Virus record (IMG/VR): IMGVR_UViG_2939152649_000003
Direction: 5' to 3' (one strand)
Length of the DNA stretch: 41,609 nt
Source of the DNA: a virus
Lineage: Duplodnaviria > Heunggongvirae > Uroviricota > Caudoviricetes
The notes beneath the pieces were generated by a model. The model was not told the origin of the DNA. It saw only the letters and a list, made by a program, of their open reading frames with translations, and did no database searches. This document shows positions 1-41,609 of the stretch, one piece after another (within the stretch, counting starts at the first letter, position 1; each line of letters opens with the position of its first letter). The position numbers were made by a program, and so were the translations under genes.

Positions 1-549
1 TCAGCTAGCTGGAAACTTTTTATACAGAGTTGAGAGCCCTACTCCATACGTTTTTGATACGCTTTGTCGTGATTCACCGGTTGCCATCCGCTCCCCCATT
101 TCCCGCCATTGCTCATCCGTGAACTTAGGCCTGCGACCACCAACTCGCCCTTTTGCCCTGGCTACGGCCAGCCCTGCTAAGGTACGTTCGCTATTAAGAT
201 CAGATTCATATTGTGCTGCGGAAAGGATGTTACGAAAGTTATAGCGGCCGCTGGCTGTTTTGAGATCCACGCCATCGGTAATACTGCGGAAGTTGATACC
301 CTTTTCCTGTAACTGCTGGAACATCAACAGCGCATGCAGAACGTTGCGGCCTATCCTGTCCAGCTTCCAGACCACCAGTTCATCCCCCGGCTGCATAGTG
401 GCGATCAGCCGTTTTAGAACCGGCCGATTCGATTTCCTCCCGCTGGCATGCTCTTCAAAAATTTTCTCACAACCCGCTGACTTGAGCGCCGTTAGTTGCA
501 ATTCAGTGTCCTGGTGGTTTGTTGATACTCGGGCATAACCGTAAATCAT
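1..549 (-). CDS. pin: Serine DNA invertase (Gin/Pin/Hin/Cin family)
   Basis: 182-aa product begins MIYGYARVSTNHQDTELQ (resolvase catalytic Ser motif) and ends with an HTH (SRQSVSKTYGVGLSTLYKK); strongly resembles Gin/Pin. ATG at 549 follows an AGGAGA RBS. The ORF-track start at 594 is an upstream extension. Confidence 0.9.
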   Translation of the reverse strand: MIYGYARVSTNHQDTELQLTALKSAGCEKIFEEHASGRKSNRPVLKRLIATMQPGDELVVWKLDRIGRNVLHALLMFQQLQEKGINFRSITDGVDLKTASGRYNFRNILSAAQYESDLNSERTLAGLAVARAKGRVGGRRPKFTDEQWREMGERMATGESRQSVSKTYGVGLSTLYKKFPAS

Positions 550-608
550 GGGATTTCTCCTGTTATGAAAACAGGAGAAACGGCGAAGCATCACCAGATT
601 TTTGATGG

Positions 609-634
609 TTATAAAAAAGGTTGGTTTGGGAGAG
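609..634. repeat. Invertase crossover site, left (gix/hix-like): TTATAAAAAAGG-TT-GGTTTGGGAGAG
   Basis: 26-bp site with AAACC/GGTTT-type half sites around a central TT dinucleotide. It is the imperfect inverted copy of the site at 2156..2181. Confidence 0.6.
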
Positions 635-970
635 GGAGCAAAATTAGGCGCAGCGGTGTGTGTGACCGGCTCTACAGGCTATATGACTATCCCGGCAATG
701 GTCGCCGGGAAAGAACGGGTGATCATATTGCAGTGGTTTGGTGCTGCTACAACTGATTATGTGACACCAGTAACTGCGAATTTCCCTATTGCATTCCCAA
801 ATGAGTGCATGATTCCGTTATTTAGTGATGTATCAACTGGGGCAGTTGATTTGAGTTCTACAGCCGCATATAGCTTAGCGGTGGGCCGATCATACTATAC
901 GACGGTAACAAGAACTCAGATTACATGTGCTGGCTACGGTGGCTTTAGAGTTTTCGCGATTGGATGGTGA
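623..970 (+). CDS. Alternative tail-fibre C-terminal variable segment (silent in this orientation; no N-terminus of its own)
   Basis: Open frame from the left crossover site to TGA at 968..970. Shares the FPIAFP motif with the expressed variable segment. The upstream M at 602 lies outside the invertible segment. Confidence 0.5.
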
Positions 971-975
971 TTAAT

Positions 976-1395
976 ATGTTTTATTCTGCAAAAGAAAATG
1001 CGTTCTACGCTGATGAGCTAAAAAGTATTTATGAAAATGCAGGTAGCTGGCCTGACGATGCCGTTGAAGTAGACTATTCCGTATTCGTTGAGTTTGCCGG
1101 AGAATCACCTAACGGAAAATTACGCGCTCCTAATTCTGATGGTTTACCTGAATGGATAGATATTCCCGAACCAACTGAAGAGGAAATTATTGCGTTGGCA
1201 GAAGCCGAAAAATCGCGACTGCGTGCTTCAGCTGACTCTGAAATAGAATGGCGGCAGGACGCCGTTGATGCGGGGATCGCGACGGAAGAAGAAACTGTTT
1301 CATTAGCCGAATGGAAAAAATACCGGGTGCTGCTGATGCGAGTTGATACAGCAGACCCGGACTGGCCTACTCCTCCGGCGACTCAGGCCAGTTGA
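976..1395 (+). CDS. Tail fibre assembly protein (alternative copy)
   Basis: [28 protein letters not shown]... is a paralogue of the minus-strand copy ([30 protein letters not shown]). Start is coupled to the stop of the alternative fibre segment. Confidence 0.7.
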
Positions 1396-1798
1396 TATCT
1401 GGTGCGCTGGATATGTCCACAGATTCCAGCGCATCGAGATAATCCAGCCACTCGTTATACTGGGCCTTCTCGTCGTCTGTAAGTCGCCCCAGCGCAGCTT
1501 TACCCGGCCACTGCTTGCTGTTTATATACTCATTAGCCTGATCGATACGATACTGTTTTTCAGCTTCAGCTGCTGCGATTTCCTCCTCATGGCTTAAAGG
1601 TGGAATGTCTACCCATGCCGGCATTCCATCCTCAGTAGCTCCACGAGTTTTACCCTCTGGTGGCATCCCCGAATATTCAGTGAATGTCTCATCTGAGACG
1701 GCTATGAGATCGTCAGGCCAGTTTCTACTCGCTTCATAAACATCTCTGAGCTCATCAGGGTAGAAAGCGTTATTTAATGCTGAATAAAAATAAGCCAT
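1367..1798 (-). CDS. Tail fibre assembly protein (expressed orientation)
   Basis: 143-aa Tfa-like product directly downstream of the fibre gene. Its 3' end overlaps the alternative copy convergently by 29 bp. Confidence 0.75.
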
Positions 1799-1801
1799 TT
1801 A

Positions 1802-2437
1802 TTAATACCCCACAGCAAAATAGTTAAACCCGCCAGCGCCGATGGATGATTCAGCGTAGGTTCCTGTCTGATAAGCGCGTAGCTGGAAATTAGTTCTCGT
1901 AAAATCCTGGGCGGTTAACGCAAAACCTTGACCTGTACCCCCAACACTCTGGTCTGTTGCAACAACACATAGCGCCCTGGTTGGAAACGCAATCGGGAAT
2001 GATACTGTTTCTGGGGATGTTCTCGTTATGGCTATTGCCCATTGAAGAATTAACCCGCCTGGCAGGTATTGATACCCCGAATCGGCTCGCTGATTACCAA
2101 ATGAAGACATGTCCGGAATCTGTCCGGAACCAGTGCCAACATTTTTTTTTGCCGCATCTCCTAAACCAAGGTTTGTGGTAATCGCTGTCGCCAGCTTTGC
2201 CACCAGTCCATCAACGTCACCATCATCGAGCGCGTCCAGTTCGGCGTTCGCGATAAACTGCCCCAGTACAGCCGCCATCGTCGACGGTTGGCGCAGCGCT
2301 TTACTGACCTGTGCGCTGGATGCTTTACCCGAGGAGAATCCTTTCTTCAGTGCGGTTAGCGTCTCCCATTCCTCCTGCGAGGTAACATTTGCATTAGCAT
2401 CTGTCGCAAACGCTTTAAAATCATTAGTTCCAGCCAT
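1802..2437 (-). CDS. Tail fibre protein (constant N-terminus fused to invertible C-terminus)
   Basis: ATG at 2437 overlaps the upstream stop (TAATG coupling) and follows a GGGGGAG RBS. Gly/Ala-rich fibre-like sequence. The crossover site sits in the middle. The ORF-track start at 2455 is a possible alternative. Confidence 0.7.
   Translation of the reverse strand: MAGTNDFKAFATDANANVTSQEEWETLTALKKGFSSGKASSAQVSKALRQPSTMAAVLGQFIANAELDALDDGDVDGLVAKLATAITTNLGLGDAAKKNVGTGSGQIPDMSSFGNQRADSGYQYLPGGLILQWAIAITRTSPETVSFPIAFPTRALCVVATDQSVGGTGQGFALTAQDFTRTNFQLRAYQTGTYAESSIGAGGFNYFAVGY
2156..2181. repeat. Invertase crossover site, right (gix/hix-like): ATCTCCTAAACC-AA-GGTTTGTGGTAA
   Basis: Contains the hix-like core AAACCAAGGTTT. 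Its reverse complement aligns with the left site (GGTTTrGGAGA half sites) and has the same central dinucleotide. It lies inside the tail-fibre coding sequence at ...ITTNLGLGD. Confidence 0.65.
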
Positions 2438-3117
2438 TAAAGTAATCTCCCCCATGCGCCGTCATCAAAACCGGCGATGTATTCGTTATCCATGTCAAAT
2501 CCAAAGAATTTTGTTCCTTCGGACGGTGTTTCAACCGAAGGCATTTCAACATCACCGGCCCAGACGCCAGCGGCTTTAACGGTGAGATAGCCCTGTTTGA
2601 TAGCGGCGATCAGTTCGAGAGACACATCAGAAATATCAGTCTCGGGAAATACCCAGACCGATATCGTCATGTCCTGATTGTCGACGATCTGCATCTTCAG
2701 GCCCGAACCCACTGTGGCAGTGTCAAGAATGTCCGGAAGCGAGTCGTTACGCCCGTCCCAGTTGTTAATAGCGATTTTTGCTTTCAGAATAGTGCGATAG
2801 GTATCATCGCTAAGCGTCGTATAGCCGGAGTCAGGATCATATGGCCCCTGCCATACGCCCTGGTCATATCCGAGCCCCTCCGTGTCCCAACTGAAATAAA
2901 CGCCACTAATGGGCTGGCTGACTATACGGCTACGTCCAATCCAGAGTCCGAGAATATCGAGTTGCACGCCAACAGCCGTATCAATGTCAAACGCACTCAC
3001 CAGGCCCCTTGTGGCTGACGTGATATCAATCAGGGGACGGGTACTAAGATCGATGTGATCGAGGTATTTCGGCTTAGTGGCGTGGTAGTTAGTGATTAGA
3101 TCCGTGTACCTACTCAT
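2437..3117 (-). CDS. Baseplate/tail protein (gpI-like)
   Basis: 226-aa ORF between the baseplate J-like gene and the fibre gene, which is the typical gpI position. Overlaps the J-like gene by 4 bp. Confidence 0.5.
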   Translation of the reverse strand: MSRYTDLITNYHATKPKYLDHIDLSTRPLIDITSATRGLVSAFDIDTAVGVQLDILGLWIGRSRIVSQPISGVYFSWDTEGLGYDQGVWQGPYDPDSGYTTLSDDTYRTILKAKIAINNWDGRNDSLPDILDTATVGSGLKMQIVDNQDMTISVWVFPETDISDVSLELIAAIKQGYLTVKAAGVWAGDVEMPSVETPSEGTKFFGFDMDNEYIAGFDDGAWGRLL

Positions 3118-4313
3118 GACGTCACCGTGATAACGATGTTTGCCGGTTTACATGAAGCTGATTCGTCGTAGGCTATGGTTATGTTTGCCGATGCTACGGA
3201 TCCTGCTGATTTACCGATGAGTAATTCCTGGATGTCGTAATAACGCGCGCTACCGCCGCTGACCACCCCGAGGTTGGCAGGTGAATAAATGCGGCTCAGC
3301 AGCACCGAATCACCGATCGTCAGGTCGTTGATGTAATCCGCAACGGCCTGCTGAATCTCCTTACCTATTTGTGATGTGTAACCCGCGAAAGCTTTCAGCG
3401 TTATATGTCCATAAATAGGAACATCCGTTGACCGGGAGAAGCGAATCACATGGGGATTACCGTATTTATCCGGCACCGTGACGGCTGTCGCACCATACGT
3501 TGACACCCCCTGCCCCTTATTGCCCCGGATGGCCTGGGCGATTTCAGTCAGATCGCCGCCATCCACGATGGCAGAGATAGAGTGTGGCGGCAGCCCATTA
3601 CTGTCGGTCGTGCCGGTATCATTCTCGTAGAGCTTGTGACGTGTAACCCCTGCAACGTTCACTATCGCGCCGTCCACCCCTTCAAACGGCGTGATGGAGG
3701 GTAGCGCGACACTCTGCCCCTGCCGGATGCGCAGCTCTGCGTCGGTTTCCGCCGGGGATCCGACGGTGGCCGCCGCGGGGTTAGTTACCGAAGTCCAGCC
3801 GCGGGTCGGTGTGTTAATGGTCGTGACCGTTCCGGACAGCGCGGCCACTGCGCCGCTATTTGAGCAGGTGGCAGTGACCGTCGCCGTCCCGTCTAAACCA
3901 ATTACCACGGAAGCCGGCATGCTCCAGACCAGGCCATTCTTATCCCTGACGGAGCCATTCGAAATGGTCGTACCGGCCGCGCCGGTAAGCAGCAAATCAA
4001 CCGTTGAGTTGGTAGCCGTTCTCCTTTTAATACCGTTTATTTTCACGTTCTTGCTCAGCCCTGCGCCATAAGCGGTGGCAGGCGAAAAGCTGTTGTAAAC
4101 AGCAATGGCCGTGTTGTTAGCATCGTGAATAGCCAGGGCCACCAGCGCCACCATCTGCCCGTCTTTGCTGTCAGGATCCAGATAAGCATCGCTGCCATAT
4201 ATCTGCTTAAAGTAGTTGGTCAGGGTGTCCAGTATTGTCTGGTAATCAGGCGCGCTGATCCCCTCAGCGGTTACCGTTGCCGATAAGCCGAGCGTGTCCA
4301 AATTGAGGGCCAT
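3114..4313 (-). CDS. Baseplate J-like protein
   Basis: 399-aa ORF. Size, position and sequence character fit the baseplate J family. Confidence 0.65.
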   Translation of the reverse strand: MALNLDTLGLSATVTAEGISAPDYQTILDTLTNYFKQIYGSDAYLDPDSKDGQMVALVALAIHDANNTAIAVYNSFSPATAYGAGLSKNVKINGIKRRTATNSTVDLLLTGAAGTTISNGSVRDKNGLVWSMPASVVIGLDGTATVTATCSNSGAVAALSGTVTTINTPTRGWTSVTNPAAATVGSPAETDAELRIRQGQSVALPSITPFEGVDGAIVNVAGVTRHKLYENDTGTTDSNGLPPHSISAIVDGGDLTEIAQAIRGNKGQGVSTYGATAVTVPDKYGNPHVIRFSRSTDVPIYGHITLKAFAGYTSQIGKEIQQAVADYINDLTIGDSVLLSRIYSPANLGVVSGGSARYYDIQELLIGKSAGSVASANITIAYDESASCKPANIVITVTS

Positions 4314-4667
4314 TTATGCCTCGCTGGTAAGGGTGGTTTGTCCGTAGATAGTGTTTATGGTGGCTGTGAACGTTACCCGGCGTGTCGTGCTTTCATTCAC
4401 GGTATCAAAGGCCAGTATGGACAGAACGCCAGGTGTGGTGCTGATGCGATCCCTGATCGCAAGGTTATAAACCTCAGGCCTTTGCTTTCCCAGAACCGAC
4501 TGGATATAGGGTGTGCCCTCGGTTGTGTCCAGAAACCATTGCCCCTTCCACAGTTCAAAGCGCGTTTTAACGGCCTGGGCCACGCACTCGGGTGAGTTGA
4601 CCAGAAAGGTGTCATCGCCCTGGCCGAAGGTGTAGTCCCCGTCGTCGTCTTCGCGTCGGTATCGCAT
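4314..4667 (-). CDS. Baseplate wedge protein (gpW/gp25-like or Mu gp46-like)
   Basis: 117-aa ORF between the V-like and J-like genes. Confidence 0.45.
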   Translation of the reverse strand: MRYRREDDDGDYTFGQGDDTFLVNSPECVAQAVKTRFELWKGQWFLDTTEGTPYIQSVLGKQRPEVYNLAIRDRISTTPGVLSILAFDTVNESTTRRVTFTATINTIYGQTTLTSEA

Positions 4668-4669
4668 AA

Positions 4670-5323
4670 TTACCCTCCCAGTGGTTTCGTATTGCTGCCG
4701 CCGACTTCCACGCCGCCATGCGTATGCTTATCAACCATGGAGCCATCCACCAGCTGCAGGCGGCCGTCAGGCAGAATTTTCAGACCGTTAAGGTTGAAGC
4801 CTCCCGGCGCGGTTCCCGTTATCGCTCCGGATGAAGGGTTAAGGCTCAGTTTTGTTCCACCGTCGTCACTGCGCAGTTCAACCGCACTGGTACTGATGCT
4901 GCTGATTTTCTGCGCCTGCGACTGCGGACCCACAATGGCAAACGCATCACTCAGGTCATGCTGGCGCGGGTCAACCGGTTCCTGCACCCCGCCGCTCTGC
5001 CACCAGAAGTCGATGCAGCGATCGGAGAAGACCAGGAGGCACTCGTCACCGGCCTTTACCGGGAAGGTTAACGTGCAGCCACCGCCGCGGGGGAACACCA
5101 CTGGAACGTCTGGCAAAATCGGTATCTCCTCAGAAACCAGAGCGCCATCGTCGCTGAGCCGCTGACCGTAGATGGCTGGCTGCACGGTGCATGTCACTGT
5201 TTCAGGGTCAAAGGACTGGATGATCCCCGGCAAAGCCACGCGCAGGCTGCCGAAAATGGCGTGGCGGTGCGCCTCAAGAGTCTGCGATTCGTTGCCGTCC
5301 TGCGCGCGGGCTGATACTGGCAT
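4670..5323 (-). CDS. Baseplate assembly protein V-like (spike/hub)
   Basis: Likely start MPVSARAQ at 5323 with a GGAGAAA RBS. The ORF-track start at 5371 would read through the upstream terminator hairpin. Gly-rich C-terminus with HTHGG. Confidence 0.6.
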   Translation of the reverse strand: MPVSARAQDGNESQTLEAHRHAIFGSLRVALPGIIQSFDPETVTCTVQPAIYGQRLSDDGALVSEEIPILPDVPVVFPRGGGCTLTFPVKAGDECLLVFSDRCIDFWWQSGGVQEPVDPRQHDLSDAFAIVGPQSQAQKISSISTSAVELRSDDGGTKLSLNPSSGAITGTAPGGFNLNGLKILPDGRLQLVDGSMVDKHTHGGVEVGGSNTKPLGG

Positions 5324-5334
5324 AGCTTTCTCCA

Positions 5335-5362
5335 GGTAATAAAAAACCCGCCGAGGCGGGTT
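5335..5362 (-). terminator. Intrinsic terminator (minus strand) closing the moron block
   Basis: Minus strand reads AACCCGC-CTCG-GCGGGTT followed by TTTTTTATTACC, immediately upstream of the gene V RBS. Confidence 0.45.
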
Positions 5363-5541
5363 ACTGATCAAATGTCAGGATTTGAGGGTGAGTTAATGCG
5401 TGCTATTTATCTTCATTGCAGCTCTTAATATAGGTTTTGCTTAGAACCACGGTAACGTCGTGATTTGTAGCAAGATACAGGCTGCTAAGGAAAAGCCGGT
5501 AGGCAATTTTTAGCTTCTCTCGATAGGGGCCTGAAACCTTT

Positions 5542-5787
5542 ATGCCAAAATCAGAAACAACCATAAAATTTACTCCAGCTATTTGGAAAGAGTTACTTCC
5601 TGTAATCCAGGATAACATACCCGCTAATGACTATGTAGTAAGTAAAAGAGTCAGAACGGGTGATTCTCCTGGCGCTATTGGCACAATTCTCGAAATATCT
5701 ATTACCGTTATCACATCATCACCAGCTTGTATCGCCATTGCATCGATAGCGAGAAAATGGTTACAGACCAGATCATCAAAAAAATAA
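5542..5787 (+). CDS. Hypothetical protein (AT-rich moron); the -1 frame continues open to 5891
   Basis: 81-aa ORF ending ...SSKK at an A7 run (5778..5784) followed by TAA. The -1 frame stays open for 35 more codons and stops just before a plus-strand terminator. Minus-strand ORFs 5403..5618 and 5631..5822 overlap it and are read as antisense shadows. Confidence 0.35.
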   Translation: MPKSETTIKFTPAIWKELLPVIQDNIPANDYVVSKRVRTGDSPGAIGTILEISITVITSSPACIAIASIARKWLQTRSSKK

Positions 5788-5895
5788 CGGTAACCACTGA
5801 AAAAGGTACGATCGAAATACAAAATCTGACATCAAAGGTGCTTTCAGAAGTACTGGAGCAGTACAAAATTATAAGTTTTAAAGACGAGTAACTGA

Positions 5896-5922
5896 GCGCC
5901 GGTAGTTCCGGCGCCTTTATTA
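5896..5922 (+). terminator. Intrinsic terminator (plus strand)
   Basis: GCGCCGG-TAGTT-CCGGCGC followed by CTTTATT, 5 bp after the stop of the -1-frame extension. Confidence 0.45.
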
Positions 5923-5924
5923 AA

Positions 5925-6281
5925 TCACTTAGCCTTCACGCAGTCGTAAGTTCCAAACACTCGAGGTTCATTCATGTTCATTCTGATGGCCTCGGCATTG
6001 AGTATCCCTCTCCCATTGCGTTTTATATAATCAAGACCATAGCGCTGCCCAGAATTCTCATTCATGACAATCCATTGCATTTTAATATTGTCATAATCTC
6101 CCTCTTTTTTGAGGAATGTCACCTTCTGACTATCAGGCTTTGCTCCGTTTATCCTCGGATATCCGTCGTTGCTTGATGAGGTTGAGAAAGTAAAGGGACC
6201 ACACTTCATATAAGCGGTGTTTGCCGCTGTAGAAGAAAAACTGACGAATGCTAAAGAAACCAAAAAAAGTATTTTTTTCAT
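5925..6281 (-). CDS. Secreted hypothetical protein (moron with signal peptide)
   Basis: N-terminus MKKILFLVSLAFVSFSSTAA is a typical Sec signal peptide. AT-rich codon usage unlike the flanking baseplate genes. ATGA start/stop overlap with the upstream gene. Confidence 0.6.
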   Translation of the reverse strand: MKKILFLVSLAFVSFSSTAANTAYMKCGPFTFSTSSSNDGYPRINGAKPDSQKVTFLKKEGDYDNIKMQWIVMNENSGQRYGLDYIKRNGRGILNAEAIRMNMNEPRVFGTYDCVKAK

Positions 6282-7348
6282 TGTGGAGCCGTTCGCTGTA
6301 GGGCCGTATTCGATTGTAAATCACGCGCCCCTCTGGCCATACACATGAGATCCATATACCACGGATTCCCTCTCGTATCGCCGGTGTAGCTGATTGACTG
6401 AACTATGTAAACGCCATCAGTTGCCACACTGGCGGGCTGCGCAAGCGTCGCGCTGCCTGTACTAAGATTACCATTATCATTTGCCTCAGTAATCCTTGCC
6501 TGTGATCTTTGGATCTCATCGTTCGGTAATTGCGAGCGATACACCGAGTCCTGGTTCAACTGAATAAGCCCGTTAACCCGAATGTTTGGATTAATGAGAC
6601 AGCGCACATTAACGCCTGCCCCCATGGTTTGCTGAGGCATACCGACCAGGCCAGTTTTGGTGTTAAGCACGATCGCTTCATGGAGATATTTATTCTCAGG
6701 CACCATTTGCAGCTGGCCGTCGACAAATTGCCAGTTAGCCTCGCACTGCGCCGCTAGGTTGCTCATGTAGTCGCGCGTTGCGCCGAAGAAGACGCGACCG
6801 CGTGGCATCACCCTGTCAGGGAACTGCCCGGTGATGCCCTGGGTGATGCCGTAAGGCGAAAAGTCCTTCATCAGAAGTGTATGCACGTCGGCAAGCTTAT
6901 ATCCTGCCGCCAGGCTGCCGGACGATACGGCTTCGTTGAACGCCTTATGACCATCTACCGACTGAATTAGCGTAAAAATATCGGTAGGATTATCGCGCCC
7001 GGTTATCGTAAAACGAATCTCCCCATCAAAAATGACTCCGTAATTTTGCCCGCGCGTCTGGCCGGTTTGCTCAGATGAAATCTCGGTAACCTGCCCAACC
7101 TCGCTTTCAGTAACCGTCGGCGCCAGGCCGTTATAACCGGCTATGATGGTAATGCGAGAAAACTCATCCCCCGTAATCCGGGTGATTGTGTCACGCTTGA
7201 GGTTGTAAATTTTAAGCGTCGCCACACGTGGCCACATCGAGTTAAACCAGTCGATTGCGAAGGTAACTTTAAAGTCCGACAGGGATATGCCATTCCCCTT
7301 GTCGTTCAGAAGCCGCAGTTCAAAATGGCGATTCCAGTTAATAGTCAT
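6278..7348 (-). CDS. Tail/baseplate hub-like protein
   Basis: 356-aa ORF in the baseplate cluster downstream of the tape measure gene. Assigned by position and size only. Confidence 0.45.
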   Translation of the reverse strand: MTINWNRHFELRLLNDKGNGISLSDFKVTFAIDWFNSMWPRVATLKIYNLKRDTITRITGDEFSRITIIAGYNGLAPTVTESEVGQVTEISSEQTGQTRGQNYGVIFDGEIRFTITGRDNPTDIFTLIQSVDGHKAFNEAVSSGSLAAGYKLADVHTLLMKDFSPYGITQGITGQFPDRVMPRGRVFFGATRDYMSNLAAQCEANWQFVDGQLQMVPENKYLHEAIVLNTKTGLVGMPQQTMGAGVNVRCLINPNIRVNGLIQLNQDSVYRSQLPNDEIQRSQARITEANDNGNLSTGSATLAQPASVATDGVYIVQSISYTGDTRGNPWYMDLMCMARGARDLQSNTALQRTAPQ

Positions 7349-7351
7349 GGG

Positions 7352-7657
7352 CTATTCCTGAACAAAATAAAGATGGCTCGAGGCACCAAGGTTTGTTTTC
7401 GTCGGGTATTCAGGGGCTCCGTTGTCTGTCATGACCACCAGTGCGCCAGATATCCCCAGATCCGGATACTGAGCCAAAAGGTTAACCCCCGGCACCAGGG
7501 GGACGCCCATTAACAGAGGCTGCGCGCCGCTATCCATAACGTCCATTATCCAGCCAGCATCGTCGCGCCATAGCACGCGGAGCGTGTAGCTTATGTCGCC
7601 CAGGGTGATGCGAAACTCCTGGTTATCAGGGATCATCGGAATCTCATTAACGCTCAT
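7352..7657 (-). CDS. Tail-associated hypothetical protein
   Basis: 101-aa ORF, coupled within the tail operon. Confidence 0.4.
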   Translation of the reverse strand: MSVNEIPMIPDNQEFRITLGDISYTLRVLWRDDAGWIMDVMDSGAQPLLMGVPLVPGVNLLAQYPDLGISGALVVMTDNGAPEYPTKTNLGASSHLYFVQE

Positions 7658-8232
7658 TATCCCCTCGCAAAATCGGCTATCTTTTGAATTACAGATGAGC
7701 TGCTGGTCGGCACCAGAGATTTCATCCCTGTATTCTGTACTGGCGCGGTGCTGACTCCCTCCTGCATGTTGGCCTTATCCGTAACAGTGATGCTCTGCGT
7801 ATCCGACATGATCACTTCCCGCAGCGTCAGAACGCATGACAGCACATTTTCGCTGGTTCGGTCCGTCGTGGCCTCGATAGCGCGTATCAGCATATTGCTG
7901 TAGGTGCGCTTGCCGGTAACAACATCAAACGGCACCCGGGATTTCTGCAGATCCAGCAACTGCTGATAAATCTCCCTTGGGCTCTCGCCAACCCGCAAGC
8001 CTATGCTGGACAGATTTACCAGGTCGAGTACCGACCCGCCGCCGGCAAACCCGCACTCCATAGTGACCTCGCTGGCGCGCTTATAGGCGTGGTCGTTTAT
8101 GGCGGCGCCAAACTCCACCGGATGTTCAGTGATTTCCAGGGCATCAACATGCTTCTCCGACACCACCACGTCAGGTACAAAAATACCTATTTTCCGAGAC
8201 TGCAGCCGGAAGATGACCGATAAAATATCCAT
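7657..8232 (-). CDS. Tail-associated protein (distal tail/baseplate)
   Basis: 191-aa ORF. Its ATG overlaps the tape-measure stop (ATGA). Confidence 0.45.
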   Translation of the reverse strand: MDILSVIFRLQSRKIGIFVPDVVVSEKHVDALEITEHPVEFGAAINDHAYKRASEVTMECGFAGGGSVLDLVNLSSIGLRVGESPREIYQQLLDLQKSRVPFDVVTGKRTYSNMLIRAIEATTDRTSENVLSCVLTLREVIMSDTQSITVTDKANMQEGVSTAPVQNTGMKSLVPTSSSSVIQKIADFARG

Positions 8233-10211
8233 CAGTAGACCCTCGGTTGTAGCTGCTGAGTAAGACGGGAATTAACGCCGGATTGACGATCGGCAACCTC
8301 CCGGCCAGTGGATGCCGGGTCGCTCGCGCCGTAAATATTGATGTTCGTTTCCTGGCTGATCTGCGCGGCTGCCTGCGTAGCGGCAACGCTGGCCAATGGG
8401 GAATTCCACTGACCGTAACCTTCCTTCCTGGACATGGCCTGCAGAAGGTTGCTGAACTGCTGCGGGTCGCTCAGGTTCAGCGTGTCCTTAGCGCCCACGC
8501 CCATCATATTGGCTACGAAGTTCGAATAGGCCTCGGGGTCGTTGTTGTCGCTGGCAGGTGCGTATTTGTGGATGATGTCCCATATTGACTGGAGTTTTTC
8601 ATACCCGGCGGCCGCGCTTTTTCCGGTGAAATAAAGACGGATCTGCCTGGCCATTGCCATCCAACCATCAAGCGGCGTCTGATGAGAGGTAAAACCGGTG
8701 CCGCCGACGGGGCGCAGGTTGCCAGGATTGTTGTTACGGTCGGCCAGCGTCTTGCCCGGGCCGCTCTCCTGCTGGTCTGAGCCGCCCTCTTCTTTGCCGA
8801 AAATCCACCCGTTTATTGTTTTCCCGATGCTTCGCGGGTCGAACCCCGTCTTGCCCTCTATCCAGTCAGCAGTATTGTTAGCGCTGTCAGATACTGCAGG
8901 TAGAGCATCCTGGCCTTGCCCTTGTGCCAGCAGGTTCTTGCCGATCGCATAAGCATCTTTCCAACGCCCCTCGTTGATGGCGTTTATCAGGTCGCCAATC
9001 ATCTTAATCATCTTGCCAAACTCACCGAACTGCTTAGTGAGGTTGTCGATGTCGCCTTTAAGGGTCCAGTTTTTGAGGTTGATATTGAGCAGCTTTGCGA
9101 TTTCAACCCCTATCGCCTTCACAGAATCCCGCAGCTCGCCAAGCGATTTCAGGGCAGCCTCTATTTCTGGCTCCCATTTATCCCAGGGCAGCAGGCTTTG
9201 ACCGCCTTCTTTCCAGGTTTTGTAGTCGTCGTAAAGCGCGAACAGCGCCGAGCCTAGCGCGATTACGATACCTATCGGCGATTTGAGGAACTCAGCGTTA
9301 AGCAGCTGCCACGCCGAAACCAGCCCGGACACCAGCATGATTAGCTGCTGTATATCCGGCGGCAGCTTTTTAAACCACTCAATCAGGCCGCCTACCGCCT
9401 GCGAGACGCGCCACGCCATCTGGGTAATGACATCAGCAGCAAAGAGCACCCCCTTCACTATCTTCGTGACCACGCCCTCTATCTTCGGCCAGTTCTCCAG
9501 CATCTGCTTGCTGAGATTGTTCAGCGTGCCGCTCAGGCCGCCGGCCAGATTCGAGCCAACCTTATCGCGCAAGATCCCCAGTAGCGAAACGAAGTTGCGC
9601 ATTGAGGTCATGAACTTGTTGGACTGCTGCGCGGCCCTGTCAGCATCGAAGCCTGTCTTCTGCATCATCGACTGGTATTCAGCCGTGAAGCCGGACATTC
9701 CTCGCCGCATTGCCATCAGCGTGTTTTCGTCAATGCCCAGCATCTGCGCGAACTGATTGGCTCGATAATAGGGCATGCTGCTGAGGCGCTGGCCGACGCC
9801 GGTGAAGATAGCCGACATGTCGCGCATCTGTCCGGAAGCGTCCCGGGTCTGCACCCCCAGGCGGTTCAGGAAGCCTTCGGCGCCGGGATTGCTGCGCATG
9901 AAGCGCGCCAGGCTCTCCAGTGAGTTCTGGGCAGCCTCGGCGCTGGAGCCGGTTTGTGAGGCAGCATAGCCAAGCGCCTTGATGCCGTTGACCGATGCCC
10001 CGGTGCGTTCCGCGGCCCAGTAGAGTTTATCAAGGCCGCTGGCGATCGAGGCGGTGAAGCCCACAATGGCCAGCCCCGTCGACTCAACTATGGCCCCCAG
10101 TTTTACGACGTTCGCGGCCACACCTTTGAGCGTGGCTTCAAACTTCGCCTGGCCCGCGCCGTCGATATCGAACCCCAGAGAGACCAGGTAATCACGGATA
10201 GTATCAGCCAT
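8232..10211 (-). CDS. Tail tape measure protein
   Basis: 659-aa, Ala/Gly/Leu-rich, helical-looking product between the chaperone and baseplate genes. GGAGAG RBS. Confidence 0.75.
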   Translation of the reverse strand: MADTIRDYLVSLGFDIDGAGQAKFEATLKGVAANVVKLGAIVESTGLAIVGFTASIASGLDKLYWAAERTGASVNGIKALGYAASQTGSSAEAAQNSLESLARFMRSNPGAEGFLNRLGVQTRDASGQMRDMSAIFTGVGQRLSSMPYYRANQFAQMLGIDENTLMAMRRGMSGFTAEYQSMMQKTGFDADRAAQQSNKFMTSMRNFVSLLGILRDKVGSNLAGGLSGTLNNLSKQMLENWPKIEGVVTKIVKGVLFAADVITQMAWRVSQAVGGLIEWFKKLPPDIQQLIMLVSGLVSAWQLLNAEFLKSPIGIVIALGSALFALYDDYKTWKEGGQSLLPWDKWEPEIEAALKSLGELRDSVKAIGVEIAKLLNINLKNWTLKGDIDNLTKQFGEFGKMIKMIGDLINAINEGRWKDAYAIGKNLLAQGQGQDALPAVSDSANNTADWIEGKTGFDPRSIGKTINGWIFGKEEGGSDQQESGPGKTLADRNNNPGNLRPVGGTGFTSHQTPLDGWMAMARQIRLYFTGKSAAAGYEKLQSIWDIIHKYAPASDNNDPEAYSNFVANMMGVGAKDTLNLSDPQQFSNLLQAMSRKEGYGQWNSPLASVAATQAAAQISQETNINIYGASDPASTGREVADRQSGVNSRLTQQLQPRVY

Positions 10212-10449
10212 TGTTCTGGGCTCTCCATTTGGCTACGCGCGCGTCGTTATCGTCACGCATATCGAGGTAATCGTTAAGCAGCGCGATGCGGCACAGGTCC
10301 ACTGCACCGCTGTCGAGGTCTTTCTGATCGAGGTTGAAGGCGAGCGCCGGGCGAAGGATGTAATCCTCACCGCCCGGCAGGGTGTTAAAGGTTATTCCGC
10401 AGGCTGGGTGTTCGTCTCGCTGGTAGGAAGTCCTTGCAAAAAATTTCCC
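10204..10449 (-). CDS. Frameshift extension of the tail assembly chaperone (gpGT-like), reached by a -1 shift
   Basis: Minus-strand G_GGA_AAT_TTT_TTG at 10437..10449 contains the heptamers A_AAT_TTT and T_TTT_TTG. The -1 frame from there is open for about 80 codons and ends at a TGA overlapping the tape-measure ATG. Confidence 0.5.
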   Translation of the reverse strand, partial: GKFFARTSYQRDEHPACGITFNTLPGGEDYILRPALAFNLDQKDLDSGAVDLCRIALLNDYLDMRDDNDARVAKWRAQNNG

Positions 10450-10817
10450 AGCGAATCGGCGACCACCCGCGCCACAAGCTGCAGCATCACGAACAGGTCG
10501 ATATCGTCAAAGGCCATGGTGCCCTGCTGGCACACCGGCACCCAGGCGCTCAAGTGTTTGCGCGCCACCACCTGCAGGCAGGGAAAAAGGATCGCATTCA
10601 CATCATCATCACTGAGGCCGGAAACGGCGCCAGCGATCTTCGGAAGAATACTTTCCATCGCGCCTTCGGTGTCTTTGGCATTCAGCTTCGTCTGGATGTT
10701 ACGGAAGTCAGAAACCAGACCCGCCAGAACCGGCAGCAGCTTGCGGGATACCTTCAGCTGTTCGAAAACGCTTAACTTAGCGATACGGTACTGCTGATCC
10801 TTGATAGTAATTTCCAT
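10392..10817 (-). CDS. Tail assembly chaperone (gpG-like)
   Basis: 141-aa ORF between the tube and tape-measure genes. Contains a slippery run near its 3' end. Confidence 0.6.
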   Translation of the reverse strand: MEITIKDQQYRIAKLSVFEQLKVSRKLLPVLAGLVSDFRNIQTKLNAKDTEGAMESILPKIAGAVSGLSDDDVNAILFPCLQVVARKHLSAWVPVCQQGTMAFDDIDLFVMLQLVARVVADSLGNFLQGLPTSETNTQPAE

Positions 10818-10820
10818 GAA

Positions 10821-11261
10821 TTAATACTCCCCCAGGAACGGGTCAATTTTGATGCAGTCGAACACCCAGGCCACCGTCCCGCCCTCTTTGGCGTTCTGCC
10901 AGTCGGGGTGCTTCTGGAAGGCGCCGCCGCGCGCGGTCATGATGTCGCCAGATGCAGTGTTGCGGAACACAAAGACGTTATTACCCCACAGCGCTGAGGA
11001 CTGGCTTTGCGCGTTGTAGGCCAGAGACAGCTTTTTGTTCACCGGCGAGGTTTTCAGAAGGTTAACGGTTACCGTTCCAGCCTTGCCGGCGTGCAGGGAG
11101 TGCATGCCCTCGCCGTCAGCGCCGATCGTCATGGTGTTTTTGTTTTCGACCATGGCGATGGTAATGCCCTCTTCGGAGTTGGCAGAACCGGCGCCGAGGT
11201 CAATCACCCCGGTGGGGCCAGTCATTGACCCCGTGATATCCAGAAAAGAATAAGTGCTCAT
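10821..11261 (-). CDS. Tail tube protein
   Basis: 146-aa ORF directly downstream of the sheath gene. Confidence 0.6.
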   Translation of the reverse strand: MSTYSFLDITGSMTGPTGVIDLGAGSANSEEGITIAMVENKNTMTIGADGEGMHSLHAGKAGTVTVNLLKTSPVNKKLSLAYNAQSQSSALWGNNVFVFRNTASGDIMTARGGAFQKHPDWQNAKEGGTVAWVFDCIKIDPFLGEY

Positions 11262-11272
11262 TCAGTGCCCCC

Positions 11273-12763
11273 TTAGCGCACCACGTCGATTAATACATCA
11301 GCGAAGTGGATAGCCCCCGCCAGTTTGGTTGCTACCTGAATCACCGGCGCCTTACGCGCTTCACGATCTGCCTGCGCCTGGGCGTTGAGCGGGTTCGCGT
11401 AAACGTAATAGCCTTTGGTCAGCATATCGCCTGATGTCAGCTGTCCGACGTCACCGCCGTTCCAGATTCCCGGTGCCACCAGACCGTTGTTTACAGACTG
11501 GTCCATCGACTGTTCGACATTGGTCACCAGGCGCGTCACGCCCGCTTCGGTCTGCGGGATTTTGGTGGTTGAGGTGTAAAGCAGGTTCCAGAGGTTGTTC
11601 TGGACGTAATTCTGCAGCCAGTCGAGGCCGTGGCGCTCGTCGAAGAAATCGCCGTTGGACATCACGCCTTCCTGGATGATGGCGGTATCGTTGGCGTAGC
11701 GCACAAATACGTTGCAGTTTTTTGCCTTGAGCGTATCGGCCTGCTGCGCGGTGATCGTCTCGGCAGTAATGCCCGGTTCCTGCTTGAATTTCAGGGTAAT
11801 GGTGGTGTTGTTACCCAGGAAATTTACTGTGAACGCGCGACCAAAGGCAGAGGCTGCGGCATAAGGCACCTGGCTGTACTGGCAGAACGTGCGGCCATAA
11901 CCGGCGGCTTTCAGCCTGTAGGCAATATCCGTGGTGCTGGTTGAGTCCAGGACCTCGGCCGCCGCAGTCGTCACACCGTACACCCGGGAATCGCTCGCAG
12001 AGCCGATCAGGGCAGAAACATCGATATGGTCCTGGTCCGTCATTGCAGTATCGGCGATAACCAGGCCGTACCAGTCGGCTGAGTAGTTCAGCGCTGTGTT
12101 CACCGACGGCAGCACTGAAGATGAAGCATCCTGGCCGTTTGACACGGTTGGGTTATGCGCTGAGTCAATGCCCAGCAGCGGCGCCAGGTCAGTGCCAGTG
12201 CCGGCAGCAACAGGAATACCAATTGCTGAGGTGGCCCCGGTAGTGGAAGACGTCACCACAAACTGATTCGAGCCGGCCACGTAGGAAACGGCGGTGCCGG
12301 TAAGTTTCGCAGTGATGGCCGTCGCTACTCCGGCCAGATCGGTCACCGCTGACAGGTCGATACCCGTTACGGTTTTAACAGTGCCGTCCACCGAGATCTT
12401 AATCGCGCCATCGTCAACCGCGGTGAAGTTTGCGATTGCCTGCTCTGCAGAGGTCAGTACAGCACCAGTGAGCTTGCCGGCCGTTGCCGGGCTGGAGGCG
12501 CGTTCCAGTTTTCCGATATAAAGATCGCGGGGCTGCGGCGACTGCTGGAAGTAAAGGTTTGCCGCCTTGTACTCTTCAGCGGTAGTGCCAAAGTCGGTGG
12601 CGACACTTTCGATATCCTGGTAAAGGCGCATCACTTCCGGGGCAGTGATTACGTCGGCGGTGCCGAGAACCAGCAGCGCGCCGAAGTTACGCCCGGCCGC
12701 CGCGCGAACGGCGAGCGCGACCTGCACGCGAACGACGCGTGATACAGATAAGCCGTTAGGCAT
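11273..12763 (-). CDS. Tail sheath protein
   Basis: 496-aa ORF upstream of tube, chaperone and tape measure; the standard contractile-tail order. Confidence 0.7.
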
Positions 12764-12766
12764 GAT

Positions 12767-13309
12767 TTAATCTCCGAAAAATTGTACTGGAGCAGAGAGG
12801 ATGGATTTGATGCCGTACTCGCGTACCGTTTTGCGGCGTAGCGTCACAGACAGGTCGTAGCGACGCTGCCACTGGTTGTTAACGAGCTCGGGCGCCGGGA
12901 TGATTCGGCCCACCTCGCCGAGCGTGAGGCCGACGCGATTTAGCTCAGCGTTGTTCTGGGACACGAACAGACCGTTACGAAACGTTTTGGCGTAAGCCTG
13001 GCCTGCAGGGCCGTAGAAACAGCAGAGCACCACCAGCGATTCGAATTGCCACTGGTAGTCGGTGTCGTCGTCCCTGGTGACCGATGCCGGGTTGGCTGTG
13101 TCCTGGAAGTCTGTGATACCAAACCCGCACCAGTTGGTGCCCAGCACCGGGATCGCTGGCTGAGGGTCAGTAAAGCGTGGTATGGCCATGCCATCCGGCA
13201 GGCCAGAAACACCGCGAATCCACCGGCTGAGCTCGCGCTCAAGCGCCTGGTCGTACTGCGGCGGCTGGCTGGTAGGCGTCAGGTATCCGGGATGTGTGGT
13301 GTCATTCAA
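12767..13309 (-). CDS. Hypothetical tail/neck protein
   Basis: Probable TTG start at 13309 behind a GGAGG RBS, overlapping the upstream stop. The ORF-track start at 13390 would overlap the upstream gene by 89 bp. Confidence 0.4.
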   Translation of the reverse strand: MNDTTHPGYLTPTSQPPQYDQALERELSRWIRGVSGLPDGMAIPRFTDPQPAIPVLGTNWCGFGITDFQDTANPASVTRDDDTDYQWQFESLVVLCCFYGPAGQAYAKTFRNGLFVSQNNAELNRVGLTLGEVGRIIPAPELVNNQWQRRYDLSVTLRRKTVREYGIKSILSAPVQFFGD

Positions 13310-13688
13310 CTGGCGTACCTCCGTTAAACTCCACCAGCTCACAGTGGGCCTGAACGAACCCGGCACCATATGAGGTGTACGGATCCACAAACGTTACGCG
13401 GTAATGCCGCCCGTTGTAGAGCACCACGTCAGCATCCTGACCGGGCAGGCCCTGCGTTAAGCGGAAGGTGGTAACCACCAGGATTGCGCCGCCAATAACC
13501 TGCCCTGCCGCCATGCGCCGGGCTTCCAGCGAGCGGTCGACGGTGACCACGCCGTTAAACGGAATATCCTCCGGCGTATTGGTCACGAAGCCGTCAGCAT
13601 CCTTCGCCTGGTGGTTGCGGATGCAGACCAGCGTGTAATCGCAAAAATCAGGATCCGACAACACATCGGTGACATCGAGAAAAGGCAT
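13302..13688 (-). CDS. Hypothetical head-tail joining protein
   Basis: 128-aa ORF in the head-tail connector region. Confidence 0.4.
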   Translation of the reverse strand: MPFLDVTDVLSDPDFCDYTLVCIRNHQAKDADGFVTNTPEDIPFNGVVTVDRSLEARRMAAGQVIGGAILVVTTFRLTQGLPGQDADVVLYNGRHYRVTFVDPYTSYGAGFVQAHCELVEFNGGTPVE

Positions 13689-14194
13689 TATTTTTTACCT
13701 CTCACAACGAAGGTGATCGAGCGAAGCAGATAGCCATGGTCATACAGCGGCTTAATGCCTGCGTACCCGCGCTCTCTGCGTTTCTGGATAGTGAAATCGG
13801 ATATTGGTGCCAGCCGATCACCATCCGTAATAACGCGCTTCGCGGCATCCGATGCCAGCTGACCTGCGCTGGTAAGCTCGCGCTCAGCACCAGAGAAATT
13901 GCCATCGAGCGCATGACCTGCGGCCGCCTTGAGGTGCTCAGCAGTTACCTTTGCCGAATCCTCAATACCGATGTCCAGGAACGGGCGCGGCGGCAAGGTC
14001 ACCTCCTGCCCACCGAGCCGGACCGTCGCCCCGGTGGATTGCAGATAGGCGATCTCAGCGTTGTTGAGATCTTCCCCATCCTCACGCACAGCGTTGGATT
14101 CAGGGATGCCCACCAGCACATCCATGCGGGACACTCTGTCCAGCCCGGCCAGCACGGATGCGGCATTGTCTGCCCTGACCTTCACGCCGCTCAT
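13688..14194 (-). CDS. Hypothetical head/tail completion protein
   Basis: Start MSGVKVR at 14194 overlaps the upstream stop (ATGA). Confidence 0.4.
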   Translation of the reverse strand: MSGVKVRADNAASVLAGLDRVSRMDVLVGIPESNAVREDGEDLNNAEIAYLQSTGATVRLGGQEVTLPPRPFLDIGIEDSAKVTAEHLKAAAGHALDGNFSGAERELTSAGQLASDAAKRVITDGDRLAPISDFTIQKRRERGYAGIKPLYDHGYLLRSITFVVRGKK

Positions 14195-14598
14195 AACAGT
14201 TGCCGCCCGCCAGCACCGAACATCAACCACCACCAGAAGAACTCCTGGCCGTATCCGGTTTTATTCCAGAATCCGGCGTCAGGGTTGATGGTGCCCGAGT
14301 TGTCATAGCTGACGCTGACCTTATCGACAGACTTCGACGACGCTACGCCGCTGCCACCGCTACTGACAAAGCCGCCAGAGGCGCCCGCCAGCGCGCGACC
14401 ACGCAGCTCAACGTAATGCGCAGTGAACAGCTCCGCCAGGTAAACGAACTGGTCGCCGTGCACATCCTGATTGAGGATGGCGTCAGCCTGGCAGAGGTAA
14501 AAATTTACCGCGGCGTCTAGATAGCGGGTGGTGTTGGCAAACTCAGGAAAGTCGGTGCGGAATTGATCACTTGTTGGCAGAAGGCTGTTTTTTGGCAT
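14191..14598 (-). CDS. Hypothetical head-tail adaptor protein
   Basis: Start MPKNSLLP at 14598; the ORF-track start lies further upstream. Confidence 0.4.
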   Translation of the reverse strand: MPKNSLLPTSDQFRTDFPEFANTTRYLDAAVNFYLCQADAILNQDVHGDQFVYLAELFTAHYVELRGRALAGASGGFVSSGGSGVASSKSVDKVSVSYDNSGTINPDAGFWNKTGYGQEFFWWWLMFGAGGRQLL

Positions 14599-14932
14599 TG
14601 CCAGCCTCCTGTGATGCAAGCTTCTCAGTCAGATCATCCAGCTGCTGCTGCAGGCCGGCGATGGTGTCTGACTGCTCTGCGATAGTGACATCCTTATCCG
14701 TCACCTGCTGCTGCAGGCCGGCGATGGTGGATTCCAGCGCCGAGATCTTAAGCGAGAGGTCTTCGCCTCCCTGGCTCTGCTTCAGATCTTCTTCACTGAT
14801 GGCCTGCGCATGCGCACCAAAAGCCCAGTGCTCGGTAACGCGCTTATCGAAGCTGTGCACGCCAGGGGTAAGTTCTACCTGCGAACCATCGGCAAAGCGC
14901 AGCACGGTCCCGGTATTAACGAGATATTTCAT
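14567..14932 (-). CDS. Hypothetical coiled-coil protein with an internal tandem repeat
   Basis: Start MKYLVNTG at 14932 with a GGAGA RBS. The C-terminal half contains the TIAGLQQQ repeat encoded by a perfect 25-bp direct repeat. Confidence 0.45.
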   Translation of the reverse strand: MKYLVNTGTVLRFADGSQVELTPGVHSFDKRVTEHWAFGAHAQAISEEDLKQSQGGEDLSLKISALESTIAGLQQQVTDKDVTIAEQSDTIAGLQQQLDDLTEKLASQEAGNAKKQPSANK

Positions 14933-14969
14933 GTTCTCTCCAGAACGGCGGGTTGCCCCGCCATAGGGG

Positions 14970-15914
14970 TTAAGCTGCAGGCACGTCCATGTAGGCAATG
15001 GTGTTGCCGTACGGGGTTTCCACCTGGCCCAGGCGGCCGTAGTAGGTTGTCAGCTGATACAGGCCGCGGTATTCCAGCGGGGTATTCAGCAGCGGCACCA
15101 GCGGGAAGCGAATGAATTTCTCATCCTGGGTGTACGCTACAACGCGGTGTGCACCAGCCGCGCCGCGTTTGGATGCCCATTTCATGGACACGATTTCCAG
15201 CGGTTCGCCGTTTTCCTGGAACGCGATACAGTTAACTTTCACGTACTCCAGCACGGAGATATTGCCCGCATCAGAAACCTTCTTGCTTGCCAGCAGGCCG
15301 AATAACTCCGGCGCCAGGCCGACTTTTTTCGGGCAAATTGCGTAACCTGAAGTCACCCATGCCTGGGAGAGGATGAGGTTAAAGTCCTGTACGATTTCGT
15401 CAGGGCTGGCGGTGGCCCACGCTTTGGCTGCGCTGATCGGCGTTACCTGGGAAAGGTTCAACAGGCCGGTGATACCCATGTCGCTGTCGCCGATATAAAC
15501 CTGCTCATCGATGTCCATGTTCCATTTCAGCTGCATGGCATCATACTTTTGGCTGTCGATTGGGCGTCCAACCTGCTGCGCTGAAGCCAGTTCCGGCAAG
15601 GTCCAGCCCAGCTCCATACCCCACAGGCTAAGCGGCTGTGCGGTCTTCTCGATATAGAGATTGGTCTGCGGAAGCGCGGTGGAGTTTTTGCCTATCCAGT
15701 TTTTACCGTTCGGGTTTACACCACCAGCGGCTGCCAGATCGGTGTTGGTGAAAGATGACTGCTCGTCGGCGATAGAAACATCGCTACGCAGAGGCATATC
15801 GCGCGACCACTTATAGCTAACCAGCGGCAGGTTGAGCGTCTGGTCGAGGCGTTCAAGTTCGCCGACCAGGAATACGCCAGCAGCGTCTACGGTGGCCTTA
15901 TCAATGGTAATCAT
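14970..15914 (-). CDS. Major capsid protein
   Basis: 314-aa ORF downstream of the scaffold-like and head structural genes. Assigned by position and size. Confidence 0.6.
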   Translation of the reverse strand: MITIDKATVDAAGVFLVGELERLDQTLNLPLVSYKWSRDMPLRSDVSIADEQSSFTNTDLAAAGGVNPNGKNWIGKNSTALPQTNLYIEKTAQPLSLWGMELGWTLPELASAQQVGRPIDSQKYDAMQLKWNMDIDEQVYIGDSDMGITGLLNLSQVTPISAAKAWATASPDEIVQDFNLILSQAWVTSGYAICPKKVGLAPELFGLLASKKVSDAGNISVLEYVKVNCIAFQENGEPLEIVSMKWASKRGAAGAHRVVAYTQDEKFIRFPLVPLLNTPLEYRGLYQLTTYYGRLGQVETPYGNTIAYMDVPAA

Positions 15915-15925
15915 TCATCGTTCCT

Positions 15926-16444
15926 TTAGATGTTGTAGGCGATTTCAACGTTGCCGTGGGTGGTGGTGGCGCTGCTGTCCCCCGGCCCCATCACTTTGGC
16001 GATGGTCAGCTCCGGGGTGTTTTCTGCGGTAGCGTCTGGCTTGAGCACCACTGAACCAAGAGGACTGGAGGCAGTAGGCTCAGCAACGCGGATATAAACC
16101 TTGTCGCCCTTCTTGGCGGTACCGGCCTGTGCTGCTGGCACCGCTACGGCGATATAACCGCGCTTGAGGGCATCGCCGGTATAACCGCTCGTGATGCCCA
16201 GCGCGCGAGCGTCGGTCGGGTTGGTGGTCGGGTATGGGCGAATGAAGATACCGTCAACATCGTCGATATCATCACCAGCTTCCAGCGGCACAAATTTACC
16301 GTTGAGGTTTTTGCCAGCCAGACCATACGAAGGGAATGGCTTAGCGGCATCGAGAATCACCGGCTCTGCGGTGAGGTCCTGCGGGCGAGTTACGGCACCA
16401 GGGAAGCCCAGCCCCATGCGAGTTAGATAAGCTTTACCAGCCAT
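15926..16444 (-). CDS. Head structural protein (decoration or scaffold-like)
   Basis: 172-aa ORF between the scaffold/protease-like gene and the capsid gene. Confidence 0.45.
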   Translation of the reverse strand: MAGKAYLTRMGLGFPGAVTRPQDLTAEPVILDAAKPFPSYGLAGKNLNGKFVPLEAGDDIDDVDGIFIRPYPTTNPTDARALGITSGYTGDALKRGYIAVAVPAAQAGTAKKGDKVYIRVAEPTASSPLGSVVLKPDATAENTPELTIAKVMGPGDSSATTTHGNVEIAYNI

Positions 16445-16455
16445 TGTTGGTTACC

Positions 16456-17709
16456 TTATTTGTTACGTTTCCAGAATTCGGCGTTGATTTTGTTCAACTC
16501 AGCCGGGGACATTGGGCCGCGGGCGCGGTCGCCAGTTGGTTTGCCTGAAGGCGGGGTGATGCGGTTCTTTGCCTTACTGATCTCGACTGCAGCCTTAAAC
16601 ACCGCATCGACAGTGGCCTTCGGCGCTTTGGCGAAGTCGGAAATGCCAAACGCCTTCAGGCTGTCGCCTGTGCGCAGCGCCTGGTTGAGTACCTGACGCT
16701 TCAGGCCTTTGTCGCCGGCAGGCTGGAAGCCCGGGCAGATGATCTCTGCGTCGCCGATGATGTTGCGCTTATAGGCCGCATCGCCGGTTACCTTCGCATC
16801 CTCTTTCGCGTCTTCGTCACCGGTTTTGGTTTCGTCGTCCAGATCAGCATCGCCAGTTTTGCCTTCCAGCTTATCGAGTCGAGCAATCAGAGCCTGCGCC
16901 CAGGCGGGCACCTCTTCATCACCGGTTTTCTTTTCCGGATCGGTATCTTCATCGACCGTGGTCTTCTGGTCTGCTGGCAGCGCGGTAGCCTGTGAAGGCA
17001 CGTTCATGTTGATGGTTACGCCGGGGATGGAACCCATGCCGTCAGATGGCATGTCCGGCGCTTCATCGATGAGCTTCGTCAGCGCGTCCTCATCTTTCGT
17101 CTTAATGGCCTGAGCCAGTTTTTTCAGCCATGACATTGCAGGCTTCTCCTTTGGTTTTGATGGGGCCGAATCCCCGATTGCACAGCGGGAGCCCGCCCGG
17201 CCCTTATCAACGATGGCCAGATGGTTTCCTGTGATTTCTGTTTGCTTGCCCTTGCCCGGGCCGATTTGCACGTACTGGGCGTCGTAGCCACAGCTGACCT
17301 GGTTTTTACCAGCGTTGACCGCATCGATGCCTTCCTGCCGCTTCACCAGCACATCAGCGATCAACAGGTCGGTTTTATCGCCGGTGCCGCGGCGGACGTT
17401 CTGGATATGGCCATGGGCCAGCTCCGCGAAGTTCGCCGGGTTAACGAAAACGATGTTGCCTTCGCCGTCTTCCGGGTGATCCAGCGTTACCGCCATGCCC
17501 TCGAAGCTCGCCATAGTCTCTGGAGAGAAAACCTCGTCCTCGGTGCGATAGATGACCACCAGCCCATCTGCGCCAGGCTCAAGGCCGATTTCTTCGGGAA
17601 GATAGGTTTGCGTGCCGGTGCGGGCGATCGGGACGTCTTTGCACAGCAGGGAGCCGTCCGCCAGCTGGTAGCGCGTTTCGCCAAGGCGGGTAATGAAGAA
17701 GTATTTCAT
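16456..17709 (-). CDS. Prohead scaffold/protease-like protein
   Basis: 417-aa product with an acidic, low-complexity C-terminal half (TGDEDAKEDAK...), as in scaffold proteins. Confidence 0.45.
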   Translation of the reverse strand: MKYFFITRLGETRYQLADGSLLCKDVPIARTGTQTYLPEEIGLEPGADGLVVIYRTEDEVFSPETMASFEGMAVTLDHPEDGEGNIVFVNPANFAELAHGHIQNVRRGTGDKTDLLIADVLVKRQEGIDAVNAGKNQVSCGYDAQYVQIGPGKGKQTEITGNHLAIVDKGRAGSRCAIGDSAPSKPKEKPAMSWLKKLAQAIKTKDEDALTKLIDEAPDMPSDGMGSIPGVTINMNVPSQATALPADQKTTVDEDTDPEKKTGDEEVPAWAQALIARLDKLEGKTGDADLDDETKTGDEDAKEDAKVTGDAAYKRNIIGDAEIICPGFQPAGDKGLKRQVLNQALRTGDSLKAFGISDFAKAPKATVDAVFKAAVEISKAKNRITPPSGKPTGDRARGPMSPAELNKINAEFWKRNK

Positions 17710-17876
17710 GGGTTACCTGCTGAATTGCGGGCAGTAAAAAGGCCGCGCAGTAGCAGCCACTGGGGTTTATCTAATGCTTTAGCACGAGCTCTTCACCACT
17801 AATTTTCGGCCTTGACACTCTAAATTCGATAGTGAAAACATGAACATTGATTCCCACCACCAAAAGGAGTTTTGAA

Positions 17877-18074
17877 ATGAGCACTAAAGCAGAATTGTTA
17901 GCGAAGATGGATCGCATGGCAGATGAGTGGTCACGCACCACTGGCCTCAACAATGACTATGTTGAGGGCGAGCGTTACACCAAAATCAAAGACCAACTTG
18001 CAGCGCTCGGGGTGAACGCTCGCATTGATGCCGTAGAGGGTAATTCAGCTCAATTCAGGGTTTATGTAGATTGA
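17877..18074 (+). CDS. Hypothetical protein (opposite-strand moron inside the head module)
   Basis: 65-aa ORF MSTKAELLAKMDRMADEW... with an AAAGGAG RBS 8 nt upstream and an intrinsic terminator after it. Confidence 0.5.
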   Translation: MSTKAELLAKMDRMADEWSRTTGLNNDYVEGERYTKIKDQLAALGVNARIDAVEGNSAQFRVYVD

Positions 18075-18087
18075 GAAAGCCTCCCTC

Positions 18088-18118
18088 CCAGCCATCCTTG
18101 TGATGGCTTTTTTATTTC
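18088..18118 (+). terminator. Intrinsic terminator (plus strand)
   Basis: AGCCATC-CTTGT-GATGGCT followed by TTTTTTATTT. Confidence 0.55.
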
Positions 18119-18870
18119 CTGGGATTTGGCACCTGCACTTCCGGCCAGCATTTGCAGTTCGGCAGGCACCCGGCGTGCCCGGTCATACCGTCCAGCGTCG
18201 GCGGGTTATCCCAGCGCACAAACTTATCTTTCATCCAGCGATGTGAATCGCGCGTTCCGGCCCCTTCGATGCGCCACCAGTAGCCCTCAGAGCCAATCGA
18301 CTCAGCGCGCGCCTGGGTGAGCGCTGTCGTGGCCCGGCCGATTTCGGTGCGGGCGATCATCTTCGCGCGGCTCTCTGCCACGTCGCCGGACTCCATAATC
18401 ATCCGATAGAGCGCGTCGGGGCGCTCACCGTTTATGACGGCTTCCATTGCGCGCTCCTGGATGTCACGAACGCGGTCGGCAGCTTCCAGCGGAAGAGATT
18501 TAATCAGCTGCACCTGGCGGGATACGATGTCCTGAGCCACGAACCCCACCGGCGTATTGCCGACAACATCCCGCAGCCCCTCAGAGATTTCCTGCGACAC
18601 AGAGCGCCACTGGTTCCACTCCTCCTGCTCAACCTGCAGGAACATGCGTTTGGCTACCCGGTCGGCCCAGTCGTCAATCAGCAGCGAGTAATCTATCAGC
18701 CGGGCGCTAACCTGCTCGGCGCTCGCTTCCGAACCATCGTAGGAGCCAGTTACTATCGCGCCGCACTGACGCGCTATCTCCTGTAGACTTTTCTGATACT
18801 GGCGCTCCGATTTGCGGCGGAGGTTCGGTTTCAGATTCAGCCTCCTCCCATTCTGCTTTGGCATCTTCAA
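18112..18870 (-). CDS. Head morphogenesis protein (Mu gpF-like)
   Basis: 252-aa ORF directly after the portal gene. The start is uncertain because it overlaps the portal 3' end by 164 bp. Confidence 0.55.
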   Translation of the reverse strand: MKMPKQNGRRLNLKPNLRRKSERQYQKSLQEIARQCGAIVTGSYDGSEASAEQVSARLIDYSLLIDDWADRVAKRMFLQVEQEEWNQWRSVSQEISEGLRDVVGNTPVGFVAQDIVSRQVQLIKSLPLEAADRVRDIQERAMEAVINGERPDALYRMIMESGDVAESRAKMIARTEIGRATTALTQARAESIGSEGYWWRIEGAGTRDSHRWMKDKFVRWDNPPTLDGMTGHAGCLPNCKCWPEVQVPNPRK

Positions 18871-20185
18871 TATCCTTGTCGGTGATAGAGCCGCCGATAC
18901 CGATGATGTCGGACAGGTTGCGCAGGTCGTTCAGCGCGGCATGCTGCGGCATACCGATGTCGCGCACGGCAGTCGCCAGGGCGGTGGCCACGTTGCTGGC
19001 CATTGTCGCCCGGTCAGTGTCCGACATCTCCCAGAGCTTGTTGAACTCGAAGGTGAAGTCTTCCGGCAGGGGCTGTCCGAACAGGGAGCGCCAGGAGATA
19101 TCCAGCAGCCAGCGGATGTGTCGGCGCAGGCGGCGCTCCTGCAGCGAGTTAACGCGGCTGTAGTAGTTCTCCAGATCCCCGTCGCCGGTGCTGAATCCGG
19201 ATGGTGACTGCCCGAACAGGCGCACCAGCGGGATCCCAGTTGCGCCGGATACCTGCTCAGCAAAGCGCAGGATGACATCAGCGATCCCGGCGAACGAGTA
19301 ACTGTGGGTCTGGAACTCGTCCGACTTATCCATGATGGTCATGCCTTCTATGGTCTGGAACTCACGGATCATGTCCATGTGCTTCATCAGACCATCTTCC
19401 AGCGTGCCGCCAGTGGCCAGAATCTTACGCAATCCGTCAATGCTGTAGGTACGCAGGTGCGCCTTGTGAATCAGCTGTGTAGTGCCGACGGTTGCGGTAT
19501 CGAACGCCTGAATGCGCTCGTAGATACGCTCGACTACCGACATTCCCCAGCCGTTCTCGGTCTGCGCCTGCTGGAATGGCAGTGTGTCACCTTCCATGCG
19601 GATAATGCGGCTGTGGTGAATCTTCCACGGGGGGATCCCCTGCTGGTTGGTCACCACCTTGTAGTACTTCGGCTTGCCGAACTCCGGGCCGTAATCGGTC
19701 ACCAGGTCGTAATAGCTCGGGGTTACCTGCCAGCGGTCGAGGCACATCACCCCCTTGAACTGACCCTCTTTGATGCGGTCGAGCTTCAGCGGAGTGGACA
19801 TGTCCTGCCCTTCCAGCAGCACCACCAGCAGCGCGCCGCCGTACAGCCGGGACCACTTCAGGGTGTCGTTCAGTCCGTCCCAGATGGCAATGTCATCCCA
19901 GAACATCTCAAATTTACCCTTCTGTCCGGGCTCGAGCTTGGAACTGATGTTTATGCCCTTGCGGGTCATATCATCGGCCATAGCGTCTACACCGGCGCCC
20001 ACCAAAAACGATGAACGATACGCAAATTCCAGCTGTACGCGGTTACGCGAGATATAGCCAGGCTGATAGCTCCCACCGCTCTGGATGTTGGATGTATAGC
20101 CGCCGAGCTTAGCCGCGAAGTTGTTGTACCCGTCACCAGTCCGGACGGGCTTTTGTGCGCCGCTCTGGCGTTTCTTTCGGGACAT
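18707..20185 (-). CDS. Portal protein
   Basis: 492-aa ORF immediately downstream of the large terminase gene. Confidence 0.7.
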   Translation of the reverse strand: MSRKKRQSGAQKPVRTGDGYNNFAAKLGGYTSNIQSGGSYQPGYISRNRVQLEFAYRSSFLVGAGVDAMADDMTRKGINISSKLEPGQKGKFEMFWDDIAIWDGLNDTLKWSRLYGGALLVVLLEGQDMSTPLKLDRIKEGQFKGVMCLDRWQVTPSYYDLVTDYGPEFGKPKYYKVVTNQQGIPPWKIHHSRIIRMEGDTLPFQQAQTENGWGMSVVERIYERIQAFDTATVGTTQLIHKAHLRTYSIDGLRKILATGGTLEDGLMKHMDMIREFQTIEGMTIMDKSDEFQTHSYSFAGIADVILRFAEQVSGATGIPLVRLFGQSPSGFSTGDGDLENYYSRVNSLQERRLRRHIRWLLDISWRSLFGQPLPEDFTFEFNKLWEMSDTDRATMASNVATALATAVRDIGMPQHAALNDLRNLSDIIGIGGSITDKDIEDAKAEWEEAESETEPPPQIGAPVSEKSTGDSASVRRDSNWLLRWFGSERRAG

Positions 20186-20197
20186 ATCCCCTCACTG

Positions 20198-21403
20198 TTA
20201 TTGTTTGCCCAGGGCGGCCCAGACACCGAGATCGCCAACGCTTGTGATGTATCCATCCAGCGAGTAGCGCACGGCATCCCACAGGTGGTTATGCTTATCC
20301 ACGACAACCGGCAGCACTTCGCCGGTCATGCGGTCGGTTTTGTAGGAGTAAAGGCGCGCCTCATCGACCATGTGCTTACAGCGCTCATGGATGATGATTT
20401 CTTCGAACCCTTTCAGGTAGGTAATGCCGTCCTCAACGCTCCCCGGCCATTTGGTAGCGCCGTCGATGATGAAGCCCTGACGCGAAAGATAACTGATGGT
20501 CTCCGGCCGGCTGCAGTCGCCGTGAATGGGCCATTTTCTGGATTCCGGGATGGAGTCATAGAACTGCGCCATTTCGTCCAGCTCGACGCCGACGCCGTAG
20601 GCTTCGTACTCGATGTACAATCGGGTGCCGATAATGAAGCAACGGACCAGAGTGGATGGGTCGTTGGCGAAACCGAAGTCAGCCCCATAAAACAGGCGAT
20701 CGGCTTCTTTCCACAGGTCGTCAGAGAATGCCTCAACCCGGTACTTGCCGGAGAAGATAACGGCCTCACTGAGCGCCTTCGGCAGCCCCAGCCAGATATG
20801 CTCGTAAGCCTCGAAGTCGATACGCTTGCAGTATTCCATCTCGTGCCTGAGCACGTCAGGGAAGAATGCGTTATCGCAGTAGTTGACGCAGGTAATAATC
20901 GCTCCGCCATCAGGGGGATCGGCGCGGTGCCGCTCCATCATGGCGTAGGTCGGGTCGGTAGCTTCGCGCGGGTTGAACGACACCCACACTTCGGATTTAT
21001 TGGCGCGAACGGTCGGACCGAGGATGTCCCAGCTATCCTGCGATACGGTTTGCGCTTCCTCTACCCAGCATATTTTGATGCCGTGCATCGACTTAATGCT
21101 CTGGATGTTGTTGCGCAGACCTTTGAAGGTAAACCGCGTGCCGTTGCTGCCCTCTATATCGTTGTTCTTGACCTTGTAGAAGTGCGCCAGGCCAAGCGAG
21201 TGGATTTCAGCGTCCAGCAGTGCCAGTACCGAATCGTTGATAGAGTTCTGGAACTCACGAGCGCACAGGATGATCATTGGCTCGATAGCGCCCAACAATA
21301 CCAGCGCGCGGGCAATCTCTACCGATTTGCCGCCACCACGACCGCCATACGTCCAGCGCCAGCGGACAGAGCCTATCGGTGCGTCGTACAGCGTCCCGAG
21401 CAC
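20198..21403 (-). CDS. Terminase large subunit
   Basis: Walker A-like GGRGGGKS near the N-terminus and a C-terminal nuclease-like region. Confidence 0.85.
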
Positions 21404-21438
21404 CCAGTCGCTACTGAATGAGTACAGGACACCATCGA

Positions 21439-22146
21439 TTATTGTTGGGCTGTCTGCTTTCCCTCGCGCAGCTTATCCATGTGCGCTGCCCACGCTTCAG
21501 GCGGGCAGTTCGACGGCGTGACGATGCAGACCTTTCCGTAACTCAGGCCAGCCAGATCGACATTCACTTCCGTTTTGTTGCTCATGTCGATGCCGGTGAG
21601 CTGCGCGGCGTTTTTGATGTTCGGGGCTACCTGCCCAAACTTCTCAGCGTCCAGCGCGGCTTTCGCCGATTTGTAGGAGAGTTCAGCCAGGTCTTTCGCG
21701 TCGAATGATACGAGCAGAGCGGCATCCTGACGCAGCTCTCTGATGCGCCTGCGCACATCCGGGCGTTTGAAAAGTATCGATGCCTGGGAATCAGCGCGTG
21801 AAGGCGAATAGCCCGCGCATATCGCCGCCTCTTTCTGCGGCATGCCCCGCGCGATGTTCTGCGCAAACTGCTCATGCTGTGGTTTAAGGATGCCTGCGTT
21901 TTCCTGCGCAGTATCGCCCTCAACTGGCGTAGAGGCTTCAACCACTACTACATGCGGCATCTGGCTTTGCGCAGTTTTGCGCACATCCTTTTGCGCAGTT
22001 TTTTGCGCAGCAGGCTTTTTGATGTACCTGCGCGCAGATGTATAATTCAGTCCCTGCGCTTCGCACCATTCTTTCGGCGATATACCTGTTTTGGCATGCT
22101 CGGCGAGGAACCGTCTTTGGAGGCTTCCCCAGTCCGGTTTTGCCAT
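21439..22146 (-). CDS. Terminase small subunit
   Basis: 235-aa ORF upstream of the large subunit with an N-terminal HTH-like segment. Confidence 0.55.
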
Positions 22147-22282
22147 AAAACTCTCTGGAATATTCCAATAAACGAGGCGATAGTAACCATTGAAAATGAC
22201 GAAGTATTAGCGGCAAAAATTATTTTGCTTCTATACAAGTGTCATGTTTCAACCCTAAGAACTTTGATGCAAAGGAACGACT

Positions 22283-22543
22283 ATGTCAGATGTAGAAAAA
22301 AGAATTGCCCATCTTGAGGATTTGGTTGAAGAGTTACAGTTACACAGCCACGCTTCTCGTGTTGCTATTGCTGTATTATCAACGGCTTTAAACGGAGTTG
22401 TGGGGAAAGAAACTCACCTCGGAGATGTTTATTTAGAAGGGGTTTCTAAGGCCGCCCCCATCGAATTCGACATTCCCGCTAAAGATGGATACCTAGAAAA
22501 ATTAAACGAGAGAGTCGCTGCTCTACTAGGCAGAGCACAATAA
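22283..22543 (+). CDS. Hypothetical protein (opposite-strand moron between lysis and terminase)
   Basis: 86-aa AT-rich ORF with an AAGGA RBS. It occupies the position of bor in lambda but has no signal peptide. Confidence 0.5.
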   Translation: MSDVEKRIAHLEDLVEELQLHSHASRVAIAVLSTALNGVVGKETHLGDVYLEGVSKAAPIEFDIPAKDGYLEKLNERVAALLGRAQ

Positions 22544-22632
22544 GCATTTTTCAAAATCATTTTTCTTAAGCCTTTTACGCATCCCCTCCGGGGGATGTAG
22601 CCATAAAGATGAGTTTGTCCATAGCGTTGACA

Positions 22633-22658
22633 CTAAAAAACCGCCCGTAGGCGGTTTG
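22633..22658 (-). terminator. Intrinsic terminator (better on the minus strand)
   Basis: AACCGCC-TACG-GGCGGTT followed by TTTTTAGTG on the minus strand. Confidence 0.4.
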
Positions 22659-23042
22659 TAGGTGAAAGGAAGGCCAAGCTAATGCGAATTACTACAAGGT
22701 TCAGTTATCCCTAATGACGCGACGGACATTTCGGGGCCAAACCAAGCAGCGTCACCTGAGCCCCTTGGCTTTTCATGAATTGACCCAACAGCGTGACCTG
22801 AAAGGCGGGAGACTCCAACGTCCCAGACGCGGGTGGTAAAAATCTCAAGATGGTCATCCATCTCGGAATTCTCCCTTCGCACTATCCTCTCGATTTCTGT
22901 TACCCCTGGCTCAGGAACCCTGACGTCACGATCAACGGTTGCTTAAGGGGAAGTCCAAAAACTGGGTCAAAAAGACCTCCTTGAACTTTCCGTGGGTTAA
23001 CATTTTTTATGATAGCGAAACGGGTAACTTTCGCAAATATTG

Positions 23043-23306
23043 TTATTTAAAATGAGATGTGCGTGAAAGCTCAACCTTCCATATATCAGCCTTATCCCGA
23101 TTGCATTGCCCCAGCGCCGATAGCAGACTGACATTCAGATCCAGACTGTCCCCGTAGGTCAGCGGCTCGGGAATGGCAGGTTGTGGTGTTTCAGCTGTCA
23201 GGTTCGCCGGCAGGGGCACCACCGGCGCCTGCACGTAAACTGTCCGCGTATTCCCGCAGCCGGTTAGCAGCTGCAGCAGGCACAGGCCGACGAGCGCAAT
23301 CATCAT
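23043..23306 (-). CDS. Outer-membrane spanin (Rz1-like lipoprotein)
   Basis: Signal peptide with lipobox LLTGC and a Pro-rich mature region. The gene overlaps the 3' end of Rz in another frame. Confidence 0.65.
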   Translation of the reverse strand: MMIALVGLCLLQLLTGCGNTRTVYVQAPVVPLPANLTAETPQPAIPEPLTYGDSLDLNVSLLSALGQCNRDKADIWKVELSRTSHFK

Positions 23307-23583
23307 CCGCAACAGCCACTTTGATATCTGCCTGGGCTCTCTGTGACTCCAGTGCGATCTTGTTCTTTGCATTCTGGTTCGCCTCTGAAATGGCGTTGAT
23401 GATACTCACGGCCCGAATCACGTTCGCGGTGACAGCATTCGCGGTCTCAGCCTGCTGTTCTGCGCTATCGGCCCGCTCCTTTTCGCTACTGGCTTTGTCG
23501 CTGTAATACCATGCCGACCAGCACGCCCCGCCGAACAGGCAAAGGAGGAATATGGCAATCGCAATGATGTGACGAGCTTTCAT
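23191..23583 (-). CDS. Inner-membrane spanin (Rz-like)
   Basis: N-terminal TM helix (IIAIAIFLLCLFGGACW) followed by a coiled-coil region. ATGA overlap with the endolysin stop. Confidence 0.65.
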   Translation of the reverse strand: MKARHIIAIAIFLLCLFGGACWSAWYYSDKASSEKERADSAEQQAETANAVTANVIRAVSIINAISEANQNAKNKIALESQRAQADIKVAVADDDCARRPVPAAAANRLREYADSLRAGAGGAPAGEPDS

Positions 23584-24116
23584 TTATCGAGCCCCCAGCA
23601 TGCCAACGCGCTTTCTTGGTCGCGGCGTTCCACCTGACCGAAGCATCCGTTCTTCTGCCCCTTGGTTAGCCGGCAATCCCGGCCGCCATCTTTTATCCAC
23701 CAGCGGATCGCTTCGCATGCCCCTTTACGGTCACCGGCATTGATGCGCTTATAGAACGTCGAGGGGAAGCACTTACCGGGCCCGATGTTATACGGGCAGA
23801 AAGAAGCTATTCCGGCCTTTTGCGGTTCGGTCAGCGGCACCCTGATATTGCGTTCAACCCAGGCCAGCGCTTTATTTCGCTCAACGGCATTCACCTGGTC
23901 ACATTTGGCCTGCGTCAGCTTCATGCCCTGGCGAACTGGTTTACCATCTACCAGCGTGGCGCCGCGGCAAATAGTCCAGACGCCGCCACCGTCCTGATAA
24001 GCAATCAGGCTGTAGCCTTCCTTCTCATTCAGGAACTGATCGAGAATAACGGGCGCTGACGCACCGGCGAGGATAAGACCTAATACCGCAGCGCTAAGCT
24101 TTGATCTGTCAGCCAC
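23580..24116 (-). CDS. SAR endolysin (T4-lysozyme-like)
   Basis: Catalytic triad E-x8-D-x5-T (EGYSLIAYQDGGGVWT) preceded by a weakly hydrophobic SAR segment (LSAAVLGLILAGASAPVIL). Probable GTG start overlapping the holin stop (TAGTG). The longer ORF-track N-terminus is rejected. Confidence 0.8.
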   Translation of the reverse strand: MADRSKLSAAVLGLILAGASAPVILDQFLNEKEGYSLIAYQDGGGVWTICRGATLVDGKPVRQGMKLTQAKCDQVNAVERNKALAWVERNIRVPLTEPQKAGIASFCPYNIGPGKCFPSTFYKRINAGDRKGACEAIRWWIKDGGRDCRLTKGQKNGCFGQVERRDQESALACWGLDK

Positions 24117-24331
24117 TATTCCCCCCTGGCGGCTTTGCGCCGGTCCTCTTTGATTTTGAAATACAGGTTTGTCAGATACGTCAGCAGCCCGAACACCAGG
24201 CTGCCAAGCACACCAATGGCTGCCCACTGCGATGGTGACACCTGGTCAAGCAACTGCAGGCTCCAGTAACCAGCGTTAGTCGCTGATGCACCATAGGCGA
24301 TGCCAGTGGTTAGTTTTTCCATGCGTAACAT
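24116..24331 (-). CDS. Pinholin (phage 21 S21-like) with dual start
   Basis: 71-aa product [23 protein letters not shown]...[20 protein letters not shown] closely resembles S21 as recalled. M1 and M4 give the 71/68 antiholin/holin pair. Confidence 0.85.
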
Positions 24332-24427
24332 GCTCTCACCTCCGATTATTTCGGGGTGCTATGTGTAATGGGGATCAGGCTCTCGGGCTGCATTAACAAC
24401 AAGGCTTGTTGAGGAGGTTTCCCGGAG

Positions 24428-24459
24428 CCTGAAAAAGAAAAGGCCCGCGTATGCGAGCC
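24428..24459 (-). terminator. tR'-like intrinsic terminator between Q and the lysis genes
   Basis: Minus strand GGCUCGC-AUAC-GCGGGCC followed by UUUUCUUUUUC, about 100 bp upstream of the holin start. Confidence 0.5.
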
Positions 24460-24761
24460 TCTATAAATTCTTTGCCACTTCCCGGAGTGGCCACGCTCAT
24501 GCCCTTGAGCTGCTGTCGCATCATCGCCGCTTATCACCGGTGCGCGTCTGGCTTTCGCGCTGCTTTACCGGAGCTATTTTTAATCTATGACCCTGACCCG
24601 TCACTACACAGGCTCGCTCAATGGCGACTCGGGGCAGCATCATGACTGCTGCATTGCCTTTCGGCTACGGTGTGTCCGTTCTACTCTACATTTTCATACC
24701 CTCCAGAAACGGCAAAGCCCCGCGGGGTTAACCGCAGGGCTTTAAACGAAGGCAGTAACCC

Positions 24762-24810
24762 ATCGTTGGAGAGAAATTAACACAGATTCGGGAAAAGTAA
24801 ATAGCTCACG
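24762..24810 (-). promoter_or_regulatory. Late promoter PR'-like with Q-utilisation/pause region
   Basis: Minus strand has a -10-like TTAATT followed by CAACGATGGGTTA, the same initial-transcribed pause motif recalled from lambda PR'. Lies 30-80 bp downstream of the Q stop. Confidence 0.45.
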
Positions 24811-24838
24811 ATAAAATCGACAGCGATTAATTGGTGCT

Positions 24839-25669
24839 TTATCGAGTTATTGCTCGCAGTTGCGATTCGGCCCACGCTTCTTCCATGTCGAATTTGGTGA
24901 TCAGCCGGTCGTAAAACGGCTTCACTGACTTTTTCCAGGTGTCCAGAGTAATGGCGTCGGTAATAAGGCAAACAGCCGCATATGCCTCAGTCGAGGGGAT
25001 CCGCTCATACCCGCGCCCGCCGCAGCGCTTGCAGTCGGCCATCACCGGCGCGCCCTGCTTTTCTGTCAGCGTCTTGCTGACAGCTTTTCCGCGCCCCTGG
25101 CAGTCATTACATGCGCAGCTGACGACCTTCTTCCCTTTGCAGGCCGAGCACAGCACCCGGGCCACCTCTTTCACCTCACGCCGATTCTGATGCTGCGAAG
25201 GGATAACCTTCAGCCCCCATTTTTTTGATTTTTGAATGATGTCTTTTGCGCAGCCAGAGATGCTGGTTTTCATACTAAAAACGTCAGCCTCAATGAACCC
25301 CTGCCCTGCGCAACATTCGCACCTCTTGACGCTGGCGGCGCTGCGGGAATAGTCCTCAAAAGCGAAGGTAGCAAGCTGGCGCATCACCAGCGGTTTAACC
25401 CCAGCGTCCAGTTTGCGCAGGGCAGCCACGCTATCGCATTTTGTCAGCGCATACTGGGCCAGCAGCTCGATCGCTCTCTCCCGATCGTTGTTGCTGATGC
25501 CCATCTTTCCGAGAAAGGCACTGTAGCCCATGGCGGCGCGTTCCTGGGTCATGCCCATGGCTGCCATGATGTCCGTTCCGGTCAGCGAGTCGGAGGCCGT
25601 AGCGCGCGGAGAGTCGCTAATCAGCGTCGATTTGGCGAAGTGGTATTTCACGGTGTTTTCGAGGTTCAT
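24839..25669 (-). CDS. Late-gene antiterminator Q
   Basis: 276-aa product with Cys-rich zinc-binding motifs, immediately upstream of the PR'-like region and lysis cassette. Start overlaps the ylcG-like stop. Confidence 0.7.
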   Translation of the reverse strand: MNLENTVKYHFAKSTLISDSPRATASDSLTGTDIMAAMGMTQERAAMGYSAFLGKMGISNNDRERAIELLAQYALTKCDSVAALRKLDAGVKPLVMRQLATFAFEDYSRSAASVKRCECCAGQGFIEADVFSMKTSISGCAKDIIQKSKKWGLKVIPSQHQNRREVKEVARVLCSACKGKKVVSCACNDCQGRGKAVSKTLTEKQGAPVMADCKRCGGRGYERIPSTEAYAAVCLITDAITLDTWKKSVKPFYDRLITKFDMEEAWAESQLRAITR

Positions 25670-25806
25670 GCAGCAGCTCCTGCCAACTGGTTAATGCGAA
25701 TAAAATTGCGAAGAATGCGGTAGTCCACCAGCACCGAACCCGGGCGGCGATAAATGCGGAGGCGTGTCCAGCGCATGCGGATTACCTCAATCAGTTCTGA
25801 TGTCAT
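25666..25806 (-). CDS. YlcG-like small protein
   Basis: 46-aa [27 protein letters not shown]... found by translation; below the ORF-track cutoff. ATGA-coupled to both RusA and Q, as in the DLP12 rusA-ylcG-Q order. Confidence 0.5.
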
Positions 25807-26166
25807 AAGTCCCCCAGTTCGGTGATGGTCAGCTCCAGCCTGCCGCCCCTGACGACGGGCATCCGTATAACGCGGTAGTCGTCCACCAGCTGATCGTCCT
25901 GCCAGAATCCGGCCTTAGTAAGCGCGTCGAACGCGGCCTTCTGCAGGTTGTCCAGGTCACGGCGGCGGCGGTCAGGCATATGGCACTCGATGCGAATCTT
26001 CACCGGGCCGGAGATGCCGATATCCAGCAGCTGGTCTTTGATGATTTGGGCCACGCGGTCGCGGTAAGCCTGCCCTTCCGTGCTGATGTGCGTACGCCCG
26101 CGATTGTGTCGGTAATAGCGGTTATTACTCGGTGGCCACGGCAATGTGATTTTGTACTCGCTCACG
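25803..26166 (-). CDS. rusA: Holliday junction resolvase RusA
   Basis: About 120-aa product with a RusA-like sequence (…[29 protein letters not shown]…[13 protein letters not shown]…). Probable GTG start overlapping the upstream stop. Confidence 0.85.
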
Positions 26167-26452
26167 CTTTCACCTTCCCCTCTTTCAGCCAGATAACCTG
26201 CGTGCGGGCCATGCCCTCCAGCGCGCACTCCTTTGCATAATCCGCGTCGACCAGGCGAGTGCGGCGGTCGATTTCGTCGTGACAGCTGCTGCATGCAATG
26301 GTGGCAATCAGATCAGGCGGCTTAATTCCGGTACCGCACAGCCCGGCCAGGCGAATATGCGCCAGCACGCTTGTGTCTGGGTTGCCGTTGCACACGCCGG
26401 GGATCCGAACCTGACATTCGCGACCGCGCGCAGCTTTGCGTAAATCCGCCAT
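26162..26452 (-). CDS. YbcO-like (DUF1364) putative nuclease
   Basis: 96-aa product from [26 protein letters not shown]... with Cys/His motifs. The long ORF-track N-terminus is rejected. Confidence 0.55.
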
Positions 26453-26454
26453 GC

Positions 26455-26664
26455 TCACCCCCAGACCTTCTGACGGAGTGACCGCGGCGTACGTTCCTGC
26501 CGGTGCGCCTCCGGCAGCCGGGCGCTGACGGTCCAGGTGACGTAATCGGGATTCAGGCTTCGCTCTACCTTCACGCCGCGGCGCCGGTATTCCGCCATGA
26601 GCTCGTCGGCCTGCTGCGTGGTGCACTCGGTGTGCTGGAACCATGTTTCTTTCATCGGCATCAC
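26455..26664 (-). CDS. Hypothetical nin-region protein
   Basis: 69-aa ORF translationally coupled on both sides. Confidence 0.4.
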   Translation of the reverse strand: MMPMKETWFQHTECTTQQADELMAEYRRRGVKVERSLNPDYVTWTVSARLPEAHRQERTPRSLRQKVWG

Positions 26665-27260
26665 CCCACGAAGCTCATGAGCTGCGCAGCGGCATTATCC
26701 GCGTCGCTACGGCTCTTGAATGCCCTGGACAGGATCCAACGCCACAGAACATCGAGTGCGGCCCTGTAGAGTTGCTGGAACTCGGTTTCGTCCATATTGG
26801 CGAAGGCGATGCTGCGGGGGTGTTTGCGGAGGGTGCCGTCAGGCAGCTGGATCGCGTCGTAGTGGCCGGATTCGATGGTTACCCAGGCGCGGTAGGCGTC
26901 GAATGACTTGCAGGCGCTGATGCTGCCCGTGCGCTTATCAGCGATGCGCTCGAGATATTGCTCAGCGGCATCCAGCAGCGCCCCTTCGTTCCCGCCGTAG
27001 GAGGCCAGAAATCTGGCATAGCCGGTCACCAGCTTGCGTTCGTTGGAAGAGATCGCCCCGCCGGTTGGCTCCCAGTATTCGAACCCGAGGTTTAAAAGCG
27101 CGAAGAAGCGGCGGTGGAAAGCCGGATTGCGGACCTGTTTGAAGTCGGCTACCAGCACGGCGCCGAGTTTGATTTTTGATTGCAGAATATCGCTGGTCTC
27201 CGGCGTCGCGGGGATCAGGATTCCTGATGACTGCTTGATGAGTTGTAGTTCGTGCGCCAT
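26661..27260 (-). CDS. Hypothetical nin-region protein
   Basis: 199-aa ORF upstream of the YbcO-like and RusA genes. Confidence 0.45.
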   Translation of the reverse strand: MAHELQLIKQSSGILIPATPETSDILQSKIKLGAVLVADFKQVRNPAFHRRFFALLNLGFEYWEPTGGAISSNERKLVTGYARFLASYGGNEGALLDAAEQYLERIADKRTGSISACKSFDAYRAWVTIESGHYDAIQLPDGTLRKHPRSIAFANMDETEFQQLYRAALDVLWRWILSRAFKSRSDADNAAAQLMSFVG

Positions 27261-27294
27261 GGTTTCTCTCCGTGGCGCAGTAGGTTACGGTTGT

Positions 27295-27543
27295 TCAGAC
27301 CGTTGATTTCATATTATCAGAAGGTTGGGTTACCCGGTAGCCGAGACGGTTAATAAACTGCATAAAACCATTAGGAGTAAAGACCTCTTCATCATCCAGC
27401 AAAGGCCGCATAGAAACCATGCCATTGACGCGATAAATTAGATGCCTGCCCGATGAAGGAAAGCTAAACACCACGCAGCCGTCAGACCTTCTTACAATGT
27501 CATACCAGTTGTCTTCTGACGTTTGCAAAGCTGAATCACTCAC
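27295..27543 (-). CDS. Hypothetical protein
   Basis: 82-aa ORF between DinI and the nin genes. Confidence 0.4.
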   Translation of the reverse strand: MSDSALQTSEDNWYDIVRRSDGCVVFSFPSSGRHLIYRVNGMVSMRPLLDDEEVFTPNGFMQFINRLGYRVTQPSDNMKSTV

Positions 27544-27660
27544 ATTTATGTTCTCCCTTCGAGCGACTAACAGACGCGATTAAAGATTGTCGGCAGCAGC
27601 ATCAGAGGGTTACGCAAATTGCGGTATTCTGAAAAATGCGCGCCAGCCTTAAGCGCAATT

Positions 27661-27894
27661 CTAATAAAACCAGTCGTCAGCGCTTTCCCAGGTATCCTGG
27701 AGGATTGATTCAATTTTCTTTTTATCGTCCTTGTCACCACCAAAAACACTTAACCCATCGGCCCCGGCACGGCGGATTGTGAGCCTGCAATTGTCATAGT
27801 GATCATTCAGGCGCTTAAGCAGTTCTTTCTCCAGTGCTGGTACTGCGCCTTTAGGAAGTTCTTTCATGCGATCAATGGTTAATTCAACTTTCAC
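27661..27894 (-). CDS. dinI: DinI-like SOS-inducible protein
   Basis: VKVELTIDRMKELPKGAVPAL...ILQDTWESADDWFY aligns along its length with E. coli DinI as recalled. GTG start at 27894 behind a GGGGG RBS. Confidence 0.85.
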   Translation of the reverse strand: MKVELTIDRMKELPKGAVPALEKELLKRLNDHYDNCRLTIRRAGADGLSVFGGDKDDKKKIESILQDTWESADDWFY

Positions 27895-27912
27895 AATGGC
27901 CCCCATTGCACG

Positions 27913-27932
27913 TACTGTGTTTTTATACAGTA
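27913..27932. promoter_or_regulatory. LexA (SOS) box TACTGTGTTTTTATACAGTA
   Basis: Matches CTG-N10-CAG with palindromic TACTG...CAGTA ends, 19 bp upstream of the dinI-like start. Confidence 0.7.
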
Positions 27933-27992
27933 TACCTATGCGCGGAAATGATCAACGTTTTAAGAGCACAAATTGTTAATTTTCTGTCAGTA

Positions 27993-28022
27993 GTAAAAAA
28001 AGAAAACCCGCCGTAGCGGGTT
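27993..28022 (-). terminator. Intrinsic terminator (minus strand) at the accessory-island boundary
   Basis: AACCCGC-CGTA-GCGGGTT with UUCUUUUUUUACUA downstream on the minus strand. Confidence 0.5.
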
Positions 28023-28373
28023 GAATTAGCAGTGTTATATTAAGCGGCAATTTCTTTCTGCCGGCACAATCCCGAGAGATTCGCCCTCTGTATCGCATCA
28101 TCAATGAGCACCTGTATGACCATGAGGCAAAGCGTTATCCAACTTGCATTCATCTTTTTCAATCAGCAAAGGAGTGGTTAGTGCTGTGAGTGGGCTTTGT
28201 TCACTTCATGGTAGATAAATCAGCTATGGATAAGTGATAAGAGGTGAAATCAATCCGAATTAACAACCTGAAGCACATTAATCGGAACACAGATATTAAA
28301 ATCCTAAAGTCTAGTAACAAATAGCCGATATGAGATATTGCTTATCAGTTTAAAAATCATCTATTGAAAAAAT

Positions 28374-28380
28374 GGGGGGG
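28374..28380. repeat. Homopolymeric G7 tract at the 5' end of ORF 28386..28991
   Basis: ATG at 28372 runs into GGGGGG. With G7 that ATG is out of frame and stops after 5 codons; G8 would put it in frame with the 201-aa ORF. Confidence 0.9.
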
Positions 28381-28385
28381 AGGCG

Positions 28386-28991
28386 TTGAAGCGAGTAGAG
28401 CGCGATTTTATCTGTCTGTTTAATTGTGTGTGGTATCAAGATTTCCCTGTGTTCAAAGGTGAATATATCAACCGTTCCAACTGGACCATTCATGTTGGCC
28501 TGGTCATGCGCGAGTGTGCAAAGTTAATGGGCGCAAGAACATTTTTTGAACAAGGCGGGCGTACCGATGCGGTCCTACAATATCCAGACAATCAAATTTT
28601 AACCTATGTTGAGTGGGAGTATAATCAGGCAGACAGAGATAGCGTTAACGAGTTAGACAAACTGCTTGAAAAAAACGACAAGTGCTATTTCTCCACATTC
28701 ATCTCATATTGTCAGCATGAAAACATCAATATTGTTATTGAAAAAGCAAGTAGAATATGGAGTGAAGCAAGCAGGCCTTTGATTTTTTTTCTTATCACCT
28801 ATGAGCCTCAAACGAAAAAACGCCGCCATTTTTTAGAACTCAGAACTTATTTTTTCTCAAACGGCAAAAGAAAACTAGTTCGCAAACAACCTGCGCTTCC
28901 ATGGGATATTGAGCAACGAAATACAATGTCGAAGAAGATGCAGGATAGAAGAGACATAAGGTTTTCACGACAGTCTCGTTTCGAGCCCTAA
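28386..28991 (+). CDS. Hypothetical 201-aa protein (AT-rich accessory gene)
   Basis: ORF beginning at TTG 28386. Contains YPDNQILTYVEWEY and IVIEK, faintly reminiscent of a PD-(D/E)xK nuclease core. Confidence 0.5.
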   Translation: MKRVERDFICLFNCVWYQDFPVFKGEYINRSNWTIHVGLVMRECAKLMGARTFFEQGGRTDAVLQYPDNQILTYVEWEYNQADRDSVNELDKLLEKNDKCYFSTFISYCQHENINIVIEKASRIWSEASRPLIFFLITYEPQTKKRRHFLELRTYFFSNGKRKLVRKQPALPWDIEQRNTMSKKMQDRRDIRFSRQSRFEP

Positions 28992-29171
28992 CTAAAATAT
29001 TCTGTTCGGAGCAACCAAATAGCTCTGGCTTTGCTGTGACCATGTTCGCGGTACCAACGCCTCTCTAGGTCCGCTTCTCGCTCATGGTGGACCAAAATCA
29101 AATCTAAAATGACGTGGCTAAGCGGGAGTACATAGTGAATGACAGGATGCTCCGGGCAGCACCATACTAAT

Positions 29172-29369
29172 TCAGTTCCCGTCAGAGGTAGGCGTTGCTT
29201 CATGATGGGATGAGCGCTCCCTCCAGACAATCCATGCGACAGCCGCCTCCCATGATATATATCCATTACCGCCATTTTTCGCTCTGCGGAGATTAACTGC
29301 ATCACCAAACCTTTCAATGATGAATTTTTCAAATTCTATGCGTTTTTCTTCGTCGATTGTTGAATCCAT
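29172..29369 (-). CDS. Hypothetical small protein
   Basis: 65-aa ORF MDSTIDEEKRIEFEKFIIERFGDAVNLRRAKNGGNGYISWEAAVAWIVW... Preferred over the overlapping 28988..29332 ORF; low certainty. Confidence 0.3.
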   Translation of the reverse strand: MDSTIDEEKRIEFEKFIIERFGDAVNLRRAKNGGNGYISWEAAVAWIVWRERSSHHEATPTSDGN

Positions 29370-29648
29370 ACCTTCCCCAGAAGAGTCCTACGAATCGCTC
29401 TTATTGCATAAAAAATAGCATATACAATAGAGAGTGAAAAACCGACGTAGCGGGTTAACTTTATGTTACTCATGAGTCTTGTCTCGCTGCGACTTAAAAG
29501 CGGAACATTCTCGCGCAAGTTGCGTTGCTAAAGCTACGGGGTTGAATGGCTCTCCATGCCCATTTAAGAAGGCATGCGGTGTGTAGTTGAACGTTATTTA
29601 AAACACAGATAGAATCAAGAAAAATCCTAAATAAATGGAATATTGTTT

Positions 29649-30029
29649 ATGGCTAAGAAAATCGCATTACTGGGCTTTTCTGCTCTTTTTGTTGCAAGTG
29701 TTGCTTTTGCTGAAACGACAAGTAACTGGGTTGAGGTTACTACAGCTGATGATGGCATTTTTTCAGCAAAAAAAGGCACATTTAGAAATGTAAAAGGTGA
29801 TTCATCTGCCTTGTTCATGTATCAAACAAAAAATAAAAAAGTAGAGTACTACAAAGTTAGTATTAAAGATGCCGACTGTGATAGTGGATATGGGGAGATA
29901 AGATTCTTCTATATGGATGGGAAATTAGCTTTCAAAGGTGATTATGTTGCTGATGGGAACAGTGTTGGCGCAGGTATTGGTGATTTTATGTGTGGGGTCA
30001 GAATTGGACTTAACACACAAAAAAGTTAA
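29649..30029 (+). CDS. Secreted hypothetical protein
   Basis: MAKKIALLGFSALFVASVAFA-ETTSN is a typical signal peptide with an AFA-E cleavage site. AT-rich gene. Confidence 0.6.
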   Translation: MAKKIALLGFSALFVASVAFAETTSNWVEVTTADDGIFSAKKGTFRNVKGDSSALFMYQTKNKKVEYYKVSIKDADCDSGYGEIRFFYMDGKLAFKGDYVADGNSVGAGIGDFMCGVRIGLNTQKS

Positions 30030-30069
30030 ATGAGGGGCATTTGTTAAAAAACAATAGCCCCACATTAGA

Positions 30070-30272
30070 TCAATATTGGCTCCGGCATTTCTGGATAAAA
30101 GCTTCTATGCTACGGCGCTCATAGCGAACAACCTTAGCGCTGAACTTTACACGGGGCCAATGTAGACCGGTGTCGGTGTTCTGTATTCCATTTACATAAT
30201 GTTTTTTTGCGTAATTCCCAGCTTCTGGCATACCTCGCCCGGAGTGAGGAGATCATCAGGTTGCTCAGTCAT
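30070..30272 (-). pseudogene. AlpA/Xis-like regulator remnant, disrupted by two frameshifts
   Basis: ATG at 30272 (GAGG RBS) gives MTEQPDDLLTPGEVCQKLGITQKN then a stop. The next frame reads TLCKWNTEH and the third reads GLHWPRVKFSAKVVRYERRSIEAFIQ. Joined, these form a 66-aa AlpA-like protein. Confidence 0.45.
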
Positions 30273-30444
30273 GTTATGCCTCGCTGTTATCTGGGGTGAT
30301 GATTAGCAGCTTCCAGATGGCTGAGACATACATAGCCTGATGTTTCGCATCGACTAGGGCATTATGCATGTCACCTTCAAACGGCATGTCCCGAGTTCTC
30401 CCTTTTCGCCGCTTTCGCGTCGCATATTCTCCAAACGGTATTTA

Positions 30445-31002
30445 TCAATCATTACTGTTATCCTCGCAGTAGTAGTGCCGTCCCTCTGGGTCAGTAGATA
30501 CATGTCCGCAGATATCGCATTCAATTCCAGGAAGCACCGATTCTGACTGCGCTTTGATATGCAGTCGCGGTTCACCGTCTTTCGGCTCTGGCCACTGGCG
30601 GTTTTTGTTAACCGCCAGCTTTTCTACCATCGCCAGGGTAATCTGCTTATCACTGATACCGGCACGACGTTGCGCATCCCATAACAGGAATTGCATGTCA
30701 GCCCATTCGCTCATCTCGTCTGGTTCCGCAGCAGCCTCGATAGCTTCTTTGGAAAGGTGCTTCAGCGGACCAACTGGACCGACATCGCCGAATGTTTCAT
30801 CTGACCATGCTGCATGTTCACAGCGTACCTGCTCACGGGCTATCGACTCCAGAACCCCATCAATCACCTTCACTGCATCAGCCATTGCGTAGCCGAGATT
30901 ACCGCCGTCGCTTTGTGCTGCTGCTTTGCTGAGTATTTCGCGTATCTGGTGCAAGCGATCAAGTGATACAGGACCGTGCGCCGGGTGGTTGTTAGTTGTC
31001 AT
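30445..31002 (-). CDS. Hypothetical protein (DUF550-like nucleotide pyrophosphohydrolase domain?)
   Basis: 185-aa ORF. The domain assignment is from memory only. Confidence 0.4.
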   Translation of the reverse strand: MTTNNHPAHGPVSLDRLHQIREILSKAAAQSDGGNLGYAMADAVKVIDGVLESIAREQVRCEHAAWSDETFGDVGPVGPLKHLSKEAIEAAAEPDEMSEWADMQFLLWDAQRRAGISDKQITLAMVEKLAVNKNRQWPEPKDGEPRLHIKAQSESVLPGIECDICGHVSTDPEGRHYYCEDNSND

Positions 31003-31005
31003 GGG

Positions 31006-31206
31006 TTAGTCCTCTACCTTGTTTCCGCAATGCGGGCAGTAATTGAACTTATGGGCGAATCCAGGATGCGGAACGGCAAAGCGTTTGGTTTTCTCGTTCC
31101 AGTCAGCAATTACGATTTCAAAATTTACGACCGCATTAGCCCAGTCACTGGAAAGAACTGGCTGCGACCCAATCAGGCCGACTATACAGCGATTACATTT
31201 TTCCAC
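31006..31206 (-). CDS. Small zinc-ribbon protein
   Basis: 66-aa ORF with CxxC...CxxC (CNRC...CPHC). Confidence 0.45.
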   Translation of the reverse strand: MEKCNRCIVGLIGSQPVLSSDWANAVVNFEIVIADWNEKTKRFAVPHPGFAHKFNYCPHCGNKVED

Positions 31207-31210
31207 TGAC

Positions 31211-31405
31211 TCACACCCCCTTCACGCCAATGCCAGCAGTAAATCGCGACGGTGACCAATCGCAATATGTGTTCGACTCCGTGTGTCCAAAAATTGCTTT
31301 ACAACGATGGATATGGTGGCAATTACCACATGTTATGCCAGCCGGTAATCGCATCTTGTCGGGATCGGCTGGGTCATAATTCAACGCCAGTTTTTCGGTT
31401 GTCAT
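31211..31405 (-). CDS. Small Cys/His-rich protein
   Basis: 64-aa ORF with CGNCHHIHRC. Confidence 0.4.
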   Translation of the reverse strand: MTTEKLALNYDPADPDKMRLPAGITCGNCHHIHRCKAIFGHTESNTYCDWSPSRFTAGIGVKGV

Positions 31406-31740
31406 GCTGGCATCCTCCCCACGATATCTATAACCCGACGCATAACCGCACTTCCCCGAAAATCTGCTGGTAACTCAATCAGAGGCTTACTCGAACCGTA
31501 TGAGAATCGTTGGAGATCGAAATCAATTACAGCCTTTGGGTCCCTGAACAAATCTAGACGACCGTAACGAATGAGTTCGCCGCGTTCGGCTGCTACGCGG
31601 AAATACTTCTCAGCAGTCTGACGATGCAGCGACAACATCTGTGATGCCTCGCTAACGGTTAAGCGTCCACGGATTTTCACCTCTTCGATGATCACCCGGA
31701 TAAGTGCCGCCTGCTCTTCTGGTGTATTTGGTCTTGGCAT
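31402..31740 (-). CDS. Hypothetical protein downstream of the O-like gene (P position)
   Basis: 112-aa ORF coupled to the O-like gene. Too small for lambda P or a DnaC-like loader. Confidence 0.4.
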   Translation of the reverse strand: MPRPNTPEEQAALIRVIIEEVKIRGRLTVSEASQMLSLHRQTAEKYFRVAAERGELIRYGRLDLFRDPKAVIDFDLQRFSYGSSKPLIELPADFRGSAVMRRVIDIVGRMPA

Positions 31741-31742
31741 GC

Positions 31743-32687
31743 TTACCCCCTGAATCCGGGTGGGATTGTTTTGTCTGGCTCAGAAATGCGGTTCACATCC
31801 CTGCCCGTTTTGCGAGCGTTGAGAGCGAACTTCGGTTTAAACAGTCCCTGGTACCCGTTGGCGATACTGGTGTTGATCACATCAACGGGGTCATGCCCAG
31901 CGTCCAGGCAAGCCTTGAGCAACTTGAATGCTTTGGTGACCGTCATTTCGGTCTTGATGGCTTTGCCAGACTGTTGGCGGTAGGCCACCCACTCACTCCA
32001 GGACACAGAATCAAGCCACTCAGGAACGGGAATCGTCAGCGGGTCAAACTTACCCTTCCCCTTTGGGGGATTAGAGGGGGTTAGATCTGTATTTATATTT
32101 GTATTTGGAAGAATGTCTTTGGTGTTCCCTGTTTTCAGGGATACCTCTCCCTGTTTTTGGGGATGGTTATCCCCGTTTTCAGGGATGATTGAAGGGGTAA
32201 AATTGCTATCCCTGAATTCAGGGATGGTAATAACCCATGTGACAACTTCAGCAGCAGGAAACACCGCTGGACACTTCATGCAATTTGGCTTGGTATACGC
32301 CCATTTATCCAGGCTGGTATTAATCCCTATGTATCTGGTTTGCCCAATGCGGCGCAGGATGATGATGTTCCGATAGGCAAGGCTCAACACGGCTTCAGAG
32401 ACGTGTTTCACCTTCAGCGTCGTTTTATCTGCAATGAGGCTATTGGCGATGCGGTCAGAACTCTTAGACCAGCCATAGGTCAGACGAACGATAGCATTCA
32501 GCACCCGGAACTCGCGCCCGGATAGTTCGACGATACACAGGGCATCCTGAATCTGGTTGGCCAGGCGCAAATAGCCTTTCTCCAGTTCAGCCATGCTGCT
32601 CTCCTGTTTCCCCTGCTGTGTGGGGAATTTGAATATTTCAGCGGTATTTGACATACTGTTCTCCGCAATTACGCACAGTTTTTGCAC
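31743..32687 (-). CDS. Replication initiator protein (lambda O-like)
   Basis: N-terminal region resembles the O N-terminal domain (LSGREFRVLNAIVRLTYGW). Pro/Asn/Thr-rich linker. Ori-type iterons lie inside the coding sequence. Confidence 0.7.
   Translation of the reverse strand: MQKLCVIAENSMSNTAEIFKFPTQQGKQESSMAELEKGYLRLANQIQDALCIVELSGREFRVLNAIVRLTYGWSKSSDRIANSLIADKTTLKVKHVSEAVLSLAYRNIIILRRIGQTRYIGINTSLDKWAYTKPNCMKCPAVFPAAEVVTWVITIPEFRDSNFTPSIIPENGDNHPQKQGEVSLKTGNTKDILPNTNINTDLTPSNPPKGKGKFDPLTIPVPEWLDSVSWSEWVAYRQQSGKAIKTEMTVTKAFKLLKACLDAGHDPVDVINTSIANGYQGLFKPKFALNARKTGRDVNRISEPDKTIPPGFRG
32126..32224. repeat. Replication origin iterons (4 copies) inside the O-like gene
   Basis: TCCCTGTTTTCAGGGA (32126), TCCCTGTTTTTGGGGA (32148), TCCCCGTTTTCAGGGA (32170) and TCCCTGAATTCAGGGA (32209), the first three at 22-bp spacing, beside an AT-rich stretch at 32085..32115. 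Confidence 0.7.
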
Positions 32688-32738
32688 CTGAAAGCCGTTG
32701 GTGTTCGAGCACCGCGGCTTTCGCCATTTCTGAGCCCG

Positions 32739-33296
32739 TCATAGCGCACCACCCAGCATCGTTGTAACCATCGCCATAATGGGCGCCACAGAATCAGGTC
32801 CGTCCAGGTAGAGCTTGGCTACGATGCTCTCGCTGATTTCCTTCATCCGTTCGTGTCTGGGGGCTTTGAGGACGACAGCCTGTATCGCCTCAGCGTCTTC
32901 TTTCACCGACCTGGCGACACGAACCGCAAAGCAGTCGTGCTTAATCACGCGATCCCGGTACGCCAGCGGCAGAACCGAAATTATTACCGGCGCCAGCTGC
33001 TCGACGTTCGCCCGGTAGGCCGGTGATTTCTCGTGGTTGTCCAGCCAGCGAAACAGCTTCACGTTCCACACATCGGCGCTGCCGGTCATGTCAATGCTGT
33101 CAAGCTCGGCCTGTTCGGCAGCCTCTTTAATCGCCAGAGCGACCGCCACGCGGCCCTCTGCCGCCGCCCAGGCGCGGACGGCAGAACAGATAGCCCGGTG
33201 ATCGACCGGCTGGCCTTCAGCCTCACTGTGTTGATACTGGAATTTCAGGTGCTCTGATGGCGCTCTGTTATTCTGTTGAAAAGAAAGTGTTTGCAT
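32739..33296 (-). CDS. Putative early regulator (CII-like / YdaT-like)
   Basis: 185-aa ORF directly downstream of the Cro-like gene and upstream of the O-like gene. Assigned by position. Confidence 0.4.
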   Translation of the reverse strand: MQTLSFQQNNRAPSEHLKFQYQHSEAEGQPVDHRAICSAVRAWAAAEGRVAVALAIKEAAEQAELDSIDMTGSADVWNVKLFRWLDNHEKSPAYRANVEQLAPVIISVLPLAYRDRVIKHDCFAVRVARSVKEDAEAIQAVVLKAPRHERMKEISESIVAKLYLDGPDSVAPIMAMVTTMLGGAL

Positions 33297-33307
33297 TGTC
33301 AGTGCTC

Positions 33308-33526
33308 CTACTTTGGTAATCCGTCAGTGGGATTTGGATAGAGATCAGGGCGCAGCTCGTGGGGGGTTACGCCTGTCATTTTGAAAATCGGGAAGATATA
33401 GCTTGGCGGGACGATCCCTTGGTCACGATTCTTCCAATGACTTACAGACATACTCGTCACACCAAGCGCGATGCTGAGCTTTCTGGCAGAGCCAGCGGCT
33501 TTAATTGCTTTATCGAGTGCGGACAT
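33308..33526 (-). CDS. Cro-like HTH regulator (YdaS/DicC-like)
   Basis: 72-aa HTH protein (KLSIALGVTSMSVSHWK) divergent from the repressor gene. AGGAG RBS. Confidence 0.65.
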   Translation of the reverse strand: MSALDKAIKAAGSARKLSIALGVTSMSVSHWKNRDQGIVPPSYIFPIFKMTGVTPHELRPDLYPNPTDGLPK

Positions 33527-33555
33527 GTGCTTCTCCTGCTTATTGATAGCAGAAG

Positions 33556-33618
33556 TAAACCACAGATTTATACTTCATGCAAACTTTGGATTTATTGCGT
33601 GCATAAACCAAATATTTA
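33556..33618. promoter_or_regulatory. Right operator region with three operator repeats and divergent promoters
   Basis: TAAACCACAGATTTA (33556), CAAACTTTGGATTTA (33580) and TAAACCAAATATTTA (33604) at exact 24-bp spacing. A TTGCGT-16-TACAAT promoter would start transcription at or near the repressor ATG. Confidence 0.55.
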
Positions 33619-33628
33619 CAATGACCAT

Positions 33629-34018
33629 ATGAGAAAAGAAGAACCCAACCTCGTTCTGGTGGAGCGCCTTACTGAGATCACTGATCGCGGCGTTACCAAA
33701 GCAGACATGGCAAGAATAGCTGGAGTCACCCCTCAGGCCGTAAACGGCTGGTTCAAAAAAGGCGTGATTAGTAAGAAATCGGCACTGGCCATAGCCGACG
33801 CTGTTGGTATTTCTGTCGCCTGGCTACTCGGTGAAGACGTTGGGGAGAAAGACGGTCTCAAACCGGACGAACAGCGTTTGCTCGAGCTCTACCGCCAGTT
33901 ACCGGAAGAAGAGCAGCAGAACATGCTCCGCATTTTTGCGCTTCGCCTGAAAGAGTTAGATGAGCTGTACGAGAAGTACATGAAGGGTCGGATTCGATCG
34001 CAAGGTGAGCAAACCTAA
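33629..34018 (+). CDS. DicA-like phage repressor (HTH, no peptidase domain)
   Basis: 130-aa product with an N-terminal HTH (ITDRGVTKADMARIAGVTPQAVNGWFKKG). The C-terminus (LKPDEQRLLELYRQLPEEEQQNMLRIFALRLKELDELYEKYMKGR) parallels DicA as recalled. ATG sits directly after the third operator. Confidence 0.75.
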   Translation: MRKEEPNLVLVERLTEITDRGVTKADMARIAGVTPQAVNGWFKKGVISKKSALAIADAVGISVAWLLGEDVGEKDGLKPDEQRLLELYRQLPEEEQQNMLRIFALRLKELDELYEKYMKGRIRSQGEQT

Positions 34019-34082
34019 ACCAGTAGTATCTAATTCCATGTAATAAAAATATTTCAAGATTTAATATCTTCTGGAGGATTCG

Positions 34083-34364
34083 GTGTCTAAAGAAACAACC
34101 GTCGAACTTATGCATCTTAATGATGTAATCGAAGCGAAAAATTTCATCGAGACCAATGCTGACGGTGTCGTAACAATCGGCACACAAAATGCCGGTTACG
34201 AAGTTTACAATTTTGTGTTCCTGAATAGCAGCCCGATCATCGGTACGGATAATGCGGATATAGTCGTCAAGGGCATGCAGCGAACCAAAGTTGTGTCTGT
34301 GACTTTAAGCAAACAAAAGGCTTATGATTTTTATCAATCCTTAAAAAGTATGTTTGAGGAATAA
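34083..34364 (+). CDS. Hypothetical protein A (immunity-operon accessory gene)
   Basis: 93-aa ORF with a GTG start 5 nt after a GGAGG RBS. AT-rich, co-oriented and 64 bp downstream of the repressor. Confidence 0.6.
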   Translation: MSKETTVELMHLNDVIEAKNFIETNADGVVTIGTQNAGYEVYNFVFLNSSPIIGTDNADIVVKGMQRTKVVSVTLSKQKAYDFYQSLKSMFEE

Positions 34365-34367
34365 TAA

Positions 34368-34892
34368 TTGATGGATGCGGCTCAATCATCTCTTGGTGAA
34401 GGGAAGTTATTGATTGCATATTCAGACCATAGCGGAGCTACAGTAGGCTTAGAGTTTTCATCAGTAGCTTCGAGCCAAGCAACCTTCCTTATGGGTGCTT
34501 GTAGTTTTGCCGCTTCGGATAAACAAAAACGGATTGTCACATCAGTTGCTATGGATGATACTGAAATCATTCATACGTCAACTGAAGATGGAGGTGACGA
34601 CATGGAAAAGAGATTGGCTATTCTTGAGGTTGAAGTTGCCCACATCAAGAAAGATGTTGCCGAGATAAAAAACACAGTTTCAAAAGTTGATACGACAGTG
34701 AATTCACTGGACAAAAATATGGCTGTAGTTTTGGAGAGGCTGTCTAGTATCAAAGAGTCTGTAGACAAAAAGCCCTCATCAGACACAGTGGACAAGAAAA
34801 TCTCTGATGCTAAATTGGCGATTCTCTTAGGTGTCCCTGCGATTATCGCCATTGGTACAGGGCTGTACAAAGCTTTTATGCACTTCTTTTAG
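34368..34892 (+). CDS. Hypothetical membrane-anchored coiled-coil protein B (XhlA/holin-like C-terminus)
   Basis: 174-aa product with a central heptad-like coiled coil and a single C-terminal TM helix (LAILLGVPAIIAIGTGLYKAFMHFF). Start is 4-7 bp after the stop of gene A. Confidence 0.65.
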   Translation: MMDAAQSSLGEGKLLIAYSDHSGATVGLEFSSVASSQATFLMGACSFAASDKQKRIVTSVAMDDTEIIHTSTEDGGDDMEKRLAILEVEVAHIKKDVAEIKNTVSKVDTTVNSLDKNMAVVLERLSSIKESVDKKPSSDTVDKKISDAKLAILLGVPAIIAIGTGLYKAFMHFF

Positions 34893-34966
34893 TCAGATTT
34901 GGTCAATACGCCTGAGTTATAAGGCTCTCAGCTACTAACTCTGTCGCCTTCCCCGAACCTTCTCAT

Positions 34967-34992
34967 CCCGACCACGCGTCGGGATTTTTTTT
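34967..34992 (+). terminator. Intrinsic terminator closing the repressor-A-B operon
   Basis: CCCGAC-CACGC-GTCGGG followed by ATTTTTTTT. Confidence 0.7.
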
Positions 34993-35031
34993 GCCTGCGA
35001 TTCTGCAGACGTGTCACAAAACCCAGCCACA

Positions 35032-35095
35032 TAAACCTCAGATTTACAACTAACACTAACCTTAAGTTGACACATATATAAACCAGTGATTTAAT
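35032..35095 (+). promoter_or_regulatory. Early-left promoter (pL-like) with two operator repeats
   Basis: TTGACA (35067) - 17 bp - TTTAAT (35090). Operator copies TAAACCTCAGATTTA (35032) and TAAACCAGTGATTTA (35079); the second overlaps the -10. Confidence 0.6.
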
Positions 35096-35347
35096 CTAAC
35101 TCACCAAGACGCACCACGAACCACCCAGGCATGGAGCCCACGAAGTAGCCGTCCGGGGCATACGAAAACCGGAATGAGGTGGTGATATTAACGCGCAGTA
35201 GGTTTGAAACGTTCCGCCAGCCTGGCGACAAGGGCAAACACAGAAGTGAGCTTCGCGGTGGTGAATTGCAGAGTTAAAACGCTCAACTGTGAAGATCAGC
35301 GTCACGGCACCACCAGCGAAGTTCACTCAGCAATAGTGGAGAACATC

Positions 35348-35554
35348 ATGGTTCATCAGCACTACGGTACACAGACAGTAAACCGCGGCGCAGTTCAGCC
35401 GGGGATGCTTGTAAAACACAAAGACTCAACCTGGACCGCATCTGCTAACGCACGCGGTCGCCTGTATCTTCACCGTGGCATCGAACGTACCTACACCAAA
35501 GATTTGCTGGTTGAGGTTTATCTAAACGGTTTAGGACATGGCCTTAGCCATTAA
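35348..35554 (+). CDS. Hypothetical early protein
   Basis: 68-aa ORF from MVHQHYGTQ with a GGAGAA RBS. The ORF-track start at 35204 is less convincing. Confidence 0.4.
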   Translation: MVHQHYGTQTVNRGAVQPGMLVKHKDSTWTASANARGRLYLHRGIERTYTKDLLVEVYLNGLGHGLSH

Positions 35555-35565
35555 CGGAGTGAGTT

Positions 35566-35727
35566 ATGCAGGAGAAAAAATGCGCGTACTGCCGCAAGCC
35601 GATCAAGCAAGGGAAGGAAGTTAAAAACGAACTGCTCTTTATCCACGGCACGCAGTTGAAACGCGAGCAACGTGATTACTGTTCAGTACGTTGCGCTTCG
35701 TTCGACCAGATGGCCCACGAAGCATAA
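35566..35727 (+). CDS. Small zinc-ribbon protein (53 aa)
   Basis: MQEKKCAYCRKPIKQGKEVKNELLFIHGTQLKREQRDYCSVRCASFDQMAHEA with a GGAGTGAG RBS. Below the ORF-track cutoff. Confidence 0.45.
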   Translation: MQEKKCAYCRKPIKQGKEVKNELLFIHGTQLKREQRDYCSVRCASFDQMAHEA

Positions 35728-35865
35728 CGAAAACCCCGCGCAAGGCGAGATTCACGTCCGGTGCCACCGACCAAAGTTACACCGGAATTTATACCAAACC
35801 AAAAAACATCCAATGGGCGCTATCTCTGGCCCGGGGATTCTAACACTCAAAAAAGAGGATCTCAC

Positions 35866-38775
35866 ATGGAATTTTTCCATCTGATAAAAGCCAGTCAGAA
35901 GTCTGGCAAGAAAGATGCAGTGATTTGGTTCACTGCGAAAAGTGTAGCGCGCGCCAATCTCCAACTCGATGTGGCACTGGAAGAAGCCGGAATTGAAGAA
36001 ACTGGCCGCGGTAAAGATTATGCCAAACCAATCCGCACCGATTTCCCGGTATATGACGACCTGCCGGAAGAAGGCGCAGTGGATTACACCTGGTGCAAAC
36101 GCTACGAACTGCAGAACGATGACCGCACCTGGATGCCAAAAGTCACAGCTGAAAACTCTGACGAGAAAACGGCTCAGACCGTTGATAGTCACATAACTAC
36201 TGAGTCAACGCTGCCAGAAACCGCTGGCATCACGCTGGACGAACACGACGACGACTCAACCCTCTACCCGGTAGTGCAGATGCCGTTTCGTAAGCAACTG
36301 CTTTCCCAGTTCACCGCCGACGAACTGCGCCACCACGTAACCCGCGAAGAGTACGAAGCTATCGGCGCGCTGGAGATGGACACTGATAACAGTTACGTCC
36401 AGAACTTGCTGTTAGCTGCTGAGAACTGCCCGGACGTGAAGGGTTACGACACCAAAGACCTGTGGCGCTACACCGATGCCATTCGCAAAGTGTTCAGCCA
36501 GGACAAGCGTCACGAACTCGCGCTGGTACTCCGTTTCACCAGAATGTGGGCGGCGACTGATTACATTGACCGTGGCATCCTGGCGCGTGAATGGGCTGCC
36601 GGTAATCACATCAGTAGTGTTCAGCGTACTGATTCCGGAACCAATGCCAACGGCGGTTACGTCACTGACCGTGGACCTGATGCATACCATACCCTTGACA
36701 CTCTCGATTTAGAGATTGCATGTGCCCTTCTGCCTATGGACTTCAACCACTTCGAGATCCCGGGCAGCATTCTTCGTCGCGCTAAAGAAATCGTGACCAA
36801 AAAAGAAGAACCGTGGAAATCATGGAGCAGCATTCTGCGCAATCAACCCGGCGTTCTTGGCGTTAACCGCACAGCTATTTTTAACCTGATACGTATCGCG
36901 CCGGAAAATATTCATCTAACTCCTGTCGCTCACCTGGAGTTTGTTAACCGGACCATGACTGCTGCGTTTAATGCTGCTGTTGAGTTATTGCCATTGCATG
37001 AAGCTGAGCCCGCAACACAGGAAATTCCCCAACCTGAAAGTAAGGAGTCTCCACGCAAACCCTTCTGCACTCACGAAGAGAACCTGCAACGCGTACGTGA
37101 AGAAGAAGCACGCCGCCGCGCAGAGGAAGCGACAGCACAACCACATAAAGCCGAACAAGAACTGGTTAAAAATGTCGGCAACGGAATATTCGATGTTACG
37201 GCTTTACTGCAGAACTCAGCAACTCATGGCACGAAACAGGCTACGGAAACCACCAGCAATGTGCAGGTTCAAGAAACTGTCAGTGATGAAAAAAATGTTG
37301 GTAATGAAATGCAGTCAGGCGAAAGCAGTCTGGAAACTGGTGAAGAGTCACATCCCGGCCAGCAGGCCGATGTAAACCAAAATACGGAATCTGTCGCTCA
37401 AAATAGCGATTCTGTAAACCAGACTGAACCAGTTTTGGCACACGTCGAGCCAGAGGCGCAATCTGACGAACAAGCTGTTTTTTACCCCGATTACTTCGAG
37501 CCTGGGCGCTATGAAGGTCTGCCGAACGAGGTTTACCACGCTGCCAACGGCATCAGTTCCACCTAGGTAAAAGATGCGCGCGTTTCGCTGATGTACTTCA
37601 ATGCGCGCCACGTTGAGAAAACCATCGTCAAAGAGCGCTCCTCAGTGCTGGACATGGGAAACCTGGTACATGCGCTGGCGTTGCAGCCAGAACAGCTCGA
37701 TGAAGAATTTAGCGTTGAACCCGTAATTCCGGAAGGTGCATTTACCACCACGGCAACGATCCGCGCGTTTATTGATGAGTACAACGCCAGCCTGCCAGCG
37801 CAACTGAGCGCAGACGATATCAAAGCTTTGCTGGATGAATACAACGCCACCCTGCCAGCGCTGGTGCCGCTGGGCGCTAGCCTGGATGAAACGGCGCAGA
37901 ACTATATGGCGCTGCCAGCTGAATTCCAACGTATCGATGCAGATCAGAAGAAGACAGCAACAGCAATGAAGGCGTGCATCAAAGAGTACAACGCCACCCT
38001 GCCAGCGCAGATTAAAACCAGCGGCAGCCGCGACGCACTACTCGAACAACTTGCGATTATCAATCCTGACCTGGTCGCGCAGGAAGCTCAGAAGCTGCAA
38101 CCGCTGAAAGTCTCTGGCACGAAGGCCGATCTGATTCAGGCCGTGAAGGCAGTCAAACCAGATGCAGTGTTCGCCGACGAGCTGCTCGATGCGTGGCGCA
38201 ACAACCCGGAAGGGAAAGTGCTGGTTACCCACCAGCAACTTGCCACCGCGCAGGCAATTCAGTCAGCACTGCTCTCGCACCCGACCGCAGGCATGCTGCT
38301 AACCCACCCGAGCCGCGCCGTTGAGGTGAGCTACTTTGGCTTTGACGAGGAGACGGGACTGGAAGTTCGTGTGCGCCCTGACCTTGAGATCGACCTAGAC
38401 GGCGTGCGTATCGGTGCTGACCTGAAAACCATCAGCATGTGGAATGTTAAGCAGGAAAGCCTGCGCGCCAGGCTACACCGGGAAATTATTGAACGTGATT
38501 ATCACCTGAGCGCGGCTATGTACTGCGAAACCGCAGCGCTGGATCAGTTCTTCTGGATTTTCGTCAACAAAGACGAGAACTACCACTGGATCGCCATCAT
38601 CGAGGCATCCGCTGAACTACTGGAGCTGGGTATGCTCGAGTACCGCAAAGCGATGCGCAATATCGCAACCGGATTCGACACAGGTGAATGGCCAGCGCCA
38701 ATCACTGCTGACTACACCGACGAACTGAACGACTTCGACCTGCGCCGCCTTGAAGCGCTGCGTACTCAGGCATAA
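35866..38775 (+). pseudogene. recE: RecE-like exonuclease VIII gene interrupted by one in-frame amber codon (37564..37566)
   Basis: ORFs 35866..37566 and 37591..38775 share one frame, separated by a single TAG. The stop falls in YHAANGISST*VKDA, aligned with the lambda-exo motif WH..RLGVITASEV. The PD-(D/E)xK core RPDLEIDLDGVRIGADLK lies downstream. Confidence 0.6.
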
Positions 38776-38780
38776 GGGGA

Positions 38781-39899
38781 ATGATGATGGAAAACACGAA
38801 TATCGTAACCGCTGAACAGCAGACTCCAAACACGATCTCAGCCAGCAATGCCATTTTCAACGTGCAGGCTTTAACCCAGCTTCAGTCTGTCGCCGGGTTG
38901 ATGGCACAGGCAGCCGTAACGGTGCCTGAGCACCTCCGCGGCAATCCGGCAGACTGCATGGCCATCATCATGCAGGCGATGCAGTGGGGTATGAACCCTT
39001 ACGCCGTGGCGCAAAAGACGCACCTGGTTAACGGTGTCCTGGGATACGAAGCGCAACTGGTTAATGCGGTGATCTCCAGCTCAAACGCCATCGTTGGCCG
39101 CTTTCACTATGAGTACGAGGGCGACTGGTCGAAATGTGCCAGCAGCCGCGAGATAACCGTTAAAAAGCCTGCGAAAGGTGGCGGGACGTACGACAAGAAA
39201 GAAATGGTACGCGGTTGGGAAAGTGCTGATGAACAAGGACTGTCGGTACGGGTAGGTGCCGTTATTCGCGGTGAAAGTGATATCACCTGGGGAGAGCCTG
39301 TTTTCCTCTCCAGCGTAATCACACGTAATTCTCCACTTTGGGTATCAAACCCGAAACAACAGATCGCTTATCTGGCACTCAAATACTGGGCGCGCCTGTA
39401 TTGCCCTGCAGTTGTTCTTGGTGTGTACACCCCTGATGAGATTGAACAGCGCACAGAAAAAGAGATCAACCCAACGCCGCAACGCGTTAGCCTGGCTGAT
39501 ATCTCAGGTGACACCGTCACAACCACGCAAAGCGCACAGGAATCGTCGGTAAATGTCGACTCTCTTGCCGATGATTTCCGCGAACGCATCGAATCTGCTC
39601 AGGACGTGGATAGCGCCAAATCGCTGCGTGCCGACATTGAAACGGCGAAAGCTACGCTGGGATCCGCACTATTCACCGAGCTGAAAAACAAAGCCGTAAA
39701 GCGTTATTACCTAGTGGATGCACGCAACAAGGTTGAGGAGGCTATTAAATCCCTGCCCCAGCCCGACGAGCCGCATGCATCCGAACGGTTCGCTGAAGCC
39801 GAGCGCATGCTTGCATCTTCAAAGCGTCACTTAGGCGATGAACTGCACGATCAATTCAGCATCACCCTGGCGGATATGAAACCGGAATACGTGGCCTGA
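38781..39899 (+). CDS. recT: RecT-like single-strand annealing protein
   Basis: 372-aa ORF directly downstream of the RecE-like gene. The segment AMQWGMNPYAVAQKTHLVNGVLGYEAQL resembles the RecT core. Confidence 0.55.
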   Translation: MMMENTNIVTAEQQTPNTISASNAIFNVQALTQLQSVAGLMAQAAVTVPEHLRGNPADCMAIIMQAMQWGMNPYAVAQKTHLVNGVLGYEAQLVNAVISSSNAIVGRFHYEYEGDWSKCASSREITVKKPAKGGGTYDKKEMVRGWESADEQGLSVRVGAVIRGESDITWGEPVFLSSVITRNSPLWVSNPKQQIAYLALKYWARLYCPAVVLGVYTPDEIEQRTEKEINPTPQRVSLADISGDTVTTTQSAQESSVNVDSLADDFRERIESAQDVDSAKSLRADIETAKATLGSALFTELKNKAVKRYYLVDARNKVEEAIKSLPQPDEPHASERFAEAERMLASSKRHLGDELHDQFSITLADMKPEYVA

Positions 39900-39937
39900 C
39901 GAGACCGGGAGGGGTAACCCTCCCTCAAGGAGATTAT

Positions 39938-40180
39938 ATGCGACTGATCAATCGAGGAAGTAAGCAATCACCTTTAGCTCGCCAAGCATGCGACATCGCG
40001 CTGGCAGCTCACTTGCAAACATATGGCGACTATGGGCGAAGCAAGATGAAAGAGACTTATACGGTGAAGGTTGAAGGCGTGAAAGTCTGGGTGGAGGTGG
40101 TGAACCGAAAGGCGAGCTACGTGGCCACAGCGATGACCGGCATGCGCCGTCTCCGCTCCCTGCCCGGGCAGGTTGGTTGA
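39938..40180 (+). CDS. Hypothetical protein
   Basis: 80-aa ORF with an AGGAG RBS between the recT-like and xis genes. Confidence 0.4.
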   Translation: MRLINRGSKQSPLARQACDIALAAHLQTYGDYGRSKMKETYTVKVEGVKVWVEVVNRKASYVATAMTGMRRLRSLPGQVG

Positions 40181-40221
40181 AAAAGATTTTGAATGGCCCG
40201 AACGGGCAACTGGAGAGAGCT

Positions 40222-40419
40222 ATGGATGATATTTTGGTAACGTCAGACCTGACCAGTCGCTACAAAATTTCACGCAAAACCCTTTGGTCATGGCAAAGTG
40301 CAGACACAATGCCTCGGGGCTTCGTATGCCCGTTCCCACCCCCTGACTGGCCCGGCAACCCTAACCGCTGGCGCTCTGAGTCAATCAAAGAGTGGGAGGA
40401 TAAAAAGAAGATAAATTAA
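40222..40419 (+). CDS. xis: Excisionase / AlpA-family DNA-binding protein
   Basis: 65-aa product [25 protein letters not shown]...FPPP...W with a GGAGAG RBS. Convergent with int. Confidence 0.65.
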
Positions 40420-41609
40420 CTGAAGGGCTCTCCGATGATCTCTTCAAGATGGCTCTGCCAAACGCGGAGCCAGTGTTTCTGATCATCGATATAGTCATGA
40501 AGGTTGTAATGCGCCATAACCCCCACCATCTGATGCCCGAGCAGCTTTTCAATTACGTGCGGCGGGCAACCTAACTCAGAGAGATTTGTGGCTATCGTCC
40601 GCCTCATATCATGAAGCGACCACTCTGCCATACCTGTTCCATTCCAAATAGAACGGGCGTAATTGGATGCCACAGGTGAATGAACGGGCGAATCTTTGAT
40701 CCCGCCATCAATTTTACGTTGTGAAGTCACCAGGTGATTGGTGTTTATTTTCTTGAGGTGATTTCTGACCAGGTTAACGGCGGCGTCTGAGAGTCCCCTT
40801 CTAATATGTACCCGAGTTTTATAACTGCCCGCAGGCACGACCCACTCATTATCATCCAATCGAAACCATGATCTCTCACTAAGTCGAATCTCAGCCGTAC
40901 GGCATCCGGTAAGCATAATAAATTTCACCAGGAAAACGGACTCTATCGACATATGGCTTTTCAACCACTGATAGATTTTGCGCAGATCGTCATCGTCCAT
41001 CCTGCGAGTTCTCTTTTTAGGCTTTTGCCCGACATCAGATGGCAGTAATCCCTCGAGTGGGTTTGAGGCGATCACACTTCTGTTAACGCAGAACCTAAAG
41101 GCCCGTTTGCACAGCGAAAGCATGTAATGAGCCATCACCCTGCTTTCTATAGAATCGAAGACGTTGATCCAGTGCATTTTCGCTGTGTTATCGACTTTGA
41201 CATTCTTCATCGGTTCGGCGATATGTTTCTCAAACACCTGGCGATAGTAATCGACTTTAACTAGCCCGTTAGCGATACAGTGCCTTTCAATCCAGTAATT
41301 GAACGCTTCGGCAACGGACATCGCTTCCTGTCGGGTCTGCTTATCCAGCTTCACCTGCTCTCGCGGATCCAGTCCCTCAGTTAACCAGTTTCTGAATTGT
41401 TGGCGACGCTCTCTTGCCTGGGTGATACTCATTGCAGGATAATCACCAACATTGAGTTTTACCGCTTTACCGGCCCAGCGATACCGATAGAAAAATGATA
41501 TTTTTCCGGCCTGGCTGATTCTGGCGTTGAGCCCGTGCGAATCAGAAATAATCTCGATATCATCTCTTTTCTTGCCGAGCGCCTTCCTGAGCTTTGTGTC
41601 GGTGATCAT
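40416..41609 (-). CDS. int: Tyrosine integrase (phage integrase family)
   Basis: 397-aa product with an N-terminal arm-binding domain and catalytic motifs (HDMRRT, LGH, HYNL). ATG is the last triplet of the window. Confidence 0.85.

Follow-up and report, generated by a model that had tools for sequence, protein, structure and literature searches.

The DNA that we analysed, a stretch of 41,609 bp referred to here as the window, very probably carries a functional inversion switch of the Din family (Gin/Cin/Pin-type), which selects the receptor-binding tip carried by the short tail fibre of a myovirus prophage at yciI. The crossover sites, the reading frames and the family of the adjacent invertase are established, and both exact orientations of the invertible segment are present in near-identical isolates.

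At one end the window opens with the stop codon of a gene for a 182-aa serine recombinase (1-549, minus strand), and at the other it closes inside an integrase gene (40416-41609). The interval from this invertase to the integrase contains temperate myovirus genes for sheath, tape measure, baseplate hub, baseplate J, capsid, portal and terminase, and RecE-like and RecT proteins are encoded at 35761-39899. An Rfam scan of the whole window gave no matches. The first 7 kb are 100% identical to contig DABHNO010000008.1 of E. coli assembly GCA_013011825.1, in which the invertase end of the prophage adjoins yciI-tonB, an attachment region that is also used by phi80 and HK225. The host element is a complete 41.6-kb temperate myovirus prophage, located at yciI in E. 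coli. Its late tail operon is read from the minus strand in the order baseplate J, DUF2612 wedge, 211-aa fibre and tfa1, the DUF2612 gene being the final constant gene. Neighbours of this type have been found 25.7-fold enriched beside predicted programmed inversions (PMC9881135 Table 2). The end of the operon and the invertible segment comprise the following features.

3114-4313, minus strand: baseplate J gene, member of the late operon.
2437-3117, minus strand: DUF2612 baseplate wedge gene (PF11041, 2.8e-46), directly upstream of the fibre gene.
1802-2437, minus strand: expressed tail-fibre gene, 211 aa (PF21882 at residues 125-211, phrog_11303 at residues 3-96, phrog_1396 at residues 95-211).
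1367-1798, minus strand: tfa1, chaperone gene paired with the expressed tip (PF02413, 1.9e-38; phrog_188).
964-1395, plus strand: tfa2, chaperone gene paired with the silent tip (PF02413 Caudo_TAP, 9.4e-34).
623-970, plus strand, within ORF 602-970: silent alternative fibre tip of 115 codons with a gp53-like C-terminal domain (PF21882, 6.8e-10).
621-2169: invertible segment of 1549 bp, from central dinucleotide to central dinucleotide of the crossover sites; the reverse complement of this interval equals the corresponding sequence of locus L027 base for base.

The fibre gene most likely starts at the ATG at 2437, which overlaps the end of the upstream DUF2612 gene in a TAATG motif and gives a protein of 211 aa; a start at 2455 was set aside in its favour. 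The product is identical to a 211-aa fibre on record as P0075. Its constant N-terminal 90 codons (2168-2437) lie almost wholly outside the segment, and its variable 121 codons (1805-2167) lie inside. In the orientation of the window the silent tip at 623-970 has neither a start codon nor a promoter of its own. In P0002 and L027 this tip forms part of an expressed 205-aa fusion. Both alternative tips contain the PF21882 C-terminal domain and each is followed by a PF02413 chaperone gene, in agreement with the tail fibre and assembly families of PHROG. The two tips are 33% identical and the two chaperones 41%, values that are consistent with distinct receptor specificities, and we infer that the tips bind different receptors. 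The convergence of the tfa genes with a 29-bp overlap at 1367-1395, which had been noted in the original prediction, is correct (964-1395 on the plus strand versus 1367-1798 on the minus strand), and the same 29-bp overlap is found in the cassettes examined and in tfaP/tfaE of e14. Inversion is predicted to convert the 211-aa fibre with tfa1 into a 205-aa fibre with tfa2. The proposed exchange of the cognate assembly chaperone thus holds, each PF02413 gene lying beside its own tip, whereas the variable C-termini, put at 112 and 116 residues originally, in fact measure 121 (current) and 115 (alternative) residues when counting starts behind the crossover codon, and 117 and 111 when it starts behind the 26-bp site.

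The segment is bounded by two inverted sites.

609-634: left (invertase-proximal) crossover site, 26 bp, central TT at 621-622, outer half TTATAAAAAAGG, inner half GGTTTGGGAGAG.
2156-2181: right (fibre-gene) crossover site, 26 bp, central AA at 2168-2169, inner half ATCTCCTAAACC, outer half GGTTTGTGGTAA.

A repeat finder paired these sites as I2, an inverted repeat that can be extended to 35 nt (74%). When the 41,609 bp were searched with the 13-nt pattern TCTCCYAAACCAA (inner half plus core), allowing at most one mismatch, exactly two matches were obtained, at 621-633 on the minus strand and at 2157-2169 on the plus strand; shuffled sequences averaged 0.07 matches, and two or more matches occurred in 0/100 shuffles. 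The core dinucleotide is AA in both sites once they are aligned, and this identity allows religation after a rotation of 180 degrees. Both central dinucleotides, as had been proposed, match and share a codon phase: 621-622 and 2168-2169 occupy codon positions 2-3, so that inversion of 621-2169 keeps the reading frame. With the ATG at 2437 as codon 1, the crossover falls in codon 90 of the fibre gene; in the 602-970 frame it falls in codon 7. The outer half of the right site, GGTTTGTGGTAA, encodes a stretch ending in TTNL. For comparison with known gix, hix and pix sites we used Table 3 of PMC3241671, which gives pixL as TTCTCCCAAACC AA GGTTTTCGAGAG and pixR as TTCTCCCAAACC AA CGTTTATGAAAA, together with cix, mix, gix and hix. 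Compared with TTCTCCCAAACC AA of pixL/pixR, the inner half-sites CTCTCCCAAACC and ATCTCCTAAACC, each followed by AA, match at 11/12 and 10/12 positions, and both fit the Din consensus of that table. The outer half-sites are degenerate, a common trait in this family of sites that hixR, cix and mix share. The outer half of the left site is unchanged in 14 further loci at the yciI site (L001, L002, L008, L010-L012 and L015-L022), which carry different cassettes. A looser half-site scan of 28 related loci found exactly two sites, at the ends of the cassette, in 25/28, and one site in the remaining three, two of which are short contigs.

The inverted state was found in a sister isolate. When positions 621-2169 are inverted in silico, window positions 1-5988 become an exact 5,988-bp substring of E. 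coli GCA_013011885.1, at the same yciI locus. The contig concerned, DABHNR010000007.1 (L027), measures 176,826 bp, compared to 176,825 bp for the source contig; it lacks the native-orientation sequence, which is the form present in the source, GCA_013011825.1. The 3 kb of chromosome adjoining the prophage show 0 mismatches between GCA_013011885.1 and the source. Thus, two essentially identical lysogens differ by exactly the 621-2169 inversion, and the presence of the exact inverted window in one draft assembly and the native window in the other indicates that the switch has flipped in nature. The original prediction had called for a search for both orientations, and both are present in these assemblies; the outcome that it had named as evidence against a switch, no inverted orientation and poor sites, was not observed, since an inverted assembly exists and the sites align. 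Protein records agree with this. The predicted 205-aa fusion fibre is present in E. coli at 100% identity over its full length (P0002), next to variants of 97-99%, and the silent ORF predicted for the inverted state has exact protein matches under four NCBI accessions from several assemblies, on four contigs. These matches came from an exact protein look-up; a similarity search with the silent ORF gave only the representatives of 90%-identity clusters, which carry other leaders. Silent fragments of both tips are on record with the same invertase-side leader, and an independent Logan contig carries the inverted left junction. Among 5,426 complete E. coli genomes none holds the cassette with these flanks in either orientation, so that this set gives no orientation counts for the exact locus.

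In the mechanism that we propose, the late tail operon would be read leftwards, on the minus strand, through the 90 constant fibre codons and into the 1549-bp segment, so that whichever tip and chaperone face the operon would be expressed. The adjacent serine invertase would bind the two inverted 26-bp sites, cut at the central AA/TT and, after turning one pair of half-sites through 180 degrees, religate them. The other tip would thereby be joined in frame to the constant part, and the 205-aa fibre and tfa2 would replace the 211-aa fibre and tfa1. The candidate enzyme and its leader have the following features.

1-549, minus strand: serine DNA invertase gene, 182 aa, of the phi80 PinL/HK225 type (PF00239 Resolvase, 3.6e-39, and PF02796 HTH_7).
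553-581, minus strand: 12-bp perfect hairpin in the invertase mRNA leader, with an AGGAG ribosome-binding site (RBS) in its 3' arm, 5 nt before the AUG.

The invertase gene is transcribed away from the invertible segment and is full length, as its product aligns end to end with the Gin structures 3uj3 and 4m6f (E=1e-56) and keeps the catalytic Ser9. The alignment with Gin, Cin and Pin is free of gaps over 182 residues, with S9 and R42 conserved, and the recognition-helix region (STLYKKFP) is that of Gin and Cin. The protein is 52% identical to Gin and Cin and 55% to PinE (52-56% across Gin, Cin and the P2-like Pin), compared to 77-81% among Gin, Cin and the P2-like Pin themselves, and its gene is 99.8% identical to the HK225 invertase at the DNA level. 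By these sequence comparisons, the enzyme belongs to a divergent clade of the phi80 PinL type, separate from Gin/Cin/Pin. Relatives with at least 79% identity are found in Escherichia, Citrobacter, Klebsiella, Enterobacter, Salmonella, Serratia and Morganella. The intact catalytic residues and the invariance of the helix-E region across genera indicate selection for function. A literature search on phi80 pinL returned passing mentions and no functional study.

The features by which Fis controls related enzymes are poorly preserved in this invertase. In Hin, residues Q151/R154/L155 and the basic residues 47/48/51 contact Fis and the enhancer (PMC3798978). The former are replaced by E150/E153/R154 in the window invertase and the latter correspond to K46/R47/A50, with A50 in place of K51. 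Residues F105/H107/M109 of Hin form the helix-E dimer lock (PMC4513852), and H107 is the site of the Fis-independent H107Y mutation (PMC4513852, PMC3798978); these dimer-lock residues are not conserved either, the window invertase having N104/R106/I108. The helix-E segment reads GRYNFRNILSAAQYESDLNSERT throughout the PinL-type clade and GRFFFHVMGALAEMEREL in Gin, Cin and Pin. In a comparison of twelve clade members (the window invertase and eleven of the relatives above) the helix-E segment does not vary, the Fis-contact triad shows free variation, and a basic residue never occupies position 50. The Fis-dependent enhancer that had been expected inside the invertase gene has no clear homologue. 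The P1 enhancer is annotated at nt 19-90 of cin, and in our own crude Fis scoring cin, gin and the P2-like pin each showed a pair of sites with centres at nt 30 and 78, within that annotated enhancer, and a pair score of 15.0. The homologous pair in the window gene, scored by hand, reached 9.5, and its distal candidate Fis site has neither terminal G/C. Other 48-bp pairs of Fis sites in the gene were unconvincing, the best scoring 12.5 versus 15 for the known enhancers. Dependence of this invertase on Fis and an enhancer is thus possibly absent, and with these residues and the enhancer homologue missing, its activity and control are not assured by analogy.

Expression of the invertase may be limited instead at its leader. 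The region 530-608 (minus strand) folds with -24.9 kcal/mol (z=-4.4), and 0/200 shuffles were equally stable. The hairpin repeat is the IR3 that is annotated upstream of pinL in phi80, and by sequestering the RBS the hairpin at 553-581 may damp translation and keep invertase expression low. A promoter scan gave 6 matches versus 4.8 expected, which is background level, and no credible invertase promoter among them.

The cassette is found well beyond this locus. Prophages at yciI with 98-99.9% identical flanks hold quite different cassettes of 1.5-1.95 kb between invariant outer half-sites, and half-cassettes, consisting of a tip and its chaperone gene, that are silent in some genomes occupy the expressed position in others (the window compared to L010-L012, and L017 compared to L021). 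The whole cassette is identical, at 1549/1549 bp, in an unrelated P2-like prophage (L003), in which it sits between a 397-aa H-type fibre gene (gene H) and a canonical Pin invertase. Similarity between the window and L003 stops at 2175 on the right side, and to the left of 620 identity is ~65%, as estimated from the overall 94.7% over 347-2175. In the P2-like loci L004 and L005 the cassette has the opposite orientation relative to the constant part of the fibre, so that P2-like prophages overall contain it in both orientations; L004/L005 and L007 have no invertase gene adjacent to the cassette. In P0013, on 65 contigs, the silent tip is fused to the constant region of an e14-type StfP, and it also occurs in fibres of 259, 278, 318 and 465 aa. 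The crossover sites may act as portable joints by which cassettes of tip plus chaperone are swapped between unrelated phages (yciI myovirus, P2-like and e14-like). An earlier view holds that Din sites delimit the modules of evolving tail fibres, and it is supported by the identity of the cassette, bounded by the sites across unrelated phages.

The distribution of the cassette bears on the question of which enzyme catalyses the inversion. Enzymes of the Pin family act in trans on each other's sites (PMC12529663), so that another invertase in the host could have made the inversion. The segment could then be flipped by a canonical Pin encoded elsewhere (e14, Rac, Qin or a P2-like prophage), with the adjacent PinL-type enzyme inactive or serving another role. 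The inner half-sites of the window are those that canonical Pin enzymes use, the identical cassette adjoins such an enzyme in L003, the cassettes in L004/L005 and L007 lack an adjacent invertase, and the window invertase is altered at regulatory positions. However, the PinL-type clade is widespread and strongly conserved, with intact catalytic residues, a helix-E segment that is invariant across genera and a recognition-helix region, STLYKKFP, that matches Gin and Cin; such conservation argues that the adjacent enzyme functions. Moreover, the half-cassettes that change between expressed and silent (L017 versus L021, and the window versus L010-L012) do so among yciI prophages that all have a PinL-type invertase. 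We therefore consider catalysis in trans unlikely and regard the cis-encoded invertase as the probable catalyst.

Homologous recombination between the short inverted repeats, either general or by the RecET functions of the phage, is a very improbable source of the two orientations. The prophage does encode RecE-like and RecT proteins, and Rad52-like recombinases tolerate short homology (PMC3945230). However, the perfect inverted core is just 7 bp long, within a 13-nt stretch that has one mismatch, and the exchange must have taken place in this core (621-627 paired with 2163-2169), which includes the central dinucleotide of a textbook Din site and lies next to an invertase gene. That the switch is decayed or fixed, and the opposite orientation of the sister isolate an artefact of assembly, is scarcely credible: both assemblies are drafts, but the inverted state recurs in the four contigs, under accessions from several assemblies and in the independent Logan assembly, a unique 1.5-kb segment between repeats of 13-26 bp is not prone to misorientation, and all ORFs and both sites are intact.

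Inversion by a Din-family enzyme makes the locus a clean natural example of phage host-range bet-hedging, in which the effect on host range is predicted and both states exist in sister isolates. The database annotations examined flag neither state as invertible, and label the proteins 'hypothetical', 'gp53-like' or 'phage tail protein'. In such prophages the fibre genes are orientation-dependent chimeras, and this matters for host-range prediction, prophage typing and the engineering of fibres and tailocins. A more tentative proposal, which we judge possible but rather doubtful, is that PinL-type enzymes are a distinct and widespread enterobacterial clade of fibre invertases without canonical Fis/enhancer control, possibly with expression limited by the hairpin and with sites that function as portable joints. 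The divergent clade could supply a compact inversion enzyme for Pin-type sites, perhaps a Fis-independent one. The parts most worth following up are this clade and the site-bounded identity of the cassette.

The locus resembles several known systems. As in the Mu G (Gin) and P1 C (Cin) segments, the C-terminus of the fibre is switched in frame together with a chaperone (S/U versus S'/U'), by way of 26-bp sites with a 2-bp core. The invertase gene is placed as in Mu, immediately beyond one site and transcribed away from the segment. However, the Mu and P1 segments are longer (3-4.2 kb), belong to long fibres and have U and U' genes that do not overlap, and Gin and Cin have a Q/R/L triad for Fis contact, which is not conserved in the window invertase, and a Fis-dependent enhancer within the 5' part of their genes, which has no clear homologue in the window. 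In P2-like E. coli loci, such as that of EPEC E2348/69, phase variation has been demonstrated by sequencing (PMC4272514); their fibre constant parts differ from that of the window and are much longer (397-465 aa) and their invertase is a canonical Pin. The siphoviruses phi80 (pinL), HK225 and mEp237 have invertase DNA that is 93-99.8% identical to that of the window, including the leader hairpin (IR3) and the left crossover site, and that likewise lies beside attP/yciI. In contrast to the window, their invertase is an orphan without an invertible cassette, its single site being followed only by a fragment of a fibre gene, which is annotated as a pseudogene in phi80.

Invertible fibres of Mu, P1, p15B and P2-like prophages are textbook knowledge or have been surveyed previously. 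The closest counterpart of the window is the e14 P region, as the original prediction had suggested. Both have the same gene order, with baseplate genes, a fibre of ~210 aa (209 aa for StfP of e14, 211 aa here), tfa, a convergent tfa, a silent fibre fragment and the invertase, and both have the 29-bp overlap of the tfa genes, gp53-like tips and Tfa chaperones, tfa1 being 62% identical to TfaP over the C-terminal half. They also share the site core TTGGTTTGGGAGA: the inverted repeats of the e14 P segment are TTGGTTTGGGAGAAGG (PMC12529663), with a core common to the window sites, and our half-site scan of e14 recovers these repeats. Unlike in e14, the invertase of the window is only 55% identical to PinE and falls in a separate clade, the constant region of the fibre differs, the neighbouring baseplate gene encodes a DUF2612 protein instead of the DUF2313 protein YmfQ, and the segment measures 1549 bp compared to 1797 bp. 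Moreover, e14 is a defective remnant, a cryptic prophage of K-12, whereas the window holds a complete 41.6-kb myovirus prophage. The architecture of the window is nevertheless that of the e14 P region gene for gene, and the switch is thus of an already known type.

The convergent tail-fibre assembly chaperone genes tfa1 (1367-1798, minus strand) and tfa2 (964-1395, plus strand) overlap by exactly 29 bp in all cassette types checked, irrespective of the fibre tip. This comparison covered the window (1367-1395), the equivalent position in the related loci L001-L003 and L015-L021, and the e14 element (L029 2518-2546). The overlap is quasi-palindromic (TGGCC...GGCCA), and on both strands it encodes the shared C-terminal W-P motif.

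The same cassette was found without an adjoining invertase gene in L007 (GCA_052869775.1, 5001-8005) and in two P2-like prophages, L004 and L005 (2489-4195). The L007 copy is directly followed by an integrase gene and has a degenerate outer half-site (6/12), and the copies in L004 and L005 are followed, after approximately 115 bp, by the sheath gene. These copies are either frozen states or reliant on invertases acting in trans. A further locus, on a metagenomic contig (L009; ERZ27271682 k141_1968, 5001-7865), carries a cassette identical to that of the window with a different fibre constant region on each side: that of the 211-aa fibre of the window type and, on the opposite strand, that of a P2 H-type fibre of 465 aa. 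The sites at both junctions are intact. This arrangement reflects either an assembly chimera formed across the 1.5-kb cassette common to both, or an inversion involving the sites of two prophages residing in one chromosome.

The early region of the prophage (35761-39899) encodes a RecE-like exonuclease, a PDDEXK (DUF3799) protein and RecT, a phage recombination system tolerant of short homology that could contribute to half-cassette mosaicism. Elsewhere, between the spike and baseplate-hub genes, the stretch 5372-6281 has a lower GC content than its surroundings (41-44% versus 52-62%), and encodes a 118-aa protein with a signal peptide-like N-terminus, for which no Pfam match was found. In the related loci L009, L010 and L011 (the latter two yciI-site prophages), this slot instead holds a DUF4236 gene in the opposite orientation, which suggests a variable position for morons.

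Immediately upstream of the invertase start codon (ATG at 549) lies an inverted repeat:

553-581, minus strand, perfect 12-bp stem-loop with arms GUUUCUCCUGUU and AACAGGAGAAAU

The predicted RNA fold (-24.9 kcal/mol, z=-4.4) encloses the ribosome-binding sequence AGGAG, and could throttle translation of the invertase. The repeat is also present in phi80, where it is annotated as IR3. A promoter scan, which overall remained at background level (6 matches versus 4.8 expected), gave a single sigma-70-like match directed at the invertase gene (809-836, minus strand). This match lies within the invertible segment, and if it is real, invertase transcription would vary with the orientation of the segment.

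In the siphoviruses phi80, HK225 and mEp237, the same invertase (93-99.8% identical at the DNA level) is found together with the left crossover site, adjoining attP (yciI):

L023 (phi80) 3531-4317
L024 (HK225) 3501-4132

The invertase-attP module is common to these siphoviruses and the myovirus of the window. The siphoviruses have only a fibre-gene fragment and lack the cassette, which makes the invertase an orphan there.

What the first reader, a model, noticed from the sequence alone, without database searches (positions are those of the whole stretch)
5372..6281. AT-rich moron block inserted between baseplate genes, with a secreted protein and its own terminators
A signal-peptide protein gene (5925..6281), a convergent plus-strand ORF ending at a plus-strand terminator (5896..5922) and a minus-strand terminator (5335..5362) sit inside the baseplate operon with very different base composition. 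Such lysogen-expressed cargo often encodes exclusion or virulence functions; a secreted protein could act on incoming phage or at the cell envelope.
Basis: partly seen in the sequence, partly recalled or inferred. Interest (0 to 1): 0.5.

Follow-up and report, generated by a model that had tools for sequence, protein, structure and literature searches.

The report
Broken pore-toxin cassette in prophage baseplate
The AT-rich block in this E. coli prophage's baseplate operon has two parts: a conserved exported phage protein of unknown function, and next to it a swappable two-gene cassette encoding a membrane-pore "suicide" toxin (EACC1 family) and a tiny unannotated partner protein, with the toxin gene broken by a one-base deletion in this copy.

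Summary
Window 5372..6281 is 40% G+C against 53% overall. It holds the signal-peptide gene (5925..6281, -), a plus-strand ORF that ends at a hairpin terminator (5896..5922), and a minus-strand terminator (5335..5362).

1. **The secreted protein** (phrog_3443) is not inserted cargo. In about 40 Enterobacterales prophages its start lies within -11 to +12 nt of the baseplate-hub stop codon, whatever follows it. It is predicted to be a periplasmic, disulfide-stapled small beta-barrel. Its function is unknown.

2. **The real moron** sits in a hypervariable slot between that gene and the spike gene. It is a head-to-head cassette of an EACC1-like gene (5542.., +) and a 53-aa gene not annotated here (5564..5403, -). 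Each gene has its own terminator. The two always occur together and never with a protease.

3. **The EACC1 gene in this window is frameshifted** (A8 to A7 at 5778..5784). This tract mutates repeatedly in other copies.

EACC1 proteins are protease-activated pore-forming abortive-infection effectors. I infer a lysogen-expressed latent toxin kept in check by its N-terminal domain, the small partner, or both. In strain ES7 it is probably switched off. I class it as a new variant of a known kind, of moderate interest.

The parts
6278..7348 (-). Baseplate hub gene (356 aa). This is context: the upstream late gene whose stop codon overlaps the start of the secreted-protein gene.
   Evidence: phrog_196 'baseplate hub' at 3.8e-83. 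Pfam E217_GP41 and NCBIfam orf58_phage_fam.
5925..6281 (-). 'sec': 118-aa exported protein of family phrog_3443. It has a Sec signal peptide, two invariant cysteines (C27, C114) and a predicted 7-8-stranded small beta-barrel. It is conserved across the phage lineage and translationally coupled to the hub gene (ATGA overlap).
   Evidence: The family is small: 58 representatives among 1.84 billion proteins.
5896..5922 (+). Intrinsic terminator of the EACC1-like gene. It fills the 33-nt gap between the two convergent stop codons.
   Evidence: A hairpin is kept at this position in seven loci folded, with different sequences and a compensatory GCGCCGG/CCGGCGC to GTGCCGG/CCGGCAC change.
5542..5891 (+). 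EACC1-like gene, 116 aa when intact. In this window a 1-nt deletion splits it into 5542..5787 (81 aa) and a remainder in the -1 frame that ends at 5891.
   Evidence: The intact orthologue scores 29.1 bits against Pfam PF19953 (cut-off 23.6). PGAP names it EACC1 in strains Res13 and COL60J. The alignment shows A8 against A7.
5778..5784 (+). Poly-A tract (A7 here, A8 in intact alleles). This is the frameshift site and a recurrent mutation hotspot.
   Evidence: The intact allele is on 175 contigs, the A7 allele on 6 and an A9 allele on 1. A fourth, independent +1 frameshift occurs in L070.
5403..5564 (-). 'small53': a 53-aa gene not annotated in this strain. It lies head-to-head with the EACC1-like gene, and the two start regions overlap by 23 nt. 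A GGAG ribosome-binding site sits 8 nt upstream of its ATG.
   Evidence: An open frame with an ATG or GTG start is found in all 10 loci examined in detail. Substitutions fall 24:6:5 at codon positions 3:1:2 outside the overlap. The exact protein is on 344 contigs. It occurs only together with EACC1.
5364..5379 (-). Conserved 16-nt motif CCTGACATTTGATCAG (contains GATC), between the small53 stop codon and its terminator. It marks the cassette boundary; its role is unknown.
   Evidence: It matches exactly in most EACC1 cassettes examined (21 of 27 distinct loci), including all four of the most diverged ones (28-32% EACC1 identity), and in one locus with different cargo (L021).
5335..5362 (-). 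Intrinsic terminator of small53. It would also stop any minus-strand transcript that is not antiterminated. It ends about 7 nt before the spike gene's ribosome-binding site.
   Evidence: An ACCCGC..GCGGGT stem plus U6-8 is present at the same place in all 9 loci folded.
4670..5323 (-). Membrane-puncturing spike gene (217 aa). This is context: the downstream late gene.
   Evidence: Pfam spike N-terminal domain at 1.8e-43 plus the GpV Apex motif. PGAP annotation.

Best explanation
The block has two layers.

**Layer 1: the secreted protein.** It is a conserved late gene of this lineage of SEN34/Mulock-like temperate myoviruses. It is translated together with the baseplate hub and exported to the periplasm, where it should fold into a disulfide-stapled beta-barrel of about 95 aa. 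Its role is unknown. My best guess, held weakly, is that it acts on the envelope or on incoming tail tips, giving self-exclusion or superinfection exclusion.

**Layer 2: the true moron.** Between that gene and the spike gene lies a cargo hotspot. In this phage it holds a two-gene, head-to-head, terminator-flanked cassette made of an EACC1-like protein and a 53-aa partner. Experimentally, EACC1 proteins are latent pore-formers: removing an N-terminal autoinhibitory domain lets the C-terminal part, which includes the transmembrane helix, oligomerise and permeabilise the membrane.

**Inferred mechanism.**
- The lysogen makes the latent EACC1-like protein from its own promoter.
- An infection-linked event releases the pore-former and the cell dies before the invader matures (abortive infection). 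That event could be cleavage at the invariant Asp41-Ser42 linker by a protease supplied in trans, or loss of the small partner.
- During the prophage's own lytic growth, Q-antiterminated late transcription runs antisense through the toxin gene and sense through small53. This should silence or neutralise the toxin.

**State in this window.** The toxin gene carries a -1 frameshift, so the cassette is probably inactive (OFF) in strain ES7.

**Shown:** the anatomy, the conservation, family membership by profile score, the absence of a protease, the frameshift, and that small53 is protein-coding.
**Inferred:** expression in the lysogen, toxicity, the trigger, the role of small53, and any anti-phage effect.
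For: - **Prophage context.** The window is a complete prophage of E. coli ES7 and carries a Q-type antiterminator gene.
- **sec is syntenic.** It follows the hub gene in 44 of 44 loci. Spacers run from -11 to +12 nt in all but two of the 41 loci that could be measured (+26 in L018; L043 is a mis-call).
- **Cargo hotspot.** The sec-to-spike gap ranges from 62 to 1942 nt, has mean G+C 0.41 and holds more than 30 unrelated gene families.
- **EACC1 membership.** The intact orthologue scores 29.1 bits against PF19953, above the 23.6 cut-off. The AF2 model (pLDDT 74) shows a beta-alpha-beta N-domain, a low-confidence linker at 38-48, then beta, a helix at 61-77 and beta-beta-alpha-beta. This matches the published description of EACC1.
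- **Invariant linker residues.** T39-x-D41-S/A is invariant in 21 sequences, and D-S is kept in relatives of 28-32% identity.
- **Fixed position, no protease.** All 32 EACC1-like loci examined sit in the same slot on the antisense strand, and none has a protease gene between the hub and spike genes.
- **small53.** It codes for protein and co-occurs strictly with EACC1.
- **Terminators.** Both are conserved as structures.
- **Frameshift.**
- **Published function.** EACC1 is a pore-former activated by caspase-like cleavage near Asp49 (bioRxiv 10.1101/2025.11.14.688446). It was first described as a two-gene conflict system (PMC7159879).
Against: - No promoter for either cassette gene could be identified convincingly (and manual inspection).
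- The EACC1-like gene has no obvious Shine-Dalgarno sequence.
- The family-defining caspase partner is absent, so the trigger is unknown. The invariant Asp could be structural rather than a cleavage site.
- PADLOC has no model that recognises these proteins.
- small53 has no detectable homology to anything, including the EACC1 N-terminal domain.
- The Pfam score is only modestly above the cut-off, and one orthologue sits exactly on it (23.6).
- The copy in this window is broken, and frameshift alleles recur. This could mean the gene is dispensable or costly.
Confidence: 0.6

Rival explanations
1. The whole block is one moron whose key product is the secreted protein, made in the lysogen to exclude phages or to act as a virulence or envelope factor. 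The two terminators insulate it.
For: The signal peptide is real and the region is AT-rich. G+C of sec is below that of its neighbours in most loci (0.47 against 0.53-0.56). One genome has three tandem sec paralogues (L027), which suggests arms-race diversification. There are precedents for exclusion genes inside tail operons: HK97 gp15 and lambda lom (from my own knowledge).
Against: sec is translationally coupled to the hub gene in about 40 loci and is present regardless of cargo, including loci with no cargo. The terminators belong to small53 and EACC1. No promoter for sec was found. It has no lipobox.
Confidence: 0.12
2. The small53/EACC1 pair is a toxin-antitoxin-type addiction module. 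It stabilises the prophage, or simply persists selfishly in the hotspot, and has no anti-phage role. small53, or the antisense RNA created by the overlapping 5' ends, acts as the antitoxin.
For: The two always occur together, with start regions overlapping head-to-head by 23 nt, so each mRNA must be antisense to the other's 5' end. The toxin is a membrane-active small protein, as in type I toxin-antitoxin systems. Toxin-inactivating frameshifts recur while small53 stays intact.
Against: EACC1 proteins studied so far are autoinhibited and need cleavage, so an antitoxin would be redundant. The invariant D-S linker argues that proteolytic control is retained. Toxin-antitoxin and abortive-infection roles do not exclude each other.
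Confidence: 0.2
3. The EACC1-like protein is an accessory holin or lysis-timing factor used by the phage itself.
For: It is a small membrane-pore protein encoded in a phage late region.
Against: The gene is antisense to the late operon. The prophage already has a holin, an endolysin and Rz/Rz1-type genes. The cassette is found in only about 1 in 10 related prophages (4 of 44) and in no deposited phage genome. Frameshift alleles circulate.
Confidence: 0.04
4. In this strain the cassette is only a decaying remnant. The frameshifted toxin gene is a pseudogene and the block has no current function. This is compatible with the main explanation for the family as a whole.
For: The -1 frameshift removes the C-terminal beta-beta-alpha-beta region. 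There is one further missense difference from intact alleles (E to V). PGAP marks two other genes of this prophage as partial.
Against: small53, both terminators and sec are intact and identical to those of prophages with the intact allele. An A7 tract followed by a stop codon could be bypassed at a low level by -1 ribosomal slippage or by transcriptional slippage, and can revert. The same 81-aa allele is found in at least 6 assemblies.
Confidence: 0.35

Closest known systems
EACC1-caspase two-gene conflict/defence system (Kaur, Burroughs, Iyer & Aravind 2020, eLife, PMC7159879; Evans et al. 2025, bioRxiv 10.1101/2025.11.14.688446)
   Same: Both are proteins of about 115 aa that match Pfam PF19953. 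Both have a central helix rich in small residues (here TSSPACIAIASI), alpha+beta extensions at each end, and a flexible linker containing an Asp roughly 40-50 residues in. The published protein is cleaved near Asp49; here Asp41 is invariant.
   Different: No caspase-like or other protease gene lies between the hub and spike genes in any of the 32 loci. The partner is instead a 53-aa protein encoded head-to-head. The genes are carried by a prophage, inside a baseplate operon. This clade is confined to Enterobacterales, whereas the classical system is mainly actinobacterial and found in multicellular bacteria.
Morons of lambdoid phages (the concept of Juhala and Hendrix; examples include lambda bor and lom, and HK97 gp15)
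   Same: It is an AT-rich insertion between two late genes that are adjacent in relatives. It has its own terminators, and the host phage uses Q antitermination to read through them.
   Different: It is a divergent two-gene unit transcribed partly antisense to the operon. Promoters are not shown.
Variable defence hotspots in prophage genomes (for example the P2/P4 hotspots; general survey in bioRxiv 10.1101/2024.10.15.618418)
   Same: The flanks are fixed (sec and spike), while the contents are highly diverse, AT-rich and often defence- or toxin-like.
   Different: The hotspot lies in the middle of the baseplate gene cluster of a different phage lineage. Whether it had been catalogued before was not checked.
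Type I toxin-antitoxin loci with overlapping divergent transcripts (tisB/istR, zor/orz and similar; from my own knowledge)
   Same: Both involve a small membrane-active toxin, and the partner's 5' end is antisense to the toxin's 5' end.
   Different: Here the antisense partner clearly codes for a conserved protein. The toxin belongs to a family that is autoinhibited and activated by proteolysis.
Periplasmic superinfection-exclusion proteins such as T4 Spackle (comparison for the secreted protein only; from my own knowledge)
   Same: Both are small, Sec-exported phage proteins. This one is encoded next to the genes of the tail-tip complex.
   Different: There is no sequence or fold similarity (Spackle is helical; this is a beta-barrel). 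The gene here is in the late operon. Its function is untested.

Membership tests
EACC1 (Pfam PF19953) | Profile score at or above the curated gathering threshold (23.6 bits) | tested here: met
   The intact orthologue (Res13, 99% identical at the DNA level) scores 29.1 bits. The CX12 allele scores 23.6. The truncated 81-aa ORF in the window scores only 16.1, as expected from the frameshift.
EACC1 (Pfam PF19953) | A single conserved hydrophobic helix with a central patch of small residues, flanked by alpha+beta elements | tested here: met
   The segment TSSPACIAIASI is invariant or nearly so. The AF2 model has a helix at 61-77, with strands and helices on both sides (pLDDT 74).
EACC1 (Pfam PF19953) | An adjacent 3' gene encoding a caspase-superfamily (or other) protease | tested here: not met
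   The gene is followed directly by a terminator and then the convergent sec gene. No protease gene lies between the hub and spike genes in any of the 32 loci.
EACC1 (Pfam PF19953) | Activation by site-specific cleavage that removes the N-terminal autoinhibitory domain, followed by pore formation by the C-terminal fragment | not testable with these tools
   The only support is indirect: D41-S42 is invariant within the low-confidence linker at 38-48.
Moron (Hendrix-type) | Inserted between two genes that are adjacent in related phages | tested here: met
   For the small53/EACC1 cassette this holds: sec and spike are 62-64 nt apart in L009 and L025. It does not hold for sec, which is present in all 44 loci.
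Moron (Hendrix-type) | Its own terminator or terminators | tested here: met
Moron (Hendrix-type) | Its own promoter, active in the lysogen | tested here: inconclusive
   The consensus scan finds nothing suitably placed. The candidate regions lie inside the partner gene's coding sequence, so their conservation says nothing about promoters.
Moron (Hendrix-type) | Base composition different from the flanking genes | tested here: met
   G+C is 0.37-0.41 in the block, against 0.52 for the hub gene and 0.60 for the spike gene.
Bacterial lipoprotein exclusion factors (Cor, Llp, Bor type) | A lipobox L-[AS]-[GA]-C at the end of the signal peptide | tested here: not met
   Signal peptides in the family end in A-x-A. 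The first Cys is preceded by Q or K (…ADSQCG, …YMKCG), as seen.
Virion structural protein of the baseplate | No export signal, and presence in virions | tested here: not met
   Every homologue has a cleavable Sec-type signal peptide of variable sequence. Presence in virions cannot be tested here.

The most novel reading that the evidence does not exclude
This would be a protease-independent form of the EACC1 pore-former. The strictly co-occurring 53-aa protein, together with the mutual antisense overlap of the two 5' ends, would replace the caspase as the gate. That would make a new toxin/partner abortive-infection module that the prophage switches off during its own lytic cycle through antiterminated antisense late transcription. 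Alternatively, it could be the missing effector for the 'effector-less' caspase-like defence proteases reported in E. coli. Independently of either idea, the conserved periplasmic beta-barrel encoded next to the hub gene would be a new kind of exclusion factor that targets the tail tip.
Probability: 0.2. Interest if true: 0.75.

Novelty: new variant of a known kind. Interest (0 to 1): 0.5.

Why it matters
EACC1 was shown only recently to be a caspase-licensed pore-forming death effector. Here a whole clade lives in enterobacterial prophages with no protease and with a dedicated 53-aa partner instead. This raises the question of how such an effector is triggered.

It also gives a genetically tractable E. 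coli system for testing that question: intact and naturally frameshifted alleles exist in otherwise identical prophages.

Two further results follow. The analysis defines a cargo hotspot inside the baseplate operon of a widespread lineage of temperate myoviruses. It also singles out a conserved exported protein of unknown function that is co-translated with the hub. If nothing comes of the mechanism, the finding is still a well-annotated but ordinary moron.

Tried and rejected
- **Deposited phage genomes.** Megablast of the block against them found nothing. tblastn of the EACC1-like protein against them also found nothing.
- **Family libraries for sec.** Pfam, NCBIfam and PADLOC give nothing. 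Only PHROGs recognises it, as phrog_3443 of unknown function.
- **AlphaFold database.** The afdb50 library was not available.
- **Profile search with the sec family.** Across 1.84 billion proteins it found only 58 representatives. The three long multi-repeat hits are low-complexity artefacts according to Pfam.
- **Fold of the EACC1-like model.** It has no meaningful match in PDB.
- **small53.** No Pfam or PHROGs family matches it. I tested whether it is a free-standing copy of the EACC1 N-terminal autoinhibitory domain, since both look beta-alpha-beta. hhalign gives probability 0.1, so sequence gives no support.
- **sec as an inhibitor of the tape-measure lysin domain.** Rejected as unlikely, because that domain differs between relatives (SLT in CX12 and L053, none detected here) while sec is conserved.
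- **Programmed -1 frameshifting at A_AAA_AAA.** Considered, but intact alleles simply have one more A, so the simple reading is a mutation.
- **Sequencing error as the cause of the frameshift.** Considered unlikely as the sole cause, because the identical 81-aa product is deposited from at least 6 contigs and A9 variants also exist.
- **Promoters.** Looking for promoters conserved across the aligned loci failed, because each candidate region is coding sequence of the partner gene.
Full report
**Where we are.** The window is identical to E. coli strain ES7 chromosome NZ_CM184333.1. It spans a complete prophage of about 41 kb inserted between yciI/tonB and kch. The prophage has an integrase, a RecET region, a repressor region, a Q-type 'antitermination protein' (window about 24840..25670), a holin/lysozyme/Rz1 cassette and a myovirus structural module. 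The tail module is not Mu- or P2-like. Its proteins match a Dit-like protein, a Pam3 gp18-type plug, an E217 gp41/phrog_196 hub, a membrane-puncturing spike, a sheath initiator, baseplate J and DUF2612. Deposited relatives include Salmonella phage SEN34, Klebsiella phage Mulock (Wanchaivirus) and several Klebsiella and E. coli temperate phages.

**Checking the observation.**
- The block 5372..6281 has 40.3% G+C against 53% for the window. Only 1.7% of equally long sliding windows are as AT-rich.
- The 118-aa ORF at 5925..6281 (-) begins with a textbook Sec signal peptide.
- A 7-bp all-GC hairpin with a T-rich tail follows the plus-strand stop codon (5896..5922).
- A 7-bp hairpin followed by U6 lies on the minus strand at 5362..5335 (z = -3.5 and -2.7).
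- The bare consensus scan finds no excess of terminator-like sites (2 found, 2.4 expected). Comparative data settle the point: a hairpin, usually with a U-tract, sits at each of these two gene ends in nine or ten diverged loci. The loops differ and at least one stem change is compensatory.

**The secreted protein is not cargo.**
- Its ATG overlaps the hub stop codon (ATGA).
- A scan of one genome per species returned 44 loci, all Enterobacterales apart from one contig labelled Chryseobacterium. In each, the homologue follows the hub gene.
- The hub-stop to start spacer was measured in 41 loci. It lies between -11 and +12 nt in all but two: +26 in L018, and a mis-called start in L043. In L023 and L029 the gene that directly follows the hub is an extra lipoprotein gene, and sec lies about 600 nt further on.
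- The gene is kept even where the spike gene follows after only 62-64 nt (L009, L025).
- It is also present in 20 deposited phage genomes.
- The family is small and orphan: phrog_3443 of unknown function, 46 clusters at 90% identity and 58 representatives among 1.84 billion proteins. It has no Pfam, NCBIfam or PADLOC hit.
- All members have a variable A-x-A signal peptide, no lipobox and two invariant cysteines near the mature N and C termini.
- It is therefore a conserved, late-operon, periplasmic protein of unknown function. One genome carries three tandem paralogues (L027), and G+C of the gene is somewhat low (0.47 on average). These hint at a conflict-related role, but nothing more can be said.

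**The cargo slot.** The distance from the sec stop to the spike start varies from 62 to 1942 nt. The interval averages 41% G+C and contains more than 30 unrelated ORF families. Going by motifs in the translated sequences, not by profile searches, these include:
- a Doc/Fic-like protein with a possible antitoxin (L032);
- a 409-aa T5orf172-like protein (L013, L018);
- an HExxH protein in Klebsiella phages;
- several exported proteins.

This is a classical hypervariable hotspot with fixed flanks.

**What fills the slot here.** Strains Res13-Sevr-PER07-33 and COL60J are 99.9% identical to the window over 3.4 kb. In both, PGAP annotates a 116-aa plus-strand gene as 'effector-associated constant component EACC1'.
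- The alignment shows that the window lacks one A of an A8 run (5778..5784).
- The intact protein passes the Pfam PF19953 threshold (29.1 against 23.6 bits). The CX12 allele sits exactly on it.
- The AF2 model (pLDDT 74) has a beta-alpha-beta N-terminal domain, a low-confidence linker (38-48), a strand, a helix at 61-77 made of the invariant small-residue segment TSSPACIAIASI, and a beta-beta-alpha-beta C-terminus. This matches the published description of EACC1.
- T39-x-D41-S/A in the linker is invariant across 21 sequences. D-S persists in relatives of only 28-32% identity.
- The clade comprises about 25 clusters, all from Enterobacterales.
- In every locus inspected the gene lies in the same slot, antisense to the late operon, with no protease gene between the hub and spike genes. 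These loci are 3 E. coli genomes, 4 species-representative genomes, 3 looked-up contigs, 19 IMG/VR prophage contigs and the window itself.
- The cassette occurs in 12 of 5426 complete E. coli genomes and in no deposited phage genome.

On the minus strand, 5564..5403 encodes a 53-aa protein (MVVSDFGIKVSGPYREKLKIAYRLFLSSLYLATNHDVTVVLSKTYIKSCNEDK).
- Its ATG lies 23 nt inside the EACC1 coding sequence, so the two genes are head-to-head with overlapping starts.
- The frame is open and begins with ATG or GTG in all ten loci examined.
- Outside the overlap, substitutions between the window and the Klebsiella copy fall 24:6:5 at codon positions 3:1:2, giving 18 synonymous against 8 non-synonymous codons.
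- A GGAG box sits 8 nt upstream of the ATG (read). It is kept as GGAGG or GGTGG in the diverged copies.
- The exact protein is recorded on 344 contigs. PGAP calls it in CX12 but not in ES7.
- Among the 44 species loci it is detected only in the four that have EACC1. It is detected in 18 of the 19 viral contigs; the most diverged, L072, gave no tblastn hit.
- The minus-strand terminator lies about 40 nt after its stop codon in all nine loci folded. It is therefore this gene's terminator, and it ends about 7 nt before the spike ribosome-binding site.
- small53 matches no family. It shows no profile similarity to EACC1.

**How it most likely works.** These facts are established elsewhere. EACC1 is a latent pore-forming toxin. 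A caspase-like protease cleaves it near Asp49. The N-terminal fragment is autoinhibitory, and the C-terminal fragment oligomerises and permeabilises membranes (Evans et al.). The family was defined as the constant partner of caspase-fused proteins (Kaur et al.).

The following is inferred here.
- The lysogen produces the latent protein from a promoter inside small53.
- A trigger linked to infection frees the pore-former and aborts the infection. The trigger could be cleavage at Asp41-Ser42 by a protease supplied in trans, from the host, from another defence island or from the invader. It could also be loss of small53.
- Because the prophage uses a Q antiterminator, its own late transcripts should read through the terminator at 5362..5335. 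They would cross the toxin gene in antisense and small53 in sense. This gives the phage a built-in way to silence the cassette during its own development.

None of these steps has been tested. The absence of the family-defining protease is the main weakness.

**State of this copy.** The frameshift removes the C-terminal strands and helix, so the ES7 copy is probably inactive.
- The tract is a mutation hotspot. The intact allele is on 175 contigs, the identical A7 allele on 6 and an A9 allele on 1. A different lineage (L070) has an independent +1 change at the same place.
- small53, sec and both terminators are unchanged.
- This pattern fits a costly toxin that is repeatedly switched off. A role as a true contingency (phase-variable) locus is possible but unproven.
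- PGAP also flags two other partial genes in this prophage.

**Comparison with what is known, and novelty.**
- By profile score and architecture the protein is an EACC1-family member. It fails the neighbourhood criterion of an adjacent protease, so it should not be filed as a canonical EACC1-caspase system.
- The cassette satisfies the moron definition in position, composition and terminators. Promoters were not shown. The secreted-protein gene does not satisfy it.
- Text searches of the only experimental EACC1 paper for 'prophage', 'standalone' and 'orphan' returned nothing. That paper does report effector-less caspase-like defence proteases in E. coli, an obvious candidate partner to test.
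- I rate the finding as a new variant of a known kind. The anatomical reinterpretation is solid. The mechanism is plausible but unproven, and the copy in this window is defective.

Noticed in passing
window 5778-5784; also L070, P0131, P0132: The A8 run in the EACC1-like gene is frameshifted repeatedly and in both directions. A7 is on 6 contigs, A9 on 1, and a different allele lineage has an independent +1 change, against 175 contigs with the intact gene. This looks like a mutational on/off hotspot.
   Followed up: partly
window 5364-5379 (-); L021 4758-4773: The 16-nt motif CCTGAYATTTGAWCAG (contains GATC) lies just upstream of the small53 terminator. It is conserved even between cassettes whose proteins are only about 28% identical. 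It is also present next to a different antisense cargo gene in Serratia fonticola. Its role is unknown: it could be a cassette boundary, a recombination site or a regulatory site.
   Followed up: partly
L027 (Pseudescherichia vulneris) 629-2849: There are three additional tandem paralogues of the secreted-protein gene downstream of the primary copy (629-1000). At least one is preceded by a fragment of the 3' end of the hub gene, which suggests duplication and diversification.
   Followed up: no
L023 3413-~4000; L029 3410-~4000: An extra lipoprotein gene (lipoboxes VAGC and VTGC) is inserted between the hub gene and the secreted-protein gene in Phytobacter and Enterobacter prophages.
   Followed up: no
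L004 2544-3110; L032 4354-5195; L013 3407-4636; L007 5223-5897: Other cargo in the same slot includes an HExxH (putative metallopeptidase) protein in Klebsiella phages, a Doc/Fic-like toxin with an upstream small gene, a 409-aa T5orf172-like protein and an antisense ClpP-like protein. These assignments come from motifs in the sequences only, not from profile searches.
   Followed up: no
window 17-565 (-), 621-1426 (+), 1398-2437 (-): A recombinase (invertase-type) gene lies next to opposed sets of tail-fibre and tail-fibre-assembly genes. This looks like a Gin/Cin-like invertible host-range switch at the prophage end.
   Followed up: no
window 23311-23583 and ~30275-30394: PGAP marks a DUF2570 (i-spanin-like) gene and an exoribonuclease-domain gene as partial, so the prophage may be partly decayed.
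   Followed up: no
window ~27450-29650 and ~33790-34300: These are the other stretches of the window that are as AT-rich as the finding (G+C 0.43 or below in 910-nt windows). They lie in the early region and include plus-strand hypothetical genes at 28387..28950 and 29651..30031 (PGAP coordinates).
   Followed up: no
window 8232-10211 compared with L003 8956-11223 and L053 7775-9769: The tape-measure-like protein carries an SLT transglycosylase domain in some relatives. In this window PGAP names no domain; the C-terminal part contains an NNPGNLR-type sequence. The tail-associated lysin module therefore seems to be exchangeable.
   Followed up: no

Follow-up and report, generated by a model that had tools for sequence, protein, structure and literature searches.

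The window (the whole 41,609-nucleotide stretch analyzed here, IMG/VR record IMGVR_UViG_2939152649_000003) carries, within its head gene cluster, a small opposite-strand gene cassette that by sequence criteria is an uncharacterized moron with a predicted promoter. We consider the best explanation, at a rough probability of 55%, to be an autonomous accessory cassette that was inserted at the junction between the Mu F-like (MuF) head-morphogenesis gene and the DUF2213 gene, lies against the late operon, and encodes a product (here termed ORF65) active in mobile-element or host conflict. The anatomy of the cassette as described below is held with high confidence. Assignment of ORF65 to a functional class, a small protein inhibitor in such a conflict, is far less certain, at below even odds. 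A conflict role appears most likely because relatives of ORF65 are lone accessory genes beside restriction-modification and toxin-antitoxin genes. The analysis adds a predicted promoter, alignment-based evidence of selection, a definition of the insertion site, a small protein family, and a modeled fold that is unmatched.

The window is a lambdoid Escherichia coli prophage with a contractile-tail structural module, and its late region is 100% identical to that of NZ_CP062811 and three other complete genomes. In the PGAP annotation of the NZ_CP062811 copy, the late genes run on the minus strand in the order Q-type antiterminator, holin/lysozyme/Rz1, small and large terminase, portal (DUF1073/Phage_portal_3), MuF, DUF2213, cement, and major capsid, followed by the neck, sheath, tube, and baseplate genes. 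Pfam and PHROG scans of the window agree with this order. The features of the junction and the late operon are as follows.

16456-17709, minus strand: DUF2213 (Pa193 gp24-like) head protease/scaffold gene (PF09979, 2e-42; phrog_1961 and phrog_530, "head maturation protease")
17731-17758, minus strand: left boundary hairpin and U-run (hairpin 17741-17758, GGCYGC-N6-GCGGCC), outside the insertion
17759-18111, plus strand: inserted cassette, ~350 bp of low GC, between the ancestral minus-strand hairpin and the MuF stop codon
17877-18074, plus strand: ORF65, 65 aa, ATG at 17877 and stop codon at 18072-18074
18112-18645 by PGAP, with a longer ORF to 18870, minus strand: MuF gene (Phage_Mu_F; PF04233, 5e-13; phrog_324, 2e-78)
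24839-25669: Q antiterminator gene, upstream of the late operon

Two observations concern the annotation and mosaic nature of this region. An alternative TTG start at 18870 would lengthen the MuF-like ORF to 252 aa, phrog_324 aligns from residue 1 of that form, and gene callers give 177 to 225 aa for MuF in related loci; thus, the PGAP start (18645) may be too late, and the gene may in reality extend into the 3′ end of portal or be linked to portal through a frameshift. In addition, the early region (approximately 25400 to 36400) is unlike that of NZ_CP062811 despite the identical late region. The joining of the ORF65-bearing late module to different early modules in different strains is ordinary lambdoid mosaicism.

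The original prediction had described a 65-aa ORF with a strong ribosome-binding site and a canonical terminator, transcribed against the late operon between scaffold-like and head-morphogenesis genes. As candidate roles it had tentatively offered lysogenic conversion, antidefense, and regulation. Each part of the structural description held. The ATG, the stop codon, and AAGGAG are all in place, the flanking DUF2213 and MuF genes both lie on the minus strand, and the terminator (stem at 18090-18108 plus T-run) folds with −10.7 kcal/mol (z = −2.5 versus shuffles). PGAP also calls the gene, as the hypothetical protein WP_053271619.1, with the translation MSTKAELLAKMDRMADEWSRTTGLNNDYVEGERYTKIKDQLAALGVNARIDAVEGNSAQFRVYVD. 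A literature search on this accession returned nothing.

A word-indexed search of 5.8 billion proteins retrieved seven ORF65 clusters with 71 to 100% identity, each exactly 65 aa long. The DNA context was read for five divergent clusters and for ten additional loci that encode the identical protein; at every locus examined, the gene occupied the MuF/DUF2213 slot in the opposite orientation. The head modules that carry it share 63 to 97% protein identity and are associated with two different large-terminase types. Nei-Gojobori dN/dS values were 0.05 to 0.20 for all informative pairs, and the variable columns fell at codon positions 1, 2, and 3 in numbers of 27, 11, and 50. The five other frames, counting both strands, contain one to eight stops in every homologue, and one homologue uses a GTG start in place of ATG at the same position. 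Judged from these alignments, ORF65 is a real gene under strong purifying selection, and the low dN/dS, invariant length, and kept start codon indicate that the protein itself is selected. The identical protein is present in several hundred draft E. coli assemblies of pig, human, frog, and river origin. When an alignment of close homologues was used as the query, only three identical copies were retrieved from IMG/VR, and no ORF65 locus was found in species-representative genomes.

Comparison with related head modules revealed the cassette as an insertion. GC content is 0.45 to 0.46 across 17700-18100, versus 0.57 to 0.63 on both sides. Klebsiella phages Mulock and GZ7 share the head module, and in these phages the MuF stop codon and the DUF2213 start are separated by 51 bp that hold only the hairpin, its U-run, and a ribosome-binding site. 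The slot of E. coli DX6 contains 261 bp of unrelated noncoding DNA. In E. coli GZ2408P, whose MuF and portal proteins are 96% identical to those of the window, it contains a different gene of 139 aa on the late-operon strand and without a Pfam family (locus L003, 3541-3960). Because ORF65, the DX6 noncoding DNA, and the GZ2408P gene all occupy the same junction, the sequences identify it as a recurrent site for accessory DNA. The cassette DNA was found in 4 of 5,426 complete E. coli genomes, once in each and always at this position, and its divergence tracks that of the head module. This single position and parallel divergence fit a long-term vertical resident of one sublineage that is not currently moving. 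An 11-nt direct repeat (17702-17712 and 18113-18123) was considered as a target-site duplication. It was rejected, since each copy falls within conserved sequence (DUF2213 start or MuF C terminus) that is also present in cassette-less phages.

The edges of the cassette are the conserved left hairpin and the MuF stop codon. The left hairpin, which the scan listed as terminator-like, precedes the DUF2213 start by about 20 nt on the late-operon strand. It is present in all relatives, including Mulock, GZ7, DX6, and GZ2408P, which lack ORF65, and was also located at L013 2531-2557 and L002 3715-3742. Across the E. coli and Klebsiella phages, the hairpin and ribosome-binding-site region is more conserved than the adjacent coding DNA. 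Two variants pair only on the minus strand (through U-G), and one pairs only on the plus strand. Possible roles for this element include an attenuator, a stabilizer of the mRNA end, or a processing site.

These observations bear on the moron concept of Juhala and Hendrix (PMC3594210). The cassette is absent from the same junction in close relatives (Mulock, GZ7, DX6, and GZ2408P), its nucleotide composition is deviant, and it has its own terminator with a 7-bp, GC-containing stem and a T-run. The element TTGACA-N18-TGaAAACAT, its predicted promoter, is invariant with fixed spacing in all seven loci, but the −10 hexamer matches consensus at only 3/6 positions and a consensus scan was negative. 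The reading of the locus as an opposite-strand moron is thus sustained by the insertion relative to related head modules, the GC drop, the terminator, and the footprinted, predicted promoter. Conservation in related prophages, on which the original prediction had staked this reading, was also observed: ORF65 is selected in one subclade and is absent or replaced in sister phages, which is the pattern expected of a moron.

The control elements of the cassette were delineated by footprinting, that is, by aligning the whole intergenic region from the seven loci.

17812-17817, plus strand: predicted −35 hexamer TTGACA (6/6 consensus; 6/6 bases invariant in seven loci)
17833-17841, plus strand: predicted extended −10 element TGaAAACAT, 18 nt after the −35 hexamer (9/9 bases invariant)
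17864-17869, plus strand: Shine-Dalgarno sequence AAGGAG, 7 nt before the ORF65 ATG
18090-18117, plus strand: ORF65 intrinsic terminator, stem AGCCATC/GATGGCT, loop CTTGT, then TTTTTATTT

All 15 bases of the two promoter elements were invariant among the seven loci, versus 14 to 40% of columns in the adjacent noncoding DNA (25% in the segment from the hairpin to the −35 hexamer, 40% in the spacer, and 14% in the leader). The spacer contained zero indels in any locus. We read TTGACA-N18-TGaAAACAT as a putative sigma-70 promoter, an element beyond the first account of this locus. Its predicted −10 hexamer, AAACAT, matches TATAAT at three of six positions (A2, A5, and T6) and is therefore weak, relying on the extended TG. 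The consensus promoter scan listed no promoter in the cassette because it demands at least 4/6 matches in each hexamer. Transcription is predicted to start near 17848, giving a leader of about 29 nt, and no operator-like repeat was found at the promoter. The A-rich GGAG core of the Shine-Dalgarno sequence is kept in six of the seven loci, with AAAGGG in the remaining one.

The terminator consists of a 7-bp stem (18090-18096 and 18102-18108) with a 5-nt loop, and its T-run overlaps the MuF stop codon (18112-18114, minus strand). Across the seven loci, each stem arm is 100% invariant, compared with 17% for the loop and 0% for the stretch between the ORF65 stop codon and the stem. Because the minus strand lacks a U-run, the terminator is orientation specific and should stop only the ORF65 transcript. 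Formal pair counting gave no covariation, as the stem never varies; by eye, the outermost pair changes from A-U to G-U to G-C if one alignment gap is shifted. Neither a minus-strand promoter nor an ORF for an antisense partner was found in the cassette. Rfam identified no family in the window, and a subthreshold asX2 hit (20 bits versus a gathering score of 70) was discarded.

The lack of a recognizable family, also noted in the original prediction, is true of curated libraries: ORF65 and its relatives matched nothing in Pfam, NCBIfam, PHROGs, or PADLOC. A small uncharacterized family nevertheless exists. When 1.84 billion representatives were searched exhaustively with a profile, 12 proteins were retrieved at E ≤ 0.001, eleven of them new, with 25 to 60% identity. 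The family signature is W-x5-L-S-N-D-Y-S-E-G-x-R-Y. These distant relatives are mostly 64 to 74 aa long; two (P0016 and P0017) carry unrelated C-terminal extensions, in which no domain was matched. A tblastn search with ORF65 against 50,697 phage records gave no match, nor did a tblastn search with one distant relative against plasmids. A sequence profile search of the PDB with ORF65 returned only noise.

ORF65 is hydrophilic throughout, soluble, and mildly acidic (pI 5.0; charge of about −2.5; GRAVY −0.57), with no cysteines, signal peptide, membrane segment, or basic surface. A first AlphaFold (AF2) model built from seven close sequences was poor (pLDDT 66), and the Foldseek/PDB hits from it were discarded as meaningless for that reason. 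With 13 input sequences (the seven close sequences plus 6 of the 11 distant relatives), AF2 yielded a model with a pLDDT of 91 and a pTM of 0.74. In this model, a helix at residues 4 to 20 and a second helix at residues 28 to 43 are followed by a β-hairpin with strands at residues 48 to 53 and 56 to 64. The modeled fold has no structural neighbor in the PDB or BFVD. ORF65 is most likely a binder of another protein, and not of DNA or a membrane. The candidate contact site is a conserved region comprising W18 together with L24-x-N26-D27-Y28-x-E30-G31-x-x-Y34, at the turn from helix 1 to helix 2.

Several of the distant relatives could be placed in context. In Marinomonas sp. TW1, the relative has an nSTAND/Mrr gene as a neighbor within a P2-like prophage region. 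On a metagenomic conjugative or mobilizable element, a lone opposite-strand relative is located between genes for a Phd-type antitoxin and type I restriction-modification on one side and a TraG coupling protein on the other. A phage-like contig carries a relative directly after a Gp49/HTH_37 toxin-antitoxin pair, and a Janthinobacterium contig carries one near ParE and CcdAB. No constant neighbor or partner gene was found among the family members with a readable context. Among the relatives whose context could be read, the common denominator apparent from the sequences is mobile-element accessory cargo, often a lone gene oriented against its neighbors.

These data lead us to propose a course of expression for the cassette. 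Late genes are silent in a lysogen, and Q-modified polymerase ignores terminators. Because the cassette promoter would need no phage activator, the repressed prophage probably expresses ORF65, which would also be made right after DNA entry. During lytic growth, Q-antiterminated late transcription would cross the cassette in the opposite direction and probably silence it by convergent transcription. Since Q-modified polymerase disregards such signals, the cassette and the ancestral hairpin should leave the late operon unbroken. With its one-directional terminator, the ORF65 transcript would finish precisely at the MuF stop codon and should not continue as antisense RNA into MuF and portal. The product itself would act as a stoichiometric protein binder. 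The most likely forms of conflict are defense of the lysogen against other phages, as performed by Tab, and inhibition of a host defense.

In Pseudomonas phage JBD26, the 83-aa moron Tab (tail assembly blocker) has its own promoter and is encoded within the late operon but on the opposite strand; Tab is produced by the prophage and prevents invading phages from assembling their tails (PMC10884400). In architecture, Tab is the closest, albeit nonhomologous, analogue of ORF65. Both are small proteins without a known domain, encoded on the opposite strand inside a late structural/packaging operon and under their own promoter (predicted in the case of ORF65). Homology was rejected, with no BLASTP alignment at E ≤ 100 and an hhalign probability of 0.2%. 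Tab is always accompanied by a same-strand anti-Tab gene, whereas the ORF65 cassette has no companion ORF on either strand. Moreover, the presence of ORF65 relatives on a conjugative element would not be explained by a Tab-like inhibitor of virion assembly. This occurrence suggests a target that is not virion specific and argues against a strictly Tab-like mechanism.

The cassette also resembles the classical lambdoid morons (HK97 gene 15, lambda bor, and lom; Juhala et al., 2000; PMC3594210) in being extra DNA of deviant GC, with its own terminator and a predicted promoter, between conserved late genes. In contrast to the membrane or outer membrane products of those genes, ORF65 is soluble and cytoplasmic, and it is unrelated in sequence to any of them, given the lack of a tblastn hit in the 50,697 phage records. 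A Bor/Lom/Cor-type envelope moron was rejected: ORF65 lacks a signal peptide, a lipobox cysteine, and a membrane segment, its GRAVY is −0.57, and AF2 predicts a soluble α/β domain. Lambda bor is likewise transcribed against the late genes.

A third comparison concerns the insertion site. In the Mu-like phage JBD26, the junction between the F/G-like and scaffold genes carries small accessory genes, called hypothetical proteins in the JBD26 record. These are reported to be the anti-CRISPR locus, followed by an aca HTH regulator gene (Bondy-Denomy et al., 2013). The JBD26/JBD30 accessory locus and the ORF65 slot are the same kind of junction (portal, MuF, slot, protease/scaffold, capsid), occupied by small variable genes. 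The JBD26/JBD30 genes, however, are on the late-operon strand, whereas ORF65 stands by itself on the opposite strand, and the head modules are not closely related. An anti-CRISPR operon was rejected for the cassette, which has no adjacent aca (HTH) gene and contains a single ORF between two structural genes. A type I or type II toxin-antitoxin system was also rejected, given the absence of a partner ORF in the cassette, of an Rfam hit, and of a consistent neighbor across the family. The toxin-antitoxin genes near some ORF65 relatives differ from locus to locus.

Of the rival explanations, an infection-phase counterdefense gene survives best, although we judge it unlikely. The host-type promoter would fire at DNA entry, and the protein would inhibit a host immune protein in the manner of Acr, Ocr/Ard-type, or Gad/Tad-type inhibitors; any production in the lysogen would then be incidental or would shield the prophage from self-targeting. 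A constitutive-looking sigma-70 promoter without an operator-like repeat is consistent with this role, as are the small, acidic, and soluble product, the relatives beside type I restriction-modification and coupling protein genes on a conjugative element and beside toxin-antitoxin loci, and the small accessory genes at the equivalent JBD26 junction. However, no aca-type HTH gene lies alongside ORF65, and its orientation against the late operon implies that it would be shut off once late transcription starts. ORF65 also resembles no solved inhibitor in sequence or fold, and a net charge of about −2.5 is far from that of a DNA mimic.

Somewhat less probable still is a host-directed lysogenic conversion factor that alters host physiology, stress tolerance, or virulence, outside any phage-phage or defense conflict. 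The classical morons lambda bor and Gifsy-2 sodC act in this way (PMC3594210), and the identical protein recurs across the hundreds of E. coli assemblies of varied origin noted above. ORF65 is also intact in some assemblies where adjacent structural genes are truncated (L027-L030), but these truncated neighbors come from draft scaffolds of uncertain quality. The protein is cytoplasmic, with neither an export signal nor similarity to an enzyme or regulator. Its relatives in environmental Marinomonas, in Janthinobacterium, and on metagenomic elements make a host-specific virulence role unlikely.

A mainly transcriptional function is improbable. Under this explanation, the convergent promoter with opposed terminators on its flanks would shield the capsid genes from read-through in the lysogen or determine how much upstream (terminase, portal, and MuF) relative to downstream (scaffold and capsid) late transcript is made, with the ORF being secondary. 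The promoter and both hairpins are indeed the most conserved noncoding elements, and a terminator-like hairpin on the late strand directly precedes DUF2213 in all relatives. That hairpin also occurs in cassette-less phages, however, and is thus independent of the cassette. The dN/dS of 0.05 to 0.2, invariant length, and kept start codon point instead to the protein, as do distant homologues in quite different genomic settings, and the predicted transcript overlaps neighboring coding regions only at the MuF stop codon. A spurious reading frame in AT-rich intergenic DNA, which the short length (65 aa) and lack of a curated family might suggest, is effectively refuted by the purifying selection and codon-position pattern, the conserved length, start, and stop in seven variants, the 12 significant distant homologues among 1.84 billion representatives, and the confident AF2 fold.

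A broader proposal, which we regard as speculative and rather unlikely, is that ORF65 founds a new family of very small mobile-element inhibitors, expressed constitutively from the prophage and acting through the conserved W...LSNDYSEG.RY surface on rival-phage development or on a host immune protein. Under this proposal, if ORF65 were to target head assembly of related phages, its position in the head module and its codivergence with MuF and DUF2213 would reflect allele-specific self-immunity, making it a head-directed counterpart of Tab. Morons house the genes by which temperate phages alter lysogens (defense, counterdefense, and virulence), and most of these have come from small, unannotated, oddly oriented ORFs. 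ORF65 overturns nothing in this respect and is one among many uncharacterized morons. It is nonetheless a hypothetical protein that now has mapped control elements, evidence of selection, a structural model, and distant relatives, and thus constitutes a defined target. Further accessory genes may be harvested from the MuF/protease-scaffold junction of this head module, which is widespread in E. coli and Klebsiella.

The window contains two other opposite-strand inserts. A second low-GC insert (5542-5787, plus strand) lies inside the baseplate/tail genes, has its own terminator-like hairpin, and encodes an EACC1-domain protein (PF19953, 1e-6). An A7 tract shortens the ORF to 81 aa; NZ_CP062811 has A8 and an intact 116-aa ORF (L001 8542-8892), and the truncation reads as a homopolymer slip or sequencing error. 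A third opposite-strand ORF (22283-22543, plus strand; 86 aa; GC of 0.43 to 0.47) is located between the small terminase and lysis genes. It has no Pfam hit, is called hypothetical by PGAP, and is probably another moron. Finally, the annotation of the left end of the prophage (positions 1 to 1800) places an invertase-type serine recombinase beside oppositely oriented tail-fiber-assembly genes, which points to a possible Gin/Cin/Pin-like invertible segment that governs host range.

Follow-up and report, generated by a model that had tools for sequence, protein, structure and literature searches.

A poly-G run beside an out-of-frame ATG in an enterobacterial-type prophage probably belongs to the ribosome-binding site of a conserved gene with a TTG start

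Introduction

Poly-G contingency loci are described in Neisseria, Haemophilus and Campylobacter. In PhasomeIt practice the cut-off for phase variation by a poly-G/C tract is a length of 9 or more, and a switch of seven G's is known in siaD (PMC5953494). The locus described here lies in a prophage-derived window (the whole stretch of DNA analysed, 41,609 nt, virus record IMGVR_UViG_2939152649_000003) and resembles these systems in its 5′ poly-G run, in the accessory character of the gene, in a run length that varies among isolates and in that one tract length brings an ATG into frame. In contrast to the contingency loci, the run is located upstream of what appears to be a conserved start and the ORF is never disrupted; it is also shorter than 9, its length is fixed within haplotypes and it is missing from the homologues. 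The gene also shares features with lambdoid morons, being AT-rich and opposite to the phage operon and occupying a slot that holds other cargo in related prophages, while its cassette is found outside prophages as well. Unlike in morons, neither a promoter nor a terminator was found here by a consensus scan.

The protein invites comparison with restriction endonucleases. The active site of BamHI and OkrAI has the arrangement Glu-Asp-Glu-x-Glu, whose final glutamate is rare among restriction enzymes (PMC3025578). The present family has no detectable sequence similarity to these type IIP enzymes, and a methyltransferase is absent both beside the gene and from the prophage studied here. In BamHI and OkrAI the first Glu precedes the Asp by 15–17 residues, whereas in this family the distance is 6, and the conserved C-terminal RxQPALPW and H36 of the family have no known counterpart in either enzyme. 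The adjacent cognate methyltransferase by which a type II restriction-modification system is defined is likewise missing. NucC, the cyclic-trinucleotide-activated effector endonuclease of CBASS and type III CRISPR systems, has chains of 240–246 residues versus 187 aa here; unlike for NucC, no CBASS or CRISPR genes are found nearby and there is no PADLOC match.

Results

Organization of the locus

Direct reading of the plus strand reveals a homopolymer of seven G's at 28374–28380, the first of which doubles as the third base of an ATG at 28372–28374. The ATG is followed by six further G's, by AGGCG and then by a TTG at 28386. The features of the locus are the following.

28181–29093, plus strand: single-gene cargo cassette of ~0.9 kb, comprising ~205 nt upstream, the ORF and ~100 nt downstream
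28324–28349, plus strand: conserved upstream block GCCGATAT(G/C)AGATATT(G/A)CTTATCAG, from the alignment of cassettes
28372–28389, plus strand: out-of-frame mini-ORF ATG GGG GGG AGG CGT TGA (MGGRR-stop), from direct reading
28374–28380, plus strand: G7 homopolymer at the Shine-Dalgarno position of the TTG, present as G6, G7 or G8 among relatives
28386–28991, plus strand: ORF of 201 aa with a TTG start, from the ORF listing
28783–28790, plus strand: T8 run inside the ORF
28919–28921, plus strand: A3 run, A4 in all other copies covering the site, a frameshift found by comparison of copies

The earlier note on this DNA had proposed that the G tract gates the ATG as a slipped-strand on/off switch. 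Its description of the arrangement is borne out: the ATG and the adjoining G7 tract are present, seven G's leave the ATG out of frame with a short MGGRR-stop reading, and TTG 28386 opens the 201-aa ORF. Its expectation that an eighth G would place the ATG in frame is realized in a natural G8 copy (L051), which encodes MGGEALKRVERDF... The TGA of the mini-ORF, at 28387–28389, overlaps the TTG of the long ORF (TTGA). No Shine-Dalgarno sequence could be read upstream of ATG 28372, whose upstream context is A-rich and probably unstructured. The tract is the only G/C run of at least seven in the 41.6-kb window; mononucleotide shuffles contain an average of 5.8 such runs, and a single G7 is therefore not above chance.

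Start of translation

A search of 5.8 billion proteins yielded 34 relatives, nearly all of 185–191 aa and from Enterobacterales and Pseudomonas, none of which carries a Pfam domain. The N-termini of all 34 align exactly on the TTG codon with the pattern MKR[VI]ERDF[IV][CT]LFNC. Residues 1–21 form a helix that is confidently modelled by AlphaFold and remain conserved (F8, F12 and P21) even in a 68-member alignment reaching down to 20% identity. In RefSeq, two E. coli genomes with 99.9% identity to the window have the gene annotated from this TTG. TTG 28386 thus has, by these alignments, the position of the conserved family start, and the N-terminal extension MGGEA that a G8 tract would add has no counterpart in any of the 34 aligned homologues.

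The DNA of the relatives, taken from a scan of genome collections, was compared at the start site. Pantoea wallisii (L003) displays AAGGAGG-ttccg-TTG, Candidatus Pantoea deserta AAAGGA-ttactt-TTG and a 96%-identical chromosomal allele AGAGG-cttgcg-TTG, and the Pseudomonas homologues have AAGGAAG-N4-ATG, or GTG, at the corresponding codon. L003, L004 and L039–L041 all use a TTG start behind an ordinary Shine-Dalgarno sequence, and neither an upstream ATG nor a G run was found in the Pantoea, 96%-identical chromosomal and Pseudomonas alleles compared. This comparison indicates that the combination of ATG and poly-G is private to one allele, in which the G run occupies the position of the relatives' Shine-Dalgarno sequence.

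Tract length among related copies

The tract was compared in 16 near-identical copies, consisting of the window, the two E. coli genomes and 13 further copies recovered from metagenome and viral contigs by a pattern search that allowed any tract length; a wider pattern scan of viral contigs added none. The comparison, which the earlier note had proposed, revealed that the length is not invariant and that G6 (six copies), G7 (nine copies) and G8 (one copy) all occur, lengths that lie below the hypermutable cut-off of 9 or more. The 187-aa TTG ORF is intact at every tract length in 14/14 relatives with a complete gene sequence, the remaining relative (L054) ending 55 nt into the gene.

The ~1.3 kb of flanking sequence contains 20 variable sites that define haplotypes. 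A G at 28553 is common to all six G6 copies, the G8 copy is positioned on an intermediate haplotype and the G7 copies fall into two groups. Tract length differs in none of the 22 pairs of copies separated by at most 3 SNPs, differences being confined to copies at least 4 SNPs apart, and two indel events explain the sample. The SNP haplotype of the window recurs in five more independent copies with full flanks and in a sixth, partial one, all of which are G7.

An exact-sequence look-up extends these observations to protein records. The in-frame G8 product (MGGEALKRVERDF..., 192 aa) is present on 105 contigs, 35 with the common protein allele and 70 with an A121T allele (P0198 and P0197), and the common 187-aa form (P0035) on 721 contigs. 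G8 is a real minority state. As its product occurs on two protein alleles, G8 may have arisen repeatedly and more events may have happened than the two indels of the DNA sample. From the distribution over haplotypes, tract length appears to be an ordinary heritable polymorphism, a stable lineage marker and not an on/off switch.

Length of the product and other indels

The 201-aa ORF of the earlier note exists in the window; its length, by contrast, is private to this genome, the product being 187 aa in relatives. In each of the 14 other copies with sequence at 28919 there are four A's and the product is 187 aa long. The A3 frameshift exchanges the last 10 residues (...EQRKYNVEEDAG) for a 24-residue tail, which is modelled with low confidence, and so yields 201 versus 187 aa. 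A 201-aa product is recorded once, in E. coli (P0046, SQE58103.1). The A3 at 28919–28921 reflects either a mutation private to this genome or a homopolymer miscalled in assembly.

A truncated 149-aa product (P0038), known from the protein records of 13 E. coli contigs, diverges at ...RPLIFFL, the segment encoded by the T8 run. Between the window and the prophage of E. coli ES7 there are 26 substitutions over 39 kb and two more 1-bp indels, at 24589 (A versus AA) and 30202 (T7 versus T6).

The G run as a ribosome-binding site

The G run aligns with the AGGAGG or AGAGG of relatives; at 5–12 nt from the start codon, it is too close for a promoter spacer to be accommodated. The calculated pairing of successive hexamers with CCUCCU is −8.6 kcal/mol at a spacing of 5 nt in G6, 5–6 nt in G7 and 5–7 nt in G8, and equals that of the AGGAGG of P. 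wallisii at a spacing of 5 (−8.6 kcal/mol). Since the calculated pairing is equal at G6, G7 and G8, each length should pair well with 16S rRNA, and the spacing to the TTG is normal in every case. The argument depends on G-U-tolerant pairing by the G run itself, the perfect GGAGG core being just 2 nt from the TTG and hence too close.

Being upstream of the conserved start, the G run has no influence on the reading frame of the protein, and a change of its length leaves the 187-aa ORF whole in G6, G7 and G8. Over the first 177 codons, dN/dS against three alleles without the tract is 0.058, 0.034 and 0.060, values that point to strong purifying selection on the gene, and no degraded gene copies are present in the sample. 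The mini-ORF is variable by comparison. With G7 it has 5 codons and ends on the TTG, with G6 it runs for 16 codons overlapping the gene and with G8 it is fused in frame; the TTGA stop/start overlap occurs in G7 only and is absent from the G6 and G8 haplotypes and from all other alleles. A role of the mini-ORF as a translational coupling device was rejected, the device being broken in the G6 and G8 lineages, and the mini-ORF is probably incidental.

The best overall explanation, to which we give a probability of about 0.7, is that the G run belongs to the ribosome-binding site of the TTG gene and gates no reading frame. Translation would begin at TTG 28386, and in this allele, present in Citrobacter and E. 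coli, the usual AGGAGG or AGAGG would have been replaced by GGGGGGGAGG, with an ATG at its 5′ edge by chance and the G run serving as the Shine-Dalgarno sequence. Gain or loss of a G upstream of the start would leave the frame unchanged and keep a G-rich 16S rRNA pairing site 5–7 nt away, and because of this length changes would be tolerated and inherited as the G6, G7 and G8 lineage markers. In G8 lineages the in-frame ATG could add five residues (MGGEA), Leu replacing the initiator Met at the former start. The weak TTG start would hold expression low.

Cassette and cargo slot

The segment 28181–29093 alone is 83–86% identical in nucleotides to chromosomal loci outside prophages (L039 and L040) and to P. 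wallisii (L003). Related prophages match the window over 26600–28061 and then diverge with other cargo. Together, the extent of the shared unit and the divergence of the prophages after 28061 define a single-gene cassette of ~0.9 kb in a cargo slot, whose edge is marked by ~28061. Collinearity with many related E. coli prophages ends at about this position, beyond which they carry tRNA-Ile, methyltransferases or other genes.

The GC content falls to 0.36–0.45 at 27600–30200 versus 0.50–0.65 in the flanks. The flanking phage genes are all on the minus strand, opposite to the cassette gene, with DinI, NinB-like DUF1367, RusA and a Q-like antiterminator on one side and DUF550, DUF977 and a replication protein on the other. 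The AT-rich setting that had been described before is confirmed by this drop in GC and by its place between the replication and the nin/DinI genes, and the GC profile and the related prophages agree with the accessory status given to the gene, which is cargo in an AT-rich slot. Homologues elsewhere are found in a P4-like integrase island, in prophage-like regions with KilA-N or resolvase genes, beside an Mrr-type gene and in plain metabolic neighbourhoods. No neighbour is conserved across 32 loci, the adjoining genes that were scanned being unrelated to one another, and searches of phage and plasmid collections gave no match to the cassette.

Within the upstream block at 28324–28349, GCCGATAT is invariant in all enterobacterial cassettes, including those outside prophages, and the block holds a direct repeat GATAT-GA-GATAT. 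It may be a promoter or operator. A consensus scan produced no convincing sigma-70-like promoter or terminator for the plus-strand gene; hand-picked −10/−35 candidates upstream of the gene were discarded as too weak, and a leader RNA or riboswitch upstream was rejected, with no Rfam family and a folding z-score of +1.0.

Several other elements are located around the slot. A strong hairpin followed by a T run is present on the minus strand at 28005–28022, just upstream of dinI. The AT-rich island holds a second plus-strand cargo gene at 29643–30029 (GC ~0.36), encoding a protein of 126–128 aa whose N-terminus is hydrophobic and signal-like and which matched no family; just upstream of the gene, at 29587–29615, is a sigma-70-like site, TTGAAC-17-TAGAAT. 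At 30274–30393, on the minus strand, there is a remnant of a 3′–5′ exoribonuclease-domain gene, which near-identical E. coli prophages carry as an annotated pseudogene fragment.

Protein family and predicted fold

A profile search of 1.84 billion representatives returned 183 relatives only, mostly stand-alone proteins of 185–235 aa. Distant members (33–37% identity) occur in Dehalococcoidia genomes and one in a genome binned as Bathyarchaeia. In 68 diverse members E55, E76 and E78 are invariant; H36, D61, W77, E89, Y108 and W125 are at least 90% conserved in both 68-sequence alignments, while K92 and W173 each reach this level in only one of the two, a different one for each.

AlphaFold models were obtained with pLDDT 83 from the 34 sequences and with pLDDT 94 and pTM 0.89 from the 68. 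The layout is alpha-alpha-beta3-alpha-beta-alpha-beta3, in which D61 is positioned just before the second strand (62–65) and E76-x-E78 within the third (71–81). Both models rank BamHI, OkrAI, BstYI, NucC and BglII at the top, and Foldseek gave weak matches only. The predicted alpha/beta core adopts the fold of solved restriction endonucleases (PD-(D/E)xK, BamHI-like branch), and the acidic D...(D/E)x(K/E) motif with an upstream E is found both in the alignment and at the strand positions of the model. The earlier note had read faint PD-(D/E)xK-like motifs in the product and had proposed structure prediction; the restriction-endonuclease fold of the two models is in line with that reading. At the level of sequence, no relevant match to the protein was found in Pfam, NCBIfam, PHROG or PADLOC, Pfam gave nothing relevant on the 68 relatives and PDB sequence searches with two profiles gave no meaningful match. 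The likeness to restriction endonucleases, as modelled, is at the level of the fold only.

The E55, D61...E76-W-E78 cluster of the modelled family fits the BamHI/OkrAI pattern. As to nuclease activity, target and biological role, which we infer, the product is most likely a Mg2+-dependent DNA endonuclease of ~187 aa. With its own upstream region and its orientation opposite to the phage genes the cassette would be a moron, and the putative nuclease would probably act in mobile-element conflicts, for example in exclusion or defence. No cognate methyltransferase was found among the gene neighbours scanned, and none is annotated in the near-identical prophage; that a restriction-type nuclease should stand alone, with no methylase, counts against the best explanation and needs accounting for. 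An alternative, unlikely but deserving of weight, is that the protein has a restriction-endonuclease-like fold and cuts no DNA, acting instead as a regulator that binds DNA or nucleotides, or as some other class of enzyme.

Two neighbourhoods of homologues may be recorded here. One Pseudomonas subclade (L015, L017 and L018, ~6555–7229) has a co-oriented ORF immediately downstream of the homologue, of 222 aa and without a Pfam match in L017, of similar size in L018 and shorter in L015. In L009 (4574–5587) the genes next to the homologue encode an Mrr-type restriction endonuclease and a dynamin-like GTPase.

Discussion

Among the other readings of the tract the one that survives best, improbable as it is, is a translational rheostat, in which a non-binary phase-variable tract would set a potentially toxic nuclease at one of three levels of expression: G6 with an interfering 16-codon uORF over the TTG, G7 with a 5-codon uORF that could couple, and G8 with an in-frame ATG start. 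All three lengths are natural, the G8 product being present on 105 contigs and two protein alleles, the context upstream of the ATG is A-rich and probably unstructured, and the tract changes ~250 times faster than the average site when two events at one site are set against ~20 variable sites in 1.3 kb. Against these observations stands the lack of variation within haplotypes (0/22 close pairs), together with the restriction of the ATG and tract to a single allele, the missing Shine-Dalgarno sequence before the ATG and a length below the usual thresholds of phase variation. The other homopolymers of the gene (A3/A4 and T8) also vary, as ordinary indel noise would, and mismatch repair is active in E. 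coli. The reading of the G run as a three-state translational dial, set on a solitary BamHI-like nuclease of prophages and with phase variation acting through the ribosome-binding region, is improbable, a shade more so than the rheostat as such. If it were true, lysogen sub-lineages would differ in their level of a costly defence or exclusion nuclease, and phase variation would operate in an enterobacterium with working mismatch repair.

An assembly error, by which a true G8 (or G6) was miscalled as the G7 of the window, is very improbable. The window genome does have private 1-bp homopolymer differences that could be sequencing errors, at 28919, 24589 and 30202, but the independent copies that share its SNP haplotype, five full and one partial, are all G7. 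Least credible is the switch proposed in the earlier note, with the ATG as the real start and slipped-strand mispairing turning the gene OFF at G7 and G6 and ON at G8: gene callers do give a 192-aa product where G8 puts the ATG in frame and tract length does vary among relatives, yet 15/16 copies would be OFF under dN/dS of 0.03–0.06 and with no decay, the family N-terminus is at the TTG in 34/34 homologues with MGGEA unmatched among them, relatives use the TTG behind a normal Shine-Dalgarno sequence and have neither ATG nor G run, the TTG ORF is whole in G6, G7 and G8 with no length difference in 22 close pairs, and seven G's fall short of the usual poly-G/C length of 9 or more (PMC5953494).

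Near the start of the window there is a variable element that is more credible than the G run. An invertase-type serine recombinase (16–564, minus strand) adjoins two opposed tail-fibre assembly genes within 1–2200, a 57-nt inverted repeat (979–1035 and 1733–1789) is 77% identical between its arms, and 644–2146 shows hardly any similarity to the prophage of E. coli ES7, which is otherwise 99.9% identical. The region 1–2200 looks like a swapped or invertible host-range cassette.

Reading the G run as the probable ribosome-binding site of a conserved TTG gene corrects the contingency-switch look of a poly-G tract next to an out-of-frame ATG. A false annotation as a phase-variable prophage gene is thereby avoided and the 201-aa length is exposed as a private frameshift. 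What comes into view is a rare, unannotated family of solitary proteins with a predicted BamHI-like fold and an E/D/ExE cluster, whose gene moves as a cassette of its own between prophages and islands in Enterobacterales and Pseudomonas and which has distant relatives in Dehalococcoidia.

Follow-up and report, generated by a model that had tools for sequence, protein, structure and literature searches.

Genes and predicted operator sites of the immunity region

The window, by which is meant the whole stretch of 41,609 nucleotides analysed here (a Caudoviricetes sequence, IMG/VR record IMGVR_UViG_2939152649_000003), carries an E. coli prophage. Its immunity region contains two divergent regulatory genes, two further genes downstream of the predicted repressor, and two groups of short repeats that overlap predicted promoters:

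32739..33296, minus strand: YdaT-family protein (Pfam YdaT_toxin, 1.5e-17)
33308..33526, minus strand: Cro-like regulator of the YdaS family, 72 aa (Pfam YdaS_toxin 1.4e-13, weak P22_Cro match)
33554..33582, minus strand: PR, predicted promoter of the cro-like, ydaT-like and replication genes; -35 TTGCAT (33582-33577), 17-nt spacer, -10 TTTACT (33559-33554)
33556..33570, no strand: O1, OR1-like operator, TAAACCACAGATTTA, 0 mismatches; within the PR spacer and -10
33580..33594, no strand: O2, OR2-like and weaker, CAAACTTTGGATTTA, 2 mismatches; shares 3 bp with the PR -35 and is directly adjacent to the PRM -35
33595..33622, plus strand: PRM-like maintenance promoter; TTGCGT (33595-33600), 16-nt spacer, TACAAT (33617-33622), with the repressor ATG at 33629
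33604..33618, no strand: O3, OR3-like operator, TAAACCAAATATTTA, 1 mismatch; within the PRM spacer and -10
33629..34018, plus strand: predicted immunity repressor, 129 aa; N-terminal HTH and conserved C-terminal helical half
34083..34892, plus strand: cargo genes A (93 aa) and B (173 aa, coiled-coil, hydrophobic C-terminus)
34965..34993, plus strand: intrinsic terminator, 8-pair stem (34965-34985) followed by TTTTTTT; separates A-B from pL
35032..35046, no strand: distal left operator, OL3-like, TAAACCTCAGATTTA, 0 mismatches
35056..35070, no strand: degenerate middle left site, CTAACCTTAAGTTGA, 7/12 positions; over the pL -35
35067..35095, plus strand: pL; TTGACA (35067-35072), 17-nt spacer, TTTAAT (35090-35095)
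35079..35093, no strand: proximal left operator, OL1-like, TAAACCAGTGATTTA, 0 mismatches; in the pL spacer and -10

A sequence-only reading of this DNA had picked out five copies of TAAACC-N3-GATTTA and likened their arrangement to the right and left operators of lambda. All five copies are present where it had placed them, with the three right-hand ones at exactly 24-bp steps (33556, 33580, 33604). The two others also lie as described, one upstream of pL (35032) and one over its spacer and -10 (35079); they are 47 bp apart, and OL is separated from OR by 1.48 kb. The motif is a 15-bp imperfect palindrome, TAAAyC-N3-GrTTTA. Perfect matches to the 12 specified bases occur three times in the window, all within 1.5 kb, while simple arithmetic gives an expectation of about 0.005 in 2 x 41.6 kb. 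When up to two mismatches are allowed, the window holds 13 matches against 2.03 expected, a number reached by none of 100 dinucleotide shuffles. The motif search for additional copies, which had been proposed as a check, gave matches far above chance. Reading of the sequence added the degenerate middle left site. The corresponding middle site of phage PHB10 (TAATCCTTTGATTGA) agrees at 10/12 positions, and there the three left sites stand at 24- and 23-bp steps. The left operator is probably tripartite, with its degenerate middle site over the pL -35. Given that only 7/12 positions of this site agree, it is uncertain whether the left sites of this prophage are all three filled cooperatively.

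Promoters and the repressor transcript

The hexamers quoted in the sequence-only reading for the maintenance promoter (TTGCGT-16-TACAAT) and for pL (TTGACA-17-TTTAAT) are both present. Neither of them was listed by a consensus promoter scanner, which demands that the second base of the -10 be A and that 9/12 positions or more agree; pL has another base there, and PRM has fewer than 9/12 matches. Judged by consensus, PR (TTGCAT, 17 nt, TTTACT) and the -35 of PRM are weak. The geometry of PR is common to PHB10, Kp4865-4, ST974phi18.2, SW-37 and the Salmonella prophage L070, as read by eye on the reverse strand of the intergenic sequences: a -35, 17 nt, and then a -10 made of the last four operator nucleotides plus two. 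The pL promoter is built likewise. The genes predicted to be driven by pL are kil (Kil PHROG), ydaE, recE (Exonuc_VIII), recT and others further on, according to the annotation.

Between the end of the PRM -10 and the ATG, which has no Shine-Dalgarno sequence, there are 6 nt, and the repressor mRNA is therefore predicted to be leaderless, starting at the A of ATG 33629 or at an adjacent position. The relatives bear out this part of the earlier reading: in those that were read, a hexamer resembling a -10 precedes the ATG by 6-7 nt, and about 20 relatives have an in-frame stop within approximately 15 nt upstream of the ATG. An annotation variant (PGAP; P0096) gives a 139-aa repressor from GTG 33599, a start inside the promoter. 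Leaderless repressor transcripts have precedents in PaaR2 of CP-933P, mapped by 5' RACE, and in lambda cI (PMC8630535).

Conservation of the sites and co-variation with the repressor

For comparison, 45 related loci were chosen by protein similarity alone. PHB10 was the sole match of a megablast against phages, and the other relatives were reached by protein-level search. The positions of the repeats are conserved in these relatives, with the outer sites at -72..-75 and -25..-27 from the repressor ATG across the 45 loci. O1 of the window, at -73, falls inside the first of these ranges and is identical in L070, which occupies the Gifsy-1 site; O3 stands at -25, and the range to which it belongs is found in nearly all relatives. 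A weak site near -49, equivalent to O2, recurs in several of them. For the left side, the search consensus was built from O1 and O3 only. Downstream of the repressor, 32/45 loci have two matches to it at a distance of 45-48 bp and 11 have one, where shuffled sequences would give 0.2-0.5 matches per locus. The pair brackets TTGACA in all aligned relatives, the proximal site forming the -10, and the sequence of the proximal left operator is identical in PHB10, L070 and several genome loci. Phages and prophages related to this one, from many Enterobacterales, have the bipartite layout proposed for the window.

The half-site of the operators co-varies with the recognition helix of the repressor, as follows (helix, then half-site):

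TPQAVNGWFKKG: TAAAyC or TAAAsC
TPQSVNGWFKKG: TAAGyC
SKQAVS.WFKTG: TAAAGC
S[SA]QSVNNWFVRG: TAAACA
SPQSVNGWYRRG: TAAGCC

Loci with the same helix (TPQAVNGWFKKGVI) may differ in half-site, TAAACC in some versus TAAAGC or TAAACT in others, and the helix is therefore not the full determinant of specificity. The HTH of the Cro-like protein differs between immunity classes in step with the repressor.

The repressor and its relatives

The pair of divergent genes was identified correctly by the sequence-only reading, 33308-33526 (minus strand) matching YdaS/Cro models and 33629-34018 (plus strand) matching an HTH model. In the repressor, Pfam finds HTH_3 only, and Peptidase_S24 gives no match, which agrees with the claim that a RecA-cleavable domain is missing. 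Membership of the lambda CI or LexA-like S24 repressors was rejected, given that there is no S24 match and that the protein is too short. The designation of the repressor as DicA-type holds as distant homology (28% identity over the full length, E 5e-12) but not as family membership, since the NCBIfam DicA model (NF007257) scores 34.2 bits against a cut-off of 101.

A close relative, identical at 114/127 positions, is encoded by the Salmonella prophage that occupies the Gifsy-1 site next to rseC/rseB, with parA downstream; this setting matches the gene context of gfoR/gfhR (PMC3121763). Identity to GtgR of Gifsy-2 is only 26%. Heteroimmune relatives have almost the same C-terminal repressor half, which fits a shared surface for an antirepressor or for oligomerisation. 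A PDB sequence search with the repressor returned only spurious ubiquitin repeats and marginal matches to the HTH of the 434 repressor.

An SOS-linked operon in the same window

In the absence of a cleavable domain, the earlier reading had proposed that induction must use another route, and an operon fitting this proposal is found in the window at a distance of 6 kb:

28022-28005, minus strand: terminator upstream of the LexA box, a layout as in the Gifsy prophages (PMC3121763)
27913..27932, minus strand: LexA box, TACTGTATAAAAACACAGTA; overlaps the dinI operon promoter
27661-27906, minus strand: dinI (Pfam DinI, 4e-26)
27295..27543, minus strand: candidate antirepressor ORF, 82 aa, GTG start, GGGAG Shine-Dalgarno; between dinI and DUF1367
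26661-27260, minus strand: DUF1367/irsA-like gene, 85% identical to STM1020 of Gifsy-2

The order of terminator, LexA box, dinI, small ORF with a non-ATG start and irsA homologue is that of the SOS operons of Gifsy prophages. The dinI product is 65% identical to that of Gifsy-2, and there is synteny with the Gifsy-2 SOS operon on both sides of the small ORF, at dinI and at DUF1367. The 82-aa ORF is 91% identical to an ORF of the same length, with a TTG start, that the Gifsy-1-site prophage has in the corresponding place; this prophage also carries a LexA box and an OL pair 47 bp apart. Among the phage records that contain the 82-aa ORF, 14/17 also hold the repressor family. No similarity was detected between this ORF and Rem of Qin or GftA of Gifsy-2, Pfam, NCBIfam and PHROGs give it no functional name, and its database names are all 'hypothetical protein'. 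The ORF is regarded as a candidate antirepressor from its position, start-codon type and size and from how closely (91% identity) it matches the Gifsy-1 ORF in that place.

In Salmonella, the Gifsy repressors are not cleaved, and it has been demonstrated experimentally that GfoR and GfhR are released by the antirepressors GfoA and GfhA, which are under LexA control (PMC3121763). Given the Gifsy SOS module in the window and the 91% identity of the small ORF, induction through a LexA-controlled antirepressor is the most likely route.

Proposed switch and alternative explanations

The most probable reading, to which we assign a probability of about 0.8, is that a lambdoid E. coli prophage with immunity of Gifsy-1 type uses the five sites as the operators of its immunity switch, O1-O2-O3 forming the right cluster and the other two the left one (OL). 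Each 15-bp dyad TAAAyC-N3-GrTTTA would be recognised by a dimer of the 129-aa HTH repressor. Repressor bound at O1 and at O2, the weaker site over the PR -35, would turn off the operon of the cro-like, ydaT and replication genes. O2 abuts the poor -35 of PRM with its centre approximately 42 bp upstream of the predicted start, and would be placed to activate transcription of the repressor, while O3, inside PRM, would serve for negative autoregulation and is likely to be the first target of the Cro-like YdaS protein. The PRM transcript would be leaderless, run into the two low-GC cargo genes, and end at the terminator at 34965, upstream of OL. At OL, repressor bound over the near-consensus pL (35079) and at the upstream site (35032), with the degenerate site over the -35, would silence the kil-recET-xis/int genes. 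The geometry, with O2 abutting the PRM -35, is compatible with cooperative binding, OL-OR looping and positive autoregulation of PRM. Upon DNA damage, LexA would leave the box at 27913-27932, the operon of dinI, the 82-aa ORF and DUF1367 would be expressed, and the 82-aa protein would bind the conserved C-terminal half of the repressor, releasing it from DNA.

The sites may be regulatory and yet belong to a switch of another kind, namely a bistable repressor/Cro toggle for the cargo of a domesticated prophage, resembling CP-933P, that flips spontaneously or with growth phase and in which LexA and dinI have nothing to do with inactivation of the repressor. Such bistability occurs in CP-933P without an SOS response (PMC8630535), the DicA/DicC switch of Qin flips spontaneously and independently of RecA and Rem (PMC10448788), and the 82-aa ORF has no detectable similarity to Rem or GftA. 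Nonetheless, this prophage is to all appearance complete (it has int, recET, Q and genes for replication and lysis), and its repressor is approximately 90% identical to that of the Gifsy-1 site, where repressors are controlled by antirepressors in the strains studied. The small ORF likewise shares 91% identity with its counterpart at the antirepressor position of Gifsy-1, and the two families co-occur across phages, which makes the toggle improbable.

It could also be that only the Cro-like YdaS, or only YdaT, binds the motif, and that the DicA-like protein recognises something else. Cro-family proteins do bind short dyads, and the HTH of YdaS varies by immunity class as that of the repressor does. 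However, repressor and Cro share their operators in every studied lambdoid switch, as footprinting showed for PaaR2/YdaS (PMC8630535), the operon silenced from the left sites has to stay off in a lysogen, which is the task of the repressor, and the half-sites track the repressor's recognition helix across the 45 loci. For YdaT, a search with the operator of the CP-933P protein (TTGATT-N6-AATCAA) found no convincing site and no enrichment near the switch. This explanation is considered very unlikely. Least probable of all, and close to negligible, is that AT-rich promoter DNA produced the repeats, by chance or through promoter architecture, and that no dedicated protein binds them. The right ends of the sites double as -10 hexamers, so that some conservation is expected from promoter function, but the failure of all 100 shuffles to reach the observed count stands against chance. 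Moreover, the half-sites change symmetrically between classes (TAAGCC...GGCTTA versus TAAACA...TGTTTA) at fixed positions, and promoter constraints are therefore an insufficient explanation.

Comparison with known switches

The switch belongs to a known kind, and its identification is correct but largely ordinary. Its nearest likeness is to Gifsy-1 and Gifsy-3, where short repressors (GfoR, GfhR) are countered by LexA-controlled antirepressors (GfoA, GfhA; Lemire, Figueroa-Bossi and Bossi 2011, PMC3121763). The prophage shares with that of the Gifsy-1 site a short HTH repressor (129 aa here, about 130 aa being typical) without the autocleavage domain with its Ala-Gly and Ser-Lys, as well as O1, the OL spacing, the pL leader and the order of the SOS module. 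The near-invariant C-terminal half of the repressor in heteroimmune relatives matches the cross-acting antirepressors described there (PMC3121763). It differs in its E. coli host and in its location beside kch, in the cargo, which is A-B here and parA there, and in the gene that follows cro, of YdaT type here and of CII type there (Pfam).

Prophage CP-933P (Sp12) of E. coli O157:H7, in which PaaR2, YdaS and YdaT are the analogues of CI, Cro and CII (Jurenas et al. 2021, PMC8630535; PMC9986795), has the same gene order, a repressor without a peptidase domain, and a leaderless repressor mRNA (5' RACE). YdaT has been described as a functional cII analogue in this prophage (PMC9986795), and the switch is bistable, with operators at OR and PL (PMC8630535). 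The operators are repeated over PR/PRM and again at PL, beyond the cargo that follows the repressor (paaA2-parE2 in CP-933P). Nonetheless, identity between PaaR2 and the window's repressor is only 19%, over 81 residues of the C-terminal part (E 5e-4), and the two Cro-like proteins are 27% identical. CP-933P has four 18-bp palindromes with the half-site GTTTAGTAA, against the 15-bp TAAAyC-N3-GrTTTA found here, and no SOS-linked antirepressor is known for it. Membership of the PaaR2 family was rejected given the low identity and the intergenic repeats of Sp12, which are of the type GTTTAGTG, unlike those of the window.

As in lambda CI/Cro, three phased operators at 23-24-bp steps lie between divergent PR and PRM, with the middle site touching the PRM -35, and a second cluster covers pL. 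The leaderless cI mRNA and the co-transcribed cargo (rexAB) are further common points. The differences from lambda are the operator length (15 bp versus 17 bp), the missing S24 autocleavage domain, by which RecA-dependent cleavage is not expected, the lack of an evident N/nut system, and a cII analogue of YdaT type. Qin DicA/DicC with Rem (PMC10448788) offers distant full-length homology of the repressor, a divergent Cro-like partner and a demonstrated antirepressor control; it differs in that a LexA box is present here, whereas the inducing signal of Rem is unknown.

The operator sequences of GfoR and GfhR are not given in PMC3121763, a literature search on the operators of mEp237, PHB10 or SEN34 gave nothing relevant, and the motif is apparently unpublished in the literature searched. 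The present one would be the first explicit operator definition that was found for the widespread Gifsy-1/Gifsy-3-type immunity family. It would open a way to predict from sequence which enterobacterial prophages are homo- or heteroimmune, this E. coli prophage and Salmonella L070 being an example in that they share O1 and the recognition helix, and also which prophages are co-induced by shared LexA-controlled antirepressors. The table of helices and half-sites amounts to a specificity code that is directly testable. Current understanding is not overturned by these results; the models of Lemire 2011 and Jurenas 2021 are extended to a new host and made sequence-predictive.

The pL leader and the cargo slot

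Downstream of pL, the transcript contains an element with covariation:

35121..35184, plus strand: conserved structured element in the pL leader, approximately 65 nt, at about +20 to +83

Folding of the single sequence is uninformative (z = +1.1), and no Rfam family matched the element; covariance-model matches are found in further loci, and L070 has the same leader. An Rfam scan of 33000-36000 gave two sub-threshold matches only, one isrB-like (35729-35824, minus strand) and one resembling a toxic sRNA over the terminator, both of which are regarded as chance. A relationship to put of HK022 was looked for with nhmmer and the covariance model, and nothing was found in HK022 24000-34000; the same searches found nothing in the Gifsy-2 and Qin stretches searched. 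From its covariation, the element is a candidate cis-acting leader RNA, previously unannotated. A broader and rather speculative view is that GfoR/GfhR-type immunity is plug-and-play, with a conserved C-terminal domain that receives the antirepressor, a swappable code of helix and 15-bp operator (at least five specificities on one OR/OL scaffold) and a cargo slot of 0-2.5 kb, and that the pL structure is a new protein-independent leader RNA acting in cis on the early-left operon, for instance a put-like antiterminator. This combined view is possible but doubtful.

The distance from repressor to OL varies among relatives from about 10 to about 2470 bp. This variable slot explains where cargo expressed in the lysogen is inserted, such as parA, toxin-antitoxin systems or the A-B pair. 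The A-B module does lie between the repressor and pL, as the sequence-only reading had it, and can be likened to lambda rexAB. Both genes belong to PHROGs families of unknown function; PADLOC and Pfam gave no credible assignment, and no defence-system match rose above noise. The A-B stretch has a GC content of about 40%, compared with 51-58% in its flanks, and the cargo genes occur on at least 1000 contigs, versus 18 for the repressor.

Operators and early promoters

The sequence-only reading had described five copies of the motif TAAACC-N3-GATTTA, three of them at 24-bp spacing, in a bipartite layout resembling OR1-3 and OL of lambda. All five copies were found in place, and the three right-hand sites, which all lie in the 102-bp gap between the Cro-like gene and the repressor gene, follow one another in exact 24-bp steps. 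A search of the window for further copies with up to two mismatches gave 13 matches against 2.0 expected, a number that was reached in 0 of 100 shuffles. The motif has the form of an imperfect dyad, TAAAyC-N3-GrTTTA. The elements of the switch are the following, with the promoters as read from the sequence:

33308-33526, minus strand: Cro-like gene (YdaS/Cro type), divergent from the repressor gene
33556: right site 1 (O1), perfect
33580: right site 2 (O2), two mismatches
33604: right site 3 (O3), one mismatch
33582-33577 (-35, TTGCAT) and 33559-33554 (-10, TTTACT), minus strand: promoter PR, 17-nt spacer
33595-33622, plus strand: maintenance promoter PRM, TTGCGT, 16 nt, TACAAT
33629-34018, plus strand: HTH repressor gene, 129 aa
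34083-34892, plus strand: cargo genes A (93 aa) and B (173 aa; coiled-coil, hydrophobic C-terminal segment)
34965-34985: strong intrinsic terminator, ending the repressor-A-B unit shortly before the left sites
35032 and 35079: left sites, both perfect
35067-35095, plus strand: promoter pL, TTGACA, 17 nt, TTTAAT
35121-35184, plus strand: conserved structured element of about 65 nt, about +20 to +83 relative to the predicted start of pL transcription

The pL and PRM hexamers proposed earlier are both present; they are absent from the list of the consensus promoter scanner because its rules, which omit any -10 whose second position is T and promoters with fewer than 9/12 matches, exclude both. 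O1 occupies the spacer of PR and extends over the first four bases of the -10, and the -35 of PR is overlapped by O2. The PRM -35 (33595-33600) starts one base beyond O2, and O3 occupies the PRM spacer and the beginning of its -10. pL is built like PR, with site 35079 lying 12 bp past the start of TTGACA and the last four bases of this site plus AT forming the -10; a degenerate operator site (7/12) covers the -35, and site 35032 is the distal one. Given this shared geometry, each early promoter carries the same three-site cassette. The distal OR site would double as the site that occludes PRM, as in the logic of lambda.

Conservation and operator code

At the protein level, 50,697 phage records were searched for the repressor, and homologues with 62-97% identity turned up in PHB10, SW-37, SEN34, mEp237 and three Klebsiella phages. 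Scanning a single genome of each bacterial species added 50 Enterobacterales loci; the loci for comparison were picked solely by protein similarity. The repeats are conserved in these related prophages, with the outer right sites at -72 to -75 and -25 to -27 from the repressor ATG in 45 loci. When a half-site consensus made for each locus from these two outer sites alone was looked for 3' of the repressor, 32 loci had two copies 45-48 bp apart and 11 had one copy, where 0.2-0.5 hits per locus are expected. The left pair flanks TTGACA on both sides in all aligned cases, and its proximal site forms the -10. Both the promoter overlaps and this conservation across loci support the proposed bipartite layout.

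The half-site and the recognition helix of the repressor change together, the half-sites symmetrically, and variation in the Cro-like HTH follows the same classes, while repressor residues about 70-125 are almost unchanged among heteroimmune relatives. Such co-varying sites bear the signature of operators of the repressor and the Cro-like protein, and not of promoter composition.

Table. Repressor recognition helices and the corresponding half-sites
GVTPQAVNGWFKKG: TAAAyC (TAAAsC in some loci)
G[VI]TPQSVNGWFKKG: TAAGyC
GVSKQAVS[GS]WFKTG: TAAAGC
GVS[SA]QSVNNWFVRG: TAAACA
GVSPQSVNGWYRRG: TAAGCC

Repressor and its start codon

The domain search of the 129-aa repressor detected HTH_3 only and no S24 peptidase domain, in agreement with the claim that it has no RecA-cleavable domain; the circuit design is shared with lambda CI, but the CI autocleavage domain is missing. 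Its designation as DicA-type holds in part, given that DicA is a distant full-length homologue (28% identity) but the score against the NCBIfam DicA model is under the cut-off.

No Shine-Dalgarno sequence precedes ATG 33629. A -10-like hexamer ends 6-7 nt before the repressor ATG, both in the window and in each of the intergenic regions read from seven phage relatives, and about 20 relatives have an in-frame stop at most 15 nt 5' of the conserved ATG. These features indicate ATG 33629 as the conserved start and favor the essentially leaderless repressor mRNA that had been suggested. The PGAP annotation has a 139-aa repressor from GTG 33599, a form that is not conserved because the in-frame stops precede the ATG in those relatives, and its start would fall within the promoter. 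RefSeq/PGAP and many database entries give longer forms of this repressor family (137, 139 and 161 aa) by placing the start 8-32 codons upstream, within operator/promoter DNA (33599-33628 in the window), which looks like a systematic start misannotation, as expected of leaderless genes.

In the CP-933P switch, a leaderless repressor mRNA was established by 5' RACE and N-terminal sequencing (PMC8630535). The PaaR2 system of CP-933P (Sakai Sp12) is an architectural analogue: PaaR2 has only 19% identity, in the C-terminal part, and by our own comparison the switch uses repeats unlike those of the window (PMC8630535). In Gifsy-3, two in-frame AUGs flank the mapped promoter of the short repressor form GfhR (PMC3121763), and the layout of mEp237 agrees with this.

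Cargo slot and pL leader

Across loci, between about 10 and about 2470 bp separate the stop codon of the repressor from the left pair, and this stretch is a variable cargo slot. In the window the slot is occupied by A and B, with a GC content of about 40% versus 51-58% in the flanks; these genes occur on at least 1000 contigs and the repressor on 18. Family searches gave neither a defence-system match nor a functional assignment for A and B. In related switches the same position is taken by rexAB, paaA2-parE2 or parA.

The structured element of the pL leader has compensatory changes in both helices (34 distinct sequences), the outer one alternating between CCACC/GGTGG and TCATC/GATGA and the inner hairpin carrying many such changes. 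Paired cells amount to 98.2% versus about 35% in slid controls, and double-change cells to 59 versus 19.5 in shuffles; of the unpaired parts, AGGCAGGACGCCCACGAAGTAGC and GCATACGAA hardly vary. The covariance model finds the element only once in the window and, elsewhere, after pL in loci with repressors only 30-37% identical (L054-L058). The searched stretches of HK022, Gifsy-2 and Qin gave no match to the model, and no Rfam family matched the element. In size and position it is reminiscent of HK022 putL (PMC9378689), although no sequence or model similarity to put was detected. The element may act in cis, as a leader or antiterminator RNA. On the minus strand at 35729-35824, antisense to the beginning of the recE-like ORF, Rfam gave a sub-threshold isrB match (26.9 bits, E 0.046; gathering score 35), which is probably due to chance.

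Predicted induction route

The suggestion that induction must use another route led to an SOS module of Gifsy type:

26661-28022, minus strand: terminator, LexA box, dinI, 82-aa ORF, DUF1367/irsA-like gene
27913-27932, minus strand: perfect LexA box, TACTGT-N8-ACAGTA

The terminator precedes the LexA box, after which come the DinI gene, the 82-aa ORF (GTG start, GGGAG Shine-Dalgarno sequence) and the DUF1367 gene. This is the gene order of the Gifsy SOS operon, in which dinI is followed by an antirepressor with a non-AUG start and irsA (PMC3121763). The dinI product has 65% identity to Gifsy-2 STM1019, and the DUF1367 product 85% to STM1020. By direct comparison, the 82-aa ORF has no similarity to the antirepressors GftA of Gifsy-2 and Rem of Qin; for GftA this is expected of a member of the GfoA/GfhA class (Gifsy-1/Gifsy-3), because that class is distant from GftA (PMC3121763). 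A second terminator-like hairpin, between dinI and the 82-aa ORF (27657-27639, minus strand), could attenuate antirepressor expression.

A Salmonella prophage adjoining rseC/rseB, the Gifsy-1 site, has a repressor identical at 114/127 positions, with an identical recognition helix, and parA downstream, as have the gfoR/gfhR constructs (PMC3121763). In this prophage O1 is identical as well, the two left sites are 47 bp apart, and a LexA box is present together with an 82-aa ORF, starting with TTG, that is 91% identical to that of the window. The repressor family is present in 14/17 phage records having the 82-aa ORF. From the SOS gene order, the likeness to this prophage and the co-occurrence of repressor and ORF, we assign the immunity to the Gifsy-1/Gifsy-3 type, with the 82-aa ORF as a candidate GfoA/GfhA-class antirepressor, and predict induction via a LexA-controlled antirepressor. 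The system belongs with the known Gifsy-type, antirepressor-controlled lambdoid immunity, to which this analysis adds an operator code, the view of a cargo slot and an unannotated RNA in the pL leader; the literature search found no operator sequences for GfoR/GfhR-type repressors, mEp237, PHB10 or SEN34.

The prophage

Downstream of the YdaS/Cro-type gene come a YdaT-family member and a replication gene of O type, and past pL lie kil-like, ydaE-like, recE, recT and int genes; the whole looks like a complete lambdoid prophage. Among 5426 complete E. coli genomes, 12 carry the whole 1.9-kb region at 99.6% identity or more, and in strain ECCWS199 the prophage adjoins kch. Between the replication/nin region and the dinI operon lie two plus-strand ORFs that have no family match and the look of additional moron cargo:

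28386-28991, plus strand: ORF, 201 aa
29643-30029, plus strand: ORF, 128 aa, N-terminus signal-peptide-like by eye

ECCWS199 differs in the region corresponding to 28386-30029, where a tRNA-Ile is found.

Follow-up and report, generated by a model that had tools for sequence, protein, structure and literature searches.

A modular coiled-coil membrane protein and its partner gene in the rexAB position of a prophage immunity region: a candidate phage-protection cassette

Introduction

The interval between the repressor gene and pL holds rexAB in phage lambda and bstA in BTP1, and cargo placed there is expressed in every lysogen. The phages that lambda RexAB excludes include T4 rII, and exclusion is accompanied by loss of the membrane potential; RexB has four transmembrane (TM) helices, and rexB is separately made from the pLit promoter. 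HK97 gp15, which Cumby et al. are said to have described in 2012, is reportedly a superinfection-exclusion moron consisting of a single gene for a small inner-membrane protein. Dual starts occur in holin/antiholin genes such as lambda S105/S107, where one gene has two in-frame starts 2 codons apart.

The interval from cI to N has been documented as a hotspot for morons, with rexAB and bstA among its cargo (PMC7067206, PMC8585504). BstA of the Salmonella prophage BTP1 is encoded by an accessory gene 3' of cI, which is carried on the repressor-promoter transcript, has its own terminator and is found with many repressors (PMC8585504). XhlA acts together with a holin, another membrane protein (PMC5589764).

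Here we analyzed a pair of genes, A and B, located behind the repressor of an E. coli prophage in a window of 41,609 nucleotides (the whole stretch of phage DNA examined). The cassette has no characterized relative, yet it is present in HK544, a lambda-immunity phage already in laboratory use, and in the Stx1 prophage carried by O157 Sakai and EDL933.

Results

Two genes lie between a repressor and an operator-bearing promoter

The immunity region of the window contains the following features:

33308..33526, minus strand: divergent Cro/YdaS-like HTH gene, 72 aa, lytic-side regulator of the switch (Pfam YdaS_toxin 50.9 bits, cut-off 30; phrog_35)
33556..33618, no strand assigned: OR-like region with two copies of the direct-repeat family TAAACCNNNGATTTA (33556-33570 and 33604-33618)
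33629..34018, plus strand: prophage repressor, 129 aa, HTH_3, DicA-like, without an S24 peptidase domain
34083..34364, plus strand: gene A, 93 aa, soluble (phrog_12039; homologue ECs2991 detected by proteomics)
34371..34892, plus strand: gene B, long form, 173 aa, with N-domain, Gly linker, coiled coil, KKPS motif and C-terminal TM helix
34965..34992, plus strand: intrinsic-terminator-like hairpin and T-run closing the repressor-A-B unit (terminator scan)
35032..35095, plus strand: OL/pL-like region with TAAACCNNNGATTTA copies at 35032-35046 and 35079-35093 and a promoter, TTGACA (35067-35072), 17 nt, TTTAAT (35090-35095)

A and B are genuine genes. The two co-directional, AT-rich ORFs that an earlier note had called here exist as described. 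Their reality is supported by purifying selection on both (dN/dS 0.03-0.30 where dS was measurable; 0.12-0.30 in the N-terminal region of B), and their GC content is 0.39-0.42 as compared to 0.50-0.60 in the flanks. Gene A begins with GTG, 4 nt downstream of GGAGGA. The PGAP version is shorter (84 aa, from ATG 34110); however, we preferred the 93-aa form already proposed, because its initial nine residues are conserved among homologues. For B, the candidate starts are TTG 34368 and, better, ATG 34371, which is used both by PGAP and by the HK544 alignment, and so the protein has 173 rather than the previously stated 174 residues.

The 64-bp spacing between the repressor stop (34018) and gene A was also as the note had given it. 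The repressor scored 28.5 bits against HTH_3 (cut-off 23) but only 34 bits against the NCBIfam DicA model (cut-off 101). Thus, its identity as an HTH repressor holds, while "DicA-like" is a loose label. The 15-nt operator-like motif occurs in four copies arranged as two pairs, with spacings of 48 and 47 nt. The first pair occupies the interval that separates the repressor from the divergent cro-like gene, and the second lies 3' of the terminator, where the last copy (35079) overlaps the -10 element of the TTGACA/TTTAAT promoter. This promoter was read directly from the sequence, since the promoter scan accepts only -10 hexamers with A as their second base and therefore misses it. The hairpin (34965..34985, with the T-run to 34992) was the top match of the terminator scan, with 8 pairs, 5 of them GC, and a fold z-score of only -1.7; comparable hairpins were found within 220 nt 3' of B in 42 of the 51 distinct related loci. 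The predicted order of a terminator followed by a pL-like promoter was thus recovered. A separate internal promoter for B was considered and rejected, as promoter-like matches inside A were at chance level (5 found, 3.0 expected). From this arrangement, we infer that A and B are co-transcribed with the repressor.

The cassette takes the place of rexAB in related phages

The slot had been described as equivalent to that of rexAB, and the comparison with other phages bore this out. In HK544, a homologous pair takes the place of rexAB behind lambda cI, between cI and tImm/oL/pL; the repressor, A and B are gp42, gp41 and gp40 of this phage. Another pair (ECs2991/ECs2992) lies behind cI of the Stx1 prophage VT1-Sakai in O157 Sakai. 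Together with the operators and terminator flanking the window's own pair, the neighbors of related cassettes pointed to the same position: 30 of the 37 distinct proteins encoded just upstream are HTH_3 repressors, with Peptidase_S24 in 22 of the 37. The repressors that precede the cassette are of at least 10 types, and so it does not depend on any single switch. On an identical backbone, from repressor/ydaS/ydaT to ydaE/recE, other E. coli carry HicAB in the same slot, and another strain has a 467-aa unknown protein there. The varied repressors, own terminator, AT-rich composition and alternative cargo place the cassette in the positional class of prophage immunity-region morons. One variant is located between tail-chaperone and tape-measure genes, a slot equivalent to that of the exclusion moron gp15 in HK97. 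Among 13 E. coli genomes with the full module, one carries an IS3 insertion that truncates B before the TM helix.

Expression in lysogens is supported indirectly, through the homologues. ECs2991, the homologue of A, was detected by proteomics in O157 grown in rumen fluid, and Z3360, the homologue of B, was detected in the O157 proteome, where it is moderately abundant in growing cells without obvious cost. Both detections came from uninduced cultures, although they could partly reflect spontaneous induction. Searches of the literature by locus tags, accessions and concepts returned no functional study, only the two proteomic detections and a CGH table.

B is modular and may be produced in two forms

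Gene B contains the following features:

34371..34601, plus strand: N-terminal domain and Gly-rich linker, residues 1-77, co-varying with gene A (alignments)
34590..34594, plus strand: internal Shine-Dalgarno-like GGAGG, 7 nt 5' of the invariant Met78 codon
34602..34892, plus strand: candidate short B isoform, 96 aa (coiled coil and TM helix), from a putative in-frame internal start
34614..34772, plus strand: continuous heptad-repeat coiled coil, residues 82-134 (heptad count)
34815..34868, plus strand: C-terminal TM helix, LAILLGVPAIIAIGTGLY (Kyte-Doolittle maximum; invariant alignment columns)

B is modular: its N-domain is followed by a Gly linker and an invariant Met, and then by a coiled coil of eight heptads and a highly conserved TM helix. 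As had been proposed, it combines a coiled coil with a single C-terminal TM helix. All 15 a/d positions of the eight heptads are L, I, V or M in one register, and the short family differs by a 7-residue indel, equal to one heptad. The AF2 model likewise places a helix at residues 77-132. The sole hydrophobic segment spans residues 147-166 (19-residue Kyte-Doolittle maximum 1.96 at residue 147), and the TM helix together with the KKPS juxtamembrane stretch forms the most conserved part of the family, with invariant alignment columns.

Met78 is retained in every one of 26 sequences whose N-termini are unrelated, and its codon is GTG in two relatives (L057 and L088). The arrangement GGAGG-N5-9-ATG occurs once on the plus strand of the whole window, at Met78. 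Across homologues, GGAGG precedes the invariant Met in 28 of 34 distinct sequences, as compared to 9.0 expected from synonymous resampling; these sequences are phylogenetically related and represent about 11 independent lineages, and Gly-Gly codons account for part of the enrichment. Furthermore, Pantoea has a near-stand-alone C-module with only 9 codons upstream, and a 96-aa form of B is annotated on 280 contigs. This suggests a second B isoform of 96 aa that would start at 34602.

Gene A and the N-domain of B vary together

A genome scan for relatives, with the C-module alignment as the query, revealed that the coiled-coil/TM module recurs behind a wide variety of repressors, and that its N-extension and upstream partner gene are unrelated from one case to the next. 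The type-1 module is found with 10 further N-extension clusters, every one of which has a separate partner gene upstream, and conversely the same A and N-domain are joined to three different coiled-coil/TM modules. The C-module of B itself is 73% identical to that of relative L033 as compared to 35-40% to that of HK544, which is incongruent with the type of A. Pairing of the 8 A-like clusters with the 11 N-extension clusters gave only 11 combinations; this co-variation of A with the N-domain of B could be plain linkage. A profile-profile comparison of A with the B N-domain showed no relationship and did not support an internal duplication. Searched exhaustively with HMMER, 1.84 billion representatives yielded only 18 matches to A, of which the few long ones are FN3-type repeat proteins and probably compositional. 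The N-domain profile search returned only two fragments, which were uninformative.

Family and structure searches

The earlier note had called for family and structure searches of both proteins; these found no family. Pfam, NCBIfam, PADLOC and PHROGs scans covered A, B, the B N-domain by itself and 10 cassette relatives; they returned only PHROGs of unknown function and sub-threshold coiled-coil matches, and in Pfam and NCBIfam A and B had nothing above cut-off. In PADLOC-DB 2.0, neither A nor the cassette relatives matched defence models, while B had only coiled-coil-level matches to LmuB, DruC and JetA (E of at least 8.7e-4). PDB sequence searches gave zero matches to A at E<=10 and, with B, nothing beyond generic coiled coils (Lpp and Jun, for example). 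AF2 models built from shallow alignments were poor, with pLDDT values of 43 (A) and 58 (B). Foldseek found nothing for A against the PDB at E<=0.001, the top matches being PC4/Sub1-type ssDNA-binding folds (E about 0.6, TM about 0.4), a lead only; B had no match in BFVD. By sequence or fold (PADLOC, Pfam, NCBIfam, PDB, Foldseek), the pair showed no link to validated defence or exclusion proteins, and no homology to Rex proteins was detected at E<=1 in Pfam, NCBIfam or PADLOC. The view of A as a small soluble protein of no recognizable family stands: a Kyte-Doolittle scan found no hydrophobic segment, matches in Pfam, NCBIfam, PADLOC and the PDB were absent, and the predicted secondary structure is beta-rich with a helix at the C terminus.

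B scored 24.5 bits against SlyX (PF04102), over the coiled coil only and under the gathering score of 30. One source labels the B protein "coiled-coil protein SlyX". Z3360 has been suggested to be a lipoprotein (PMC3210124). We rejected this reading because there is no signal peptide: Cys44 (MGAC) has no preceding hydrophobic stretch, the sole hydrophobic segment is C-terminal, and Cys44 is not invariant in the alignments. The Tai tail-assembly-interference system was also set aside, as the paper describing it uses HK544 solely as a test phage, and the Tai genes are located elsewhere.

Discussion

We see an even chance that A and B form a lysogen-expressed accessory cassette with two B isoforms and a predicted function in protection against other phages. 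A and B would be an accessory moron of the prophage immunity operon, co-transcribed with the repressor and terminated before OL/pL. B would be a C-tail-anchored inner-membrane protein whose long cytoplasmic coiled-coil stalk, probably trimeric, bears the small N-domain, and the small soluble A would most likely dock on that domain. A and the N-domain may thus form an exchangeable specificity unit, with the coiled-coil, juxtamembrane and TM segments as the conserved membrane-acting unit. Gene B probably has two products, full-length B and a 96-aa B-short made from Met78 behind the internal GGAGG. The most likely role would be protection of the lysogen against other phages, whether superinfection is excluded at the inner membrane or infection is aborted by damage to the membrane, and a phage cue perceived at A and the N-domain might shift the oligomeric state or the isoform balance of the membrane module. 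Both the binding of A to B and the anti-phage function, with its mechanism, are what we infer from the architecture. The original proposal that A senses the phage and B acts on the membrane is a prediction compatible with the strict co-variation of A with the B N-domain. The single TM helix of B would make a minimal effector, which we count against an anti-phage role.

Alternatively, A and B could tune the life cycle of their own prophage, through lysis timing via the holin, induction or the lysis-lysogeny bias. B-short has the XhlA-type layout, about 90 aa with an N-terminal coiled coil and a C-terminal TM helix, and PHROG "hemolysin" families are matched weakly (1.4e-5 and 5.5e-6). XhlA partners with a holin (PMC5589764), and RexA is reported to have a switch-biasing role as well (PMC11077077). 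The candidate dual start of B is likewise reminiscent of holin/antiholin pairs. However, the XhlA/holin resemblance put forward earlier did not hold as homology: B gave no match to Pfam XhlA (PF10779) at E<=1, and related C-modules reached 13.4-13.8 bits, far under the gathering score of 34.7. Moreover, no cassette adjoins holin or endolysin genes among the contexts examined. In the window, the holin and lysozyme genes (about 23580-24331) lie about 10 kb away, and the position of the cassette implies expression during lysogeny rather than late. The diversity of repressors, at least 10 types, also argues against a part in any single switch. We regard self-regulation as improbable.

A role in host fitness unrelated to phages is similarly improbable; here B would be a tail-anchored cytoplasmic coiled-coil protein resembling the ElaB/YqjD class and would modulate membrane or stress physiology, with A as its cofactor. 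It would agree with the tail-anchored architecture of B, the expression in rumen-fluid-grown O157 and the apparently non-prophage chromosomal contexts of some relatives, which adjoin an AraC gene in Pantoea and DUF3024 in Rahnella, outside prophage immunity regions. In contrast, neither DUF883 (ElaB) nor any other such family was matched, the cassette shows a strong association with phage moron slots, and the extreme diversification and shuffling of partner and N-domain, while the membrane module stays constant, is a hallmark of conflict systems rather than of housekeeping or stress proteins. Also improbable is a toxin-antitoxin-like addiction module, in which A or the long isoform would neutralize B or B-short as a membrane toxin, the prophage would thereby be stabilized and any anti-phage effect would be secondary: a two-gene operon for a small soluble and then a small membrane protein, the HicAB occupant of the same slot and the IS3-truncated B, as might befall a costly gene, speak for it, but there is no similarity to known TA families in Pfam, PADLOC or NCBIfam, A has no detectable relation to any antitoxin fold, Z3360 is moderately abundant in growing cells at no evident cost, and the Pantoea C-modules have no nearby partner gene.

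If the protective reading is correct, the cassette might be the founding member of an unrecognized defence class widespread in enterobacterial prophages, in which one gene would make two isoforms of a tail-anchored trimeric coiled-coil membrane protein, a long form with a docking domain and a short effector. Exchangeable sensors, each made up of the small partner and the N-domain, would direct this one effector at different invading phages. This extension is doubtful; if true, the class would include the rexAB replacement of HK544 and the cassette of the O157:H7 Stx1 prophage. Because both carry the cassette, its function is directly testable with existing strains. The constant coiled-coil/TM module, the swappable partner and N-domain, and the probable internal start provide falsifiable hypotheses on how a minimal single-TM effector could be regulated, and the natural variation in specificity across the family could help to identify the trigger. 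Even if it is not anti-phage, B would still be an abundant, conserved and lysogen-expressed membrane protein in EHEC prophages.

Comparison with known systems

The 96-aa C-module of B resembles XhlA of Bacillus PBSX-type lysis cassettes in its size (about 90 aa), N-terminal coiled coil and C-terminal TM helix. Unlike XhlA, which belongs to the late lysis cassettes of Gram-positive phages, the A-B module sits in an immunity operon, and B has an extra N-domain and a partner gene. Like lambda S105/S107, the two in-frame starts of B would give membrane proteins with a common TM part; however, the candidate starts are 77 codons apart, the long form would gain an entire folded domain, and the internal start of B is a prediction from sequence. 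With BstA, the cassette shares its location downstream of the repressor, its own terminator and its association with many different repressors. In contrast to A and B, BstA is a single large DNA-associated, non-membrane protein with an aba self-immunity element, and it has no homology to either.

Lambda RexAB differs from A and B in sequence, in the size of the soluble component (279 aa for RexA as compared to 93 aa for A) and in its polytopic membrane component, where B has one C-terminal TM helix and a coiled coil. In its organization, however, the cassette is like RexAB: two genes encode a soluble and then a membrane protein, the membrane part may be produced separately (from the candidate internal start in B; from pLit for rexB), and the pair lies directly 3' of the repressor and 5' of tImm and oL/pL, where in HK544 it substitutes exactly for rexAB.

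Layout of the immunity region

The window holds a complete E. coli prophage, spanning from an invertase gene to an integrase adjoining kch, and is 100% identical to strain NCTC11023. The two ORFs under study, A and B, together form the cassette and lie in the immunity region among the following features:

33308..33526, minus strand, YdaS/Cro-like gene
33556 and 33604, two copies of the 15-nt motif TAAACCNNNGATTTA, between the divergent regulators
33629..34018, plus strand, HTH_3 repressor, 129 aa
34083..34364, plus strand, A, 93 aa, 64 bp past the repressor
34371..34892, plus strand, B, 173 aa, 6 bp past A
34965..34985 plus a T-run, the best terminator-like site in the region
35032 and 35079, two further copies of TAAACCNNNGATTTA, past the terminator
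35067, promoter read from the sequence (TTGACA, 17 nt, TTTAAT), its -10 overlapped by the last TAAACCNNNGATTTA copy

The spacings of the two TAAACCNNNGATTTA pairs match (48 and 47 nt). The cassette thus lies between two operator sets, one OR-like and one OL-like, in keeping with the immunity-operon position proposed in the earlier note. Its claim that the cassette is AT-rich compared with the prophage backbone also held, the GC content being 0.39-0.42 within and 0.50-0.60 on both flanks. The regulator that it had called DicA-like is indeed an HTH_3 repressor, without an S24 domain, but its likeness to DicA is only loose. The repressor start is ambiguous between GTG 33599 (PGAP) and ATG 33629, which lies ~10 nt past a TATTTA hexamer; speculatively, if the ATG is used, the transcript could be near-leaderless, comparable to that of lambda cI from pRM. 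A GGAGGA is found 4 nt upstream of the GTG start of A, and because the GAGG of B overlaps the 3' end of A, the two genes look translationally coupled. A TTG at 34368 provides an alternative B start, one residue longer.

Elsewhere in the prophage, a minus-strand site-specific recombinase gene (window 1-549) adjoins gp53-like tail-fibre tip and tail-fibre assembly genes, which are present in two inverted copies. Judged by annotation, this region (window 1-2437) resembles invertible host-range segments of the Mu G or e14 P type. At 35761-38775, a RecE-like exonuclease is encoded in two ORFs (601 and 394 aa, 24 nt apart), called as two genes by PGAP; in related prophages (such as the collected locus L012) it is a single ORF of ~900 aa. 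The split may represent a nonsense mutation or a genuine two-gene arrangement.

A and B are genuine genes without a recognized family

A matched phrog_12039 (1.6e-47) and residues 1-147 of B matched phrog_12602 (2.7e-54), both PHROGs of unknown function, and B residues 63-173 matched phrog_3556 (3.2e-28). Wherever dS was unsaturated, dN/dS between homologue pairs was 0.03-0.30, and this applied alike to A, to the part of B preceding its Gly linker (N-domain), and to the coiled-coil/TM part from Met78 onward (C-module). Between cassette alleles, dS was 0.6-1.0 in the N-domain (34371-34601), lower than in A (34083-34364) and the C-module (34602-34892), where it was mostly saturated; different recombination histories or synonymous-site constraints may account for this. 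At the protein level, both O157 homologues are on record: ECs2991, which is 75% identical to A, was detected in rumen-fluid cultures (PMC3936929), and the B homologue Z3360 in EDL933 cell lysates (PMC3210124). Z3360 has been suggested to be a lipoprotein (PMC3210124), a reading that we reject because the signal peptide is absent. Our literature search retrieved no functional study of the gene pair.

No model in Pfam, NCBIfam, or PADLOC matched above threshold. In Pfam, SlyX scored best, with 24.5 bits for the coiled coil against a cut-off of 30, and PADLOC matches were at coiled-coil level only. The XhlA/holin-like resemblance ascribed to B in the earlier note was not borne out, as Pfam XhlA gave no match for B and reached 13.4-13.8 bits in its relatives (cut-off 34.7). 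Searching the PDB by sequence yielded no match for A, and the only matches of B were coiled coils of the Lpp or Jun type; no relationship was found between A and the B N-domain. Very few proteins belong to the A family, 18 out of 1.84 billion representatives, most of them 85-103 aa long and showing the same pattern; the exhaustive search also drew FN3-repeat proteins at about 1e-11. Fold searches with the weak models of A and B gave nothing significant. The low-confidence model of A has six strands and a C-terminal helix; its top PDB matches were PC4/Sub1-like ssDNA-binding folds (E about 0.6), including a phage T5 homologue, and we treat such a fold as a lead only.

B combines a variable N-domain with a conserved membrane core

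An alignment of 26 homologues divided B into five parts, beginning with:

residues 1-72, N-domain
between the N-domain and Met78, Gly-rich linker (GGDD)
residues 77-132, coiled-coil helix

The AF2 model of the N-domain shows a beta-hairpin, a helix, and a strand, at a pLDDT of only about 66-70. Met78 is invariant (26/26), and in one heptad register all 15 a/d positions of the coiled coil are L/I/V/M. An indel of 7 residues, the length of exactly one heptad, separates the short family from B. Past the coiled coil, an invariant K-P-S is followed by a juxtamembrane stretch, also conserved; the hydrophobic helix at the C-terminus, LAILLGVPAIIAIGTGLY, stops 7 residues before the end of B. Because an N-terminal signal sequence is absent, B would most simply be anchored by its C-terminal tail, with most of the protein in the cytoplasm. 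Conservation across the family is highest in the juxtamembrane and TM stretch, which suggests a specific interaction within the membrane rather than mere anchoring.

In E. coli KL53 (locus L126, 1372-2956), gene B is interrupted by an IS3 element. This was the case in 1 of the 13 E. coli genomes with the full cassette; the break precedes the TM helix, so that the remaining 119-aa product has lost this helix along with the last part of the coiled coil. The host can thus do without B.

A candidate internal start at Met78

The Met78 codon is preceded by a ribosome-binding-like sequence, GGAGGTGACGAC-ATG (34590-34604). We found GGAGG 5-17 nt upstream of this codon in 28 of 34 distinct, though not independent, sequences, compared with 9.0 expected when synonymous codons were resampled with the protein sequence unchanged, a background inflated by the Gly-Gly codons. 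When the portions ahead of the conserved Met in relatives (N-extensions) were clustered, at least one member of each of the 11 clusters carried the motif. In one E. coli lineage the Met78 codon is GTG, still a start codon; Pantoea versions have only 9 codons upstream of it; and a 96-aa form is annotated on 280 contigs. Across the window, the plus strand has a single GGAGG-N5-9-ATG, the one at Met78, and the minus strand has six, four of them at annotated gene starts. Since the N-domain itself is under purifying selection, the long form is probably also made. From the sequence we infer that the gene gives rise to two products, full-length B of 173 aa and B-short of 96 aa (34602..34892).

Partners and N-domains covary while the C-module is exchanged

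The pair of A and the N-domain was found joined to three different C-modules: that of this prophage, a second type (Klebsiella, Enterobacter), and a third (HK544, Sakai). Conversely, the C-module type of this prophage also occurs behind shorter N-extensions of unrelated sequence, and upstream of each of these an unrelated small gene stands in place of A. These alternative partners comprise phrog_4231 (87-91 aa), an 88-aa family, phrog_4293 (119 aa, with Cys pairs), and phrog_5893 (136-167 aa, with faint beta-sandwich-type matches). Clustering gave 8 partner clusters and 11 N-extension clusters in only 11 pairings, and no N-extension type was paired with two partner types. C-module identity, in contrast, was independent of partner type, being 73% to a cassette with a different partner and only 35-40% to HK544, which has the same partner. 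This incongruence argues that the recombination joint is the Gly linker of B and not the A/B gene boundary.

The cassette resides mostly next to phage repressors

A tblastn search of the phage collection found the gene pair in HK544, VT1-Sakai, and phiSTEC801-Stx1a. The order in HK544 is pRM, lambda-type cI, A homologue, B homologue, tImm, oL3-oL1/pL, and N. Thus, the homologues occupy exactly the place of lambda rexAB, in agreement with the rexAB-equivalent slot proposed in the earlier note; both are entered as conserved hypotheticals in the GenBank record of the HK544 immunity region. VT1-Sakai has the identical gene order with a different cI.

From genomes and IMG/VR we gathered 122 loci, representing 54 distinct A/B combinations. 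Among the 37 distinct proteins immediately upstream, 30 matched HTH_3 and 22 also Peptidase_S24; they include lambda CI, several LexA-like types, and a DicA-like type. A terminator-like hairpin lies within 220 nt past B in 42 of 51 distinct loci. The exceptions to the repressor-linked position are few. In one sub-family the cassette lies within the tail region of a siphovirus, past a DUF6246 gene, with the major tail and chaperone genes on one side and the tape-measure gene on the other; Pantoea copies adjoin an AraC gene, and a Rahnella copy adjoins DUF3024. The tail-region cassette (L124, 6652-7396; also L038, L041, L089, and L091) consists of the 119-aa Cys-rich phrog_4293 partner and a 131-aa B-like protein; it precedes an antirepressor and the tape-measure gene, outside the immunity operon. 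In a Pantoea locus (L079), the two genes preceding the match are different coiled-coil/TM genes that stand in tandem beside the AraC-family gene, the first resembling the second C-module type with weak CCDC90-like and XhlA matches. Some Pantoea copies, with their 9 upstream codons, have no partner gene nearby.

In other E. coli, the same repressor/ydaS/ydaT and ydaE/recE flanks hold different cargo: in ET881 a 467-aa unknown protein, without a PADLOC match, and in AR_0118 an HTH gene, yoaK, hicAB, and an unknown gene of 141 aa (L122, 3756-5159, and L123, 3733-5560).

Discussion

The best-supported reading is that A and B form an accessory cassette expressed in the lysogen. The variable part, A with the B N-domain, would confer specificity, and the constant part of B would act at the inner membrane. 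An effector-like module with fast-exchanged partners, residence in two classical moron slots, AT-rich composition, and HicAB-type cargo in the same slot together point to a conflict system, most likely superinfection exclusion or abortive infection. The membrane module might form a pore or lesion through oligomerized TM helices, block an inner-membrane component of the host that serves DNA entry, or sequester a phage protein at the membrane. If both isoforms are made, the A-bound long form could restrain the short form, or the reverse. Alternatively, the cassette may serve self-regulation or the timing of lysis, work as an addiction module of the toxin-antitoxin kind, or contribute to host fitness. 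The anti-phage role that we favor over these is a hypothesis for which HK544 and O157 strains offer a ready test.

Databases have contained the gene pair ever since the Sakai genome was deposited. The present analysis adds the modular architecture seen across the family, the strict covariation of partner and N-domain, the conservation of the TM core, and the candidate start site within B. In published work, the cI-N interval is described as a mosaic hotspot that hosts accessory loci, among them rexAB and bstA (PMC7067206, PMC8585504). By sequence, the cassette is unrelated to all characterized members of this class; by position, it belongs to the known class of immunity-region exclusion/accessory modules.

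Follow-up and report, generated by a model that had tools for sequence, protein, structure and literature searches.

Location of recE in a lambdoid prophage

The window, i.e. the whole stretch of 41,609 nucleotides that was analyzed, is a lambdoid E. coli prophage with its integration site beside kch. Positions 5000-41609 share 99.93% identity with a prophage of E. coli ES7 (36.6 kb; 24 mismatches and three single-base indels), and positions 16155-41609 share 99.89% identity with a prophage of E. coli PSJ-22. Both copies comprise lambdoid early, lysis, and late genes as well as a terminal tyrosine integrase adjoining the chromosomal kch gene. Since kch follows the integrase gene in these relatives, the element in the window was placed next to kch as well. 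The window starts with a serine recombinase gene and ends at the start codon of the integrase gene; thus, the prophage was apparently excised at gene boundaries and not at the att sites.

The recE gene belongs to an early-left operon with the gene order kil-ydaE-recE-recT-DUF4060 (Table 1). As already stated in the preliminary description of this DNA, the downstream recT-like gene is intact. It starts 6-12 nt past the recE stop, its product matches the Pfam model RecT (PF03837, E = 2.5e-36), and compared with its nearest relatives it carries just one change, a synonymous G>A substitution at 39359 (Gln191, CAG>CAA).

Table 1. Features of the recE region and neighboring genes; positions refer to the window.
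Feature	Position	Strand	Remarks
kil	35348-35554	+	same early-left operon as recE; from gene calls, Pfam labels, and annotation of relatives
ydaE	35566-35727	+	same early-left operon as recE; from gene calls, Pfam labels, and annotation of relatives
recE, 5' part	35866..37563	+	566 sense codons; N-terminal Exonuc_VIII domain, aa 4-181
First conserved nuclease-domain motif, YHAANGISST	37534-37563	+	very end of the recE 5' part
CTAGG	37563..37567	+	in all relatives a Dcm site (CCWGG) with the sequence CCAGG, whose inner cytosine, the target of Dcm methylation, is mutated here
Amber codon TAG, codon 567	37564..37566	+	from CAG (Gln), C>T at 37564; corresponds to Gln618 of Rac RecE
recE, 3' part	37567..38775	+	402 sense codons and TAA; PD-(D/E)XK nuclease core, motif residues H602, D839, D852, K854
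ATG ORF of 394 codons	37591..38775	+	starts with Met576, aligned with Leu628 of Rac RecE; only conceivable restart product; no upstream Shine-Dalgarno sequence
recT, intact	38787..39899	+	further in-frame ATGs at 38781 and 38784
Prophage integrase	40416..41609	-	at the window edge

An amber codon interrupts a single gene of the RecE family

Translation of positions 35866-38775 in one frame yielded 566 sense codons, a stop, 402 sense codons, and a terminal TAA at 38773-38775. The TAG at 37564-37566 is the sole stop inside this 969-codon frame; it lies in the sequence ATC AGT TCC ACC TAG GTA AAA GAT GCG, and the peptide context is exactly YHAANGISST*VKDA. The single-frame translation bears out the earlier view of two ORFs in one frame split by one in-frame amber codon. 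That the ORFs are separated only by TAG, as was also claimed, holds for the frame, but not for the ATG-started ORFs, as the 394-codon ORF begins eight sense codons beyond the TAG. In the list of open reading frames, the upstream ORF also has a longer version starting with GTG, and the relatives are annotated with the ATG at 35866. The exact 566-aa product is present in databases as SQE58118.1 / WP_434061540.1, and the 394-aa ORF is deposited separately as SQE58119.1.

Both halves were assigned by protein family models. The N-terminal half matches Pfam Exonuc_VIII (PF06630) over residues 4-181 (E = 2.6e-22; 80.1 bits versus a cut-off of 25), and the C-terminal half matches the PDDEXK domain DUF3799 (E = 2.1e-11), with 44.5-47.2 bits of the PD-(D/E)XK nuclease domain against PF12684 (cut-off 26). 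Moreover, both halves match the NCBIfam model NF007259 for exodeoxyribonuclease VIII in a collinear manner, at positions 11-404 and 638-874, and therefore represent one gene. These results agree with the earlier assignment to a RecE-family exonuclease gene carrying a single amber codon. With 265 and 153 bits, neither half reaches the equivalog cut-off of NF007259 (1269 bits), which fits a family member of the Gifsy-1 type and not an equivalog or orthologue of Rac RecE. Intact relatives are named "RecE family exodeoxyribonuclease" in RefSeq, and close relatives have one unbroken CDS of 2910 nt at this site. Here, the frame running from the N-terminal domain to the nuclease is interrupted by the TAG at codon 567, and by the open-reading-frame criterion recE is a pseudogene of the RecE family.

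Gene callers and GenBank list two separate proteins (SQE58118.1 and SQE58119.1), as would be expected for two unrelated genes sharing a frame by chance or for a natural two-gene arrangement. However, the collinear matches to one exonuclease VIII model, the conserved motif running across the stop, and the DNA alignments, in which every relative has a single CDS with CAG, refute such an arrangement, and we attribute practically no probability to it.

Ancestral codon and comparison with other RecE proteins

The codon CAG is found at the position of the stop in all five relatives aligned on the DNA level, namely the prophages of PSJ-22, UPEC85, and H6 and the phages mEp237 and HK225. It is likewise found in ES7, in five other Logan or ENA metagenome contigs, and in four further contigs encoding an identical RecT. 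The relatives with CAG have intact recE annotations or calls of 969-1129 aa. On the protein level, the position is occupied by Gln in PSJ-22, UPEC85, H6, mEp237, HK225, Gifsy-1, PHB10, and Rac RecE (Gln618), and by Met in only one sequence, that of Klebsiella phage ST16-OXA48phi5.1; none of the aligned homologues has Glu. The preliminary description had proposed GAG as the ancestral codon from the Glu of lambda Exo. With CAG in all close relatives and no aligned Glu, this proposal proved wrong, and a lambda Exo-like Glu ancestry is ruled out by the RecE-family alignments. The change was a C>T transition and not a G>T transversion.

The earlier placement of the stop inside the conserved N-terminal nuclease-domain motif was correct, as EVYHAANGISSTQVKD of the window pairs with ENYHAGPGISKSQLDD in the alignment to crystal chain 3H4R of Rac RecE (residues 606-866 of the 866-aa protein of E. 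coli K-12). This motif and the H / RPD / D-x-K motifs are common to both proteins; H602, D839, D852, and K854 align with H652, D748, D759, and K761 of Rac RecE, for which the paper on 3H4R reportedly describes a catalytic role. A recT gene downstream of recE is a further common feature of the two prophages. In contrast, the similarity to Rac RecE is distant (phmmer E = 8.7e-6 against 3H4R), the nuclease domain encoded in the window has insertions totalling ~140 aa that are absent from Rac RecE, and the element lies beside kch, whereas Rac lies beside ttcA.

Closer counterparts are the RecE and RecT systems of Gifsy-1, mEp237, and HK225, with which the window shares the gene order kil-ydaE-recE-recT-DUF4060-int and the combination of an N-terminal Exonuc_VIII domain with a C-terminal PDDEXK nuclease. 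The DNA identity of recE is 92% to mEp237 and 96% to HK225, and the nuclease part shows ~80% DNA identity to Gifsy-1, Gifsy-2, and several Klebsiella phages. In contrast to Gifsy-1, mEp237, and HK225, the window has TAG in place of CAG at codon 567, and the nuclease domain is consequently not translated within the protein.

The nuclease-domain insertions (~37780-38290, RecE residues ~638-808) contain three copies of EYNA(S/T)LP (37777, 37837, 37984) together with a pair of SAP-like helices, SGSRDALLEQLAII and SGTKADLIQAVKAV, for which the match to Pfam SAP was weak (E = 0.084). They are common to Gifsy-1, PHB10, and the Klebsiella phages and could form an added DNA-binding module.

Origin of the mutation at a Dcm site

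The C>T change affects the inner C of an ancestral CCAGG. In the restored recE gene, 310 nonsense substitutions are possible, 74 of them transitions. Only four of these (4/310; 4/74 of the transitions) would result from C>T or G>A at a methylated base in one of the 11 CCWGG sites of recE, and the observed change is one of the four, which makes a hotspot origin considerably likelier than a random hit. Of the ~20 window-specific differences from ES7 and PSJ-22, none except the change at 37564 affects a Dcm site.

Deamination of 5-methylcytosine at CCAGG to thymine, giving CTAGG, accounts for the classical lacI amber hotspots at Dcm sites (Coulondre et al. 1978; reviewed in PMC12606429). The recE mutation is of the same kind, with C>T at the second C of CCAGG turning CAG into TAG, but it represents one natural event in a prophage gene, in which methylation of the site and deamination are inferred. 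As the mutated base is the inner C of CCAGG, spontaneous deamination of 5-methylcytosine at this hotspot would be the most likely origin. This attribution is drawn from a single event; one event cannot prove a mutational mechanism, and a replication error gives the identical C>T.

Age, rarity, and reality of the amber allele

Only two transitions, the nonsense mutation at 37564 and the synonymous one at 39359, distinguish the 4034 nt of recE-recT in the window from those of ES7 and GCA_001413745. Among 5426 complete E. coli genomes, no perfect match to positions 37000-38200 was found (best 99.9%), and the exact 44-nt pattern carrying the TAG had no match in viral_contigs and genome_contigs. 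Three contigs encode exactly the 566-aa product. For the identical RecT protein, the index lists 584 blocks, and in all 23 contigs read there recE is intact with 969 or 1093 aa. Given two transitions in recE-recT and such a rare product, the TAG allele is very young, rare, and confined to one lineage, and "recent pseudogene", one of the options named in the preliminary description, is the best reading.

Five contigs with the same 394-aa ORF (L010-L014) were considered as further amber alleles and rejected, because all have CAG and their splits result from upstream frameshifts or contig ends. In four of them (L010, L011, L012, and L013; Logan ERR4087472 and ENA metagenome contigs), frameshifts upstream of this region break up recE, and the shifted frames all stop at a +1-frame TAA just downstream of the CAG codon; the recT gene of L011 is broken up as well. 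These four could be independent pseudogenes or error-prone assemblies.

The sources of the truncated product include a 4.7-Mb NCBI contig (SQE58118.1) and a contig assembled in Logan from run SRR1118451. This Logan contig has the same sequence as the window over 11.7 kb, with the TAG, the recT change at 39359, and all of recE-recT (100%) included. The two diverge only in a T-run at 30202, which is one T longer in the window than in the Logan contig, ES7, and PSJ-22; hence, the two assemblies are distinct. A literature search on this strain and run found no publication.

The preliminary description had named a base-call error as one explanation. A sequencing or assembly error, with C as the true base at 37564 and an intact recE, is compatible with the uniqueness of the allele against the 5426 complete genomes. 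In addition, the window assembly is not error-free, as it shows three single-base differences in homopolymer length from ES7/PSJ-22, at 24590, 28919, and 30202, and at the last of these positions the Logan contig sides with the relatives, which points to at least one probable error in the window. Changes in homopolymer length are the usual type of long-read error, and the three differences are probably errors of this type. However, they are indels and not substitutions, and position 37564 lies outside any homopolymer. The second assembly carries the same TAG, which renders a base-call error unlikely, and the synonymous recT change is likewise present in both assemblies. Altogether, we consider such an error at 37564 very unlikely.

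Owing to the indel at 28919, a hypothetical gene is read in another frame over its last ~10 codons and encodes 201 aa in the window (28386-28991), compared with 187 aa in the relatives.

An amber mutant that was isolated on purpose or selected in a laboratory would also be restricted to one lineage, as this allele is, and classical phage and lacI genetics recovered amber mutations at CCAGG (PMC12606429). Yet the same event arises spontaneously, and no second nonsense change is present among the 27 differences from ES7, so that selection in a laboratory appears highly improbable.

Consequences for RecE and possible residual function

The stop is located ~12 residues into the segment aligned with the crystallised Rac RecE domain (606-866) and precedes every motif residue. 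With all catalytic motifs downstream of the stop, the 566-aa product would be devoid of the nuclease, and judged from the sequence the most likely outcome is loss of RecE activity. Rac RecE fragments described as active begin at residue 564 or 588, and the crystallised domain at 606 (PMC11611040, PMC11257833). All three constructs contain the mutated position. They were used for comparison, since the exact N-terminal limit of active RecE was not found in a literature search.

Still, recE could be functional, or conditionally so, by means of a host amber suppressor, basal readthrough, or a nuclease fragment reinitiated at the ATG at 37591. Rac RecE does not need its N-terminal part for nuclease activity (PMC11611040, PMC11257833), an in-frame ATG follows eight codons past the stop, and the downstream frame is fully open, just as in the relatives. 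Since the mutation is so young, however, an open downstream frame is expected regardless of function. A restart at Met576 would yield the equivalent of Rac RecE 628-866, which is shorter than the active (564-866, 588-866) or crystallised (606-866) fragments found and devoid of the conserved YHA..GIS.SQ motif. Furthermore, no Shine-Dalgarno-like sequence was detected in the 24 nt before the ATG at 37591.

With respect to suppression, homologues have Gln or Met at the position, and a glnV/supE-type suppressor would restore the wild-type Gln. The preliminary description had considered a gene active only under amber suppression, for which we found nothing in support. No tRNA gene is present in the window, TAG terminates 7 of the 53 CDS in the ES7 copy of the prophage, none of the CDS of this copy contains an internal stop, and TAG at this recE position is absent from every relative examined. 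Without a tRNA gene in the window and with TAG as a normal terminator, code reassignment or a phage-borne suppressor was rejected. As Met is accepted in one homologue, the position is not strictly essential, and low-level near-cognate readthrough of the TAG would give active protein, which would amount to at most traces of full-length RecE. Taking these points together, we regard a recE that is still functional, even conditionally, as unlikely.

The "RecE-2" proteins of lambdoid phages have no nuclease domain (PMC12315714), and in this respect the 566-aa product, a RecE N-terminal protein without nuclease, resembles them. They are, however, distantly related natural genes, whereas here the nuclease coding sequence continues unchanged past a stop that is one base change old. 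The existence of such proteins leaves a small chance that the N-terminal fragment has a role. Conceivably, the fragment keeps a function of its own and is complemented by low nuclease levels from readthrough or a restart at Met576, giving a viable split or attenuated RecET system tolerated or favoured in the lysogen. This analogy-based scenario has only a slim probability, and no sign of selection for a split recE was seen in these data.

Loss of the nuclease may not be the only effect, as the stop leaves ~1.2 kb of untranslated mRNA upstream of recT, and recT expression may be lowered by nonsense polarity.

A recent recE pseudogene as an early step of prophage decay

The observations comprise the stop itself, the codon from which it arose, its location in a Dcm site, a rare and young allele, and the same TAG in a second assembly. 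From these, we conclude that recE is very probably a recent nonsense pseudogene, created by a Dcm-site C>T at 37564 in one lineage, with loss of the nuclease and the beginning of prophage decay. The course of events would have started from a lambdoid prophage beside kch with a recE gene of the Gifsy-1 / mEp237 / HK225 type in the kil-ydaE-recE-recT operon. At the inner C of a CCAGG site, a 5-methylcytosine would have deaminated spontaneously to thymine and escaped very-short-patch repair, so that codon 567 changed from CAG (Gln) to TAG in one lineage. Translation would then end after 566 residues, keeping the N-terminal domain and omitting the nuclease, and double-strand-end recombination by the prophage RecE/RecT system would be lost or strongly reduced. 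As the operon is repressed in the lysogen, the mutation was probably neutral there, and the amber allele may be seen as an early step of ordinary prophage decay.

This is ordinary recent pseudogenisation with a textbook mutational signature, a known kind of decay that involves no new mechanism, and it has little importance beyond annotation. SQE58118.1 and SQE58119.1 are the two parts of a single recE pseudogene, which their annotation should state, and a working RecET system should not be assumed for this prophage. Beyond that, the locus provides a tidy natural case of the textbook CAG>TAG hotspot at a Dcm site in a repressed prophage gene, and a view on the first step of prophage decay while the remaining element is essentially unchanged.

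Further features of the element

Upstream of kil, three window-specific substitutions (35050, 35057, and 35073) lie inside 24 nt of intergenic sequence and are also present in the Logan assembly; this cluster could be a small recombination patch or a regulatory-site change. A DinI-family gene on the minus strand starts with GTG in the window (27894) and with ATG in ES7 and PSJ-22. Between DUF4060 and the convergent integrase gene, an 80-aa ORF (40177-40419, plus strand) had no Pfam match and no annotation in the RefSeq relatives; at this place, an excisionase is annotated in mEp237 and HK225. The invertase-like serine recombinase gene, which occupies positions 1-549 exactly at the window start, adjoins tail-fibre genes, which suggests an invertible tail-fibre segment. 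Finally, the tetranucleotide CTAG occurs 17 times in the whole window of 41.6 kb, compared to ~160 expected from length alone, and one of these rare occurrences was created by the amber mutation at 37564.
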